Assembly: GCA_040285825.1 (NCBI GenBank)
Contig: JAUPSS010000008.1
Span: 1,054,001 to 1,118,000, forward strand
DNA length: 64,000 nucleotides
Direction: 5' to 3'
Source: Eukaryota sp. TZLM1-RC
Lineage: Eukaryota; Protista; Metamonada: BaSk clade
Shown: piece by piece, positions 1 to 64,000 of the stretch
How the letters are laid out: every line of letters begins with the position of its first letter
Numbering within the stretch: position 1 is the first letter of the stretch
Notes under the pieces: generated by a model
Database searches by the model: none
What the model was told of the DNA's origin: nothing
The model's input: the letters and a program-made list of their open reading frames with translations, nothing else
Made by a program: the position numbers and the translations under genes

Positions 1-2960
1 TCAATGAATTTTCTGACATTCTTAATGTAGCGTCCTCCGCAGATTTTGAAACCTTACACTACACAGACCCAAAGGTGTTCCAACAAGAACGCGTGTCAGT
101 GCTTATCTCACTTGCTTCTCTTGACCTCACGAGACTTCTGGCTTCTTCCTCTGACGATGCACGTGCTTTTTTTGACCGTTCTTGTTCTGCTCACCTATCC
201 ACTGCCGAAAGCGAAGACCCTGAATCACTGTTAATGCGTCTATGCCAGGCAGTCTTCTTTTACGCCAAAGGAGACATTGCTAAGGCCAGAACTCATCTCC
301 ACATCATTGAACAGACCGAGCCACACGACATTGAACCTGTTTACCATTATGTCAGTGCTTTAACCGACCTTGTTGATCACAAGTATAAGGAAGGTTTAGT
401 AAGTCTTCGCAAAGCCTTGGTTAGTTGTCTTGAAGGTAAGTCAGGAGGTTGTTTGATTCTTCCCTTTGTATATGTCTTGTTATCTCTCTGTTTTGGGGTA
501 TTGGGTGACTTTAACAAGGCACGGCTTTCCCTGCAGAAGTCAAAGGAAGTCTTTTTATCACGTGAAGAGGATCTTCCCTCTATTTACCATTTAGTTTACT
601 TTTACACTGATTTTCTTTCACACAAAAAGATGCCATCACGAGAGGGGTTTGATTCACTATCCGCTGCTCTCGATTTAGGCAGTCCTTCGGCCAGAATCTT
701 CGCAGCCAACTGCTTTATCCAACAACAACGACTCCAAGATGCTTCAAAATTAGTAAGAAGCGAAGGTCGCGTTGTCATTGATTTTAACAAGGCTGAACTA
801 CTTTACCTCCAAGGCATTGTGCACCAGATGGTTGGGCAGTTCTCCGATGCAGCAAAATGCTTTGATCAGGTCATGGCCATCTACGCAAAGCACAAGCAAG
901 AACACTTTGGCGCGATGTACGCTTTTGGACAGGTGACACTGACCCTCAAGTCGAGTGATTCGTTGTTTCCAACAGCAAAAAAGACAGTAGAAACTCTATG
1001 TGAAAGGATGCCAACTTCTATATCTGTTACTAGACTACTGGCTCATTGGCATCGAAGGACTAACAGCTATAACAAAGCAGTGGACTTGGCCAGGAAACTC
1101 ACAAGAGATGATCCTAGTAATGCTGATAATTGGGCATTGCTTGGCGAGGTTTCTTGTCATGTTAAAGATTTCGTCGCTGCCTTGGAGGCCTACGAAAAGA
1201 CTTTAGGTTTACTGAAGTATTTACAACGAGAAGTTCCTTACCAATTATATTATTCATTAGGGGTATTGCAACTCTACCTCTGTCATAATCTGGATTCAAC
1301 TGCAAGGTTTCTGTCGATGGCTAATGACTTGGTTCACTCAAAGATAAAGGATATCAACAAGCCTGGTGATGTTTATGTTCACCATTGGTTACATTGTCAG
1401 TACGCACTAGGGGTCGTGTTTGAAAGGAAGTGTGATAAGGAAAATGCCATATTACAGTTCAAAAAGGTATTAAGTCACGCACCAGACTACATTTCTTGTT
1501 ATATTAAATTGTGTTTCCTGTCTAATTCAAAGGCCACTCATTATGGATTACGGTGGCTAAAGTTGGGTATTTACGCAAACCCAAACTCTTCTGATCTGAT
1601 GAATGAAATTGGGAACTTTTACCACCGAAATGGGGATGTTCAGACAGCTTATGAGACCTTTAAGTCGGTCATAGAACATCGTCAGTTTGATTCGTATGCT
1701 CAATTGTCTAAGGCCAACATTAGAATTGCAACCATTCATGGAAGAGATTCCACATTTATTCAAACTGCTCTTTTTTCAGCTTTGGAAGAATACAAGAAAG
1801 TAATTGGGTGGAGGAAATTTAATCTTTTTGCAGTCGTAGGCTTGGCTTGTATATTGGGTTATCTTGGTGAGTATAACTCTTGCATTTCCCTCCTTTCCCA
1901 CGTCCGGGAAGCTCAGCCAGTCATTATCGACAATCACTTTCCGTTTTGGGTGCTGTTGGGTCATGCCTCAGTTCAAAACAAAGATATTAGGGGAGGCTTG
2001 AGACATTATAAAAAGGCTGAAACTATTTTGAAAAACACTCCTTTAAGTGAGTTGCGATGTGTCAAGAAAAACCATAAACTCGGTTTAATATACCAATTTC
2101 AGGCTCGTGCTTTGGTCAACCTTGATGAATACTCTAGTGCAGTTTCTTTGCTGAATCGAGCAATAAAGGAACTCCCCTATGACCTAAGGTTGGTTTATGA
2201 CCGCTCAGTTTGTCTTTTGGCTGAGTCGAGAAAGTCTCAGAAAGAATGTCAAGAGCTAATCAAGCAAGAAATATTAGACTTTTCAGCATTGAAGAAGCAA
2301 ACAGAGCAAGCCCACCTGTATGCAATCAGAACACAAGAATTTTTCTATTATCTCTATAACTGTTGGATCGCTAAGGAAACAGAAGACGTTAATGAATTGG
2401 GTATCACTAAAGAGGAAGCTTCATTTATTTTGAGCAAAGTACGACCTTCGATGAGAAAGTTCAAAGCTCTGGCTGATGGAGGTAAGAAGGCCACTAATAC
2501 TGCTGGGTCTTTAAGAAAGGCTGTAGAAAAGAAGGAGGAAGAAGGAAGAAACAAACTCGAGGAAAAGGAAAGGAAATTGCGTTTGATGGAAGAAGCAAAA
2601 GAAAAGAAAAGACAAGAGGAAGAGAGATTACGTTTGTTGGAAGAAGAAAAGATAAGAGAGCAAGCTCGAAAAGATAAAGAAAGACTTGAAAAAATTAGAT
2701 TACAGTGGGAAGAGCAAAACAAAGCAAAACCAACAAGAGGAAAAGGTAAAAAGGACAATTTTGTTTCTTATGCTTCTGAAGATGAGTCATCAGTTCCTGT
2801 CAACCCAGACTTGATTGCTGAAATGGAAGAGAGAGGTACATTGAAGAGGAGAAAAAGTGGACGTAAAACAAAGTTAAAGAAAGCTTCTCATGATTCAGAG
2901 ACTGATGAAGAACCAAAACTCGATTTAGGTGATGAAAAAACTTTGTCAGATTTAGAATAG
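1..2960 (+). CDS. CTR9: PAF1 complex TPR subunit CTR9 (5'-truncated by window edge)
   Basis: Long TPR array, a 'DSYAQLSKANI...ALEEYKKVI...NLFAVVGLACIL...LSHVREA' segment typical of CTR9, and a charged coiled-coil/acidic tail. The frame is open from base 3, so the true start lies upstream. Confidence 0.8.
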   Translation, partial: NEFSDILNVASSADFETLHYTDPKVFQQERVSVLISLASLDLTRLLASSSDDARAFFDRSCSAHLSTAESEDPESLLMRLCQAVFFYAKGDIAKARTHLHIIEQTEPHDIEPVYHYVSALTDLVDHKYKEGLVSLRKALVSCLEGKSGGCLILPFVYVLLSLCFGVLGDFNKARLSLQKSKEVFLSREEDLPSIYHLVYFYTDFLSHKKMPSREGFDSLSAALDLGSPSARIFAANCFIQQQRLQDASKLVRSEGRVVIDFNKAELLYLQGIVHQMVGQFSDAAKCFDQVMAIYAKHKQEHFGAMYAFGQVTLTLKSSDSLFPTAKKTVETLCERMPTSISVTRLLAHWHRRTNSYNKAVDLARKLTRDDPSNADNWALLGEVSCHVKDFVAALEAYEKTLGLLKYLQREVPYQLYYSLGVLQLYLCHNLDSTARFLSMANDLVHSKIKDINKPGDVYVHHWLHCQYALGVVFERKCDKENAILQFKKVLSHAPDYISCYIKLCFLSNSKATHYGLRWLKLGIYANPNSSDLMNEIGNFYHRNGDVQTAYETFKSVIEHRQFDSYAQLSKANIRIATIHGRDSTFIQTALFSALEEYKKVIGWRKFNLFAVVGLACILGYLGEYNSCISLLSHVREAQPVIIDNHFPFWVLLGHASVQNKDIRGGLRHYKKAETILKNTPLSELRCVKKNHKLGLIYQFQARALVNLDEYSSAVSLLNRAIKELPYDLRLVYDRSVCLLAESRKSQKECQELIKQEILDFSALKKQTEQAHLYAIRTQEFFYYLYNCWIAKETEDVNELGITKEEASFILSKVRPSMRKFKALADGGKKATNTAGSLRKAVEKKEEEGRNKLEEKERKLRLMEEAKEKKRQEEERLRLLEEEKIREQARKDKERLEKIRLQWEEQNKAKPTRGKGKKDNFVSYASEDESSVPVNPDLIAEMEERGTLKRRKSGRKTKLKKASHDSETDEEPKLDLGDEKTLSDLE

Positions 2961-3132
2961 AGTTGTAGAGTAATAATTTTAAAAACAAAATAAAATAAAA
3001 TTTATTTTTTATACTTATTTATAAATAATACATTTAATAATACATAGATTCCATGGTATTGTTTAATAACAATACCAGAAGAATTAAATAAAACCACATA
3101 ATTGGGCAATAATGTAGTAAGAAACACAGACT

Positions 3133-5055
3133 TCACCGTTTTCTTGAAAAGTTATTATTACTTCCACTCAAATGCAGCTTATTTCCATTCTGTTCAGAAA
3201 AAATTAATTTTGAGATTTTAGAAGAAATATCAGGTGGAAAATGTTGATTTTCAGTCAACTTTGATATAATTGAAGAAAAACCATTATTATTAAGAAACAA
3301 CAACACTTTCCTTGCATTTCCTCTGACAATCGGAGACGCATCCCCTAAGAAATTGCCAATGATTGAAATAATTTTCTCATAAAGACTAGTATTTAAAGTA
3401 CTAGAGTTAAATTCAACCATATAACCCAAAGCATTGACAGCTTCAGCTCTCACCAGGGCGTTCAAATTACCAAAATAACTCTGTAACTGACTCAAAGCCT
3501 TGGTACTAGAAACCACCTTAATGGTAACAAATAGAGTTTCACTTGCAGTTTCGGAAAGAAAAAGATTTGGTTCGCTAATTTTTCTAAACAAAACAGATAA
3601 TAAAGAAGGCAACTCACTATCCAAATGTCGCCCTAACACCGAACAGACATTACTGAGCGCTATAAGAGCATTCTTTGACACAGATGATCTCAAGTTATTG
3701 GCCTGGTTAATTAACAAAGGAAGACACGTCTTGAGGACAGTTATATCTGGATTTGGTTCCTTTGAATGCTTGGTTATCGATTCAATAGCCTTATTACAAG
3801 TCTCCCAATTATCAGAATTTAAATCATTAACCGCAGTGTTGATGTCTAATGATGGAGATGCAGAAGGGTTGTAGGTAGCATAGAGAGAACCCCTGGTCAA
3901 GAGATTTCTTTTGACCTGACCGGCAATTGGAGAGACGGGGGCAGAAACGGGTGAACTTGATTGGGGCCAGGTAATTGAATACAGCAGACTTTTACGATCT
4001 TCTGTTGACCTCAAAAGACCTGCACTCATCGCTTTCCTTCTCACTTTGTTATGCTGAGGGGTGGTCTTGGCCGAGACAGTTCCTCTTAGCTTTTTGAGAA
4101 TGGTAAGGCTATTTGACAGGTTACTAGTGTCCTTTGTTTGGGGGTCAGATTCAATGGAAAGAGGGGGTACAGGAGAGGTTCTGGAGTAGTTCGACATAGA
4201 AGTGGGTGGAAGAGAGGCTGGGATTGGGGTTTGGCGACGAAGTTTTTGCCTCATTGATTGTGACACAATGGGATTGGGTTTGGAAGAAGGAGTGGTGGAG
4301 GGAGGGGGAATAGGGGTAGACGACTTGATCTTACGTTGGTGATCTTCCGGTAGAATGACAAACTCTTCGCTTGAGAGAGAAGGGCGTTCAGGGAAGCCTA
4401 GCCGTGTATCTATAATGGAGTACAGTTCGTCAGAGACAGTGTTGAATGACCGTATGGTGTTGATGAAGTTGTCTTCACCAAGTGAGTCTCCCAAAACTAT
4501 TAGGGTTTCCACAAAGACGAAGGTTAGTTTGGAATCATTGTAGGTAAGGGGAAGACATTCAACACAGAGCTTTTTGATCAAATGTTGAGCATCGATGCCA
4601 GTAGCATTTGTTAAAGTTGCCCGTATTATACAAAAGAAACAAGATTGGAGACCCCTCTTCATAGTAGCTGGTTCGGCCATTGACGCATAGTCTAACAAAG
4701 AAGATAAGACAGGTCTTGCTGATAAAACTTCCACTACTATCATGACACATTTAGAAGAAGTGTCACGAATGACACGCTTAACATCAGACATGGAATCCCA
4801 TAATAGTTTTAAAATAGAGGGCAATTGTGGCATAATATCTAGTGTTATAAGCTTTGTTATATAGGATATTGCTTTCAGTCCATGTAATCTAATTCTAACA
4901 TTTGTATCATAGAGAAGTGCTGATATAGACTGTATGAAATCAGGGAGATTATGTATGATTTGATGAGCATTCTTTGAAGACTTGAGAAACTTGCAGAAAG
5001 CTTCTGCAGCCTCTGTCCTTGCCTTCGCATCTTCTTGATCGAAAGAGAACTGCAT
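3133..5055 (-). CDS. TOG/HEAT-repeat microtubule-binding protein (CLASP/TOGARAM-like)
   Basis: Two HEAT-rich domains separated by a Ser/Pro linker. The C-terminal 'LNSDNWE...NLRSSVSKNAL' matches a CLASP_N/TOG pattern. First ATG is at 5055. Confidence 0.7.
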   Translation of the reverse strand: MQFSFDQEDAKARTEAAEAFCKFLKSSKNAHQIIHNLPDFIQSISALLYDTNVRIRLHGLKAISYITKLITLDIMPQLPSILKLLWDSMSDVKRVIRDTSSKCVMIVVEVLSARPVLSSLLDYASMAEPATMKRGLQSCFFCIIRATLTNATGIDAQHLIKKLCVECLPLTYNDSKLTFVFVETLIVLGDSLGEDNFINTIRSFNTVSDELYSIIDTRLGFPERPSLSSEEFVILPEDHQRKIKSSTPIPPPSTTPSSKPNPIVSQSMRQKLRRQTPIPASLPPTSMSNYSRTSPVPPLSIESDPQTKDTSNLSNSLTILKKLRGTVSAKTTPQHNKVRRKAMSAGLLRSTEDRKSLLYSITWPQSSSPVSAPVSPIAGQVKRNLLTRGSLYATYNPSASPSLDINTAVNDLNSDNWETCNKAIESITKHSKEPNPDITVLKTCLPLLINQANNLRSSVSKNALIALSNVCSVLGRHLDSELPSLLSVLFRKISEPNLFLSETASETLFVTIKVVSSTKALSQLQSYFGNLNALVRAEAVNALGYMVEFNSSTLNTSLYEKIISIIGNFLGDASPIVRGNARKVLLFLNNNGFSSIISKLTENQHFPPDISSKISKLIFSEQNGNKLHLSGSNNNFSRKR

Positions 5056-5135
5056 GAAACGACTGCAGAGGGATAAGATTGCAGCAGATTGAGGGAAACT
5101 GTTATTTCGTTTGTTTTGCACTAATCACATTTTGC

Positions 5136-5369
5136 ATGACTCTAGTTGTTCGTTTTCTATATCTTCTAGCTGTCTCTTCTCTGGGAGTGTACCTAAAAAC
5201 CAATACCGATGTATCTAAAGTTTATCTTATCCTGGTAGCTTCTGTCCTGAGCATTTGTTGGAAGTCCTTTGTCAAATCTAAGCAATCTATAAGCCCAATC
5301 TTTCGTGCATTCTGCGTACTGATTGTCCTAATTGCTGCAATGGTTGTTCTCATTCGCAGCCTTAGCTAA
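5136..5369 (+). CDS. Small hydrophobic membrane protein, unknown function
   Basis: 77-aa ATG-initiated ORF with three hydrophobic stretches, divergent from the TOG gene. No recognised motif. Confidence 0.4.
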   Translation: MTLVVRFLYLLAVSSLGVYLKTNTDVSKVYLILVASVLSICWKSFVKSKQSISPIFRAFCVLIVLIAAMVVLIRSLS

Positions 5370-5559
5370 TTATTGACTCATTTACTATCTCACCTTTGAA
5401 CTTTCAATACTACCAGACTCAACATGTTTATTGTTAGCTGAGTTGTGTTATTTTATCAATTTATATGTGCTGAAATTGTTTACATCTTAAATATATATCA
5501 TTCTATTTATTTAATATTTAAATATTCTTTAATAAAATATAACATCAATCAATCCGTAA

Positions 5560-6483
5560 CTAATCACAATCATCTACCTCATAACTTTGCCTTTCTTGCA
5601 ACGCCCTGCACAATTTAGCCAACTTGTCCTTATCAGCTTTCTCCTTCTTCAACTTTTCCATTGTATTAGCCAGTTCAACGCCAGTCAAGGTAAGCCTATC
5701 ATTAAGAGATTTTACCTTGGTTTGAAGTTTAACATTGTCCTCTTGAACTCTTTTCGATTCACTGGTAACACTCTTAACTGTATCATGACTTTGCGTAACC
5801 ATATCTATAAGTTCTTGGTATTTTGCACCATATTCTTGGACTTGCTCAGTCCTTTCCTTTAAAGCTTGGTCTAATAACTTAATCTTTTCTTGTAACTGAT
5901 TAATAATGTTAAAAGCTTCTTTTTTAGAGTTGGTTTCCTGAGCAAGTTTAGCTTCTGCAAGTTGTTTTTCTAATGTTTTTCGTTCAATTTCATTTTGACG
6001 TTGAGCATCTCTATCTTCAAAATTCTTGACAATTTCTGCTAGTTTCTCCTTCATATTGGCCCTTTCATCCTCTAAGGCCTTTCTTTGTTGTGATTCAAGT
6101 GTAATCTTTTGCTCAACATCCGAAATAGATTGTTCAAATTTCAATGAGAGGTCCTTCCTATAGGTTTCTTGTTGTTCAATGTATTGCTTTGTTTCTGCTG
6201 ATAATGCCTTGTTCTTTTCCTGAAGAGTGCGGCACAGATTCGACAGTTTTTGGTTCTTTGAGTTTAAATCTTTGTTTTCGTCTTCTAATTGAGACATTTG
6301 CTCTCTCAGAAGAGTGTTTTGTAGATTCACCTTTTCTAGTTTGGTTTCGCTGTCCACAAGTCGTGAGACTATGGATTCATCAAGTTGATGTTGAGAAGTT
6401 AACTGACCCCGTAGTTTCGAGCTATAAGCTTCCTCATTGAACAATGAGAGCATAGTTTTCGCAATTTGAAGCTTGTCAGTCAT
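5560..6483 (-). CDS. Taxilin-family coiled-coil protein
   Basis: 'KLSNLCRTLQEKNK' and C-terminal 'KLAKLCRALQER' taxilin signatures. Confidence 0.8.
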   Translation of the reverse strand: MTDKLQIAKTMLSLFNEEAYSSKLRGQLTSQHQLDESIVSRLVDSETKLEKVNLQNTLLREQMSQLEDENKDLNSKNQKLSNLCRTLQEKNKALSAETKQYIEQQETYRKDLSLKFEQSISDVEQKITLESQQRKALEDERANMKEKLAEIVKNFEDRDAQRQNEIERKTLEKQLAEAKLAQETNSKKEAFNIINQLQEKIKLLDQALKERTEQVQEYGAKYQELIDMVTQSHDTVKSVTSESKRVQEDNVKLQTKVKSLNDRLTLTGVELANTMEKLKKEKADKDKLAKLCRALQERQSYEVDDCD

Positions 6484-6557
6484 GGAGAGATTGAAGAAGC
6501 TCTATTTTTGAAGGAAGAACAAAAAAATAAAATCAATACTTCCCAATCTTATCCAGA

Positions 6558-6950
6558 ATGTCTTCAGCTCGTGCTCAACGTGCGGCTAAAGTACTTCCTA
6601 AAAGTGTTAAATCTCTAAAAGCCTGCTTATGGTGTGGACTCATTAAAACAGAAGAACAGTTTATTGACCAGGGTTGTGAAAATTGTACTTTTCTTCACAT
6701 GGAAGGGGATCCAGACAGAGTAGCGGAAGTTACAACAACTTCATACGAGGGCATTGTGTCAGTTATGAACAATTCTACATGGGTCTCCAATTACCTGGGA
6801 TTAGGTACGTTTTCATAAAGTTTAATCAAAGATAAAGCAAAGCCTGGAGTATATGCTATGCACATCATTGATAAGATGCCAGAGAATCTATATGATCATT
6901 TTCGAGATCACGCCTCAGCTCCACCACGGTCGACTAAGTCCTCTGAATAA
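6558..6950 (+). CDS. SPT4: Transcription elongation factor SPT4 (exons 6558-6804, 6832-6950)
   Basis: 'ACLWCGLIKT..QF...GCENC' zinc motif. Removing the 27-nt intron restores the conserved 'KPGVYA' and gives 121 aa. Confidence 0.92.
6805..6831 (+). other. 27-nt spliceosomal intron in SPT4
   Basis: GTACGT...CAAAG; splicing restores the frame and the conserved C-terminus. Confidence 0.85.
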
Positions 6951-6995
6951 TAAATTTAATACACAGTTTTGAACTTCACATTCAACATCATTAAA

Positions 6996-7742
6996 TTACT
7001 TTAGTTTATGACCGAGTTTTTTTAACAGCTTTTGAATAGGTACCCAAGTGTCTTCACCAAAAAGTGTCTTACATAACACTTTTTTTCCAGTAAAATGGCC
7101 TTCCAAGTGAAGTTTAGATACCTCCTTCATTGAAAAAGGACCTTGAGTATCTCCCACAACACTAATTAAAACAGTAAAATCATGATTTAAATGAAAAGGT
7201 AATTGGTGTAATATATCATCTTGTCCTGAACGTTGGGTCAATTCAGTAAATGTATTAAAGTCTTCAGTTCTAGCTTCCTTCACAAGTCTACAAATTGTTT
7301 CTGCTGGTCTCTCATGAGGGAGCATATACTTGGTAATCTCAAAAGGTATTTCATCTTGTGCAATATGACTTGTCAATGTCCATTCAGTCTCTGTTTCTAT
7401 ACGTCTCTGTTTGGTTGATGGTTCAAAGGGTTTACGACAATCCTGGAGCCACGCATCATCCCTGGTGAGCTTTCCAGTATTACCTAGTTCATCAATCTCT
7501 GGATAATTAGGATCTTCTGTGCCTTGAAATGGCTCTAGTGGAAAATCGCTATAATCAGCACTGAAAAGACCACCTGCCAATGGCTGTTTCTCAGATAGAA
7601 TAGGTGCAACAGAATGATCTTCTTCATGCTGATGTGTAGTTACCTCATCTTCAGACTCGGAATCTGTTGCTATTAGTTCCTCTTCACTATGTTGAGACTC
7701 GTCCGGTGATTCTGGTTCCATAATTGTTTCTGGCTCTGACAT
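6996..7742 (-). CDS. CD2BP2/LIN1 (U5-52K)-like GYF-domain protein
   Basis: Acidic N-terminus, 'LEPF', 'DAWL' and 'LP...PAET' motifs, and a C-terminal GYF-like 'QGPFSMKEV...EGHF'. Confidence 0.7.
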   Translation of the reverse strand: MSEPETIMEPESPDESQHSEEELIATDSESEDEVTTHQHEEDHSVAPILSEKQPLAGGLFSADYSDFPLEPFQGTEDPNYPEIDELGNTGKLTRDDAWLQDCRKPFEPSTKQRRIETETEWTLTSHIAQDEIPFEITKYMLPHERPAETICRLVKEARTEDFNTFTELTQRSGQDDILHQLPFHLNHDFTVLISVVGDTQGPFSMKEVSKLHLEGHFTGKKVLCKTLFGEDTWVPIQKLLKKLGHKLK

Positions 7743-7834
7743 CGGCTAATAGCACAAATATGCCAAATAGTAGTAACAAGTGGAGATTTCTGAAATCTCG
7801 TGGATGTAGGTTGTGGATGTAGATGAAATGAATC
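7743..7834 (-). promoter_or_regulatory. Shared pre-ATG cassette, copy 1
   Basis: CTACATCCAC...GAAATCTCCACTTGTTACTACTATTTGGCATATTTGTGCTATTAGCCG directly abuts the ATG. Related copies at 20408, 23816 and 43555. Confidence 0.6.
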
Positions 7835-8382
7835 AAGCCAGAACTTTTACTATAAGATAAATCAAAATGGTCATTTTCCAAAGTCTCCTTCCAATACCCC
7901 CAGTTTCTTCTTTTTCAGTTATATGAGAGAAGATCTTGTTATGGAAAAATGTAAATAGGTAACCAATTGTTACACTGGAAATCATGATTAAAAGGTTGAA
8001 CCTGTGAAAATATTCTTATTGATGCTATTTTTACTAAGGACGTCCACTACTTTGCAACTGTACGTTTCTTAAAGTCATCTCTTCACATGCATACATCCTA
8101 GCTCTTTCCTAATGTATAAGTCATTCAATGAGTTGATGCTCCACTCTTTCATTTAAAAAGTTGCAGTAGCAAGAGGAGGATCTGTCAATTGTTGAGTAAG
8201 CGGTTTGAGTTTGTTCTTGTTAGTAAAGCAGTCTTTAAAAGTCTATTGGAATGTGACCTAGATCAAAATGATGACGTGCTTGTCAGAAAAAATGAGACCT
8301 TTACTTTCTGAAGTAATTAAAAATCTTGAAAAAATGAGGTGTAAAAAATAAACTGAATTTACATTAAATATAATGATACAAA

Positions 8383-9828
8383 CTACATTGAGTGTTCACA
8401 AAAATGAACACAATTACAACATCTATTAGCAGTAAAATCCTTATAATCATCAGAACTCTTGTAAAAATCTCTCTTATTACCAACAGAATCAGCTAAAGAG
8501 CCTCTATTACCCATCAGCCTAGTATTGCGTGCAATTTCATTGGTAGAGAGCGATTCCTTCAGCATTTCAGGGGAAGGAGGTTGAAAATCAGAGGAGGTAG
8601 GTTTTCCTGAAAAAGGCAAGGTCTTTTTAGGAGAAGATTTGGCTTTCGAAGACATAAATTGCTCAAACTGAGATCTATAAAACTCAGAATCAGGAGCTTT
8701 ATATTTAGAACTTTCAGTTTCCAATAGCCCAGAATCATTGTAATCAAATCTGATTGATGAATTTCTCATGTCAACATCACATAAACCTGACACTGGTGCA
8801 GCTTTTTTAGGAGAAAATTCCCTTTTTGTTTCGGAAACCCCTTCGAAAGCAATCTTGGGTTTAGGTTTTGAACGGCTTGTCACTGGATGATCATTCATCT
8901 TGTAATCAGAAGGTGATGGAGGTTTAAAACTGCCTCTCAATTCAGTCTCCATTGGTCCATAAACCTCCCCCAGATCAATACTTGACCTGGTTTTATCGAC
9001 TTTAACTTTAGGTTCGGGCACAATCTTGCCGCTTTTGTACTGATCTCTATAACTAGTTTTTCCTTCAAACTTTGGGGTCTTTCTAACAGGAGATCGTAGT
9101 GGTTGGGGCGAGGACAGAGACTGCTTGTAAATGTCAGAAGGGTGGGGGACATAGGTGGTTCTGGAGGTAGTGAAAAGATCTGGTGATGACGTTTCCTTGA
9201 GTGTAATGGATGATTGGCGAATTCTTTTTGAATAATCTTCATCCTGTCTAGACTTTTTGTCCAATGCAATTGGTTGATACTGGGAACGAGACTCCGACTG
9301 GCCTTGAAAGGGAAGGGACTTCTTAGCAGAGGAAACACGTGGAGGAGACGGCTTTGGGTATGCAGAGATCGAGGGAGGGGAGTACTTGCTGTTCTCAGTC
9401 TCAAAAATTCTCTCACTAGATGGAGGGGCTATGTTGGACACGCGTGCACGATCCTTAGGTTTGGAAGAAGGTGACGAGTAGATAGTGCTGTCGTAAGCAG
9501 GAAAATCTGAGTGAAGAGTGGACGCCCCATTGAATGGAAGGGAACGTTTTGGAGACACATTGATTGGAGACTTGGTTTCGAGTAATTGAGGAGAAATAGG
9601 ATGTGGTTTGTAAGTCTCCCTTGATGTAGTGGATAAATACCGCTCCCCACCAGGAGATAAATTAGAGGCAGGTGGCATAACAGGCTTTGCTGGACAACAT
9701 TTGTGTGGTACGTACTCTGCCCTCGATGTTGAACAGCCTTCAAAGGGGATCTTCGGCTTTGAAGTGGGAGTACGAGCAACACGTCCAACGTGGCACGTAC
9801 AGTTACATCCACATGAATTACAAGTCAT
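8383..9828 (-). CDS. SAXO/FAM154 (STOP-like) microtubule-stabilising protein
   Basis: N-terminal CxxCxCxCxCH cluster and repeated 'PF(E/Q/N)GxS(T/E)xxxx(Y/F)' Mn-like motifs. First ATG is at 9828. Confidence 0.75.
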   Translation of the reverse strand: MTCNSCGCNCTCHVGRVARTPTSKPKIPFEGCSTSRAEYVPHKCCPAKPVMPPASNLSPGGERYLSTTSRETYKPHPISPQLLETKSPINVSPKRSLPFNGASTLHSDFPAYDSTIYSSPSSKPKDRARVSNIAPPSSERIFETENSKYSPPSISAYPKPSPPRVSSAKKSLPFQGQSESRSQYQPIALDKKSRQDEDYSKRIRQSSITLKETSSPDLFTTSRTTYVPHPSDIYKQSLSSPQPLRSPVRKTPKFEGKTSYRDQYKSGKIVPEPKVKVDKTRSSIDLGEVYGPMETELRGSFKPPSPSDYKMNDHPVTSRSKPKPKIAFEGVSETKREFSPKKAAPVSGLCDVDMRNSSIRFDYNDSGLLETESSKYKAPDSEFYRSQFEQFMSSKAKSSPKKTLPFSGKPTSSDFQPPSPEMLKESLSTNEIARNTRLMGNRGSLADSVGNKRDFYKSSDDYKDFTANRCCNCVHFCEHSM

Positions 9829-10191
9829 TTGGGAGACAGCCAGTAGGTAGAAGGGGTAGCGTTGTTCGATATTGTTGTTTCCTTTTTTGGACCTAATCCT
9901 AATTGGTTTCAAAATCTCTATTTTTGATTCACTGATCTATGTAACACAACCTCATTTCTTAGCCTGTTGTTCCTTCAGCAATATGCTGAAAATAAGCCTA
10001 TGAATTTTATTGTTTGAGTAATTATTTAATTATTACTACATTCGCCTTACTAAGTAAAATAAGTAAAATCTCTAATTTGATAATAACGACAAAAAGGTCA
10101 ATAATGACTTGTCTCGTATTAAGGGTACTATCAAGCATTTGTGGCTTAATTGGAAATGTTATTTCATCTTCTTAATTTAAACCTCACACAT

Positions 10192-10317
10192 CTGCAATTC
10201 CCAACAATAGACAACTTGGAACTTTTCCATCATTATACTTTGCAGGTAGAATAGGTACACAAACTATATACTATACAGATATTGAGGCCTTTCATTTAGA
10301 CTTATTCTGGCTCCAGC
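10192..10317 (-). mobile_element. Isolated Fanzor 3'-end remnant (last codons plus omegaRNA-like region)
   Basis: Minus strand GCCAGAATAAGTCTAAATGAAAGGCCTCAATATCTGTATAGTATATAGTTTGTGTACCTATTCTAC aligns with 47583-47648 (the 'NERPQYL' end of copies A and B). Confidence 0.75.
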
Positions 10318-10626
10318 TGATTCGATATCGAAGTTACAGTTATAGAACCAATAATAATGCTTATTAACCCCGTTCAAAACATCATCATGACAGCCAAGCC
10401 TGTAAATAATCTTGTACAAATTCGAGTCCTATCATCGTACATGTGAAGTTCAATATCATCCACGAGATTGTAATCAAATCAAAATGCAAAGTGACGATGA
10501 CTAACTCAGGTTGAAAACAGTAATGTGTCAATGTAAGCAACACTTATAGCTTTCCAATGACCCAATAAGTGATTATCAATAACAAATGAAGTACAAAATT
10601 TACAAAACCAACCACAAAACTATTAT

Positions 10627-13137
10627 CTAGAAAATCTTCATCCATACCCTCATTGCCGAAATGACAGTTGAATCACGATGGACACGAGTATAATCATCAT
10701 CATATCCCTTCGAATTGGCAGAAAAAGCTGTGATCTTTGGCACAGACTTACATCCTTCACAAGTTTCTCTACACAATGCACAATCAGACAAACCATCTGG
10801 AATTCCAAAAGAGTCATTTTGCCAATAAAAGCTTGAAAGAATCAATCTAATGGGATATTGGTTATCATTGTCAGAGACTCCAAACGGGTTTAGGAAAAGT
10901 TTTTGTTCGAAATGTCGATGGCTGCGAGGACCACAGTTTTTAACCAACACACAGCCCTTATCATGCATATCTCGAGAGGAAGAACCAGGCATCTGTTGAT
11001 CATGATCGTCATTCTGAGCAACCATTCTGTGCATCATGTCATGCACGCAGTCACCGGCTGGTTGAACCGGATAAGAAGAATCCCATATTTTAATTTTGTC
11101 AACATCATCATTTGAAAGACCTTCTATGGAGAGCTGCTTTGCAAAGTTTCTGCCGTAATTATACCCAGAGTTGTCATTACAAAGAAGCAAATCTAATTCT
11201 CCACCAAATAAAACCTCAAGCCACGCAACAAAGTCTTCAGGAAGCTTACCACCCATTGATTTGGCTACTCTACCAAAAATTGAGCTTAGAGAAGAAGGAG
11301 AAATATGCTTTGCGGCATCAATTCGAAGTCCAGAAAAACCAATGGATAACCCTTCTACAATAAAATCAGCAATTCTCTGTTGAACATAAGGTTTCTCGGT
11401 GTTCAAATCCACAAGACCACTTAACCAACCAGTATTTAAAAGAAAAGGATCTGTCCAAGAATTTAAACTCTTTTCACAATGAAAGTCTAACGGGAAGTAC
11501 GGAACTGCGGTAAACTCTTGTTGTGGAGCTTTTCTTGTAAACTCATTTGGTGAATATGTCCAACCCTGGGTAAAGAATGGAGACTGCCTTCCATAAAGTG
11601 CTCCTGTTGATGTCTTGTTTCCCCAAGTTGAACATCCATCAGAGGGATTACGATGGTTAAGAATGTCGTTTCCTGAACCAGTCATATGGTTGACAACTGC
11701 ATCAAAGTAGACTCGAACCCCATGATTACGACATTGGTTAATCATTGATTTCAACTGCTCTCTAGATCCCCATCGTCCATAAAATTTATAAGAAACTGGT
11801 TGATACATAAAGTACCAAGGATTAAGGTCAGAATTGAATGGTTGTGATGAGAGCAATGTTTCCATTGGGGGAAACACTTTAATACCAAGGTAACCTGCAT
11901 CACCAATAAACTCACATTCCTTCTCAATATCTTCATATGGCCAACCGAATAGCTCAATAATGGCACCTTTTTGACCATTTCTGTAATCACCAGGACGTTG
12001 TTTGACTTGAGGTAAGTTCCAGACAAAAGGAACAGGTTCTAGGGCAACATCAACCGCATGTTTTCTAGACTTTAAAACAACAGAAAGCTCCCTCTTGTAA
12101 GATGAAGTAACTTTCATTGACTCTGACATCCCACATTTACCATCAAAACAGGTAATAACATCATCATCATTATCTCTCTTAAAAGTAACAACTTTCACAG
12201 TTGCTTTAGTTCGATCACTATTGTACTGGACTGATGCATATCCGGCAATGTAACCAAGACCTTCAAAAGAAGAGAGGTAGCCACTAGAGCTATTAGATGG
12301 TGTCTGCCAAGCGTGGAATGCATAATGCTCATCTGTATCTGCCTGTCGTCCTTCACATTGATTTTCATGATAAATCTCACATCCAGGAAGTGGTGGTAAG
12401 GGACATTTCTCTTTACACGTCTTATCCTCACACAAGTTTAAGCCTGATTTACAGACAATGTGACACTCACCACTAGAGCAATTTGCACTTTTGATTCCAC
12501 TTGTAGAGTCAGCAATGCATTTGGAATTGCACTCACCACAGTGTTCATTGTTATTGGAAAAATTGATATTGCAGTCATTGCAAGCAGGAGTACAACAACC
12601 AAACTTAGCTTCACACATACACTTTCCATCAAAACTGCATCTTCCATGGCCACTGCACACCTTTCCGTCTGGGCTACGGGGACAGCTTTGGGAGCAATCA
12701 TAGCCAAAGTAGGAGTGATCACAGACGCAGATATCATCGAGACAGTATCCATGACCAGAACAAAGGCCATGAGGAGTTGATGGACAGGTTTCTTCTACTT
12801 TATTAAGAAAGCCATTCTTGAGGGAGTACAGTCCTGGATTGTTAATAAAGTAGTTTCGTCCGCCATTGTTGTCCCAATCGTGGAAGTTGTTGGTGACAAA
12901 CTCAATGGCAGAGCTGTTCACCACGACATAAAACCAGTCTTGGAAGGAGGGATTAGTGGATTCCGAGAAAGGGATACCAGGGACTGGCGTCCACTTATCG
13001 GAATCGAATGGTCTATAATGAAGATTGGCAACATTCCAATTTGAGTAGTAGTAGAGGCCGATAAGATGACTAGAACAAGAAACAATTCCGACACTGAGTA
13101 AAGAAATAATGAGTAAATGCATCAGAAAATGCTGCAT
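10627..13137 (-). CDS. Secreted alpha-amylase (GH13) with N-terminal starch-binding-like and EGF-like Cys-rich modules
   Basis: Signal peptide, 'DWDNNGGRNY' CBM-like motif, CSGHG EGF repeats, and GH13 regions DAVVNH, GLRIDAAKH, WLEV and NDDHD. Confidence 0.88.
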   Translation of the reverse strand: MQHFLMHLLIISLLSVGIVSCSSHLIGLYYYSNWNVANLHYRPFDSDKWTPVPGIPFSESTNPSFQDWFYVVVNSSAIEFVTNNFHDWDNNGGRNYFINNPGLYSLKNGFLNKVEETCPSTPHGLCSGHGYCLDDICVCDHSYFGYDCSQSCPRSPDGKVCSGHGRCSFDGKCMCEAKFGCCTPACNDCNINFSNNNEHCGECNSKCIADSTSGIKSANCSSGECHIVCKSGLNLCEDKTCKEKCPLPPLPGCEIYHENQCEGRQADTDEHYAFHAWQTPSNSSSGYLSSFEGLGYIAGYASVQYNSDRTKATVKVVTFKRDNDDDVITCFDGKCGMSESMKVTSSYKRELSVVLKSRKHAVDVALEPVPFVWNLPQVKQRPGDYRNGQKGAIIELFGWPYEDIEKECEFIGDAGYLGIKVFPPMETLLSSQPFNSDLNPWYFMYQPVSYKFYGRWGSREQLKSMINQCRNHGVRVYFDAVVNHMTGSGNDILNHRNPSDGCSTWGNKTSTGALYGRQSPFFTQGWTYSPNEFTRKAPQQEFTAVPYFPLDFHCEKSLNSWTDPFLLNTGWLSGLVDLNTEKPYVQQRIADFIVEGLSIGFSGLRIDAAKHISPSSLSSIFGRVAKSMGGKLPEDFVAWLEVLFGGELDLLLCNDNSGYNYGRNFAKQLSIEGLSNDDVDKIKIWDSSYPVQPAGDCVHDMMHRMVAQNDDHDQQMPGSSSRDMHDKGCVLVKNCGPRSHRHFEQKLFLNPFGVSDNDNQYPIRLILSSFYWQNDSFGIPDGLSDCALCRETCEGCKSVPKITAFSANSKGYDDDYTRVHRDSTVISAMRVWMKIF

Positions 13138-13456
13138 GTGTGATTAACCATTCTGTGAAAAATTCACTCATGTTTTCAACTTTCTCAATGTCTACTCACA
13201 GACTGTAAGAGAAATGTAGCGTCATATGACAAAAACAATCATGATCTTTATCAATGGGATACCTCACTTAAATACACCTACTGCTTTCACAGAACAAAGC
13301 CTCGCGACTTGAATTATCTAAGTGGATCTACCAAATGCTACTAAGGCATTTGTAGATTGTTTTCAAAAGTTTTTAAAAAAAATAAAATACAAAAACAATC
13401 AAAATAAAAAACAGGTTTTTCACAAGGTTTAGTTTCTCTTCATTCAGGTTCCTCAG

Positions 13457-14340
13457 TCATCTCCTCAACAGAGCTTTTGGGCAAATGTATCTTTCCGGCC
13501 ACAATTCCGCTTTTTTCTTAATATGATTATTTTTTGCAGCGGAAATATCTCTGTCATATACTATTTGACACTCAGTACAAATACGCATCTGCCATGCTGC
13601 TTGAAAATTCTCGTCCATGCCACAACTGGACATTTTGTTTGTATTAAAATCACCTGTTGACAAGTGCTTAACGTCCTTTCCTTTTGATAACACAAACATT
13701 TTTTGAAAGCCCTACCTGATCGATATCGATTGATTTTTCGGCAATTGGAAGGGAAATAAGCAGACCCCACAGCGAGGTAGAGTTTATCAGCATGTCTAGC
13801 CAGCCTTTGAAATTTGTTGAGGCTCTCTCTGAACCGTCGCTTGTAGTTATCAAATTTAATTATTTTCCATTTCTGGCGATTACTTTCCAAGTACACTTTG
13901 CTGCTGACCAAATTCCAATGGTTCAAATATTGGTTGAAATTTTGAACGGAATATTGGTTGGGAGAGTGTTTACTGGGTGAAGGTTTTGTCATGTACCTCC
14001 TGCCAGTTGGACAAGGGATAACTGCACATTGATAATCATTTAAGAAGTAACCACATAATCTGGATTGGCCCAGATCAACACCAATAGGGGCCTTTCAGGT
14101 ATAATTTCGACTAATTGTGTGCGTCTTTGACGGGGCATTGTTTAGTACCCTTCAACTCTACTGCTCCAGTTTTGTTGGCACCAGGGTCACTTTTCATTTC
14201 CTTTTTTGATCTTCTTTTCTTTTTTGGAGGTTCGTCCAGCTCACCTGTGTTTTCTGAATCATTATTATTTACCTTCAAACGTCAAAAACAGCTCATTACC
14301 GTTAGTTTTCAATACAAATTTATAAATCTATTTTTCAACT
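13457..14340 (-). pseudogene. Degenerate Fanzor/TnpB-like nuclease (lineage C)
   Basis: Frameshifted pieces: 'KTNGNELFLTF', RuvC-I 'PIGVDLG' (~14065-14088), 'YLAVGSAYF', 'DFNTNKMSSC', and 'CTECQIVYDRDISAAKN' (Zn-finger plus RuvC-III). Confidence 0.75.
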
Positions 14341-14559
14341 GTTGCTGTTTATATTAATTTTTTTAATAAGAACATCGTTTGAAAATTAGTTTCCAACATT
14401 GATTTTTGATAAACTTTGTTTTAGAATATGTTTCTTCAATAAGTGGGAATTTCTTCAAGCTTTGAAAAATTTGTGAAGGTATCTCAACAAACTTAGAACC
14501 TTTGTGAGAAGCCAATGATAATAATCTCAAATAAGACCTGGGCCAATTTTAGAACTTCC

Positions 14560-16810
14560 AAATCATTGTAAAAATATTAACTATTTTGATACAAAAGAAC
14601 AAGTGTTATTATATTTCATTCACTTTTTGATTGGTCACAAAAGTTATGTTTTGACTGGTTTTAATATTAAAGCATTTGATGTTCCAATATTGTGCAACAG
14701 GTTGGCAATTTATGTAAATACTCTTCCACAATTGATGGAATCAGAAGATATTCAACCATTTCTATCCGCTTTTTGGCAGAAGGTTTCCTCCAATTTCGAT
14801 TGTTTAACTATCTGTGATTCATTTTTGTATGTAAACAAATCTATTACATCAAAGTCGAAGAAATCCTTGAGATCTCATAGTTGGTTCCTGTTAAATTAGT
14901 CTAAAGGGTATTTTCGTGATACTTTTAAACCAGTTTTACCAATTTATTGTTTTAGGAGTGGACCCCAAGATACAATTAATTATTGTTTCAAAGATAGTGT
15001 GCTTGGTTTAAAATTATTTCTACTGTTTCAATCAAACAATGGTGGTATTTCTATTTTTCCCATCAATCATTGTACTAGATTGAGGGCCTCCATCGCAGAA
15101 ACTATCAAAACGAATTTATAAGTCAATGTACAATTGAGGTATGCTCAATATATATTGAAAAATTTATTAATCTATATTTTGAGAAAATGGAAGTTGAAGA
15201 AGAGATGACCTCAAGAGAACAGACTGTTTTTCGTTGGAGGTTACGTCAAGTCAAGAATCTATTTCTTCAAACTAATCGTAACAATTTTCCGACTACTGAT
15301 GATGAAATCTTGAACGAAGACAATGAAAATTGGTTGAATCAATCAGCAAAAACTGTTATTTTAGAAAGTACTCATTCCAAAATTTGTAAGTTATTAGAAG
15401 ATGAGAATTGGGTGAATTCAATTTTTCCTATATCTATTGTAGTTAAAAATTCAAAAAATGAGGAGCAGACTATTGAAGTTAATTCATGACTTTCCACTGT
15501 GCAAAAGTATCCCCAATCTTTTATCAAATCAGCTATCAAGATAAATAATTTTATAAAAGAAGCTGAGGGAAAAACATTTAATGCTATTCCCATTGTACGT
15601 CATGAAACTCCTGGATTTTTCGAAGTTGATAGCCAAGGACTATGGGGTATTTTGCGTTCTTTTTTTACAAATGATGAAATTAATGACAAGAAAAATAATT
15701 CGGAGTGGAATTCAATGACTGACATTCGACTTTTGAGTCCAGAAGAACAAAATTTATTTTGGTCATATTTTTTGGAATTTAATAGATCATTTACTAAAAA
15801 AGGCTACAAGTTTAACAACACCATAAAACCTGATGGTTTTGGAGCCTGTATTGAGCTTGCAAGATAGGATTGTATTGGCATGTCCTTCAAGCCTGATAGT
15901 GCAAAGTTTGCAACCGCTGAAAACTATCTGAATGATTTGGATGTTGAATTTCTAACATCAAAACACAAAGTAAAACCTTGGTAAAAGTGATTTACTTTAT
16001 CTTTGTAGTCAAAAAAGACTCAAACTTAATGCAAAAGACCAACTAAAAAGAGATAAACAATATGAATGGCTGAGATTGACAGAATTGGAGTGGTCAAGGG
16101 TATCGAGAGTTCACCAAAAATTCAGAAAATTGAAAAGGAAAGAGTACATTTTACACAATGGAATCACAGTGGAAGAAACAGAAGCTACATTATCAAAAGA
16201 ATCATCAAAATCTTCCATTTATAATATTTTCTATTCTCATGTTGCTTCCAAGCTGACGAACATGACATTTACATTTGAGTACTACTGTTTGATGATATGG
16301 CACATTCAGAAAATGCAAAGATACGTCCATCATCAGAAAACAGAGGCTAAGTTATTAAAAAGAATGGCTGAAAAGCAATGGAAGCAAGAAGACACTATTC
16401 TAATGTTTGGTGACAATGGCAATAAGAGAAAGAATTTAAACCATCATCGATCAAGTAGAGGAGTTTGATGGAGAAATTTCTTGAAAAAAATGGGTTACAC
16501 AGTATGTTCAGTTGATGAGAGAAACACATCTTCAAAGTGTCCAACTTGTTATAACCCAGTAAATGTATTTCTTGATGTTGAGAATCCTAGGCCATGGATG
16601 AGAGAGAAATATCATACTGTGAAATGTCATGCTTTGTTAAGATGTGGATCTGATGTTTGTAGAGAAGAATGTGATGGGTGTGGAATCGTAACAAGTTAGC
16701 ATGTATCAACATCTAGGCAATTGTAGATTATTTTGTAGCGGATAGTGTTGGTGATAGGCCTCCATATCTGTCATAAGTGTAGCTTTTTACTACAGTGAAT
16801 CTGTAGCATT
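14560..16810 (+). pseudogene. Degenerate exonuclease-Fanzor element (lineage D)
   Basis: PolB-exonuclease motifs 'EQVLLYF...VLTGFNIKAFDVPILCNRL' and 'NYCFKDSVLGLKLF', then Fanzor pieces 'YKFNNTIKPDG', 'GKSDLLY', 'ILMFGD', 'VDERNTSSKCPTC', 'CHALLRC', 'WNRNKLACINI', 'DRPPYLS*'. Multiple stops and frameshifts. Confidence 0.85.
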
Positions 16811-16893
16811 TTTGGATTTTTGCATTCAACCAAACAGACCACAAGAATTCATCCTGCATCCCAAACAATCTGTTACCCAATGCCACTTCTCCA

Positions 16894-18411
16894 ATGTCAA
16901 TTATTGATCTAGAACTTTCATCTCTACATGTTACTTATGTTTTCTGGGGTCTTATTGCTGCATCATTCGGTCTTTTTGGCAGAATTTTCCGAACAAGGTT
17001 GATGATTTCTGCTGCTCTTTATTCTTTACTATGGGGACTCCTTCTTTCATTAATTCTATCCACAATTACTACAGGATTAGTCAACACTGAACGTCTCATC
17101 CTCAAGGAGATCACCAAGGCTGTTGCTTCCATCCAAGTTTTTGTCACGATGTTATATCTCCCTCCCCATTTTTACAAGAGAAGGTGGAGAGAAATAACTG
17201 CTTTACTAACACTGCACAAAGTAATTACTAGCTTTATTAGTTTTGGTTTATTAACGGCCATATTTGGATCAGTTTCTGGTGTTTCTTGGTTATGGTACCT
17301 CACCTTAGCTTCGTTGTTTTCAATCACTGATCCTGTTCTTGTTACAGAGTTCTTTAAGGGACATTTTGCTCAAAAGCATTATCCCTGCGAACTTCGTTTT
17401 ACTTTGCTGTTTGAAACCAGTGCCAATGATGGTTTTGGTTGGCTTTACGTCACCTTACCACTGGCCTTTCTTATTTGGCCTCAGTATGGTGTTCCTTCTG
17501 TACTTCTCCTGTGGTTTGTTCGGTTTATACTTTGGGAAACAGTATTGGGTGGTTTATTGGGGTTTTTGGTTGGTTTTGGAGGAGCAAAGTTGTTTAAAAT
17601 AAGCGAAGAGAGAAATTGGTTTGATAGAAGTAGTTTTATAGGATTTACTGTGGCTCTTACCCTTTTAATGCTAGGATTATCATTGATTCTAAATTTAAAT
17701 GCTTTAATTGCTGTTTTAATTGGTGGTATTACCTTCAGCAATAACTTAAGAGGAAGCGAAAGAGGCCTTGAAAGCCAATACCAAGATTCTTTGGATTCAC
17801 TTCTTAACTATACCGTGTTCTTGTTATTTGGCCTCTTTATCCCTTGGGTATCGTTTGGGGAAATTGGACTGGTTAGGTTACTTTTGCTTGCTGTTGGTCT
17901 TTTTTTATTCCAACGAAGTATTTCCTTTTTTATTATAACCAAAACTTTTTCCTTTACTCATTTCTCCAATATTGATAAAGTTTACACTGGTTTATTCAAT
18001 CCAATTGGTAGTTCTGCTATTTTCTGGGCTATCAGGACAGAAGAACTGATCCCATCTCCTATTCCGATAGTTGAAATTACTTACTGGGTTATCATCATGT
18101 CTGTTTTAGTTTTTGGTACTATCAGCTCCCCTTTAATTTACCTCTACAAGCGACTACAGCCACAGGTTACCGCAATTAATAGAGAGATTTACGAACAACG
18201 ATTAGTAAAAACAGAAGAAGAAGATCTTAATGATTTAAGAGTCATTCAAAGTCTTTGGAAGTCTCAAGACCCACATGACCAGTCTAAAGTCAATCAATTG
18301 CGACGAAAAAGGGAGCTTTTTCGAGAACCTAGTGTTTCTGAATTTGCTGTTGACTCTATTATTGATTTATATGAAGAAAGATTTTATCAACCAAAAAGAA
18401 GTAAAGATTAA
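16894..18411 (+). CDS. CPA1-family Na+/H+ antiporter (NHA1/SOD2/NhaP-like)
   Basis: About 12 hydrophobic segments with 'TDPVL' and 'ETSANDG' CPA1 motifs. Confidence 0.85.
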   Translation: MSIIDLELSSLHVTYVFWGLIAASFGLFGRIFRTRLMISAALYSLLWGLLLSLILSTITTGLVNTERLILKEITKAVASIQVFVTMLYLPPHFYKRRWREITALLTLHKVITSFISFGLLTAIFGSVSGVSWLWYLTLASLFSITDPVLVTEFFKGHFAQKHYPCELRFTLLFETSANDGFGWLYVTLPLAFLIWPQYGVPSVLLLWFVRFILWETVLGGLLGFLVGFGGAKLFKISEERNWFDRSSFIGFTVALTLLMLGLSLILNLNALIAVLIGGITFSNNLRGSERGLESQYQDSLDSLLNYTVFLLFGLFIPWVSFGEIGLVRLLLLAVGLFLFQRSISFFIITKTFSFTHFSNIDKVYTGLFNPIGSSAIFWAIRTEELIPSPIPIVEITYWVIIMSVLVFGTISSPLIYLYKRLQPQVTAINREIYEQRLVKTEEEDLNDLRVIQSLWKSQDPHDQSKVNQLRRKRELFREPSVSEFAVDSIIDLYEERFYQPKRSKD

Positions 18412-18457
18412 AAATAATATTATTTGTGGAGGTTTATTTGAAATATACAAAGTACTT

Positions 18458-20407
18458 TTAGCTTATATTTGGTGAATCACTAAAGTACTGCTGCAGTAAT
18501 TGACCAAGCGATTCCACTGAATATTTTAAATATTTGTGTTTGTTTTGACTAAAACCACAAGATTCAAATCTATCTAAAAAATCTTTGAAATGAGACTGAA
18601 TAACTGGTATTATAGCTGTAGCCACGTCATCTCTTATTGAACAATCAAAAATGATTGGCTTGAATGACCCAAAACAACGTTCTTCTATTGCTGAATTAAA
18701 CATGTTAAAGGCAGTCTTAACGTTTCTTCTATCATTTTTGCTCATCTCGTCACTTGGGCTAATCGACATTACAGATTTCAAACAATCAGTAATACTCCAA
18801 TAAGATTTGAAAACTTCAGTGAGTTCTATACATAATTTTCTAAACTTTTGATCAAAATTATTTCTAAATTTGTTTGAAATAAATGAAGCAAATTCCGATT
18901 CTTCGTTAATATGATCTTTAATATATCCATAGTTGTTAACTACAAACACCTTGAACAATAACAAACTACGTTCTTTTTCACTTTCAAACATTTTGCTTAT
19001 CCAATTAATAACAAAGTCTAAACAACTTTCAAAATAACTTCCAAGTGTAACCCCAGGCCGTTTACACAATTCAGAGATCAACTTATCGTCAAAACCACTG
19101 AGAATCTTCAAGGTATTTACTAATTCAATCGTGACCCAACTGATTGACCCATCATTAGGAATGTGGTTGATTAAAGTGTGTTTTTTCGGATCTAGCCATG
19201 ACTTGGAAACTGAATAAAACCGTTCGTCAGTAAGATCTTTTGTGAAGGAGTTAAGGGCTGATTTTGGAACAGAGGTCATTAAAGAATGAATTTCAGAGAA
19301 ATCTGATTGGAATTGTTGTCCGCTTTCGGCATTGATTGATTGAAGTTTCGGTCTGACTTTCCTGTAAAGAGCGAATATATCAATCAAAACAAGCAACCGG
19401 TTACAAACTCGCCAATCAGTAGTTCGACAGGCTTCGAGTTTCAAAGAACCAAATAAATCCTTCAAATAAGTTAAAATTTGATTCAGAAAAGGTTTTACTA
19501 AATCTGCAGCATATTTTGTTGCAAAAGACCTGCTGATTAATGAAATGGAAACTGTAATCTCGGCCGACAACAATTCCAAAGCTTTTGGTAGTAAGTCATG
19601 AACTGGATGGTCCTTGAGTTGATAATATGTTGAAGGTGGGGGAAAAGAACCCTTGACGTGTAAATCGAGCATTGAAAAGGCATTTTCCAGGTAAACAGAT
19701 CTCAAGGATAGCAAAGAAGAAATAATAAAATTAGAATGATTTCGATTCTCCAGAAAAATACACATCTTCTGTAACATCCCCCATTCTTCCGTGTTCTGAC
19801 TGACAATCAAGGGGGAGAAGTTGGGGGAATCGGGCCTTGGCTTTGAAGCAAGTATCGTAGAGCTGAACACATCAGACAAAAGATTACTTACATGTGTCTT
19901 AATCGTTGGCAACTCTTGCGTCTCAATAGCTTTGTACCTAGAAAGAATCTTCAAGGCACCTGCAAAAGAAGAATGTTCTTTGAGAAAGAGCTCCATGTGC
20001 TGCATTCTGTCAAGGAGTGAGCAGTATTCGTCTAGGGGAATATCAGGAGAGAGGTTCTCCAAGGTGGTGGCAAGTCTTTCGGCGGCAGTGAAACATTCAT
20101 TGAAAGAGGTAAGAGATTCAAGTTTCTTGTCAAGTTTAGCTTGCGTTTCAGTGAGGTGGATGGAACGTTGATTGAGTTCAGAAAGGTCATTGGAGAGTTC
20201 AGTTAATCTGTTCTCAAAGTTATGGAGGGTTGTAGTCATGGAAGTGATTGTTGAGGTGACTTTAGACACAGTGTCTTGGATTTGATTAATGTGCTTGACA
20301 TCTGAAGCTAGCTGTTGTTCGTAGGTAGTTCTATGTTGTGAAAGTAACTCATCCTGTTGTGCAAAGTAAGATATAAGGTCATCAGTACAACGAAGTAGAT
20401 CTGACAT
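18458..20407 (-). CDS. EXO70: Exocyst subunit EXO70
   Basis: N-terminal coiled coil, 'IPNDGSI', 'VFVVNNYGYI', 'DRRNVKTAFNMFN', and 'NKHKYLKYSVESL' C-terminal signature. Confidence 0.85.
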   Translation of the reverse strand: MSDLLRCTDDLISYFAQQDELLSQHRTTYEQQLASDVKHINQIQDTVSKVTSTITSMTTTLHNFENRLTELSNDLSELNQRSIHLTETQAKLDKKLESLTSFNECFTAAERLATTLENLSPDIPLDEYCSLLDRMQHMELFLKEHSSFAGALKILSRYKAIETQELPTIKTHVSNLLSDVFSSTILASKPRPDSPNFSPLIVSQNTEEWGMLQKMCIFLENRNHSNFIISSLLSLRSVYLENAFSMLDLHVKGSFPPPSTYYQLKDHPVHDLLPKALELLSAEITVSISLISRSFATKYAADLVKPFLNQILTYLKDLFGSLKLEACRTTDWRVCNRLLVLIDIFALYRKVRPKLQSINAESGQQFQSDFSEIHSLMTSVPKSALNSFTKDLTDERFYSVSKSWLDPKKHTLINHIPNDGSISWVTIELVNTLKILSGFDDKLISELCKRPGVTLGSYFESCLDFVINWISKMFESEKERSLLLFKVFVVNNYGYIKDHINEESEFASFISNKFRNNFDQKFRKLCIELTEVFKSYWSITDCLKSVMSISPSDEMSKNDRRNVKTAFNMFNSAIEERCFGSFKPIIFDCSIRDDVATAIIPVIQSHFKDFLDRFESCGFSQNKHKYLKYSVESLGQLLQQYFSDSPNIS

Positions 20408-20433
20408 CCGCTAGTAGCACAAAAACGCAAAAT
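20408..20433 (-). promoter_or_regulatory. Shared pre-ATG cassette, copy 2 (short)
   Basis: ATTTTGCGTTTTTGTGCTACTAGCGG directly before the EXO70 ATG. Confidence 0.55.
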
Positions 20434-20674
20434 GTTTCATTTGGTGAATTTTTTTTTATTTTTTTTTAATTTTTTGGTGAATTTTGGCAAGTAATTAATT
20501 CTGAACGCTTTGTTGCTCCTTGCACCACTGCTTTTATATCATTCTATGGAAGTACAGTTGGACAAAACTTGATTGGACTATTCCAATGAACAAATCAAAC
20601 CGATTCACAAATCAAGAATAAATGAATAGAAAAACACAAAACTGTTTATAAAAATAATTCAATAATAATAAAGA

Positions 20675-21865
20675 CTAATTAGATTCTTCTTCTATATCTA
20701 CAGGCAAAGGAGACTCCGTCAACATTGGAGGTTGAAACACATGATCTGGATTGCTAAACAGCTGCGTGTTAGCGTCATTGTCAACCCACAGGTCAGTTTC
20801 TTCAATTTTTTGGGTATGGCGTCTCTTCGCCAGCTCTAACGCCCACCTCCTAAGATCTTCTGTCATGTCAGTTTCATCAACCAACTCAACCCCAAGGAGT
20901 GTTTCCAAGCAGTCCTCAAGAGTGACAAGACCTTCAGTCCCAGAAAACTCATCCACAACACGAAACATGTGCTCATGAAGTTCAATTAACTTATGAGTAG
21001 CAGTACTTACAGAGACATCTTCGTGTATCGAATGTAGTTGATGAACGAGCTCTGATACTTTAGTGTCGAGCTCACCGTCTGTCAAAGCTTTCAGAATTGA
21101 TCCTCTATGCACAAACCCTATACAGTCATCAGGGAAAGAGTTGAAAACAGGAACTCTTGAGAATCTTACAAAGACATCAGTATCAAGAGCTTGACGCACA
21201 GTAATGTTAGATGAAAACCCACTAATAACAATACGAGGAGTACAGATATCTTTAACCTAAGATCAAAAAAAACAATACCAACAAACTTTAACTTGACGAA
21301 GAGACAAGAGATTTTTAATAACACGGTACTCGGTATCACTAAGTGTACCATTATCAGCTCCCACCTTAGCCATTGTGGATATCTCCGCTTTACTAATGGT
21401 GGCTGTATGACGTGAGCCAGAGAGTATTTTACAAAGTAACTCCCCAATAAGAACGAGGGGATACGTTAAGCAGATAAGGAATTGGACAACGCTGGCCATA
21501 AATCCTACTAATGACCTACTCTTACATGAACCCAAGGTTTTAGGTAAAATTTCACAGAAAAAAAGGATGATGAAGGTAAGGATAAGACCTGCGTACAGAG
21601 CAGCATTGCCGCCAAACACCAGTGATGCCTGACCACCAACTCCACTAGAACCAATGATGTTGACAACAGTGTTGAGAGTGAGGATAGCAGCTAGTGGACG
21701 ATCTATATTTTCTTTGTATTTGAGTAACCGCTTTGCTGAAGAGTTGCCGCGTTCTTTCATTTCTTCTAAATGACTGACTGGAACACTGTAAAGGGCTGAT
21801 TCAAGGAGAGAACATAAAAATGAGACTATGACGGTGATGGCGGCATAGAAAAAGAGCAGGAACAT
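20675..21865 (-). CDS. CNNM (DUF21)-CBS domain metal-transport protein (exons 21865-21287, 21256-20675)
   Basis: 'SFLCSLLESAL...IDRPLAAILTLNT...EILPK' CNNM domain and CBS motifs 'FSRVPVF' and 'VVDEFSGTEGLVTLEDCLETLLG'. A 30-nt intron restores 'VKDICTPR'. Confidence 0.88.
21257..21286 (-). other. 30-nt intron in CNNM gene
   Basis: GTTTGT...CTTAG; removal joins the two ORFs in frame. Confidence 0.85.
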
Positions 21866-22079
21866 TCAATGGTGGGATTGCAAAATGAAAAATGCATATT
21901 ATCTCCTCTGATATAATGTTGAGCACCCTAAAGTCAGAATTATATAAATCAACTTTCCTACCACATTTTATTAAGGTAACAAGATATTCACCATGTTCTA
22001 AAAAAATAATGTTCATGTTCAGTAGTACTTTCAAGATCACCATGTCAGAAGGCGTTTGCTAGATTAGTCTGTTTTTCAA

Positions 22080-22550
22080 CCATTCTTTCATGAAGCAATT
22101 ACCATGACAAAGCAGAATGTGTTTTTTTGTTTAATGAATCGAAATTCTTTTTTTCATCCCAATTTCTTCAGTTGTTGTATTCAATACCAAGAGCAGAAAT
22201 CACCATTGATTCTTTGAAAATAATGGCAAATAACAAAAAGAAACTAGTTTGAAGAATTGTATGAAAGGTTAAATTAGGATGTACATGTGGAAAACCTCTT
22301 TTGTTTATTCATCTTTTGAACTGTATATAGTTCGATGCATTTAGACGTAAAGTATCAATTTATAAGGTAATGGAGAAATTAATTTCTGCTTCACCATATT
22401 AATTTGGACGATTTTCAAAATCTTTGGAAGTCAATTCAAAGAAGCTAACGCTGATAGAAACAGGCCACTCGTGTTTATTGCTTTTGCATTTTCTACAAAC
22501 GGAAGACTATCAGTAGAAGCAGGCAGATCAGGATTTTGTAGAGGAAATAT
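22080..22550 (+). mobile_element. Highly degraded RLE non-LTR retrotransposon 3' fragment
   Basis: Residual 'CTCGKPL...HLLNC' zinc knuckle (~22279-22325) and 'FAFSTNGRLS' (~22483-22512), paralleling the neighbouring copy. Confidence 0.45.
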
Positions 22551-22578
22551 TGGTTAATTAAATTTAGTCCCATTAGTA

Positions 22579-23752
22579 ATGAGAAGCCACATTTTTTGTG
22601 GTACAAATTTTGGTGGTGTTGATTTTCATAAATCAGGCTACCTTTGTAAAGCTGCCTTTATTGGAGGTGGAAAGAATTATATTTATGAATTTGTGAATCG
22701 TTTTCCTGAAAAAATTCACCTCATTGAAAATTGTGGCAGCTCTTATCTAATTTCCTTGCAACAGGAAATTGAAACTCTTTCACCCAATATTTGGTCTAAA
22801 TGTTTCCCCTCTGATATTGTGGAACTTCCTTCAAGAAGCTTGCTCTCCTTACCACTGACTTTTGTAAAATTGCAGAAAAAAATCCCGTTTTTGCAAACTT
22901 CTTGATTGATCTTGAAGACAGTTGCTCAAGTTGCCTAATCTCCCAAATTCCCAACATTTATGGCCTTCTACTTAATGATCACCAATGGACCACCGCAATG
23001 AGAATGAGATGTTTTCTATGGCCTTGTTCTTTACCAAATGATTTAATTTGTCGCTGCAAGAGTGTTGTTACGCTTTCCCATATTTTAAACTGTAAGTATT
23101 TTATAACTTATCGCTCAATTGTTCATGACTCAGTTCGTGATCAATTATATGCCATGTGCAAAAGTTTCAATATAGAGGCATTCATTGAGCCACTAGTACG
23201 TAAGCTGTCTTCAGATCAAACTGATGATTCCTTTGGTAAAAGAAGGGCAGATTTAGTAGCTCCAGGGATCGAATGTGTTCTCAATGTTGTAGATGTTGTT
23301 TCAGTTGATGTTTGCAAAAATTCTGCTGCTCGTTTAGTGTATTTTGCTAATTCGCCGTTATCTAACGCCGAAAAAAAGAAGATAAAAATATGAAGAACCT
23401 TTGGCACAGTTAGGTAGAGTGGAACATGTGAAATATCAGTTTGTGCCGTTTGCAATTTCTCTTTTTGGCAATATTGGACCTTCAGGGTTGCACTTTTTTT
23501 GAAAATTTTAAAAAACTGTTACTGAATAGGTCTGGTAAAAGAATGAACCCCACTTTCTGGTTAAATAGAATTGTTTTTTTGCATTTTCAAGTCTATTGCA
23601 ACAATGATTTCAAAGGCACTTTTAGCTATTGGCGTAGAATATGAACGTAATGCTGTGAGTAGGTTTAGTAACAGTGACGCTTGTTTGGAGGATATTGAAT
23701 TCTAGGTGGGTTTTTTTATCTCAATAAATATTCCAGTTTCTTTTAAAAAAAA
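22579..23752 (+). mobile_element. 5'-truncated RLE-type (CRE/SLACS-like) non-LTR retrotransposon remnant
   Basis: CCHC knuckle 'CRC...HILNC', 'HDSVRD', restriction-like endonuclease 'RRADL...VVDV...AEKKK', and 'VPFAISLFG'. Frameshifted, with AATAAA at 23723 and an A-run at 23745-23752. Confidence 0.8.
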
Positions 23753-23815
23753 GTTATGAGTTCATTTTGTTAAGTGTGCAAGTTTAGTAAAAAATGCTTT
23801 TGCACAGTTATCAGT

Positions 23816-23863
23816 AATCTCAAATAGGGCACTACTATTTGACCATTTTTGTGCTATTAGCCG
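23816..23863 (+). promoter_or_regulatory. Shared pre-ATG cassette, copy 3
   Basis: AATCTCAAATAGGGCACTACTATTTGACCATTTTTGTGCTATTAGCCG|ATG. The last 16 nt plus ATGTC are identical to copy 1. Confidence 0.6.
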
Positions 23864-25774
23864 ATGTCTTTCACTGATACACTGCTTGATGCAGCACATA
23901 ACCTTAATGTTACAGTTCCCTCTTACATCCTTTCTCAGATTGAATCTTCCCAAGACATTCTCGATCTTTCCACTATAACATTAAGACCTTTCCTCCTCCA
24001 TGCCATCGGAGCAGCGCTTGCCACTTCACCTCATTTCTCCGGAGTCTCTCTTGCGGATTGCTACTGTGACGACAACACTCTTGCACACTTCATTGAGCTT
24101 ATCCATACCAACACATCTCTCACTCAGCTCAATCTCAGGGGTAATAATCTTGGACAAGCTGCATGCGATGCACTTGCTGAATTACTGAGAAAAACTACTT
24201 CATTAGAGTATTTGTCGTTGGAATGGAACAAATTAGGTCAATATGTTTCTAATTTATCACGTATATGTGACGGACTAGCTCAAAATCATTCTTTGACTAA
24301 CCTTGACTTGAGAAATAATTATATTAAGGAAGACGGTGCTGCACAGATATCAAAAGTACTTTCGGTCAATAAAAGCTTGACCAGCCTTGACTTACGGTTC
24401 AATAACATTGGTGATCAAGGCGCAAAGTCTATTCTTTCGGTACTTGAATTCGAAAATAAAGCAATCACCACTGTTTCTCTTGGAGTCAATTCTATTTCTG
24501 TAGAGCTATTGGATCAAATCCAGACCCTTGTTGACCGAAATGCCAGTCTGCTGACTTCAGAAGACCATTACTTGGCGGATAGTCAGTTCAAGGAGATTGA
24601 AAGTGAAGTGTTTCATACCCAAGGTTCTTCAAAGTTGATGTCTAGGCTCAAGGTTACGCAAAGTGACAATGAAAGATTAGCAGAAGTCAATCAGAATCTC
24701 AATGAAAAAGTCAACAATCTTCTTCAAGAAAACGGAGGACTTTCTCGAAGGGCAATCTCTGCTGAAGAAAGAGCTGAACGACTCGAGGGTCAAGTTGATG
24801 AATTGTCAACTGAAGTCAAGGACCTTTCGGAGCAGTTATTGGATTTAAGAGCTTCTCAAAAGGAAAGTTTAGATGGTTTTATTAAGGGACAGAAGAATTA
24901 CGAAAAGCAAATTTTTGAACTGAGATCAAGAATAGTTGAATTAACTGATGAAAAAGGATCATTAGAGAGTGAGCTTGAGATGGTGAAGAATGAAGTTGAT
25001 GTTCAGAAACAAGGTAGGTCAAAAGAAAGTGAACGATTCTCAGCTGAGAAGGGTCAACTAATCCGCCATCATAAAGCAGAAATTGCGGAATTGAAACAAG
25101 AATTTAATGATAAAGTTGAAGGTCTCATTACTAAGCAAAAGACATTAGAGGATTTGCGAATTCAAGCTGAGGAAGCACTTAATTCATGTAAAGCTGATTT
25201 GGAAAAAGAAAAAAGTCGACATTCACAGAGTGTTGTCGAGATGCAAAATAGACTTGAACAAGAACATGATTTCAAATTAAGATTGGAAACAAAAAAGGTC
25301 ACTGACTTAACTGAAGAAGTGAATGATTTGAGACAATCACTAAGTTCTCTGCAAAAGAAACTCAATTTGAGGGAAGCTGAACTTGGTGACGAGTTATCAC
25401 GTGAGCGGTCAAAAAGAAATGATTGTGAACGTAGAACTGCCAAAATGGAAGGTGATTTTGACTCTCTCAAGGTGTCCTTGACTTCCCTCCAAAGTGAATT
25501 GGATGATAATAAGCGAAATATCGAAGATTATAAACTTCAACTACAAAGTCTGAAACACCAGCTAGATGATAAAAGAAAAGATTATGATTTGTTGGCAACT
25601 CAAAAAAGAGATGAATTGCGAGAAAAAGATACAATTATTACCGAACTTAATAATGAAGTTGAACGTCTGAAGAAGGAGAATATGGAGAAGTCACAGCAGT
25701 TCACCCAACGGTTATCACTGTTGGAGAATTCCTTAATAAGCAATGTAAGGAATGCATTCAGGTCTGAAATCTAA
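23864..25774 (+). CDS. RI-type LRR plus coiled-coil protein (LRRC45-like)
   Basis: LRRs 'LNLRGNNLG', 'LSLEWNKLG' and 'LDLRNNYI' followed by a long coiled coil. Confidence 0.75.
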   Translation: MSFTDTLLDAAHNLNVTVPSYILSQIESSQDILDLSTITLRPFLLHAIGAALATSPHFSGVSLADCYCDDNTLAHFIELIHTNTSLTQLNLRGNNLGQAACDALAELLRKTTSLEYLSLEWNKLGQYVSNLSRICDGLAQNHSLTNLDLRNNYIKEDGAAQISKVLSVNKSLTSLDLRFNNIGDQGAKSILSVLEFENKAITTVSLGVNSISVELLDQIQTLVDRNASLLTSEDHYLADSQFKEIESEVFHTQGSSKLMSRLKVTQSDNERLAEVNQNLNEKVNNLLQENGGLSRRAISAEERAERLEGQVDELSTEVKDLSEQLLDLRASQKESLDGFIKGQKNYEKQIFELRSRIVELTDEKGSLESELEMVKNEVDVQKQGRSKESERFSAEKGQLIRHHKAEIAELKQEFNDKVEGLITKQKTLEDLRIQAEEALNSCKADLEKEKSRHSQSVVEMQNRLEQEHDFKLRLETKKVTDLTEEVNDLRQSLSSLQKKLNLREAELGDELSRERSKRNDCERRTAKMEGDFDSLKVSLTSLQSELDDNKRNIEDYKLQLQSLKHQLDDKRKDYDLLATQKRDELREKDTIITELNNEVERLKKENMEKSQQFTQRLSLLENSLISNVRNAFRSEI

Positions 25775-25879
25775 TTTTTGTACAATATGTAATAATTTTA
25801 AAGAAAAATAAATTTAATTTTATTGTGGTCACTTGACAAGTGATAAGTTTTTCATTGTTTCTAAAATTCAACTCAAACA

Positions 25880-27181
25880 TTAAAGTGAATCAAAAGTTCT
25901 AGACCTTCTCTTTATCCTAGACAATGGGTTGCCCAAAGGAGTAATAGCAGATTTAGGCTTGTTTATACCACCCTGAATACTACCAAAAGCAGGTTTAACT
26001 CTCGAACCAGTCATCCGCTGAGCCACAGGGGTTTTGGGTAATTGAAACTTTGAAGTATTGGTGTTTGCTTTCAACTTAGGAAGCCTTGGTAAACTGCCAC
26101 CAGTAGGTCCTTTAAAGATAGGTGGCGAAGTGGGCCTTGAAGAAGAAAGAACCAAAGGATCAGCAGGAGGAACCTCGGCATCAGCATCTTCAAGCGTTCT
26201 AAAGATGTGTTCAAAAGCAATAGGACCCTTATCAAAAGCAAGATCCAAAGCAGTGTATCCTTTGGTGGTCTTGATAGTAGAAACTTTACCCCCAATCTTT
26301 CTAAATAAAAAGACTAAGTTAAGAAAACTGTCCACTGCTTTGTTTTTTCTATAAGAGTGATTTCTGTTCAATGAAGTCAGAAGAGTGTCTTTCTGAGTTT
26401 TAAATAGAGTATGAAAAGGAGTTTCTGTGTCCTTGTCTTGGATGTTGACCAGATTCTTGCAAACAGGGTAATTGGTGATTAAGTGAGTGGCCATCTCCAA
26501 CGATAGAGAAAAATCAGCATCGTGGTATGCCGGCAAATGAAGAATGGTCATCTTGTCAACATTTCTAGTTGTCACATCACCGCCAAACCCAGCAATCAGG
26601 TCAAACATTCGGGAAAAAACCAACCTGGACACCCCAAAGTCTGCTTCTGTGTGAGCGTACATCCAATAATGAGCAGCGAGGAATAGAGGGGATTCAAGGT
26701 TCTCTGTATCTTTCTGGTTAATAAAATCAGAAAAGTTACCAAACGAGAGTTCAGATGACTTCTTGGCTTGCTCCAAAAGAGTTTCCAAGATATCATAGTT
26801 ACCAGAGAGGACAGCCCTATGAATAGTCGATCTCCCGTCCTCCGCAGTGACAAAGATAGAGGCCCCTGCACTGAGTAATTGATTAACAAGTGAAGAGTTT
26901 CTCTTTTCAATAGCCAAATGAAGAGGGGTCTTGCCGTCTGGGAACGATAAGTTAACTGTGTCGAGGTTGAGAAAGGTCATAACATCTAAGTCAGTTGGGT
27001 AGTGTATGAACGAACAAAGACGCAAAAACGGTGTGAGGTCATCCAGCAAACACAGCTTTGGTTGTGAGCTTGAGTTTGTGTTGACCTCAACAACATCGTT
27101 GTTCCAATCAACAGACACAACAGAAGTAACTAAACAGTGTTCATCTCCTACATTGACTATGACATGTTCATGATCATTCAT
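25880..27181 (-). CDS. Ankyrin-repeat protein
   Basis: 'GKTPLHLA', 'GRSTIHRA', 'ESPLFLAA' and 'GYTALDLA' ankyrin motifs. First ATG is at 27181. Confidence 0.8.
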   Translation of the reverse strand: MNDHEHVIVNVGDEHCLVTSVVSVDWNNDVVEVNTNSSSQPKLCLLDDLTPFLRLCSFIHYPTDLDVMTFLNLDTVNLSFPDGKTPLHLAIEKRNSSLVNQLLSAGASIFVTAEDGRSTIHRAVLSGNYDILETLLEQAKKSSELSFGNFSDFINQKDTENLESPLFLAAHYWMYAHTEADFGVSRLVFSRMFDLIAGFGGDVTTRNVDKMTILHLPAYHDADFSLSLEMATHLITNYPVCKNLVNIQDKDTETPFHTLFKTQKDTLLTSLNRNHSYRKNKAVDSFLNLVFLFRKIGGKVSTIKTTKGYTALDLAFDKGPIAFEHIFRTLEDADAEVPPADPLVLSSSRPTSPPIFKGPTGGSLPRLPKLKANTNTSKFQLPKTPVAQRMTGSRVKPAFGSIQGGINKPKSAITPLGNPLSRIKRRSRTFDSL

Positions 27182-27719
27182 AAAGCGAATAACAATGAAT
27201 AACTGGTAAATCAAGATAAACACAGATCTTCACAGATATATGTGCGACAATCAGATCTGTTTCACCAAGGAAAAATGTTGGAGAAAATGTTGGAAATTTT
27301 TCCACCATGGTGGCACCAACCACCACGTGGTCCACCGTGTGGTAAAATTTAACCATGTAGTAGTGTCCGATCACTGTTCAAAACATATTCATCATTTCTG
27401 ACCAGATTTGAATAGTAGAATGTGCAACATGAATTTTCATAGTGTCGTTTTCATATGTGATTTGAGTACATTTCGTGCAAACATTTTGCAATAATGCTCT
27501 ACTACTATTGTCCAGGAATCATAACAAAATAATTGTTTATACCAAATATTTTGAATTGTGAAGTTGACATTAAATCAAATTGTTTATCTTTTGATAGAAC
27601 TTGCTGGATCAATATTAATCAGTTGATAAAAATATGTTTAATTACATGGATTACAATATAAGAAAACTTTAGGTCTTGATCCTGTCATATCTTTAGAGTT
27701 ATCGCTGATTCGCAATGAA

Positions 27720-28085
27720 TTAAAGTCCTCCATGTAAAACAATGTTTTGCTCTTCCACTAACTGTTCTCGAGCCAAGATTTTCTTGATAGCCTGCCTGTG
27801 ATTTCCTGTTAATGAAATCACCTGTCCGAATTCGGGATCAGTTTCAATAAATCCAGTGCAGTTCAATTCCTGTGGTTAGTGTTCAAGTTTTCAGTAACTT
27901 ACCTTTTTCAAAAAGTTGTTTACCTTTTCGAGATCATACATATTGGGGTCCAAGCCCTCAATACAGGTTAACATTTTGTTCCTTCTTTGTAAGCCTCTCA
28001 CATGAACAATGCCTCGTTTATCCACTCGTCCTGCTAATGAGGGTTCGTCAAACTGAAAGTTAATGGATTCTGTTCGTCTAGCCAT
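27720..28085 (-). CDS. SUI1: Translation initiation factor eIF1/SUI1 (exons 28085-27903, 27869-27720)
   Basis: 'VHVR...RNKMLTCIEGL...DLEKV..FLKK|ELNCTG...FGQVISLTGNHR...IVLHG'; 110 aa after splicing. Confidence 0.9.
27870..27902 (-). other. 33-nt intron in eIF1
   Basis: GTAAGT...ACTAACCACAG, with the branch point adjacent to the 3' splice site. Confidence 0.9.
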
Positions 28086-28207
28086 TTGTTGAAACAAACA
28101 GGCTACTCGAAGTTTAGCTTTGTGCAGTTGGTAGGTATCTTTAAAGATACATTTCGTAAAATCATTAACTAATAAACCAATACATTACTGTATAGTAATA
28201 AATTGGG

Positions 28208-28290
28208 TGGGAAATTCCCATAAATACACGATCAATTTTCGTGTGGAATAATTACAAAAACTATCTACTACACAGATACTGAGGCCTTTC
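28208..28290 (-). ncRNA. Putative Fanzor omegaRNA scaffold, copy A
   Basis: The 53 nt after the stop codon are identical to copy B and contain the stems ACACGA/TCGTGT and TGGGAA/TTCCCA. The position at the ORF 3' end is as expected for omegaRNA; true ends unknown. Confidence 0.55.
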
Positions 28291-30039
28291 ATTGCCACTC
28301 ATTCTGGCTTCAGCAATTGCAAACATATTCAGACAAGCCAGCTTATTTCTATTGAAAAGCTTTGTTGAGCCTTTGTTACTGAGTTTGCAACTTTGACTGT
28401 TACAAGCTAATAAACCATGACATGTAGTAACTGGAGTCTTTTCTCTTCTATACACTCTGGGATTTGTTACTCTCAAAAACGTAGCAACCTTTTCAAAACA
28501 AACAGGACATTTTGCTGAAGTGAAAGCTTCATTAATCATCAATACTTCAAATCCATTTCTCTTCAGAAATTGAATCCATCCAATGCCTCGAGTAGGTCTC
28601 TGATGTTTCAAATTCTTGGAACCTTTTTTACCATAATCACCCATTAGTATTAAAGTGTCTTTTGGATTGCCAAAATTCTGAACAAGGCTTTTTAACAACC
28701 GACTTTCAGTTTTTTGCTTTTGGCCTTGTTGTCTGGCTTACATTTCTGACCTTGTAAATCCCGACGAACAAATTCTACTGCAATATTAAATCCATCTGTG
28801 TGAATAATGTTGTTGAATTTATAGCTCTTCTGTTTGAACATTGGCTGGTTTAAATCGAGAATATTAGACCAAAAGTCAAATTGCTGAGGTGGTTTGAATT
28901 TCGTAATTTGGGCTAGTGTATTGACCATTTTTAATCTCTGATCAGGCAACAAATCGTCCATCAATGTTTGTCTTATAATTGTCCATATTGTTCTTGTATC
29001 AATGGGAAAATATCCAGGACCTACAGTGGTTGAAACAGGAGAAATATGATATGGTTTTTTCTCTCTACTGGAAATATATTGGGCAATTGTAATTGCTGGT
29101 GTTAGGAATATTTGAGGATCTTTTTCAACAGCGTCTGCAAGAAAATGTATATCCACTGGAAATATGTTATCAACTAAATTCTCATCAGTGACCAAATTCT
29201 CAATTTGGCAAGTAAAAGGCTCAATGAGACCTTCAAATATGTCTCTAAGTTCATTATTTCTTATATCATGTTGTTCACATAAAGCGAAAAATTCATCATT
29301 CAGAAGGTCTGAAATATTTTCAGGATGATGAAACAAAGAACTCAAGCAATCTCTATCATCAACTAAAAACAAATTTTTGAATTGACGAAGCCTAAATCTA
29401 TATAGTGAAATAATGGTAGATAATGGTGTTGAGTATCCACCCAGCTTGTGCATTTCCGATAACTCACTTTCCACATCTACTTTGTCAAAATAAACATTAA
29501 TAAATCGATTAATATGTTTTTCATAATTTAGTTTCAAATTATTCTCAAAATTGGCAAACATTACTGGGGCTATGTACTCAGGTGGTCTACTGAATCCGTC
29601 AGTTGGAAATCGTGGAAAAAACTCAGCTCTATATCTCAGATGGTCTACATAACTCAATGTTTTGTTCAACTTTTGTTGTTCAAAGGTGTTCGATAATCTA
29701 TAATCTCCTTCACCATAAACAAAGTTTTCAAAATCCTGTGGAAATGCACTTTTTGGTTTCAGCATTTCTTGCTCATAATACTCAGCTGAAATATAACGAA
29801 TTCTGGCCATTAATGATTCATATAATTGGGCAGATATTCGTGGTAATGACAAATTACGTTCAAAACAAGACTGTAAATACAGCTTTAAGCAACAAGTGGT
29901 GTGAATACGTAACTGTTGAAATTTTAAAGCAGTTTCTCTCAATTTGAGTATCACATTCGAATGTTTAACCATTGAGTTGACGGTTGCTCGAATGGTTTTA
30001 TAAGATGATAAAATAAATTTGTCTTTCTGAAACAACACG

Positions 30040-30795
30040 AAAAGTTTCAGACATAGTGAACAATCTTGAAGCCCAAATTGAATTAAAGTTTGTCTCAGTG
30101 GAGTAGTAGCTAAACAATCAACAGGTAAAATATTGGTGAATTGTTGATGAAGATTGATTTTCTTCTCATTAACCATTTTGTAGGCCAAATTCCCCAAACT
30201 ATGACCATATTGGATTTTGATGAATTTTTTTGCAAACACCAGTGTATCTAAAAGATAAAAACCATTTTCCCTGATGACAATTTCCCTCCATCTTGGTGAA
30301 AGATGATTAAGTACATCCACTGTTGAATCAACTGAACCAGTGGGAAATGGTAAACCAAAATAATTGAATCGATTCTTTAAAACTTGTAAATCAAACTTGA
30401 TTAGATTGTGATTAAAAAAACAATGTGGTTGATAATTACCAATAATATTTGAAAATCTACGAAGTAAAATTTCTTCGTTATCAAATAATTCCGCCTGAAC
30501 ATTCAGATTTATTTGAGGTAAAGACGTAATTTGGTCACTCATTTTCAACAGCAGCGAATATTTACTTTCCAAAAAGAAGTTGTGTTGATCAAACCTTCCA
30601 ATAGCAATTGAAACTAAAAACACTTTTTGATTTGAAATCCACTCATCAAACTCCTCATCATTTTTTCTTTTTAAAAGATTTAAATCATCTTTTCTAATCT
30701 TGTCAATTATCTGATCAGGAGGCAGAAATTGATTGTCCTGATTTTGATAAAGATGACCATCCTGATAGGTTTCAAGATCAAAGCACATAACAATG
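30040..30795 (-). other. PolB-type DEDD 3'-5' exonuclease domain within the Fanzor ORF
   Basis: ExoI 'MCFDLET', 'FDNEEILLRRF..II...QPH', ExoII 'HNLIKFDLQVLKNR', 'LLDTL...SLGNLA', ExoIII 'FGLQD'. Confidence 0.85.
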
Positions 30796-31076
30796 GGAAG
30801 ATGTTGATTTGAGGTCATTGATTTGAATTGAATCAATGGATCAGGCTTGAAACCACTACGACTTGGCTCAATTTTTTTGACCTTATTCGGTTTCAATGGT
30901 TTTTTTGTCAAAATCTGCCTGTTCTCAATATTCAACATTGAATTCTCAATACAAATTTCTCGGTTCAGTGCATTTTGTTGTTTTTTCAGCTTACGCTTTG
31001 ATGTTTGTTGGTCAAAAATCACATTTCTAATAATTTTTGATGGAGGAGTTGATTCAAAATTAGATCTTCTCTTTCT

Positions 31077-31136
31077 GGGACCAGGATTTGCTTCAACATC
31101 TCCATCAATTGTTAAATCAACAGTAAATGGGTTTGT
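31077..31136 (-). other. 2A-like ribosomal skipping (StopGo) peptide
   Basis: In-frame TNPFTVDLTIDGDVEANPG|P matches the D(V/I)ExNPGP consensus, with the typical upstream 'DLTxxG'. Confidence 0.8.
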
Positions 31137-31194
31137 TGATAGAAGCGGTTGGCAGCTTCTGGATTGAAAAGATAAATTATAAACATAATAATCA

Positions 31195-31667
31195 AACTCA
31201 ACATTATCAAAATAACAATTTAAGACACAACATCCCATATCTAAAGTGCAAGAATCTAAACCACAAAAATGAACAAACTCATAAGCATCAAAACAACAAT
31301 GTAAAACAAAACATATACAAAAGAAACATCCCACATCCACAGTACAAGTACGTAAACCACGAAAAACAACAAACCCAAAAACATCAAGACAACCTTTCAA
31401 AACAAAACACAAACAAGAAAAACATCCCATATTCAAAGTACAAGTACCTAAACCAAAAACATCAACAAAATCAAAAACATCAAAGTAACAACAATGTAAA
31501 ACAAAACACAAACCAGAACAACATCCCATATCTACAGTACAAATAGCTAAACCATGAAAAACAACAAACTCAATAACATCAAAGTAACAATTCAAAACAA
31601 AACACGAAGAAGAAGAGCATCCCATATCCAAGGTGATTAGCACCATTGCTGATTCAACAGCACCCAT
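31195..31667 (-). repeat. Five degenerate 96-99 bp tandem repeats encoding Cys/Phe-rich 32-33 aa units
   Basis: CATCCCA(T/C)AT anchors at 31231, 31327, 31423, 31522 and 31618 (spacings 96, 96, 99, 96). Unit: CT(L/V)DMGCxxxxCFVLxCxFDxxxFVxFxGL. Confidence 0.85.
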
Positions 31668-31960
31668 ATCATGACTCACATGATGACTCAGAAAAGTGCA
31701 ATACTCTACCCCCACGGAAGAATCAGAACGACGATTTCGATAAGAAATCGAGGCTCTGACCTTCCGTTTATTCCTGTAAAACAGAATGACTGTTCCCGAC
31801 TGAGGAGTTCGGGAAGAAGTACTCGGCTGTTCTTTGAACAACAGGTTGAAGGAGGAGGTGGGAACTGAGTCCGTAACCTCGTTATCCTTGTTCTCCTTTT
31901 GTGGATGCATATTTTGACCAACGAAATTATTTGTGGAGTTTTTCAAGACGTTTAACCTAC

Positions 31961-32092
31961 GAACCTTTATATGCACCTTTACGAACACATGGGGCTGTTG
32001 CCACTGGTCCACTGGCACTTCATACCCAAGGCAACTCATCTATGATTGCTGCGGCAGTTGAACATTCCTTCATTGTTTACTCCACAGATCGA
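31961..32092 (+). pseudogene. Captured fragment resembling the UTP21/WDR36 N-terminus
   Basis: 'PLYAPLRTHGAVATGPLALHTQGNSSMIAAAVEHSFIVYSTDR' resembles the remembered UTP21 start (F.PFR..G.V....P......G.....TCVG..F..YD). Isolated and ends in a stop. Confidence 0.55.
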
Positions 32093-32101
32093 TAGATACC
32101 C

Positions 32102-32233
32102 GATTCTTTGGATTCACTTCTTAACTATACCGTGTTTTTGTTATTTGGCCTCTTTATCCCTTGGGTATCGTTTGGGGAAATTGGGCTGGTTAGGTTACTT
32201 TTGCTTGCTGTTGGTCTTTTTTTATTCCAGCGA
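32102..32233 (+). pseudogene. 132-bp duplicated internal fragment of the antiporter gene (17785-17916)
   Basis: Direct alignment gives 129/132 identity. Confidence 0.95.
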
Positions 32234-32913
32234 TGAATGGATGAATTCCATGCAGGATGAAAATTAGGGATTTGGAGGCTTATTTTCGTAAATAGTAGAA
32301 CTAGTTTTGGACAGAATTGGCCAGTGTTATAGTATATGAATTCCATAGATGAATTCCATGTGGGTGGAATCCAATCTATTCAGTTGTTTTTAAGAATTGG
32401 GTTTGGATATATACAAATTACGATTGTCATGAATGTCTCTACCAAATAGGTTGCAGACAAGATACCTTGACAAATTTCAATTGTAAAGCTTTCCCAATCA
32501 TCAAGGGAATACAATTCCACAATTCTTCATATGATGTGAATGATTTGTCCATTAATTATCAGACCCTGTACAACCAATCACTAATTTGATTAATAATGAT
32601 ATCAATTAAAGTATTAGTATTAATGATTCATTGATTAGAACAAGATTAGTGGGAAGTGAATCGGCTATTATAACCAACATTGTGCAAGAAAATAAAAACT
32701 TAGCAATTGGACAATAACGATCAAGTAGCTCGAGGTTGCTGATCATGCTTCCACTGATCATTCAGTAATAAAGTGTTTATCTGCTGTTTTTGTTTTAGCT
32801 TAAAGAAAATAGTATTTGATCCCTAGAATCATGTTGTAGGCAGCATGTAAAGAAATGGGGCTTTAATAAAACCAATTATTTCCAAATCCTCTACATATAA
32901 ACAGACTGTTAGA

Positions 32914-33675
32914 ATGGCTCTCAACTCTCCATATCATTCATCTCCTGCCGTCAGCGAGAACAACCTCACATCTGATCTCGACGTCAATCCTATTGAAGAA
33001 TTGGATCCTTCTGTATCTGGTGGATACCATGTTCTTTTTGATAGGGAAATCCCCATCGAACTCCGTAGTCAATCTGCACCTTCGCAAGCTGGTGCACAGG
33101 AAGCCATCAAAGTCAAAGTACTCTTAGCACCTGAAGGCCAAAGTGGTCTCCGTATTGAACTCACATCAGAAAGTGACCTTTTCTTTTTATACCACCACAA
33201 CTTGGACGAGGTCAGTTTCAGGGCTCTTCAAGAGCAACAACGCCTCATGGTGGAGCTTCAAGAATTTCCCCAAGTCATCCTTCGCCAACTCAACCAAGTA
33301 CTGAAAGAACCCCACTCGTATGTGTTCTTTTCAACCTTATTTCAGACATTTGGCTGTTATGTTCCTTGCATCTGATGGCACTGCCAGACTTGATTTCATC
33401 CAGTCTCTTGTGTGTTGTATTTCTTCAACTCACCTCAGGAATACAAGTACGTGGAGCTCCTTTCTCTAACGTTCACTGCCGCCACCGAATCTGTTGTTCG
33501 CCAATGTATTACTTTTAGGTACAACTCCCTCAAGAGCAGATTGGCATTGACCAACAATAGGTTGGCTGAGATCAACTCTTTGATTAAGGTTAAGAACCCT
33601 TCCTTGTTGCTTCAGCTTCAACGTTCTGGTCCATCTGCTCTTAATCAAACTAGGAAGTCATCCCAATCAAAGTAG
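32914..33675 (+). CDS. SAS-6-like protein (short SAS6L type; exons 32914-33317, 33346-33409, 33439-33675)
   Basis: 'RIELTSESDLFFLY', 'LQEQQRLMV' PISA-like motif; the spliced product reads 'EPHSHLAV...ARLDFIQSLEYKYVELLSL'; 234 aa. Confidence 0.85.
33318..33345 (+). other. 28-nt intron
   Basis: GTATGT...TTCAG; restores the SAS-6 domain. Confidence 0.88.
33410..33438 (+). other. 29-nt intron
   Basis: GTGTGT...CTCAG; restores 'FIQSL-EYK'. Confidence 0.85.
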
Positions 33676-33846
33676 AATAACTGTATTGTTTGTATCTTAA
33701 TAAATATTGTATCTTTTTATGATTGTCATTGACACCCAAATCAGTTACATTGAAATTCTGAGAACCTTTTGTTGTAGTTTATTCAAAATTTAATTGCTTC
33801 TGTTTAACACCTCACAAATACATTTATTTACAATAAACTAAGCAAA

Positions 33847-36213
33847 TCAGTGACTCAATAAATTATCCTCCTCTACATCATACTCAGAGTAAACCTCTGT
33901 TGGTACTTTTCCTGGAAACCAAATAAACTTTCCAAAGAGCGCAGTGATTGCTGGAACCAAAAACGTTCGAACAATAAAAGTGTCAATGAGTACACAAACA
34001 GACAGCACAAAACCAAAAATGTTCAACACAGGACTATCTGACAATAGTAAACCAGAGAAAGCGAGTGCCATAATGATTCCTGCAAACGTAATAACAGAAG
34101 AAGTACGTGTTGAGGCCAAAATTATGCATCCTCGATTAGAATATCCTTTGAGTCGATACTCTCTGATACGTAAGGAGAGGAAACAATCATAATCTAAACT
34201 AAGTCCAACAAGAATGGAAAATGCCATGATGGGAAGAATCCAAATAACTTTTCCCTGAGATTCAAATGCAGAAAACAACTCCCCAAGGAAAGTTCCTTCT
34301 TGGTAGACCATAACTCCAAGACCAAAAACAAAGGAAATTGATAAAATAATGGTAAACAGCAATCTGATTGGTACCAATACTGATTTGAAAACAAACAAGA
34401 AAAGTAACAAAACAATGAGCAACGTTAACCCAATAATGAAAGGAAAATCGTCAAGAATAGCCCTGGTGGCGTCCAGTTGAGCGCAGGCAAAGGAAGTGAG
34501 CGCAAAATCAAAGAAACTGTAATGTTCTTCGGTTTTTTCAACCAATAAACGTAAATCGTCAATAAATTCAATAGCAGAATCACCAAAGGGATCAAACGAC
34601 ACCCTGACCGATAACATTGCAGCGTTACTATTATCAGAAATAAGCTGATCAGCTAACATTTGGTACTCCGGTAAAAATTCTCTTAATGTACTAGCTGTCT
34701 CAAAATCTATTAAGGCCCCTCTTACTAAACAAAGGGAAATCACATTATCAAACTCAGAAGGAAATGTGGTGTTGAAAAGTGAGAGGAAGTGTTGACAAGC
34801 ATCGAAATATTCAGTTGTGAATATTTCAGCTGTTCTGTTCTGATTGATTATTGCAAGGTTAAATGGTGAAACCGTACCCTTTGTGAACTCAACTCCCATC
34901 TTTTCGATTGCTCTTGCTGCCCTTGAATGTCGAGGTGCAAACTGAGAATTATCAATTGTCCAATCAAAATCCTTGACTTTGACTGAAATAGGTAAAGCAA
35001 GTAACGTGACCAACAAAATCACCAGAATCGACCCCCATTTAGAGGTGCAAAACCTTGAAGCCCTAAACCAAAAAGTGTTCTGTTCTCCTGTAGGTTTACC
35101 GAATGAAAGAGATTGAATATTACTCACAACAGCTGGTTTCTTGTCCTTATACCCCAAAAACTGTGGGAACAACAAGATTAAGCAAGGTGTCAAGCTAACA
35201 TTAATAGAAATGACTATAACCAAAGCTAATGCAGCACCAACACCAATGGTTTTGAGAATCTCTAAGGGGAAGAAAGCAAGAGAGCCAAAGGTAATCGCTA
35301 GTGTAGTACCAGAAACAAGGATAATTTCACCAGAAAAGGACACCATTTGATAACAACTTTCCTCTACACTTTTCCCTTTAGATCTTTCTTCTTTAAAACG
35401 AGAGAGAAGAAACAGTGAATAATCAATAGACATCGCAATGATAACAGTACTTTGAACGCTAGGAGTGAAGGAAGCAACTTTGTATACATACACCGCGATG
35501 GGAAGAGAAGCAGCAAAGGTGAGTGTGATGGAAAGAACAACAGAAACAACAGGTACAATCATCAAGGAGAATGATTTGAGAAACAAAGCACATACCACGA
35601 GAGCAAAGGGTAATATAATGGAATCAATACGGGCTAGGTCAGATATTGTGGAGGTTCTGGTATCTAGAAAGACCCCTGCTTGACTGACGACGTCTATGTA
35701 AAATCCTCGAAATTTAGCTAAGGAATGATCATCAATGAAGCTACGGACCCCCTTGACCATGTCAAAAGAAGATTCCAAGTCTTCGCCATACAACTGGTAG
35801 ACTGCAATCATGGCTGTGCGATTAGGACTAACTAATTCATCGGCGATTTCCTTAAAGTCATCAACTAACGAAAAGTAGTTTAAACTTGCAGAAATAAGGT
35901 TTGAGAAGTCGGAATACAAAGTCACATTGAGGTCTTGATAAAACTCCTTGACTTCTGGTAGATCAGTGGCTGGTGAAGAAATATTGAGAGTGTCTAAAAA
36001 GACCAGAAGAACGACATTCCTCACGTTGTCAGGAAAAACCTCGGCCATTAAGGAGTCAGCGATAAAGGAAGGCGATCCAGGAGGTGCTTCGAATGATAGT
36101 CGAGTAGAATTCATGTAACTAGGAGCGAAGATAATTGAGATGACAAATAGCATCGCCCAGCTACCAACGACAAGGAGCTTACATCGCTTCAGAAAGTTGA
36201 AGTAGCAAAACAT
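33847..36213 (-). CDS. MMPL-family (RND superfamily) transporter
   Basis: Two-fold 1+5 TM layout with 'SIDYSLFLLSRFKEE' and 'GLSLDYDCFLSLRIREY'. First ATG is at 36213. Confidence 0.88.
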   Translation of the reverse strand: MFCYFNFLKRCKLLVVGSWAMLFVISIIFAPSYMNSTRLSFEAPPGSPSFIADSLMAEVFPDNVRNVVLLVFLDTLNISSPATDLPEVKEFYQDLNVTLYSDFSNLISASLNYFSLVDDFKEIADELVSPNRTAMIAVYQLYGEDLESSFDMVKGVRSFIDDHSLAKFRGFYIDVVSQAGVFLDTRTSTISDLARIDSIILPFALVVCALFLKSFSLMIVPVVSVVLSITLTFAASLPIAVYVYKVASFTPSVQSTVIIAMSIDYSLFLLSRFKEERSKGKSVEESCYQMVSFSGEIILVSGTTLAITFGSLAFFPLEILKTIGVGAALALVIVISINVSLTPCLILLFPQFLGYKDKKPAVVSNIQSLSFGKPTGEQNTFWFRASRFCTSKWGSILVILLVTLLALPISVKVKDFDWTIDNSQFAPRHSRAARAIEKMGVEFTKGTVSPFNLAIINQNRTAEIFTTEYFDACQHFLSLFNTTFPSEFDNVISLCLVRGALIDFETASTLREFLPEYQMLADQLISDNSNAAMLSVRVSFDPFGDSAIEFIDDLRLLVEKTEEHYSFFDFALTSFACAQLDATRAILDDFPFIIGLTLLIVLLLFLFVFKSVLVPIRLLFTIILSISFVFGLGVMVYQEGTFLGELFSAFESQGKVIWILPIMAFSILVGLSLDYDCFLSLRIREYRLKGYSNRGCIILASTRTSSVITFAGIIMALAFSGLLLSDSPVLNIFGFVLSVCVLIDTFIVRTFLVPAITALFGKFIWFPGKVPTEVYSEYDVEEDNLLSH

Positions 36214-36279
36214 GGAGTCGAATCGAGAAACGTGTTCGACTGCCAATGTTTATGGAGATTATAATTTTGAGAGCAAACT

Positions 36280-36815
36280 GTTTTATTCTGCAATTCTGCA
36301 ATTTTGCACTTTTTAGCCAAAAATTGCGGGGTAGCAAGATCCAATGCTGATTTTTTAAACACATCAACAGCGAGAGCATCAATAACTTTGATTAATTCAT
36401 CGGAACCAGGGGTAATTGAATCATATTTTGCCCAAGGCGTTATCATCATCAGGGGACAGCCTACACACAGGCGGTTCTACAAATGCTTCAATGTGGTGAT
36501 TTTTGCACATGTCAACGGTTGAACTCTAACAGCATCATCATCAACCGAGCGATATGTTTTACTAAACTCACAAAGCAATAAATCATCAAAGTTCATTAGT
36601 TGACCACAACGACAAATTCAATTGTTGGGTACACTTCAAACCACAGAAAACACCTCATCTTTAGGGCAATCTTCCACTTATCGTCGTTGAGCAAAGAACC
36701 ACTGATGATGGAATTTTGAGGGACAAGACAAATTGAACAATTGTCTTTCAGGTCAATTAAAAAGTTGACAAAAACGGGATTCTTTTCCAAGCTAAGTCGA
36801 ACAGCACGATTCAAA
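36280..36815 (-). mobile_element. Degraded RLE non-LTR retrotransposon 3' fragment
   Basis: 'LLNDDKWKIALKMRCFLW' and 'PGSDELIKVIDALAVDVFKKSA' align with the 22902 ORF ('LLNDHQWTTAMRMRCFLW', 'PGIECVLNVVDVVSVDVCKNSA'). Confidence 0.75.
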
Positions 36816-37263
36816 TTTTCACAAAAATTTACTATTTATTTTGCAAATAAGCGTATGTATATCTTAGAAAAGCCAAACATCTGGACGGAATTTCTTGACT
36901 ATCAGTAGAAAATCATTTGATCCAATTTTGAGCACAGATGCATTCAATTTCACTCTGCAATGACACTAAATAAGCGACGAAGCAATTGTGTTTTTATTGC
37001 TATTTCTCAACAAAACGGTTTACAGATTCAAAAGAAGAAAATTTTGTTCAGTTTTACACAAAAATTTGGATTTCTTAAAACCTCTAATTTGGTGCTTTTG
37101 TGGTGTTCGGTATTCTCTGAAAAAATAATAGCTTTATAGTCATTGGTCAACATTTTCAATAATTGCAATAAGTAATTACTAATGATCCAATCAATTGGCA
37201 ATGTAATTTTTTAACCATTTGCCACAACTAAATCATCTTTTTTCTCCTCTCAATGACTGACAC

Positions 37264-38499
37264 ATGTGTCAAGCTGTAATTGAAGCATGTCTAGATGGTA
37301 ATCTCAATAATATACAACATATTCATGAGCATGATATTTCTGTTTTAAACTATGTAGACCCTGAGTCTGGTAATACTCTTTTGCATCTTGTTGTTATGGC
37401 TGAACACGTACATATTCTTAAGTTCTTACTAAACACATCATCAACTCTAGTGAATCACAGAAATGCAGACGGCCAATCTCCACTACACTTAGCTTGTGCT
37501 CTTTCATCCTGTGAACTGTCTTTGTGCTTGCTCAACCATGAAGCTGATGTCAATATTTTAGACAATTCGGGATTTTCACCCCTCAACTATGCCCTCAAAG
37601 GTAATCTCCTGTTAGTCAAACTTTTACTTGAATTTAGAGCAAATCCATTTATTGGAGTCTTCCCTTTACACCAGGCATGTACTGCTGGTGTTGAAACAGC
37701 ATACATTCTCGCTAGTTTTTCAGGAATTAACCTTAATGCGGTCAATTCAGTAGGTAACACGCCTCTCCACGATGCAGTACTGAACCATGATATAGAGGTC
37801 GCTGCACTCTTGCTCAAGAGGGGAGCTTTCCCTGTAACAGTCAACCAGCGGTCGAGAACACCTCTCTTTGATGCGATTAGTTTATCCTATTGGGACATTG
37901 GGTTGCTACTTTTAGGATTCTTACCTATTCGTGGTTATTCACTATTGACTAATGAAGGATATTGCTTGTTCCATGCTTGTAGTATGGCTGAGATTAGCTA
38001 TATGGATGATGGTTTTATTAAGTTTTCTATTGTATTTAATTCACTTTTATCTCACTCTGATCTTGTTAACTCTTTTTCCCTACATTATCACCAAACACCT
38101 TTGCTCTTAGCTGTGTCCAAGAATAGAGTAGAAGCTGTCACGTTTTTGTTGACTTTTCCGAATATAAACCTCTATCACACTGACTATAAAGGCCAAAATG
38201 TGTTCCACAGCCTTGACTCTGATGATGGCAGAATTCTCTTAAAATTGTTGAACTTTATCTCTAAGGATATTGAAGCTGTTCAATTGTTTCTGCAAAAGGA
38301 TTCTTTCTTAAACACTCCTTTGCTAACATTGGCAAAGAAAGGTTTCTTCTTTTCATGTGGATTGATTGTGAGGTTCTTAGAGACTAATTTTGCTGAAATA
38401 GCTTTTGATTTAGTAAATGAGGTAGACATTTATGGAGACTCAATAATCTCTATTTTAGAAGGAAATGATTTACTAGACTTGTCTGTTTATAAAAAATGA
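37264..38499 (+). CDS. Ankyrin-repeat protein
   Basis: Multiple G(N/Q)(T/S)(P/L)LH ankyrin motifs. Confidence 0.85.
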   Translation: MCQAVIEACLDGNLNNIQHIHEHDISVLNYVDPESGNTLLHLVVMAEHVHILKFLLNTSSTLVNHRNADGQSPLHLACALSSCELSLCLLNHEADVNILDNSGFSPLNYALKGNLLLVKLLLEFRANPFIGVFPLHQACTAGVETAYILASFSGINLNAVNSVGNTPLHDAVLNHDIEVAALLLKRGAFPVTVNQRSRTPLFDAISLSYWDIGLLLLGFLPIRGYSLLTNEGYCLFHACSMAEISYMDDGFIKFSIVFNSLLSHSDLVNSFSLHYHQTPLLLAVSKNRVEAVTFLLTFPNINLYHTDYKGQNVFHSLDSDDGRILLKLLNFISKDIEAVQLFLQKDSFLNTPLLTLAKKGFFFSCGLIVRFLETNFAEIAFDLVNEVDIYGDSIISILEGNDLLDLSVYKK

Positions 38500-38500
38500 C

Positions 38501-39247
38501 TTATATCTTCTTGTACAAGCGTTCTTTTTTTCTTCGAATACCACCCAAAGCATCGACAAATTCTCTCACAAAACTATTCTTGTCCAGTGTAATGTCGAGG
38601 CGATTTCTTAGTAGACTTACCCCATCACTATCTACACTTATCCTACCCAGATACTGTAATGATTTCCATATGACTGTTGCAGCAATGTTGGAATCAATGG
38701 CAAGGTCTGTTTGATGCACTGATTCATTGATAAAGTCTACAACAAGCAATAAAATATTAAGGGACTCTCTTCCTAACAAGGAATATGTAAGAATCTGAGA
38801 TTCTGGAACCAAAAACTTTTCAAAGGATGTTGGAAATAATTCTAAAACCAAATCTGCATCAAACTTGGTTGATGTATCATTCGATGCTAAGATTATTTGT
38901 TGGTCTGACTCAAATGCTATGCATACTTTACGAACTAAGCCTCCGTATTTCTTGTCAATGTCATTCGCCCTCAGACCTTCAATTGCAGATACCAATAACC
39001 TGTTTTTTGCCAACTTAAATGAATGGAAGGAAATGTCAAGATCATCATCATCAGCACACATGAATAGTATATCACATTTTTCAGTCACGGCAGCACAGCT
39101 TTCAAGAACGTGCATATTCCGCTTTCTAGCTTGATGAACATAACTTTCATGTACATCATAGACACAGATATTTTGAGGGCCAGTCTTGCTTAAAACTGCA
39201 TCAGCCAAATGAAAGCAACTGGGGCGAAAACCAAGAAACCCAATCAT
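38501..39247 (-). CDS. Divergent pyrroline-5-carboxylate reductase-like Rossmann-fold protein
   Basis: 'MIGFLG...ICVYD...CDILFMC...LLVSAIEG' P5CR-like layout, but the GxGxxA motif is degenerate. Confidence 0.5.
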   Translation of the reverse strand: MIGFLGFRPSCFHLADAVLSKTGPQNICVYDVHESYVHQARKRNMHVLESCAAVTEKCDILFMCADDDDLDISFHSFKLAKNRLLVSAIEGLRANDIDKKYGGLVRKVCIAFESDQQIILASNDTSTKFDADLVLELFPTSFEKFLVPESQILTYSLLGRESLNILLLVVDFINESVHQTDLAIDSNIAATVIWKSLQYLGRISVDSDGVSLLRNRLDITLDKNSFVREFVDALGGIRRKKERLYKKI

Positions 39248-39419
39248 TGTGTTATTTTATGTAGTCTACAGATGTTCTAGTGTCGTATCTCCCATTAGAT
39301 CAGCAAGTTTAGACCCGCAGATATATTGGAATATAACTGCGAACCAAAAAAATTTCACATTTTTGTATTTCGCAAGTTATATTTATTTTTTCAGCAAGCT
39401 TAAAAAAGAAGATGAGAAA

Positions 39420-40620
39420 CCGCAATCGAAAAGTGGTTTAATTGCATTTTGTCAATGTAATATTGAACATCGTTTTGATGATTCCATACCCAATAATGTT
39501 TTGTTTGATGGACATCGAAGACCTGTCTTTAATTTCTTCATTCTCATTCAAAAAGGAATACCAAAACAACTTAGTGGCGGACAAGAATTTGCATTACTCA
39601 GATGCTATTGTCACACGCAATATAGCACGCCACATGTATCAACAACATTGGTAGAAGTGAAAAAGTTACAAAGGCTGATCCTGTTATAAATAGCACTTGT
39701 TGCCCTGTGGTTGACTTCGATATTTCTCAAGCACTCTATTGATGCCGAAAAAGTGCGTTGATCCTAACAGTAAAAAGGACTCACCATGAGGTATAATATC
39801 TATCAAATTTTTTTACTTAGACCATAATCCTGCTCAATTTCAAGATATGAGTCTTGAACCAAACTTTTTAAGAACTGTTCCTAAACTACAGAAGAAGATT
39901 ATTAATTATTTAGAAGTAGAATCACTGCAAAACCAAATAAGCTTGGCTAACAACTCAGGTCATTTTTCTTTGAAATTATTTTTGTCTTCTTTGTGCAGTG
40001 TGAATTCTTTTCAAAATGGTTCGTCTTGTTTGATAACTTAAGTTCCTCGCCGTTTTGGACTATTGGTCTCAGTTATTCAATTTTTGACATTGCGAATTAG
40101 ACTTAATCTAACCCTTCCTCAAGCATATCAAAAATGCAATGTAAAGGTGGTACTTATGGTTCTTTTGATCACATTATTTCCTGCTGTAAATTCACTCAAA
40201 AAAGATCAATCATCCACATTGCTGTTCGTGATTGTATTTATGATCTGTTACAATGGTTCATCATTCAGTTCGTTTAGTACCTCTGTTTGATGAAATTAAT
40301 TTCAGTTTGAGCCAAAAACGAGGTGATATTCAATATGCTTGGATATGTTGGAACTGAACTAATTATTGATTGTACCACCATATCTCCGTTGAAAAGAAGT
40401 GCCAATTCTGACATTCAACATTTACTCAAAATTCCAATAAATCAAGATACAGGACCCTTCTACAACGTCTCAATGGAGCAAGAAACAGAAACATCAAAAT
40501 TTTTGATTTTCAAAATGATTAATAATTAACTGTTTCTATAAGGGAGAGGCAGGTTTTGATTATGTGGAGCTATAGTTGTGTATTTGAAATTGTTATTCTA
40601 TTCGTTTTTTAATAAAAGTT
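39420..40620 (+). mobile_element. Degraded RLE non-LTR retrotransposon remnant
   Basis: Broken frames give 'PKLQKKI', 'SSCLIT.VP', 'LRIRLNL', 'DHIISC...RSIIHIAVRDCIY' and 'RGDI...LIIDCT', paralleling the 22.6-kb copy. Confidence 0.6.
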
Positions 40621-40858
40621 TCCAAACAATATTTATTGAACATGTACACTTAATAAAATTAATTCGAAACTAATGGGACGAAAATCATTGAACCAAGATT
40701 TCCTCTACAAAATCATGATCTGCTTGCTGTCTAGCTAAAGCTTCTCTAATTTGATTGAAAAACCGAGGTGATCTATTTCCAAAATTAAAACAAAGAAAAT
40801 ATTTCACTTTTCAAAAACTCAATCCCATCAGTGTAAAAAGGACACTTATTTCATTGTT

Positions 40859-42376
40859 ATGACCATTGATCTCCCTGAAACACCTGATTCCATCAGGGCA
40901 GACCTTGAATCTCCAATGTGTCCTCAGTGCTCTTCTCCTTTGGACTCTCCCAGAATCAAATCATGTGAAGAGGTTGAGGTCTCGGAAGATAACGAACCAG
41001 CACATCATTTGTTGTCTGATCATCTTTCTTACTCTGAACAGGAAACCTCCCCTCATATATCCCATTCCTCTGTTTCGCCCAACATCACTCACTCCGTCGA
41101 AGATTCTTTTTTGGAGGACCAGTCTGAGGAGGAAGAGAATCTCTTTGAATCTCCACTTCCTCCTTCCCTTTCCTCTCTTAAAACGCCTCCCACCATTGAA
41201 ACGACCTCTACCCCTCCCCCTCTAGATCTGAACAAAGTCTGCCCAGTCACTCTTGAAACTAGTCCTGAAAGAATCTCTTCTCGCATTGAAAGGCTTTCCA
41301 AACCCAAGGCAGTGACTCCTAAGCCACTGTCCAAGTCGATCGAGCCCCCAGAAAGGTCACCACCTAAGGGAATGACACTTGCTGAAAGACAGCGGGAATT
41401 AAAGAAGAAAAGGCAAGAACGACAGGCAGAATTTGCTGCAAAGAGAGCTGAACTGTTACAAAAGAAGGAAGAAGAAAAGGCCAAAAAGCTAGAAGAAGAG
41501 AGGAAGCAGGCAATGGAGAGGAAAAGGAAATTGGAAAAGCAACGGAAGGCAAGATTGGAGAGAATAGCAAACAGCACGAGCAAGATTACAGAGAAACCTG
41601 TCAATTTATCATGGAGTAAGGACGGGTCCAAAAGGTCAAAGGATGCATTATTTGAGGAAATTACTGAGGAAAATAGAAGAAAACGAGAGATGAGGAATCG
41701 TGTTGAAGAGCGAGCAAAGAACCTTCTCAACCAATTGAATTCTCCAGCACCCGAAGGTTTGTCTAGCCCTAGACAAACCTATGTTTCAGAAGATGAAGAC
41801 GATAGACCAGTTGTTATGTCAAAGGGAACTTGGGAAAGGCTTACGTCCCCAAAGAAGGCAAGTAGAGAGATTAAAGGTATTCAGCAAGGTACTCCTGAGC
41901 TTTCTCCAGTAAAAGAAAAGAAACCAGCGTTTAAGGGACTTCCGAGAGTTGCCCAGATTAAGCAATCAAATGAAGGTCTGTCTCCTCGACAATTGATTGA
42001 AAAAAGAAGAGAGGAGTTTTTAAAGAAGGATGTTGCAGGAGCTTTGAGTACACAATCAAGAGACAAATCAGAGAAAACTCTTGAAGCTCAAATTAATGGT
42101 ACTCTGTCCGGAATTAGAGAAACGGTGAAACCTTCTCCTAGAGAATTGGTGGAAAAAAGAAGAGAAACGTTTTTAAAGAAGGATGTTGCGAATCAGTCTG
42201 CTTCCAAGCCACGATGCAATGCAAATCAATCCGCCACAGACCAAGTCAATGGTACCATTTCTGAAATAAATGATGCTTTATCTCAATTCAGAGATAGTAA
42301 GTCTCAACTTACAAATACTATTTCTGAAATCAAGGGTGATGTAGGACATTCTCCTGAAGAGGAGAAGAGTTGTTAA
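40859..42376 (+). CDS. Low-complexity coiled-coil protein, unknown function
   Basis: 505-aa ORF with a Ser/Pro-rich N-terminus, an E/K/R coil and a duplicated 'SPRxLxEKRRExFLKKDVA...QxNGTxSxI' unit. Confidence 0.7.
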   Translation: MTIDLPETPDSIRADLESPMCPQCSSPLDSPRIKSCEEVEVSEDNEPAHHLLSDHLSYSEQETSPHISHSSVSPNITHSVEDSFLEDQSEEEENLFESPLPPSLSSLKTPPTIETTSTPPPLDLNKVCPVTLETSPERISSRIERLSKPKAVTPKPLSKSIEPPERSPPKGMTLAERQRELKKKRQERQAEFAAKRAELLQKKEEEKAKKLEEERKQAMERKRKLEKQRKARLERIANSTSKITEKPVNLSWSKDGSKRSKDALFEEITEENRRKREMRNRVEERAKNLLNQLNSPAPEGLSSPRQTYVSEDEDDRPVVMSKGTWERLTSPKKASREIKGIQQGTPELSPVKEKKPAFKGLPRVAQIKQSNEGLSPRQLIEKRREEFLKKDVAGALSTQSRDKSEKTLEAQINGTLSGIRETVKPSPRELVEKRRETFLKKDVANQSASKPRCNANQSATDQVNGTISEINDALSQFRDSKSQLTNTISEIKGDVGHSPEEEKSC

Positions 42377-42627
42377 AGAATGTTTCTGTTGAGTATTGAC
42401 TTTATTAGTTTATTATAAATGTTTATTTGGATTTAAGTCAATTGTGTGCATTAACTACAAAACAATGCTGAATTCAAACATCGACATGACAATAAGTTAA
42501 AGAAAAACAAAAATAGGTCAAATGAACAATAAAGAGAAAAAGGACTAAATAAAAAAACGATTGCCAAGTAAACAAGCCAATAATAACATAAAAAAGATAG
42601 TAAAGCTCTCTCAACTGTGGAACAGCC

Positions 42628-43554
42628 CTATTCAACGTCACTCCTGTCCTTTCTAAGATCCTCAATATCTCCCTCCCCAACAAACCCCGATACTCCACTG
42701 ATCCATTCTGTAAGGTAAAGGCAATTGAGAGGACCTATTTCTCCTTGTAACAAACACTTTCTTCGAACAGGACACCGAGTGCAAGGAACACAAGATACGT
42801 AATCGACCAAAGGGATAGGTTGAAATACTGTAAAGAAAGAGACATAATGGCCAAGATCATCCAGCTTTTTAGTTTCATTCAATTCACCATCCAACACGCA
42901 AACATTACAAAGGGTTTCCACCATGTCCTCTGGTAAATCTACATTCTTGGTAAGACCTCTTTGTCGAATTTCATTGTGAATGTCCTTGACTGAAACACCT
43001 TTGTGGCCCTTTTTCCTGACAATAGCGACAATAATTTTCAATAAATTATCAACAAAATTATAATCAAAATTCTGATTATCATCATATAAAAGACCACCAG
43101 TGTGAGTTGCACTGGGTTCAAGATCATAAAGCATATAGACTTTTCTTGACTTATGTTGAACAGACTTGACTGATTTAACTAGTTTTCTGTTTTGTAGAGT
43201 TTTCAATAGCTTAGTTAAATGGGGAGCAGGAAAGTTTGTTCCAAATCTAAGTTCTTTAATCCATATTCCTTGATTACCTGTTCTTGCAATGTGGGTAAAA
43301 ACAAGACGTTCATCCTCAGCGAGAGTGCGAAGTTTTTCGGCTTCTTCGTGTGACCTGCGAGAGACAACAAGTTGTCCATTTTCCTGAATAAGGTCAACTA
43401 AACATCGTTTGTTGAGCTCATTGATTGTATTAACAATTTCTTTTGGTTCAACATCATCAAGAACTGATTGAAGATGGGGTATATTGACAGAGGTACCGGC
43501 CTTGTCCAGTAGATCAAAAATGCGTGTATCAAGAGAAGTTTTCTTCTTGGACAT
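42628..43554 (-). CDS. RPC34: RNA polymerase III subunit RPC34/RPC6
   Basis: 'GNQGIWIKEL', 'LVKSVKSV...RKVYMLYDLEPS...TGG', and the C-terminal Fe-S cluster motif 'PCTRCPV...C...I.P.NC.Y...W'. Confidence 0.93.
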   Translation of the reverse strand: MSKKKTSLDTRIFDLLDKAGTSVNIPHLQSVLDDVEPKEIVNTINELNKRCLVDLIQENGQLVVSRRSHEEAEKLRTLAEDERLVFTHIARTGNQGIWIKELRFGTNFPAPHLTKLLKTLQNRKLVKSVKSVQHKSRKVYMLYDLEPSATHTGGLLYDDNQNFDYNFVDNLLKIIVAIVRKKGHKGVSVKDIHNEIRQRGLTKNVDLPEDMVETLCNVCVLDGELNETKKLDDLGHYVSFFTVFQPIPLVDYVSCVPCTRCPVRRKCLLQGEIGPLNCLYLTEWISGVSGFVGEGDIEDLRKDRSDVE

Positions 43555-43628
43555 AGGCTAGCAGCACACAAACGTCAAATAGTAGTAACAAGTTGAGATT
43601 TCTTGTGGATGTAGAAATGAAATAAATC
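43555..43628 (-). promoter_or_regulatory. Shared pre-ATG cassette, copy 4
   Basis: GATTTATTTCATTTCTACATCCACAAGAAATCTCAACTTGTTACTACTATTTGACGTTTGTGTGCTGCTAGCCT|ATG, collinear with copy 1 over ~70 bp. Confidence 0.6.
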
Positions 43629-43629
43629 T

Positions 43630-45100
43630 AGACTTTCATTTCCTTTAATATACTCATCCACAACATGAATCATATTAAGAACAACATTGACATTACGATT
43701 CCATAGACATCCACACTTCTTGCAAGTCAGTGATCCATGTCTAAGGACCGTTGGAGTCTTTGCTCTCCTGTAAGGTCTTGGGTTAGGTACTCGATGTTTC
43801 TTTGTATTTTCACCTTCTTTTCTCTCGAGTACACATGTATGGCATCGACAACTTGTTCTATATTCATCAAGTAGCAATAGACGGCAGTTACGTTTTTTAA
43901 ACGTCTTTCGATAACCAACATTCTTTCTAGGTGCTTGAGGTTTAAAATTGGTTTGCTTCCAATCACCCATCACCACAAAGTTATCTTCTGGACCTCCAAA
44001 TTTATTTTCAAATTCATTCATCCATTTTGCTTCAAACCTCTCTGTGGCCATGAATCTTCGCTATTTTATGACTTTTAATTCTTCATTAAAGTAAACAGCT
44101 CCAACATGGAGAGAAGAGCTGTTTTTGCCTTGAAGTAGTATAGGAATTCTTCATGATCTAGATTTTTTTTGAAAATTGTTTTAATACTTCTTCCCACTCC
44201 TTTCAGTTTTGTTTTTGATAAATCCATGATTCTTCGACATCCTTAGATTTTTTGATGTTCTGTTCAGAGTTTCTCCTCTTCTTTGAGAAGCAGTGAGTCT
44301 CTTGAAAGTATATTCCTTTAGTTTTATTTTTTTTTGTTTTCGGAGGAGGATTTTGTTTCTGCCCGAAGTCTGGAATCTTTTGTTTTGTTTTGTTTTTCAT
44401 TCTGTTAATAAAACCTCTTTTTCTTCCTTTGTTTTTTCCTGACGTTATTCGTCCCATTCTAATCTTGAATCTGTTGGGGTGACTGTGGTTCAGTTAACCT
44501 GTTTGGATTTGGGCAATTTAATTTTCGTTTCCCAGCCATCATTTTTCCCTAATACCAGGGTCGATTACTGTGTGAAGGTAATGTTTATCAGCTGATTTCG
44601 TGAAAGTGCGGTCAAGTACGGATCTTTTTCATCTTGTTCGGGCATTTTAAGGCGACTCTTCCCAACTTTTCTTTCTGTTGAATTTCAACTCACGTACTCA
44701 ATACCTTGTCTGTCCTTTTGTTTTTTCTTTAATTGGAACCTTGATTAAACTGCGTTATCTTTTATAGACGATTTTTCATCTATTGTCAAAAATAGAACTG
44801 GAAGAATATCTGACCGAATATTTTGGCAAAACAGAATTGTATATTCTAAATTTAAAGGAATGCATGGCGTTGTTTCTAGCTCGTTGTTATCACTAGGAAG
44901 ATTTTATGAAGAAATTGCTGTAGGTAAATTTTCAATGGTGGATGTGGAATTTGAGGACTTTTAGTTTTAAACAATTTCGTTTGAATAAAAATCAGTTTTA
45001 GACAAATCTTGCTGTTGGGAAGCGCTTTTACGTGTTCGAAAAATCCATTTCCAATATTGATGTTGGAAGTTTTTAATATCTCCTCCAAGAAGAGCTTCAG
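43630..45100 (-). pseudogene. Degenerate Fanzor (lineage E)
   Basis: RuvC-I 'TVIDPGI' (~44551-44571), 'VVMGDW', 'LLDEYRTSCRCHTC', 'NPRPYR', and 'HGSLTCKKC...WNRNVN..LNM'. Many frameshifts upstream. Confidence 0.8.
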
Positions 45101-46304
45101 AATTTGTCATGTAATTTCATTCATCAGGGATCAAAACTATGTAAATTGCCGGTGTGTTTCAGAAGTCATTCCCAGGTATTTCAGAGGTCCCAAGTGGAAA
45201 TAAATTGTTTTTAATTGGAAGTGACCCTGGCAATTTCAAATAAAAGTTTGCCTTATATAAGCAAAAACCGGAGGCTAAACATTTCAGAGGATCATCAATT
45301 AAGATTCAATTATTAGTTTGAATTAAACGCAAATCTACCTTTACATTGGGTAAAAATGATTGTAGATTACGAAGTAAATATACGGTTCTAGTCAAGAATA
45401 ACTGTTTCAATTCATCAATGATCTCAGATTGATCTGACAAAATTGTCTTCAGTTTATACAAATATCAATTAGGACAAATCTACTATGAACAGAAGTATAA
45501 AGGTTGGGAAATAGTTTCAATAATTCAATTCTATAACTTAATTTTCAGTAATCATTATTTGTAAAAATGCAAAACATGAGCAAAATGCTAATTAAACACT
45601 ATAATACGTGATACTGAAGCTGCCTCAACTATTTTCTTTCTTGAAGAGGTTACAGTTGAAGGAGTTGCTTTAGGTGATAACAGTAACATATTCAACCAAG
45701 GGAACGTGTTGTTTCAATATGTATTTTGTGATAAATTTTCTTAAATGGACTTTTTAAACAAATAGGAATAAATTGTGTCAATAAAAAAACAACCAGTATT
45801 TATTCTATTAACTAGAGAACAAGTGCACGAATAGTCACAACAAATGTGTGTGATTGAATTGTGTACTGTTGTTGTTATGTTTTACATCTCAACAACCCTA
45901 ATTGACGAAATATTGTTTAGAACCACGTTTGTTGTTGAGGAGAACCATGATCCACATAAAATCCTTTAGATAGCCACCATTAGCAGTAGCCACCTGATAG
46001 CTGTCTAGGGGCGAAAAGAGGGTTGGGTATAGAAAAAGATAACCATTTAGAATTTAGAGGTGTCTGTGATGTAATTTCCATGTCTCACTCGCGACTGAAG
46101 TAGTGGGCACTTGGGAGAATATAGAGTTGAGCTGAGACCAGTAGGTTAAGAGATCATTGGTTGAAGTGGAGGAAGCCAGATCAAGCAGGTGTGATGCCAC
46201 TAAAGCACTAAAGAAGGATTGAGTCCAAAAGTAGGGTCATTGGAAGACTCTTCCTCCATGGAAGCCAGTGTGGACTTAAAACCTCTTAGCACTAACCTCT
46301 AAAT

Positions 46305-47683
46305 CCAGCAATTACATTTGCCCAATTTATTTCTAGTAGAGAGGGGAAACCTTATCATATTTCTCCTGTTTCAACCACTGTAGGCCCTGGATATTTTCCT
46401 ATTGATACAAGAACAATATGGACAATTATTAGACAAACATTGATGGACGATTTGTTGCCTGATCAGAGATTAAAAATGGTTAATACACAAGCCCAAGTTC
46501 ATAGATTCAAACCACCTAAGCAATTTGACTTTTGGTCTAATATTCTCGATTTAAATCAACCAATGTTCAAGCAGAAGAGCTATAAATTCAACAACATTAT
46601 TCACACAGATGGATTTAATATTGCAGTAGAATTTGTTCGTCGGGATTTACAAGGTCAGAAATGTAAGCCAGACAACAAGGCCAGTATTTCTGATTTATAT
46701 ATTCATGATGTTGATGTTGATGCTTTTCAACACAAACGAATTGTTGTTTGTGATCCTGGAAAACGTGATTTATTGTATTTTGGGAGTAAAAAGACTGATG
46801 AAGAATTAGCCATGGTTCCTCAGAATGAAACCGAACAGCAAAGAAATAGTCGGGTGATGAATCAAGACAAGAAGTACAAATGGTTGAGAATGACTCAGAT
46901 GTCCTGGTCTTTGAAAAGTAGGATGAATGAAAAGCAAAAACGATGGGCGACAAAGTATACTGAGGTAGATTACGACAGGAACCAAATGATAGAGTCTAAC
47001 GAAATGACAATTGAAGATGCAAACACCGAATTATCAGCATTTGTTGCCAATTCAGCAACTTTTATAGATTTTTCCAACTTTGTGGTTGCCAAACTTCGGC
47101 AAGTTTTTTTGACAATTGACTTTTACAGTCTTGACTTGTGGAGCATTCATAAAATGCAAGCTGATATTCACAAGCAAAAGACTGAAAGTTGGTTGTTAAA
47201 AAGCCTTGTTCAGCATTTTGGCAATCCAAAAGAGACTTTAATTCTAATGGGTGATTATGGTAAAAAAGGTTCCAAGAATTTGAAACATCAGAGACCTACT
47301 CGAGGCATTGGATGGATTCAATTTCTGAAAAGAAATGGATTTGAAGTATTGATGGTTAATGAAGCGTTCACTTCAGCAAAATGTCCTGTTTGTTTTGAAA
47401 AGGTTGCTACGTTCTTGAGAGTAACAAATCCCAGATTCTATAGAAGAGAAAAGACTCCTGTTACTACATGTCATGGTTTATTAGCTTGTAATAGTCAGAG
47501 TTGCAAACTCAGTAACAAAGGCTCAACAAAGCTTTTCAATAGAAATAAGCTGGCTTGTCTGAATATGTTTGCAATTGCCGAAGCCAGAATGAGTGGTAAT
47601 GAAAGGCCTCAATATCTGTGTAGTAGATAGTTTTTGTAATTATTCCACACGAAAATTGATCGTGTATTTATGGGAATTTCCCA
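46305..47683 (+). mobile_element. Fanzor element copy B (5'-truncated, intact RuvC/Zn-finger half)
   Basis: Near-identical to copy A from 46305. Open frame to the stop at 47630 with 'VVCDPGKRDLL', 'ILMGDYG', 'VNEAFTSAKCPVC' and 'NRNKLACLNM'. Confidence 0.9.
47601..47683 (+). ncRNA. Putative Fanzor omegaRNA scaffold, copy B
   Basis: 47631-47683 is identical to 28260-28208 and contains two stem-loops. Confidence 0.55.
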
Positions 47684-50259
47684 TGTCCTCTTCAAACGAG
47701 TCTGAAATTGGCTTCAGTTCCCACTCTGAGGGTGAGGATCTTGATCATCAGTATTTAGAAGATAATGCAGCAATTCCTGAATTGGATACTTATGAGGGTG
47801 CAGGCTTAGATGACACCACTCCTCCTCCCGAATCTATTGCTCAGCGACGTCAGCTTGAAATTGAACTACATGGTCGCCAGCAAGGTCAGGATCCTTATTT
47901 CCCCGACTTTTTTCTTCCCCAAAGGCTACGCCAATCCACAGAGGATGATTTCTCTCTGGATATTGATGAGGTCATGCGCCAAGCGGAAGATGATTCATCT
48001 TCCATTGACCTTACACAACTGCGAGATGCTGTATCCAATCTCATCTACTCAATCCAAGTTCAAGCTGAGATCAAGCGCCAGTTCAAGCTATTTCTCTCCA
48101 ACTTCCAACTGCCTGGAACTCGTCACCCCCACTACCTTTCCCTTATTCATTCAATGGCCGAACGAAACGAGTGTTCTCTCCGTGTCTCCTTTGACCACTT
48201 GGTCCAGTTTTCACCTGCCACTGCTCGAATAGCTGAATGGTTCATTGAAGTCCCCCTTGACATGGCTCCCTTGTTTGATCAAGTGCTCTGTGATTTGACG
48301 TTCCAAGACTATCCCAGGTTCAAAGGAATGTCTCTCTATCCTCTACACGTCAGAATAGGTCCTCTACCAATAAGAGATTTGCTCCGTGACCTCCGCACTA
48401 TTCATCTCAATAAACTAGTTTGTGTTGATGGTGTAGTAACTAGAAGGTCAGCAGTCTTTCCTAAACTAACTTTGGTAGTCTGGGTATGTAATGAGTGTCA
48501 ATTGAAGACAGAACCTATTGATATTCTTAATGAAGGTGATGCTGAAGCACCGGAGTTTTGCCCCGGGTGCGATCGTAAGACGCAGCACAAGATATCAAAG
48601 ACTGAAAGTAAGTACACTTCATACCAAAGGGTTGATCTTCAGGAAAGTCCAAAGTCTGTGGAAGCTGGTAGGGCCCCTAGATCAATGACGTGTGTCTTCT
48701 CTGATGATTTGATTGATTCAGTTCGACCTGGTCAAGAAATTTCAGTTACTGGAACTTTTGTAGCTGAAGTAGAGAAACTAAACAAGAGAGGAGGTTTCCC
48801 TGTATGCCCTACGGTAATCAAAGCATTGGCGGTGGAAGATTTGTCTGGTTCTGTTTTATTAGATGATCTTACACAAGAAGATATAGCTAATATTAAGGCT
48901 TTGAGTAGGGAGCCTGATATTGCTAATAGAATATTTAAATCAATTGCTCCTGATATTTATGGCTTGGACCACATTAAGGAAGTATTAGCTTTGACTTTGT
49001 TTGGAGGTGTTGAAAAGAAAAGCGAAAGACATCGTTCCCGAGGTGATATCAACGTTATTTTACTGGGTGATCCCTCAACTGCCAAATCCCAATTTTTGAA
49101 ATTTTTAGAGAAAACTGCTCCCAGAGCTGTATTTACTACTGGAAAAGGTGCTTCGGCTGTTGGTCTCACTGCTTGTGTCCGTCGAGACCCCCAAACCAAA
49201 CTAATGACACTTGAGGGGGGTGCTTTTGTTATTGCTGATAGGGGAATGTGCTTGATTGACGAGTTTGATAAGATGAGTGAGTTCGATAGGTCAGCAATTC
49301 ATGAAGCAATGGAGCAGCAGACCGTCTCAGTCTCCAAAGCTGGTATCGTGGCATCTTTGAATAGTAGATGCTCAGTGGTTGCTTGTGCTAACCCAATTGG
49401 TGGTAAATATGATGTGGGTAGACCTTTATTATCGAATGTTAATCTTTCTGAACCTATTTTGTCAAGGTTTGATGTCCCAATTGTTTTAAGAGACTTGGTA
49501 GATCCTTTTATAGATACCGAAACTGCTCATTTTGTGGTCGAATCCCATGCCAAGCTTCACCCTGATAACCAGGAGCAAATAGAGGAGGAAGTGCGAGAGG
49601 GTGCGATTCCTCATGAATTGTTGAAGAAGTATGTCCGATTTGCAAAAAAAGAATGTGTCCCTCAGTTGGGCAGTTTAATCAAACCTCAGCAGTTGGAAGA
49701 GCTCTATTCGTTGCTCAGAAGGGAAAGTGCTGCTCATGGGGGTCAGGTGATTACAGTCAGACAGTTAGAATCAATTATTAGATTAGCTGAAGCTTCTGCT
49801 AGGCTACATTTGCGAAGAGAAGTTAATTTAAATGATATCAAAAGAAGTATTCGTATAGTTGTTTCTTCCTTTATTGAAACTCAAAAGATATCAGTACGAA
49901 AACATTTACAAAAAGTTTTCCAAAAGTATTTAACCGAAGCCTCTCAAACCACTCGTAATTCAAATGATGTTTCTGTTCTATACGAGCAATTGGATTCTAT
50001 CCTTGCTAGAACCCTCAGAGATCGATACTCCTACCTTGATGCTTCCCGCCAGCTGCCTCCCGATCTCAGTGGTTCACTTCATATTTCTATTTCTCTTGCT
50101 GATTTTGAAAATGCTTTGAAACAAGAAGGAATGGACGTTTATGTTTCTGATGGTTCTGGGGCTGGAGAAAGTATATTTAGGGGTTATCTCAAGGAAATTC
50201 GAAGACGGCCAAGAAAGAATATTCAGTTTGACGGTAGCGTTTTCACCAGGATGTTTTAA
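47683..50259 (+). CDS. MCM2: DNA replication licensing factor MCM2
   Basis: Histone-binding 'IPELDTYE..GLDD', zinc finger, Walker A 'GDPSTAKSQ', 'IDEFDKM', 'SRFD', and 'TGKGASAVGLTA'. Confidence 0.95.
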   Translation: MSSSNESEIGFSSHSEGEDLDHQYLEDNAAIPELDTYEGAGLDDTTPPPESIAQRRQLEIELHGRQQGQDPYFPDFFLPQRLRQSTEDDFSLDIDEVMRQAEDDSSSIDLTQLRDAVSNLIYSIQVQAEIKRQFKLFLSNFQLPGTRHPHYLSLIHSMAERNECSLRVSFDHLVQFSPATARIAEWFIEVPLDMAPLFDQVLCDLTFQDYPRFKGMSLYPLHVRIGPLPIRDLLRDLRTIHLNKLVCVDGVVTRRSAVFPKLTLVVWVCNECQLKTEPIDILNEGDAEAPEFCPGCDRKTQHKISKTESKYTSYQRVDLQESPKSVEAGRAPRSMTCVFSDDLIDSVRPGQEISVTGTFVAEVEKLNKRGGFPVCPTVIKALAVEDLSGSVLLDDLTQEDIANIKALSREPDIANRIFKSIAPDIYGLDHIKEVLALTLFGGVEKKSERHRSRGDINVILLGDPSTAKSQFLKFLEKTAPRAVFTTGKGASAVGLTACVRRDPQTKLMTLEGGAFVIADRGMCLIDEFDKMSEFDRSAIHEAMEQQTVSVSKAGIVASLNSRCSVVACANPIGGKYDVGRPLLSNVNLSEPILSRFDVPIVLRDLVDPFIDTETAHFVVESHAKLHPDNQEQIEEEVREGAIPHELLKKYVRFAKKECVPQLGSLIKPQQLEELYSLLRRESAAHGGQVITVRQLESIIRLAEASARLHLRREVNLNDIKRSIRIVVSSFIETQKISVRKHLQKVFQKYLTEASQTTRNSNDVSVLYEQLDSILARTLRDRYSYLDASRQLPPDLSGSLHISISLADFENALKQEGMDVYVSDGSGAGESIFRGYLKEIRRRPRKNIQFDGSVFTRMF

Positions 50260-50824
50260 TTCAACTAGGTTTCTTAGGTTTTTGATGTAAAATATATTTA
50301 TTTAAGTGAATTCTTTAAATTGATGCAATATTAGACTCCTTCTTCTAGTTTTTGAATGTATTCAACAATAAATTGAATCTCATGATCTTAAATCTTATAC
50401 ATCTTTTTTGATTTCAATGTTTCAATGTGCAAAGAAACATTGTTTCAAAAATTCAGCATTTGAAGTCGTTTTTCCCAATCTTTGTGTTTGTGTTCGAGAA
50501 GCTGTTCCAACTGTAGATCTTCTCTATTGCAGAGTTAAATTCATGTCTTAATACGTATTTGTTTCAATTTGTTCAGTAGCTTCAAATCAACATTGTTGAC
50601 ATCACTATATTATTAATTGAACAAAAAGTCAACACTTCAATTAGTCAATTGTATCAATAAATTTAGGCTTGGTTCAAAGATTGACAAACAGAGGATCTTC
50701 TTGAGAATGCACTTTGACCTTTTTCCGTCAAGTGTGTGTGGAAGATCTGATTTAGTATTGAGGAAACAGAATTGTTGACTTCTATGACAAATCTTGTTTC
50801 CTCTGTTTTTGATCAACAAACAGG

Positions 50825-52657
50825 ATGCACCCCAATAATGGTTATCACCATCGTAAACGATACTCATCTGACCGCAATAACCATAACCACCACCCCAAGG
50901 TCAACTATCCACCTAGAAAACATCCTAAAAACCATGGACATTCAAACTATCCATCTCCCACTACTCATCATAAGCATTATGACAAGAAACCTCGGCAACC
51001 TTACAATCAATCACAGTACCCCCAACAATACGCTTCTTATCCAATGTTCCAACCCCAATACTCCACTCCAATGTTTTTTCCTCGTTCTACACCTCCTCAG
51101 TTTCAGGATAAGCCTATGTTCCACCCTTCGTATTACACACCCCGTCCCACTTCCAACAGGCCATTTGACACCCCTATGATGCCAATTGAACAATCTTCTC
51201 GACCCGTATACTCTACTCCTCGTTCTCAACCAAACGATGAACCCGCTGTCGTCCAAGACAGTGACGTGAAACCTTTGCAAACAAGAGTTGGGTGGGGAGA
51301 AGGACTATCCAAAGCTTTTGTCAAGCCAAGCGAGGGTAATCAACAACAACAGAAGCAATCAAGTACCCCTATAGTGAAAACGGAAACCAATCAATCAACC
51401 CCAATCCAACCTTTTAATCATGTTCCTTCTTCTGTTCCCTTTGACCAACCAGGAATACCTTCAAGATCTTCCATGTTATCGTTAATTGAGGAGCTTGATA
51501 CTCGAATGCTGGGCCGCCATAACCAAATAGCAAGATATAACGATTTGGAAAAGCTAAACCTAAACCCCAATTTAGAAGACGATTTACCATTTGATATCAA
51601 AGTAATGAACCATCAGCCTTTAATAGAAGCAGTTCAGTCACATGCAAAAGTTAAAGCTTCTATTGCTAGGAGATTCTTTTACTTTCCAATACTAGGAAAC
51701 CAACAAAAATCAGTCTACACTCTTCCACAGCCCCCAGCGCCACGTCATCGCTCGTCAGCAGGGGGTATAGTAGAGGCCGTGGGGGTTGATCCTGCTTTTG
51801 AGGTCATGATTAGGTCTATTTGTAAGGAGATTCGAAATCGTCATGTCAAGATTAGCTGTCATTTAAAAGAAAAGGTCACAATTAGGAAGAATTGCATTGA
51901 CAAGATCAAAAATAAGCGCAGAATGGTCTACCAAGCTCACAGAATGTGTTGGCTTCGTGATGTTTCCAAAATGGAACTGTTATTCACTCCACTACCACAG
52001 GATGCCGAAAAAGATCCCCTCGCTCTCAAAGTAATGGAGGAGTTCTCTCCCTCTAACCCTTCCTCCCAACCCCAGCCCCCCGCTTCAATTGAACAAAGAA
52101 AAAGAGTGACGAGGGGGACCAGACAAGTAGAAAAGGAAAGGGACATGGAATGGTGCTGCCCTCCCAAAGAATCTTCCCATTTCCCACTTCAAAGAATGAC
52201 TTTGTTTAGGGGGATTGCGATCTGTCCAGAAATAAATGTGGAGACAGAGTTAAATAAACTAAGTGTAACAAAGGAAAAGGTTTTGGCGAAACCAGACTAT
52301 ATCAACACCAATGGTTTGATTGTTGACCCAGTTGCCGATTTTGAGGATCACAAAGCAAACAAATGGACAAGTGATGAAATTTTGGTATTTCTGGAGCTTT
52401 TCAAGCAATATCCTAATGATTTTCATCGAATCAAAAGGGCATTACCCAACAAGTCTTCATTTGATGTTGTTGAATGGTATTACTTGAACAAATTGAAGTT
52501 TTTAAAGACCAAAGTCCGAAGGAATACCAGGGATAAGAGGATAACTGAATTTGATGAAGAAAAAACCTTAATTACTTATTCTGGGGATAATGGAGACGGA
52601 TCAGAATGTACTTCTTTTTACACAATAGAAGGTGAAGAACTTGAAGCTCAATCGTGA
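50825..52657 (+). CDS. SANT-domain protein (NCoR/SNT1-like)
   Basis: 'WTSDEILVFLELFKQYPNDFHRI...LPNKS..DVVEWYYLNK' SANT domain and a low-complexity N-terminus. Confidence 0.75.
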   Translation: MHPNNGYHHRKRYSSDRNNHNHHPKVNYPPRKHPKNHGHSNYPSPTTHHKHYDKKPRQPYNQSQYPQQYASYPMFQPQYSTPMFFPRSTPPQFQDKPMFHPSYYTPRPTSNRPFDTPMMPIEQSSRPVYSTPRSQPNDEPAVVQDSDVKPLQTRVGWGEGLSKAFVKPSEGNQQQQKQSSTPIVKTETNQSTPIQPFNHVPSSVPFDQPGIPSRSSMLSLIEELDTRMLGRHNQIARYNDLEKLNLNPNLEDDLPFDIKVMNHQPLIEAVQSHAKVKASIARRFFYFPILGNQQKSVYTLPQPPAPRHRSSAGGIVEAVGVDPAFEVMIRSICKEIRNRHVKISCHLKEKVTIRKNCIDKIKNKRRMVYQAHRMCWLRDVSKMELLFTPLPQDAEKDPLALKVMEEFSPSNPSSQPQPPASIEQRKRVTRGTRQVEKERDMEWCCPPKESSHFPLQRMTLFRGIAICPEINVETELNKLSVTKEKVLAKPDYINTNGLIVDPVADFEDHKANKWTSDEILVFLELFKQYPNDFHRIKRALPNKSSFDVVEWYYLNKLKFLKTKVRRNTRDKRITEFDEEKTLITYSGDNGDGSECTSFYTIEGEELEAQS

Positions 52658-53075
52658 TTTTATTACCCATTTAATTAATTTTTACAATTATAATCATAAA
52701 AAACTTTTTTATTCTTTGTTTTTGCTAAACTATATTGACTACCAGGCGTTACCTCAACTCTGAAGAATACTTTCAATTTCGTCTCAAAGTACATACTACT
52801 TTGACAATAAACCATGTACTGTAGTTGTCGGTCTCAATAGACATTGATGAAACAGGGTAGGAAGGAAAATGTAATCTGTCTGTAAAATTTGTGTGAATTT
52901 AGAATTCGAAAAGAAATAATACCAACGTTCAAAGAGCACCATCACGACGTCACCCGGAAAAAACGTAGAAAATATAAATACTACTTTAATTAGAATGGAA
53001 ATAGTTGAGTACAAGCAACATTGACTTTTGAAACAGATTTGGACTGTCATCAAAACTGATTAACACCTCTTCTAC

Positions 53076-56000
53076 ATGTTCAACATCCTACATGTTCTTC
53101 TTGCTTACTGTGTCATTTCTTTTGCTTCTGAGGTTCATCTTGTCATTCCTGACACTGAAAACCAAGTCTTCTATTGGACCTCAGATTCAACCTGGAATTG
53201 TTCTTACCCTACCGAGTCATCCACAGTCTTCGTAGACGGAAAAGGAATGAACCCCATAATCGTTATTGATGTCCCTCCCAATGTTCATTCCATTCATCTT
53301 TCTGATGTTACTTTACGCTTAGAGTCACATGTTGTTATTACTGGTATTACATTATTAGATGGTGTTATAATTGAGTCTGTTACTGAGCAGCTCATCAACT
53401 TCACTACCACTGACTTGGAGGTGCTCAAGCCTTGTGAGTTCTATCTGATCAACTTTATTCTAAAAGGAAATGGCAAACTTGCTAGTCAATTAGCAACGTC
53501 ACAGTCCATTTTCTTGGTTGATGATGGTGCTGAATTGGTGACTGAAGGTGGTAGGTCAAGCTTATTTGATCTACAAGCATGGGGTAATGGTGGGCATGGC
53601 AGAACTGGTACTGGAAATACTGATAATTCACATTCACTATTACCAGTAATTACTGATGAAGTTTTTACTTTTGTTTCTGGTGGATATCATCATTCATTAG
53701 GCCTCACTAGTGAAGGTACCCTTTTTGCTTGGGGGAGGAATAATAATGGTCAATTAGGACTAGGTTCAGAATCAGAATTTTATGATTTCCCTCAACCTGT
53801 AGATTTAAATAATGTTGTTCAAATTTCTGCCGGCTTTTCCTTTTCTCTTGCCAGAACTGAAGATAACTTTGCTTATTCATGGGGTACTGGTGGGAGACTT
53901 GGTCATGAAGGTACTGAGAATGAACTTGAACCTCGGCGTATTGAATCACTGGAAAATGTTATTGATGTTAGTGCCGGAGATCGCCACGGGTTGGTGGTGC
54001 TATCAGGTGGCACTGTTAAATCATTTGGATCTAATTGGGCTGGTAAACTTGGTATTGGAAGTTCTTTTGGTATAGAGTCTAGACCCACACCTCATGATGT
54101 GGTAATTACGCAAACTGTCAGAAAAGTTATTGGTTGTGAAGAACATTCTTTGTTTATTACTGAGGATGACCAGTTAATGGCTGCCGGACTGAATAATATG
54201 GGACAGCTCTGCATGGGTGACGAGTCCTACTGGGAAAATGATGTTTTTATTGATACAAATAGATACCAACCTGAAAAGATCTCAAAATATGTTGATTATA
54301 CAGTAATTCAAGCCAGTTGTGGTCAATATTATACAATTTTCCTAACAAAAGAAGGTGATGTTTATAGTTGTGGGGATCATTTGGGTAGAACTACAGACTC
54401 TATTCCTCGCCACACACCAGGTAAAGTTCAAGGTTTGGGCAGGGTAAGAAGTATTCATTCTGGTTATCGTATTGCTTTTGCTATTGATTTCAATAATGTT
54501 CTGTTCAGCTGGGAAGGTGATGACGTTGAAGCTTCACTGAATGCTGAAACAAAAGATTATAATGTGGCCAATCTTTACACTGGACAATACCACTTTTTTG
54601 TCAATTCTCTTCTTCCTTCTATTCAAAGTACTGATGAATCACTATTGGTTATTGATGGAACCTTTAATCATGATTTGGCCTTTACTTTCAATTTAAACAT
54701 CTTAGTCGAAGTTCAGTCACACGGGTCATTAATCTGCAGTGGTCAAGGAGTTTTATTTAATCAAACCCTCACAAACTTTGGGTTGATCACTGCACGTGAT
54801 GATGCTGAACTTATTTTTAATCGAAATTTATCACTTTTGAGTGGTAGTTTTGTCTCTGGTCTTCCAATTACTATTCTTGCTGGTATCAACATCTCAGGAT
54901 ATGGTGTGTTTGATTCAACATTGATTAACTATGGAATCGTCATTGCAACAGGTGAATTTATTATTAATTATGACTTTGTGTTACATGATTCATCACAAGT
55001 TTTATTTGGGCAACCCCTTTCAAATTTGAGGGTGCCTTCTCTATCTGTAAATGGAAATATTACATTGTTGAATACTCATCTAGGTTCAGATCTGTATTCT
55101 TTTGGCTTTGTGGAAGTGTTTGACATGTACTTGCTTGGGAAAACTGAGCTCACCAACGTCAATTTTACTGTGCTCAATCTTGGTACAATTTCTGATCAAC
55201 TAACTGTTAAAAAGTCTGTTTTTCTTGTGAATGAAAAGGCTTTCCTAACTATAGATGGCCAAGGTGCAACAACTGATGAATTACAAGCATGGGGTAATGG
55301 TGGGCATGGCAGAACTGCTACTGGAAATACTGATAATTCACATTCACTATTACCAGTAATTACTGATGAAGTTTTTACTTTTGTTTCTGGTGGATATCAT
55401 CATTCATTAGGCCTCACTAGTGAAGGTACCCTTTTTGCTTGGGGGAGGAATAATAATGGTCAATTAGGACTAGGTTCAGAATCAGAATTTTATGATTTCC
55501 CTCAACCTGTAGATTTAAATAATGTTGTTCAAATTTCTGCCGGCTTTTCCTTTTCTCTTGCCAGAACTGAAGATAACTTTGCTTATTCATGGGGTTATGG
55601 TTGGGGTGGGAGACTTGGTCATGATGATAGCGAGAATGAACTTGAACCTCGGCGTATTGAATCACTTGAAAATGTTATTGATGTTAGTGCCGGATATGCC
55701 CATTCACTTGCAGTGATATCAGGTGGTAAAGCAGTGGCATGGGGACCAAATGGTAATGGTGAACTTGGAGATGGAAGTGCAACTCAGAGGGATATTCCTG
55801 TGGAAGTTGCTACCACTGAAAGTATTAAGAAAGCTATTGGTTGTGTTTGGTTTTCATTATTTATTACTGATAATGATGAGCTAATGACTACTGGTCGCAA
55901 TAATAGAGGCCAGCTTTGTTTAGGAAATCAGCATGATGAAACTAGTCCCGTGAAGATATTGAATTATGATCAGTATACAGTAATTCAAGCCAGTTGTGGA

Positions 56001-59000
56001 CTTCGGTTCATGATTTTCCTAACAAAAGAAGGTGATGTTTATAGTTGTGGGGATCATTTGGGTAGAACTACAGACTCTATTCCTCACCATACACCAGGGA
56101 AAGTTCAGGGTTTGGGTAGGATAAGAAAAGTTATTAGCAGTGAAAGTATTGCTTTTGCTATTGATTTCAATAATGTTCTGTTCAGCTGGGAAGGTGATGA
56201 CGTTGAAGCTTCACTGAATGCTGAAACAAAAGATTATAATGTGGCCAATCTTTTCACTGGAGGAGACCATTTCTTCATATACCCATCACCGCCTACGTTG
56301 AGTGCTCACAATTCGATTCTCATTTTAAATGGAACAGTGGAAAATATTGCTGAAAGTTTATTTAGTTTTGAAATTGACATCCTTGTCAACCCCACAGGAT
56401 CTTTATTGGCCACCAATGGAGGTTATAGATTTGAAAACAGGGTTAGTAATGCTGGACTTATCAAAGCAATCAATGACCTAAAACTTATATTTGAAGGTGA
56501 TTTGAACCTTGAAGAAGGCCAATTCAGTTCTGAATTATTTATTGAAAATTTAGAGGGAAACTCTATCACTGGTTTTGGAAATTTCAAGACAGGTTTAATT
56601 AATCATGGTGTAATAGAGCCATTTGGAATTATAGAAATAATCGGCAATTTAGAATTAGGTGAATCATCTACTATTTTATTTACCAATCAAAAAAGTGATA
56701 ATGGCCAATTAATTATTGACGGCACAGTTTATTTAGATGGATCACTAACAGTTGATTATTCATTTCAATCCGTAAAAAACGACTTTGCTTTGGATTTAAT
56801 CACCTTTTATCATAAGGAAAATGAGTTCAGCAAGATTCTAGTCATTTGTGAATCATTTATAGAAGTTAATGCAGATTTATTTCAATTAACCACCGTTAAT
56901 GAAATTATTCCAGATTTAAACCATATTTCTTTCATTTCTCCTTTTGGTACAAATGAAGATTGTTGCGGTACTGCATCAGTTCCTTGTTTGTCACTTAGTA
57001 AAATAATTGAAAGAATGGGTTATTTTGGTGTTGTTTATTTTGAAGAAGGTGAATATAATGGAGTTAATTTTGACGTTGATTTGATTGGAGTTGATTTTGA
57101 ATTCAGGGGAAATTCTGATGATTTCATTAGTGTTAGTGTGTTAACTTCATTGAGTGTCACTCATTCGTACCTTAATATCAGTAATATTGAGTTTCATGTG
57201 TCAGGTTCTACACATTTTCTGGCCATTGAAGAATCTCATCTGAAACTGGAGAATTTAGTAATTAATACTAATATCCAAATATTGGTTGGCCTCAGTTCAA
57301 ATGTTACTTTTATTAATGTACAAGTTACATCAAATAACCTAAATGAACCCTTTATAGACTTGCACCATTGTAAATTCATCGGATCAAACTCAATCCTGCT
57401 CGGTTCAGGAATTTCCTGGTCTTTCAATCATTCAGTCATTCAAATGAACAACTTTTTGATCGAAGGTCAAGCTTTTCCATTGAATAACGTTCTATTTGCT
57501 GAAAATTCAGAAATGGAGTTGACTGATATAAGGATTTCAGTAGTTCAAAGTGATGTTGGTAAATCCGATCTTTCAATCTTTTTTACTACCAATTCAAGTA
57601 TGACAATTTCTGCTTTGTCTGTTGTAAACTCTGCTTTAAATCTTATGGAGGCCGTCACTAGTGAAGTTATTTTCTATTCACTCAATATTTCAAATTGTCA
57701 ATGCTCTTTGTTTTTTAATACTACCTCATCAAGCTTTGAGTTAAACAATGTTGTAGTTAATAACTCAATAGGTCAGTTTATAGTAGCCCAAGACTCTAGT
57801 GAAGTTGGCTTTAGAAATGTTGCTTTTGAGAAGGTTGTATCTGACACATTTTTGATTGAGGTTTGTGATTCCAAATTTGATTCAATTGATTTTGTTGTTT
57901 TTGATTCTGATCTCAAGTCCTTATTTAGTTCCCTTCAATCAAATAGTGAATTAATTACAACAAAATTAACCAATCTTACTCTTTTTAGTGGTAATTTATT
58001 ACATATCGATGAAAGTTATTTAGAGGTGACTGATTTGCAAATGATTGGTTATCTTTTTGATGGAATTTCTAATGTTTTTACTTGCAATCAACAGAATTAT
58101 TTAATTAATTCCATTAATACAACATTTACAATAAGTCATTCAAATTTGATTTTTTGTCTAGTTGGCACAACACTTTATTCTGAATTAGTTTTTATTGATT
58201 CTACTGCTTCTTTTCTAAACTTATTTGAGCATTTAGCTTTAACACACTTATTACTCACCAATTCTTCTGTAGAATTTAATACAAATCACTCTGTGTTGGC
58301 TGGTTTAATGGAGTTGGACGAGGAAAGTTCTATTTCAGGCAAAGATAAATACCTTCATTTAGAGCTAATGGTTGGGGGCCTGTCAACAATTAATGATTGT
58401 ATTGGCACAAAAGAATGGGAGATTGGTTTTAACTTTACTTTTGCTGAATTAATGGAAGAATTTGTTGTTATAGATGAATTCAATTCTGTTTCCAAAATTG
58501 TATTCTCTGCTTCTAACTACACTTTACTAAGATTGGAAAATATTTATGCTTTGAACCGTTACGTTGATTATTTTGAACTTCATTTTTCAGCACCAACTAT
58601 TCAATTTTCCCACAAACAACTTCTTCAACTATGTCCACCAAAGCTTTCACTCCCTCCAATACCAACTCAAGGTAAAGAATTGTTATTGAATGGTACTAAT
58701 TTAGGTCATGTTTCATTGGTTGTGTCAAGTAGCACTATTAATTTTATTATACCAGATTCACCTATCACTCACGAAACTATTACAGTTATCGTCCCTCCGG
58801 GTGCGGGTTGTCATGACGTAGAAGTCAAACGAAGTCTTGACAGTATTGTTGTATTTACCACGTTTTGTTTTGAATCTCCTGTTCTTTTTTATGTTGAATC
58901 TGATCCTTTTGCTTTTCAAAGTAGTTTGTTTTTTAAAGGACAGAATTTTTTCGATAATATAGACTTGATTGAAGTTAGTTTTCACAATGCAACTCTGCTT

Positions 59001-62000
59001 TATTCTATTATTTCTGCAAATCATACTGAATTAATCTTAGAAATTCACAATATTTGTGACTTTTCTTCCACAAATTCTCTGTTCGTTATCGTTGCAGGGT
59101 TGTTTTCAGTCAGTTATAGATTTTCTGTAAAGTTTCCTTCTTATATTCCAAGTTCCCAGTCACTCAACCCTATGGATGACGTACTTTCTCTCAACATTCA
59201 ACAGGATTTATCCATTCATACTTTATCCCAATGTAATGATATAGAAGTTGTTGGTAATGTTCCTTTAAATTGGACGATTGCTGGTCCTACTAATTTTGAC
59301 CTTAATTTTGACCTAGTTGGAGTCGATAGTTTGCAGCTTCTTGTTCAGCTTTCCAAGAACTTTGTGTATTTAATTGAAGTTCCAGTTGTTGATTTCTATG
59401 TTTTACCCCCAGATTATGTCTGTATCATCAATCAAATTTGCATAATTAAAGTGTGTTTAATTTTTGATACTGTTGTTTTGCATGATTACTTTCCACTCGG
59501 TGATGGTAATATTTTAATTGTTGACTATGAATTCTCTGAACCTAGCTGTATGGTGGTCATGCTAGTAATCAGAGATGAAAGCAATAATGCAGGACTTAAG
59601 TTGTGTTCGAAATCTCTGTGCAATACTCTTCAAGATTTACCAAAAGTAGTCACTATTGATTCATTAAGTCCAAGCTTAGTTCAATGGGAATATCAGACAA
59701 CTGATGTGTTATTAACTTTGACAGGTGAAAATTTTAATTTTTATGATTACCAGCAGTGGCAAAAATCATTTAGTTTTGATGGTAAGTCTATGGATTTTTC
59801 CATTGAAGGACCGAATTTAATTACTTTTACCTTCGAATTTACTGCAAGGAGTAGTAAATTATTGCAATTTATTGGTTTTGGTAGCGTTGTTGAATTATTT
59901 ACTATTAATTGTGATGATTTTTTTGTTATTGTGCCTTTTTATTTCCCTGATTCAGAATTAATTGTGTACTCCCGTTATACTCAGTCGTTTTTACAATTAT
60001 TATATGGAAATGATTTTTTGAAAATTTATGCTGGCGAAAACTCTCTAACCACACATAATGGGGCAAAATTTATTACTTTTTACACTAGAACAGTATCAGA
60101 AATGATTGATCTTGACCACGTTATGGAGTTTATTGCCTTAAATGTTGCTTATAATTTTTCTATTAGTTTCCCATATTCTAGTCCAAACGTTGAAATTAAT
60201 TCTTTAAGTAGTTGTAGTGTTGAATTTTTTATTACATCCAATCAGCTTGAATTAGAAGTACTTGGCTCCAAACTGGAGTTTTGTGTACTTGAATTAGTCG
60301 TTAGCTATTATGAATCAAAAGTAACAAAAGAATTAATTTTTCAAATAGTTGAGCCACCAAAATTAGAGTTTTTGGGGGATAACTATTTTAAAAAATCTCA
60401 TATTTTCACTTTTAGTGTCGTAATTGAAGTTGGATTCCGTAGCTTCGATGATTTTTATCTTTCTATTGGGGACAATCATTTGGACTACGATATATCTTCA
60501 TTTGGGAAGTTTTCAGAAGTTTACTCTCAAACAATCGAGGCAAGTCTTTTCCCAAGTGATTTGAAGTTGAGCAGTCCTGTTAGTTTTGTGGATTTAGAAT
60601 TAGTCTCTAATTTATTTGGGTCTATGTTGCTAACAGAACTACAAATTTTTGACGTTGAGCTCTTCTCAGAATCGATAATTTCCATTTTTCAACCAGGCAA
60701 TGTTGTTATTGAAACTAATACCGAACTCAAACCACCAGTTTATTGTATCATTGAAGGTCAATCATTTGGCGTCATGATTGATGGTTTTGATCTAATCTGC
60801 AAAAATGTCATTATCGCAACTTACAAGGAGTTTCTAAAAGTTAGTATTTACTACTTTGACCTGGAGATTGGTAGTGTGGAGTTAACTTCTGAACCTTTTT
60901 TCGTGGATCTTTGTTTTGTTCCAGATCAAATTTCACTTATTGACTATTCAGTTTTGGTTATCAATAATGAATCCTTAATTCACCTATTCGATAAAACTAG
61001 GTGTTGCCTTGTTACAGCTGGTAATTGTTATTCTATTTTCAAAGCTGGTGAAGAGTTTACCATTCAATTTACTGAAACTTACCAAATATATGCTTTTTCT
61101 TTTACCGTCAATTCTTCATGCTCAAATTTCCTACAAAGGTCTCCAATTAGTCTTGGTAATTTCACCATTGATCTTTGGCACTGTGAATCACTTTTGAATG
61201 GTTTTGATGATGCTTTAATGTGTAGTATTGAGGTTGATTTTAATAATGTTGGCTCTGTTACTTTTGATGTTATAGAAGATTTGCTCTTATTCGAAGTTGA
61301 AGTTTATGGCTACAAAACTAGCAAGTGTTTGAGACCGATTGATGATTTTGTTGGAGCAACACCATTAGGAGATTTTGTTTTTATTAAAGGTTATTATGAA
61401 TTTGCTGGAGAGAGGTTTGAAGTGTTTGACTCAATTTACTCACTGTTAGACGATACCCTTCTTACTCAAGTCGTTACTGAACCCTTTACTGTTGTTTATT
61501 CATTTTCTTCTCCTGATTGTTATTATTCCACGTCAATGCTGAGTACTTTAATTAGCCCTCAAGAACCACAATCTGTCATTTTAGCAAATGAATTAATTAT
61601 TATGAAGTCAAACTCCTTTATTTTAAGCTTACAATGTCGTGATTCAAACAACATAATGGTTAATTGTTTTGATTTCAACCACACCAATTTAGTTAAATTT
61701 ACAAGTTTCAGTTATAATCATTATTACATTAATGCGTTGAATTCAATTCAGTTTGATATTCATAGTATTTATCCGGGAAGTTATTTTATTCAACTTGGTA
61801 TTGGAGATAATTCGAGGCTGAATTTTTCACTTTTCCAGGAATTTAAGAAGGAATTAATAGTAAATATTCTTGAAATTAATCAATGTAATCGTCTTAATTT
61901 GTTTTTCAGTAGTTGTGTCCTGTTTACCCTTGAAATAACACTAAATACTCAAGATTTACTGGTCAATTATACCCAATCACTCAGTTTATATGAAGTTGAT

Positions 62001-63287
62001 TTAGCACATGATTCAATGGTTACTCACTTTGTGTCAAGTTTTAATGAGCTTGAAGTAACTGGTTTACCATTGTCTGAAATAGAAATACTATTCTCTTACC
62101 AATCAACTTTTGCTTCAATTGAGCCTACTTTAAACGATTGTGATTCAACTAGGATTAACCTGAATAACGAGTGTCATTGTAAGCCAGGAACAGTTCTTGG
62201 TTCTGTAGGAGAATGTGAACCTTGTCCATTGGGTTATTATTTGGATAATCCTTTGCTAGGACAATGTATCAATTGTCCAATAACTAAAGTGACTAAATCA
62301 ATAGGTTCTTCAAATATCAGTGATTGTGTTTGTTCCAAATCTGAGTTTGGTGTCGGAGTAAATTGTCTCAAGTGCCCAAAATTTGGTACTTGTGAATATG
62401 GCGAATTAACAACTGTTTCAAACGGTTATAAATTCAACCCCGAAACAGGATCAATATCATGCCCTTATAAGTATTCGTGCAGAAATAACCAATGTAGGCT
62501 TAATACAAAAGGAATTGATTGTACTGAGTGTATTGAAGGAACCAGAAGATATGGCTTTGTTTGTATTGGGACTAGTGGGTTTGGTTACCTTGTTGGTTTT
62601 GTTTCCAACTTGGCTCTTGTTTTTTTATTGTTTGCCAGTGAATATTATTTGAAGTTTGCGATTACTTTTTACCACAAAGTTTTCAGGCAGTTTAATATAC
62701 CTTCACTTTCATTAAATGTAAGTCGTTTACTAACTCAGTATAAAGCACAGATAGTCTGCCCTTTAAGAGTTTTGATGGTTTTGTCAATATTAATTAATGG
62801 TAATGTTGTATTAATCACTCTGCCATTTTCCTTAAGTGCATCATTATTTGGAAATAGATTTGGTTTTTTGGAATTAATTGCTTGCTTTGTTTTTATTCAT
62901 CTCTTTTGTAGGAAAATTCTGAATCATTCATTTTCGTTTAAAGACTCTTATTACAGCCATTTTTGCTTGTTTACAGGACTTATTGGGATCTATAGTAAAT
63001 TAATTGATCTTAGATTAGACGTTGAAGTTTTCTTGTTGTTTGGAATTTGTATCTACTGCTTTTTCATGATTCCTAAAACGGAATCATATAATGATAGGTT
63101 TAGATCGTTGTCAGCATCGTGTTTTTTAGCGTTGTTTATCCATTCCCCATATACAATTCTACTAATTACTCAAACAATTGTTTTTCTTGTTTTAATATTT
63201 CATTCTGGTAAACAAAATGCTGTTGTTTCTTATATAGGTTCTTTTTATAGCAGTGTTTTAGTTGTACAACACGTGGTGCATTCATGA
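53076..63287 (+). CDS. Giant cell-surface protein: signal peptide, two RCC1/BLIP-II propellers, beta-helix-like and IPT-like regions, Cys-rich repeats, multi-TM C-terminus
   Basis: 3403-aa ORF with 'WGRNNNGQLGLG' and 'SAG..HSL' RCC1 repeats, a 'CEPCPLGYY...C..CP' Cys-rich segment and several C-terminal hydrophobic helices. Confidence 0.8.
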   Translation: MFNILHVLLAYCVISFASEVHLVIPDTENQVFYWTSDSTWNCSYPTESSTVFVDGKGMNPIIVIDVPPNVHSIHLSDVTLRLESHVVITGITLLDGVIIESVTEQLINFTTTDLEVLKPCEFYLINFILKGNGKLASQLATSQSIFLVDDGAELVTEGGRSSLFDLQAWGNGGHGRTGTGNTDNSHSLLPVITDEVFTFVSGGYHHSLGLTSEGTLFAWGRNNNGQLGLGSESEFYDFPQPVDLNNVVQISAGFSFSLARTEDNFAYSWGTGGRLGHEGTENELEPRRIESLENVIDVSAGDRHGLVVLSGGTVKSFGSNWAGKLGIGSSFGIESRPTPHDVVITQTVRKVIGCEEHSLFITEDDQLMAAGLNNMGQLCMGDESYWENDVFIDTNRYQPEKISKYVDYTVIQASCGQYYTIFLTKEGDVYSCGDHLGRTTDSIPRHTPGKVQGLGRVRSIHSGYRIAFAIDFNNVLFSWEGDDVEASLNAETKDYNVANLYTGQYHFFVNSLLPSIQSTDESLLVIDGTFNHDLAFTFNLNILVEVQSHGSLICSGQGVLFNQTLTNFGLITARDDAELIFNRNLSLLSGSFVSGLPITILAGINISGYGVFDSTLINYGIVIATGEFIINYDFVLHDSSQVLFGQPLSNLRVPSLSVNGNITLLNTHLGSDLYSFGFVEVFDMYLLGKTELTNVNFTVLNLGTISDQLTVKKSVFLVNEKAFLTIDGQGATTDELQAWGNGGHGRTATGNTDNSHSLLPVITDEVFTFVSGGYHHSLGLTSEGTLFAWGRNNNGQLGLGSESEFYDFPQPVDLNNVVQISAGFSFSLARTEDNFAYSWGYGWGGRLGHDDSENELEPRRIESLENVIDVSAGYAHSLAVISGGKAVAWGPNGNGELGDGSATQRDIPVEVATTESIKKAIGCVWFSLFITDNDELMTTGRNNRGQLCLGNQHDETSPVKILNYDQYTVIQASCGLRFMIFLTKEGDVYSCGDHLGRTTDSIPHHTPGKVQGLGRIRKVISSESIAFAIDFNNVLFSWEGDDVEASLNAETKDYNVANLFTGGDHFFIYPSPPTLSAHNSILILNGTVENIAESLFSFEIDILVNPTGSLLATNGGYRFENRVSNAGLIKAINDLKLIFEGDLNLEEGQFSSELFIENLEGNSITGFGNFKTGLINHGVIEPFGIIEIIGNLELGESSTILFTNQKSDNGQLIIDGTVYLDGSLTVDYSFQSVKNDFALDLITFYHKENEFSKILVICESFIEVNADLFQLTTVNEIIPDLNHISFISPFGTNEDCCGTASVPCLSLSKIIERMGYFGVVYFEEGEYNGVNFDVDLIGVDFEFRGNSDDFISVSVLTSLSVTHSYLNISNIEFHVSGSTHFLAIEESHLKLENLVINTNIQILVGLSSNVTFINVQVTSNNLNEPFIDLHHCKFIGSNSILLGSGISWSFNHSVIQMNNFLIEGQAFPLNNVLFAENSEMELTDIRISVVQSDVGKSDLSIFFTTNSSMTISALSVVNSALNLMEAVTSEVIFYSLNISNCQCSLFFNTTSSSFELNNVVVNNSIGQFIVAQDSSEVGFRNVAFEKVVSDTFLIEVCDSKFDSIDFVVFDSDLKSLFSSLQSNSELITTKLTNLTLFSGNLLHIDESYLEVTDLQMIGYLFDGISNVFTCNQQNYLINSINTTFTISHSNLIFCLVGTTLYSELVFIDSTASFLNLFEHLALTHLLLTNSSVEFNTNHSVLAGLMELDEESSISGKDKYLHLELMVGGLSTINDCIGTKEWEIGFNFTFAELMEEFVVIDEFNSVSKIVFSASNYTLLRLENIYALNRYVDYFELHFSAPTIQFSHKQLLQLCPPKLSLPPIPTQGKELLLNGTNLGHVSLVVSSSTINFIIPDSPITHETITVIVPPGAGCHDVEVKRSLDSIVVFTTFCFESPVLFYVESDPFAFQSSLFFKGQNFFDNIDLIEVSFHNATLLYSIISANHTELILEIHNICDFSSTNSLFVIVAGLFSVSYRFSVKFPSYIPSSQSLNPMDDVLSLNIQQDLSIHTLSQCNDIEVVGNVPLNWTIAGPTNFDLNFDLVGVDSLQLLVQLSKNFVYLIEVPVVDFYVLPPDYVCIINQICIIKVCLIFDTVVLHDYFPLGDGNILIVDYEFSEPSCMVVMLVIRDESNNAGLKLCSKSLCNTLQDLPKVVTIDSLSPSLVQWEYQTTDVLLTLTGENFNFYDYQQWQKSFSFDGKSMDFSIEGPNLITFTFEFTARSSKLLQFIGFGSVVELFTINCDDFFVIVPFYFPDSELIVYSRYTQSFLQLLYGNDFLKIYAGENSLTTHNGAKFITFYTRTVSEMIDLDHVMEFIALNVAYNFSISFPYSSPNVEINSLSSCSVEFFITSNQLELEVLGSKLEFCVLELVVSYYESKVTKELIFQIVEPPKLEFLGDNYFKKSHIFTFSVVIEVGFRSFDDFYLSIGDNHLDYDISSFGKFSEVYSQTIEASLFPSDLKLSSPVSFVDLELVSNLFGSMLLTELQIFDVELFSESIISIFQPGNVVIETNTELKPPVYCIIEGQSFGVMIDGFDLICKNVIIATYKEFLKVSIYYFDLEIGSVELTSEPFFVDLCFVPDQISLIDYSVLVINNESLIHLFDKTRCCLVTAGNCYSIFKAGEEFTIQFTETYQIYAFSFTVNSSCSNFLQRSPISLGNFTIDLWHCESLLNGFDDALMCSIEVDFNNVGSVTFDVIEDLLLFEVEVYGYKTSKCLRPIDDFVGATPLGDFVFIKGYYEFAGERFEVFDSIYSLLDDTLLTQVVTEPFTVVYSFSSPDCYYSTSMLSTLISPQEPQSVILANELIIMKSNSFILSLQCRDSNNIMVNCFDFNHTNLVKFTSFSYNHYYINALNSIQFDIHSIYPGSYFIQLGIGDNSRLNFSLFQEFKKELIVNILEINQCNRLNLFFSSCVLFTLEITLNTQDLLVNYTQSLSLYEVDLAHDSMVTHFVSSFNELEVTGLPLSEIEILFSYQSTFASIEPTLNDCDSTRINLNNECHCKPGTVLGSVGECEPCPLGYYLDNPLLGQCINCPITKVTKSIGSSNISDCVCSKSEFGVGVNCLKCPKFGTCEYGELTTVSNGYKFNPETGSISCPYKYSCRNNQCRLNTKGIDCTECIEGTRRYGFVCIGTSGFGYLVGFVSNLALVFLLFASEYYLKFAITFYHKVFRQFNIPSLSLNVSRLLTQYKAQIVCPLRVLMVLSILINGNVVLITLPFSLSASLFGNRFGFLELIACFVFIHLFCRKILNHSFSFKDSYYSHFCLFTGLIGIYSKLIDLRLDVEVFLLFGICIYCFFMIPKTESYNDRFRSLSASCFLALFIHSPYTILLITQTIVFLVLIFHSGKQNAVVSYIGSFYSSVLVVQHVVHS
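53572..56262 (+). repeat. Intragenic duplication of the RCC1 cassette (~53572-54585 and ~55282-56262)
   Basis: 53572-53884 and 55282-55594 differ at only one base by eye; further near-identical blocks are separated by divergent patches. Confidence 0.9.
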
Positions 63288-64000
63288 CCAAACAGCATGA
63301 TTATCAGAGTTTATTGTCAGGAGTATGGTTATTGACTGGAAGCCAATTAGATGCAAAAAGTTCTATTTAATCAATGTGTTTGCCCTGTTATGTTTCTTGC
63401 ACTTTGTTTAGTTTATAGTACTTCACTTAAACATTTAAGGCGAGACTTTTCTTTGTTATCTATTTTGTTCCATTGCAGTGATCAATGATTCATCAGTTTT
63501 TGTCCATTGACTTAGTGCACCATACACTGCAGTAAAGACACTACCTACAATGTTAAAGAGAGTGATTTAATCTGTGGTTTTCATTTGAAATCAGGGGTCT
63601 AAATGGTTCCACTCTTTTTGCAAAAACCAAACCAAACCAATAGCAAGAGGATAGAACCAAAACCAAACCGTTTTGTTTTTTTAAACCTCGTTTTTTAGCC
63701 ACATTGCTCAGTTTTTTTAAGCCAAATTGCCCTATTTTCAAATAAGATCTTCTTATAAAATTGTATAATCAGTAAAAAGTACTAATGAAACAACCAACAC
63801 TGGGGACCTACCAGGTTGTGTTCTACAGCAACTCATTTAACTTTTTCTACTTGACTCTATACTTTGAACCATTTCTGTGCTTAGTTTATTCTTATGTTTT
63901 TAATAGAGGTGGGAAGTGAGTGTACCGTGACTAGTTGCTGAAGAATACAGAGTTTCTCACTATTGATGTAGATATTTTCTTGTGGTGTGGAGGTAAAATG

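Follow-up and report, generated by a model that had tools for sequence, protein, structure and literature searches.

A Skoliomonas mobile-element family in which a Fanzor1 nuclease is fused to a family-B proofreading exonuclease

Organization of the locus

The window analysed here is a stretch of 64,000 nucleotides from Eukaryota sp. TZLM1-RC, whose lineage is Skoliomonas, a genus of anaerobic soda-lake protists, and the family was compared across three Skoliomonas genomes. The window contains copy A of a mobile element, together with two further copies and a 3'-end remnant (Table 1). The continuous frame described in a first-pass annotation of this DNA exists on the minus strand, and all the motifs quoted there were found in it, with DVEANPGP at aa 314-321 (31100-31077), PRKRR at aa 321, KRKLKK at aa 348, FDLET at aa 420, HNLIKFD at aa 544 and FGLQD at aa 655. 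The RuvC/zinc-finger half that was said to follow is present as a remnant, but it is out of frame in copy A and complete in copy B. Since the 487-nt out-of-frame deletion at 28722/28721 takes out RuvC-I, copy A is catalytically dead. Copy B is 94-97% identical to copy A, retains the RuvC-I segment missing from it, and overlaps with its right end the start codon of MCM2. Copy C, overlooked earlier, is about 25-30% identical to copy A. Compared with its nearest relative (L010), copy A has a dS of 0.02 in the exonuclease, 0.26 in WED/REC and 1.1 in the linker, which evolves fast and is exchanged between families; such mosaic copies are expected under gene conversion. The neighbouring RT fragments are separate insertions.

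Table 1. Features of the exonuclease-Fanzor copies in the window
Feature	Position	Strand	Remarks
3'-end remnant, related family	10217..10317	-	81-85% identical to the end of copy A; own terminal hairpin
Copy C, decayed exonuclease-Fanzor of a divergent family	14534..16830	+	ExoII and ExoIII (YCFKD) still recognisable
Putative 15-nt guide (3' flank), copy A	28193..28207	-	varies between copies; placed by comparison with SpuFz1 (PMC10432273)
Candidate omegaRNA scaffold and sharp right end	28208..28290	-	two or three short hairpins, the last terminal; end point identical in five family-A copies
Out-of-frame C-terminal remnant	28261..28721	-	RuvC-II Glu 28530, C4 zinc finger, RuvC-III Asn 28347, stop 28263-28261
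Copy A main ORF, 1115 aa	28692..32039	-	variable leader, 2A, basic linker, exonuclease, Fanzor1 WED/REC; stops 9 codons past the deletion
Junction of the 487-nt internal deletion	28721..28722		RuvC-I (DPG) lost, frame shifted
Fanzor1 WED/REC half	28722..30014	-	directly abuts the exonuclease
Family-B polymerase-type DEDDy 3'-5' exonuclease	30030..30794	-	ExoI D421/E423 (30779, 30773), ExoII N545..D550, ExoIII F655..D659
Basic linker, NLS-like runs RKRR and KRKLKK	30795..31076	-	probably disordered; putative NLS function
2A/StopGo peptide, 17 aa ending NPG/P	31077..31127	-	aromatic residue at -16 from the final Pro
Minisatellite, 96 nt x 4.2, T-rich, read as Cys-rich hydrophobic repeats	31229..31631	-	pre-2A leader of copy A
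Captured host Na/H exchanger gene piece, 132 nt	32102..32233	+	98% identical to 17785-17916; ragged left side of copy A
Copy B, 5'-truncated	46299..47683	+	RuvC-I Asp 46752, RuvC-II Glu 47361, zinc finger, RuvC-III Asn 47544

Conservation of the exonuclease-Fanzor1 fusion

The pieces from copies A and B were searched apart, and natural intact homologues stood in for the joined A+B protein. At least 10 exonuclease-Fanzor families with a mutual identity of 24-55% are distributed across the three genomes, which bears out the fusion proposed earlier. Most of the copies are broken, and the exonuclease was found in every family whose N-terminal half is intact. Some homologue ORFs run uninterrupted from the exonuclease to the C-terminus, and unspliced single-ORF fusions lie at L008:6986-10876 (1296 aa) and L012:11714-14596. 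For P0152, P0162 and P0016 the database offers gene models that include predicted introns; since such introns bridge frameshifts in L011 and L012, the unspliced ORFs were relied on instead. The many frameshifts of these long-read assemblies and the broken state of copy A might suggest an artefact, in which a polymerase fragment and a Fanzor were joined by chance or by an assembly chimera, but the identical architecture in three independent assemblies and at least 10 families refutes this reading, to which we give practically no credence.

The Pfam profile DNA_pol_B_exo1 (PF03104), named earlier as a check on the DEDD exonuclease, matches aa 411-594 of copy A (E 1.5e-7, 31.5 bits, cut-off 23), and NCBIfam Pol II is matched in 20 of 22 rows. 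The AlphaFold model of the domain (pLDDT 91) finds Pol alpha, epsilon and delta and the herpes Pol in Foldseek (E 5e-10). The DEDDy motifs ExoI D-x-E, ExoII N-x3-F-D and ExoIII Y-x3-D are all present across the family, with the exceptions of F for Y in copy A (private to this copy, as L010 has YGLQD), H for D in one GEM-RC1 family and T for N in P0028. The alignment of full domains shows no variation at ExoI D and E or at ExoII D, and the metal ligands are kept at 25-35% overall identity. Moreover, dN/dS of the exonuclease is 0.21-0.24 at dS >0.6, similar to that of the Fanzor part, and the spacing from ExoIII to WED is exactly 50 aa in eight families, indicating a fitted rather than a loose fusion. 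The fusion is genuine and conserved, and purifying selection acts on it. None of the objections foreseen in the first-pass annotation, namely that a DEDD profile match is missing, that intact copies lack the domain or that the fusion is already catalogued, has come true.

The GEM-RC1 family with H for D (YNYQH) has copies that are 98% identical and lack the ExoIII Asp, so its recent spread needed no complete site, unless this was complemented in trans. The GEM-RC1 copies also share single-base shortfalls in homopolymers, which could be long-read error or the mark of a defective subfamily; no canonical slippery site for programmed frameshifting was found in them.

As stated earlier, neither a polymerase nor a transposase is part of the element: Pfam and profile searches found no palm, fingers or thumb domain, and WED begins straight after ExoIII. 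In the full-length model (pTM 0.47) the junction is of low confidence (pLDDT <50 at 378-392). The candidate donors of the exonuclease, namely Pol alpha, delta and epsilon, bacterial and archaeal Pol II, and the herpesvirus and giant-virus polymerases, score alike at 12-19% identity. We propose that an active exonuclease was captured from an RNA-primed family-B DNA polymerase.

The Fanzor1 core

The other half of the protein matches SpuFz1, PpFz1 and GtFz1 best (hmmsearch E 4e-66, 5e-66 and 5e-34, respectively), has the bilobed WED/REC fold of Fz1, which exceeds that of Fz2 and TnpB in size, and retrieves Fz1 structures as all of its top seven Foldseek matches (E 2e-22). Copy B and the intact homologues have a split RuvC with DPG at RuvC-I and, as in these Fanzor1 proteins, a shifted RuvC-II Glu about six residues before the C4 zinc finger; the conserved, putatively structured 3' end would be a further likeness. 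At the third RuvC position all members of the family have Asn instead of Asp, so that the triad is D-E-N and the RuvC-III R-D motif of Bao and Jurka reads R-N throughout. The change from D to N was rejected as a mark of a dead RuvC, because GtFz1 has the same D-E-N triad and is active (PMC11423790). The family is a Skoliomonas-specific clade of Fanzor1 elements, and RNA-guided DNA cutting is predicted for it. In contrast to known Fanzor1 proteins, a PolB-type exonuclease of about 250 aa lies N-terminal to WED, accompanied by a 2A peptide and optional Ulp1 domains, and the core comprises about 940 aa (gene models reach about 1,850 aa) instead of about 630.

2A peptides and variable leaders

The 2A peptide reported earlier is a conserved feature of the family: it was found in all three species behind variable leaders, sometimes beside Ulp1-type proteases, while in one family the ORF found lacks a 2A. 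The consensus D(V/I)ExNPG/P with 15-19 suitable upstream residues is present, one family having H for E. The motif combines the GDVE core of class A with an aromatic residue in the register of the class B Trp (W or F at -16 in seven of eight examples); a W-to-F change lowered class B 2A activity 2.3-fold (PMC12338488). The Ulp1-type domains stand before or after the 2A and come and go between families, so the view that the 2A releases the exonuclease-Fanzor itself needs qualification, as one or two of these domains intervene in some families. A 2A near the ORF start, before the enzyme, also occurs in non-LTR retrotransposons such as trypanosome L1Tc (cited in PMC12338488), whereas the present elements have no reverse transcriptase. 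The Cys-rich repeats, previously counted as part of the system, turned out to be a private minisatellite: they are absent from every other copy examined, their in-register units differ at 11/6/5 sites in codon positions 1/2/3, and in a repeat-aware null some frame stays open in 14% of trials. With no coding signature, the repeat was rejected as a functional domain.

Element ends and mobility class

In all families the 3' end is sharp and coincides with a terminal hairpin, the 5' end is ragged, and neither TIR nor TSD is present; the copies carry many internal deletions and 5' truncations. The 3' hairpins described earlier exist but are weak singly (z -0.3 to -1.7). Several families show the sharp conserved right end with its hairpins, the candidate omegaRNA scaffold; the left ends are too ragged for a TAM reading. 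An Rfam search of the 3' end gave no match, the TIR search found none, and the TSD search gave nothing convincing (best 13 nt, 9.7 kb away). A TIR DNA transposon of the Mariner, hAT, MuDR or SPu-1 type was rejected for want of TIRs, fixed TSDs and a DDE transposase, SPu-1 itself having TIRs, and a non-LTR retrotransposon was rejected because the element has neither a reverse transcriptase nor a poly(A) or repeat tail. The Chlamydomonas Fanzor1 elements CRe-1/2/3, which are non-autonomous Helitron2 elements (PMC3627910), share the sharp 3' ends, 5' truncation, internal deletions, captured sequence on the 5' side and lack of a transposase. However, no variable-length TSDs were detected here, no confirmed Helitron partner was found, and no exonuclease is reported for the CRe proteins. 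None of the elements showed an HUH transposase. The GEM-RC1 family has hairpins at both core ends, which would suit a Helitron or Helitron2, and a PIF1 ORF near L003 has no Rep-type Pfam match on record.

Distribution

No exonuclease-Fanzor was found outside Skoliomonas by phmmer among 1.84 billion representatives, the Fanzor matches from other organisms all being without the exonuclease. Length-limited word-indexed searches, the last among the 8000 candidates listed, gave no fusion outside the genus, and neither did IMG/VR, metagenome contigs and phages. Contig scans pick up close relatives only, and the alignment was too diverse for use. In the open papers on Fanzors and TnpBs that were searched (subscription papers and Repbase lie outside this scope) the fusion is not described, in agreement with the earlier remark that no such architecture was known. 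The label 'new RNA-guided system' was nevertheless an overstatement: the RNA-guided core is that of an ordinary Fanzor1, and the novelty is the accessory exonuclease domain, known from one genus.

Discussion

Judged from its sequences, this Skoliomonas family apparently joins an RNA-guided Fanzor and a proofreading exonuclease into a natural 'cut-and-trim' nuclease. Of the roles suggested earlier, end resection does not hold, because classical resection is 5'-3' and a 3'-5' domain is incapable of it; the geometry fits removal of a 3' flap. Trimming of the omegaRNA is unlikely as well, since every library matched the domain to the proofreading domains of DNA polymerases and not to RNase D/Rrp6 or RNase T.

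Our tentative main reading (probability about 0.45), drawn by analogy, is that cutting leaves a 16-17-nt 3' flap on the non-target strand and that the exonuclease removes it, which would lead repair to copy the element, that is, homing. Translation would start from whatever leader sits at the ragged 5' end, with skipping at the 2A freeing the element protein, and the element 3' end with about 15 nt of flank would form the omegaRNA, as in Fanzor1. The D-E-N RuvC would then cut the empty allele 16-21 nt from the insertion point, as expected from GtFz1 and from SpuFz1, whose cuts fall after base 16-17 on the non-target strand and after base 20-21 on the target strand (PMC10432273). The TAM-side end would keep a 3' tail of 16-17 nt, displaced and single-stranded; this tail would match donor sequence lying beyond the element, and repair could skip the element. 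Trimming of this tail to the junction by the tethered exonuclease would let strand invasion prime synthesis into the element, and homing by gene conversion would result. A comparable division of labour is seen in td homing of phage T4, where an endonuclease (I-TevI) cutting about 20 nt from the insertion site acts with a family-B proofreading exonuclease, and the 3'-5' activities of 43Exo and DexA affect homing efficiency (PMC2988022); I-TevI cuts 23-25 nt from the insertion site (PMC12153337). The T4 components are separate, protein-guided phage proteins acting in trans, whereas here a single, predictedly RNA-guided eukaryotic polypeptide is concerned, so the likeness is one of working and not of membership. 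Against the homing reading, Fanzors and TnpBs elsewhere home or persist with no domain of this kind, and the exonuclease would have to reach the cut strand across the low-confidence junction. The recent spread of the GEM-RC1 family that lost the ExoIII Asp, and the broken state of most copies, also count against it. In addition, homing presupposes an empty allele and does not account for the unrelated 3' flanks of the copies; for insertion at new sites a transposase or reverse transcriptase would have to act in trans, and none was identified.

The same enzymology would also serve an end-destroying nuclease, in which the exonuclease, in the manner of engineered TREX2 fusions, chews the cut ends and blocks re-ligation, producing deletions or killing targets such as empty alleles, rivals or invading DNA. 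The copies are indeed riddled with internal deletions and 5' truncations, and 14 of the 15 nt in the putative guide of copy A agree with the coding strand of copy B (shuffling gives about 0.4% per guide), but this self-match is post hoc, from one of six guides tested, and the L001 insertion near the match is that of an LTR element of the ordinary kind, which made a 4-bp duplication. Target destruction gives a selfish element little direct benefit, and TREX and T5 fusions impaired MmeFz2 (PMC12923547). We regard this alternative as doubtful. Somewhat less probable still is that the exonuclease is cargo, a captured module among others, retained because it binds single strands, aids folding or has a function independent of the guided cut. 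The elements do collect modules (2A, Ulp1 proteases, host fragments), and the family without ExoIII still keeps the domain; however, the Ulp1 modules vary, while the exonuclease is fixed in spacing and its metal ligands withstand the overall divergence. We rank lowest among the three the possibility that the domain acts on the element's own nucleic acids, setting the sharp right end of a single-stranded transposition intermediate at the hairpin or, as suggested earlier, trimming the omegaRNA 3' end. The combination of a sharp 3' and a ragged 5' end in all families, and the resemblance of these ends to the Helitron2-associated CRe elements (PMC3627910), speak for it; the lack of an HUH transposase, the matches to DNA proofreading domains only, and the maturation of omegaRNA by ordinary Fanzors without any exonuclease speak against it.

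A further reading, which we hold to be unlikely, is that these are self-sufficient, transposase-free 'cut-trim-copy' elements, whose single 2A-released polypeptide would make an RNA-guided break and trim it with its own exonuclease, with Ulp1 domains in some families remodelling local SUMO- or ubiquitin-like marks, and with host repair both homing and dispersing the element.

The CRISPR Cas1/Cas2-DnaQ trimmer-integrases likewise carry a 3'-5' exonuclease fused to a mobile-DNA enzyme and trim 3' overhangs with it. Their exonuclease is of the DEDDh type, is fused to an integrase and serves spacer acquisition, not a guided break. Engineered TREX2-Cas9 and TREX1-, TREX2- and T5-MmeFz2 also tether an exonuclease to an RNA-guided nuclease, but they are artificial and flexible, and all three of the latter impaired MmeFz2 (PMC12923547), whereas the Skoliomonas fusion is natural and of fixed spacing. 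A co-evolved fusion is therefore a model on which to build editors that give defined ends, better templated insertion or larger deletions.

The role of Fanzors in their hosts is still open (PMC10432273). A clade with a rigidly fused 3'-5' exonuclease kept across at least 10 families makes a testable prediction, either flap removal for homing or end destruction. The 2A peptides are a candidate metamonad, DNA-element example of StopGo and would act as an apparent insulator against captured leaders. If the 'cut-trim-copy' proposal were true, it would add a new way for DNA to move in eukaryotes, and the protein would be the first natural OMEGA effector with two nucleases.

Copies in the window

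Copy A, a Fanzor element of the window, holds one frame with the 2A motif, basic runs and exonuclease motifs, as the first-pass annotation had described. Pfam DNA_pol_B_exo1 matches this ORF with a score above its cut-off and the AlphaFold model of the domain has a pLDDT of 91, which bears out the proposed DEDD-type exonuclease. The model matches the proofreading domains of Pol alpha, HSV-1 Pol, Pol epsilon, Pol delta and viral PolBs about equally, and no polymerase domain follows it, as had also been noted. Copies A and B had been read as complementary halves; alignment with copy B shows that 487 nt, RuvC-I among them, are missing from copy A, which is also frameshifted and thus dead. The analysis was based on natural homologues instead of a joined A+B sequence. 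The Cys-rich repeats, noted earlier in the same frame, have no coding signature and are absent from every other copy examined, so they are set aside.

The window DNA is eukaryotic and gene-dense with few introns, its genes including MCM2, Exo70 and a Na/H exchanger (Pfam), and its elements match Eukaryota sp. TZLM1-RC loci at 85–94% identity, which makes this Skoliomonas isolate, or a close relative, the most likely source. Skoliomonas is a genus of anaerobic, free-living metamonads. The long RCC1-like ORF, which has a relative in the homologous locus L011, is probably a host surface protein. Non-LTR fragments are frequently inside or adjoining Fanzor elements, likewise in L001, L008, L011, L012 and the database entry P0004.

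Features of the window
Feature	Position	Strand	Remarks
Copy A ORF	32039–28692	-	1115 aa
2A motif of copy A	aa 314–321	-	basic runs also in ORF
ExoI/II/III motifs of copy A	aa 420, 544, 655	-	motif reading
Copy B	46299–47683	+	94–97% identical to A in overlap; without N-terminal half
Copy C	~14534–16830	+	different family, decayed; exonuclease then Fanzor
Another Fanzor family	43575–44526	-	~31% identical to copy A C-terminus; RuvC-III also R-N; DNA 79% identical to L010:15057–15954
RCC1-like ORF	53076–63287		3403 aa, single exon; signal peptide-like start, duplicated RCC1-like blocks, hydrophobic C-terminus
Alpha-amylase	10627–13137	-	secreted type, CBM25 and EGF domains
Non-LTR retrotransposon fragments	22584–23738, 36332–36857, 40628–40777, 44678–45006, 45748–46054		restriction-like endonuclease

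The fusion across Skoliomonas

The exonuclease-Fanzor fusion is real. The Skoliomonas assemblies TZLM1-RC, GEM-RC1 and TZLM3-RCL all three contain homologues, which form at least ten families with representatives that are 24–55% identical pairwise. The suggested search for intact copies yielded genomic ORFs that run without a break from the exonuclease through to the end of Fanzor, at L008:6986–10876 (1296 aa) and L012:11714–14596 (960 aa). The Asp and Glu of ExoI and the Asp of ExoII are invariant in the exonuclease alignment. Most families have YxxxD at ExoIII; copy A alone replaces Y by F, and a single GEM-RC1 family replaces D by H. Moreover, the exonuclease dN/dS is 0.21–0.24 against L001 and L002, the Fanzor part being similar, and 50 residues separate ExoIII from the first conserved Fanzor helix in eight families.

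Two further observations concern single families. The TZLM3-RCL gene model P0132 (2027 aa) combines a DEAH helicase and a complete exonuclease-Fanzor, either as an in-frame host fusion or as a model artefact. The five copies of a GEM-RC1 family (L003–L007; ~4.07 kb, 98% identical) all miss the ExoIII Asp; they share homopolymers that are one base short, after the 2A in all five and at RuvC-I in at least four, and the left end of the core has a hairpin, with mosaic flanks upstream.

Fanzor half and right end

SpuFz1, PpFz1 and GtFz1 are the top matches of the Fanzor half in profile and fold searches. In a midpoint-rooted RuvC tree of 19 rows, restricted to matches long enough for both RuvC motifs, the six Skoliomonas rows, taken from families with the exonuclease or from their close relatives, group in one clade (support 99/97), and all six have the triad D-E-N, which is D-E-D in outside relatives. 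Since GtFz1 is active with N at the third position and the same D-to-N change increased SpuFz1 activity (PMC11423790), intact members probably have a working nuclease. The elements have a sharp right end: five family-A copies with unrelated flanks stop at one and the same terminal hairpin, and the ends of other families differ in sequence but form short hairpins of a similar kind. The layout is that expected for a putative omegaRNA; single-sequence folding of the candidate ends gave no significance.

Fanzor right ends often lie directly before a same-strand host ATG (window 47683, 43554, 7742, 23864; L002:10813; L007:11746). The right end of copy B (47683) and the MCM2 ATG overlap, and one 55-nt repeat recurs next to three more ATGs of the window. 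Promoter targeting or selection could explain such positions, and the repeat might alternatively be a motif of host promoters. The putative guide of copy A (28193–28207) agrees in 14 of its 15 nt with the copy B coding strand (46321–46335), at a distance of 22 nt from the B truncation point, a post hoc match with a shuffling frequency of ~0.4% per guide.

2A peptide and left side

In all three species a 2A motif stands in front of the exonuclease, also where protein identity falls to ~35%. W or F usually occupies the position sixteen residues ahead of its final Pro; that W register is important in class B 2A peptides (PMC12338488). The sequence upstream varies between copies: copy A has a minisatellite, L010 and L011 have repeats of other kinds together with host-like sequence, and the TZLM3 families show short hydrophobic stretches. 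At its left side copy A carries a fragment of the nearby Na/H exchanger gene with 98% identity, and the GEM-RC1 copies have shared, mosaic flanks. The post-2A linker is common to otherwise distant families (L010 vs L011, 96% over 166 nt). We infer that the 2A may act as an insulator letting the element use captured leaders. Some families have one or two Ulp1/C48-type protease domains between 2A and exonuclease, and L011 between two 2As.

Such domains, single or tandem, belong to the same ORFs and lie before or after the 2A in L009:7001–10579, L011:6690–10707, L012:8821–11714, P0028 and P0163; L011 apparently reads 2A-Ulp1-2A-exonuclease-Fanzor, broken by a retroelement fragment. Among the copies examined, no single uninterrupted ORF holds the 2A, complete exonuclease and complete Fanzor, and the full architecture was pieced from overlapping copies (A, L009, L010, L011 and P0138).

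Proposed mechanism

Cleavage by SpuFz1 falls after base 16–17 on the non-target strand and after 20–21 on the target strand (PMC10432273). We propose a homing model by flap removal, with a probability of about 0.45, in which the cut on an empty allele would leave a TAM-side single-stranded 3' tail that in the donor is situated beyond the element. Proofreading exonucleases prefer single-stranded 3' ends of this kind. Once the exonuclease had removed this tail, strand invasion would be steered to the left junction, and the element would be copied. Phage T4 td homing is a precedent: I-TevI cuts 23–25 nt away from where the intron inserts, and gp43 and DexA influence how efficiently homing proceeds through their 3'-5' activities (PMC2988022; PMC12153337). 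Between copies, dS differs domain by domain, which shows frequent recombination among them.

The end resection suggested earlier fails on polarity, as 3'-5' digestion is wrong for making 3' tails. That the exonuclease instead destroys ends seems unlikely; a cargo or structural role for the domain is somewhat less probable again, and a role in processing DNA or RNA ends of the element itself is the least favoured. As for flap-removal homing, no TIR, TSD or transposase (the last as previously reported) was found for the elements, so the model does not account for colonisation of new sites. The Helitron2-associated CRe elements (PMC3627910) are alike in sharp 3' and ragged 5' ends. In L009, a 13-nt direct repeat (967–979 and 10632–10644) begins exactly at the right end and recurs 9.7 kb upstream; it may be a TSD, in which case the element would be much longer, or a chance repeat.

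Novelty and meaning

The architecture had been thought undescribed, and no account of it was found in the open-access literature searched, the main Fanzor papers included. Among the matches listed from protein sets, IMG/VR, metagenome contigs and phages, none was an exonuclease-Fanzor from outside Skoliomonas; judged by sequence, the fusion is confined to one genus. By the same measure its guided core is Fanzor1, and the exonuclease fusion is what is new. Since engineered exonuclease fusions impaired MmeFz2 (PMC12923547), a conserved natural fusion is of practical interest; it would surprise specialists and is directly testable with naturally intact copies.
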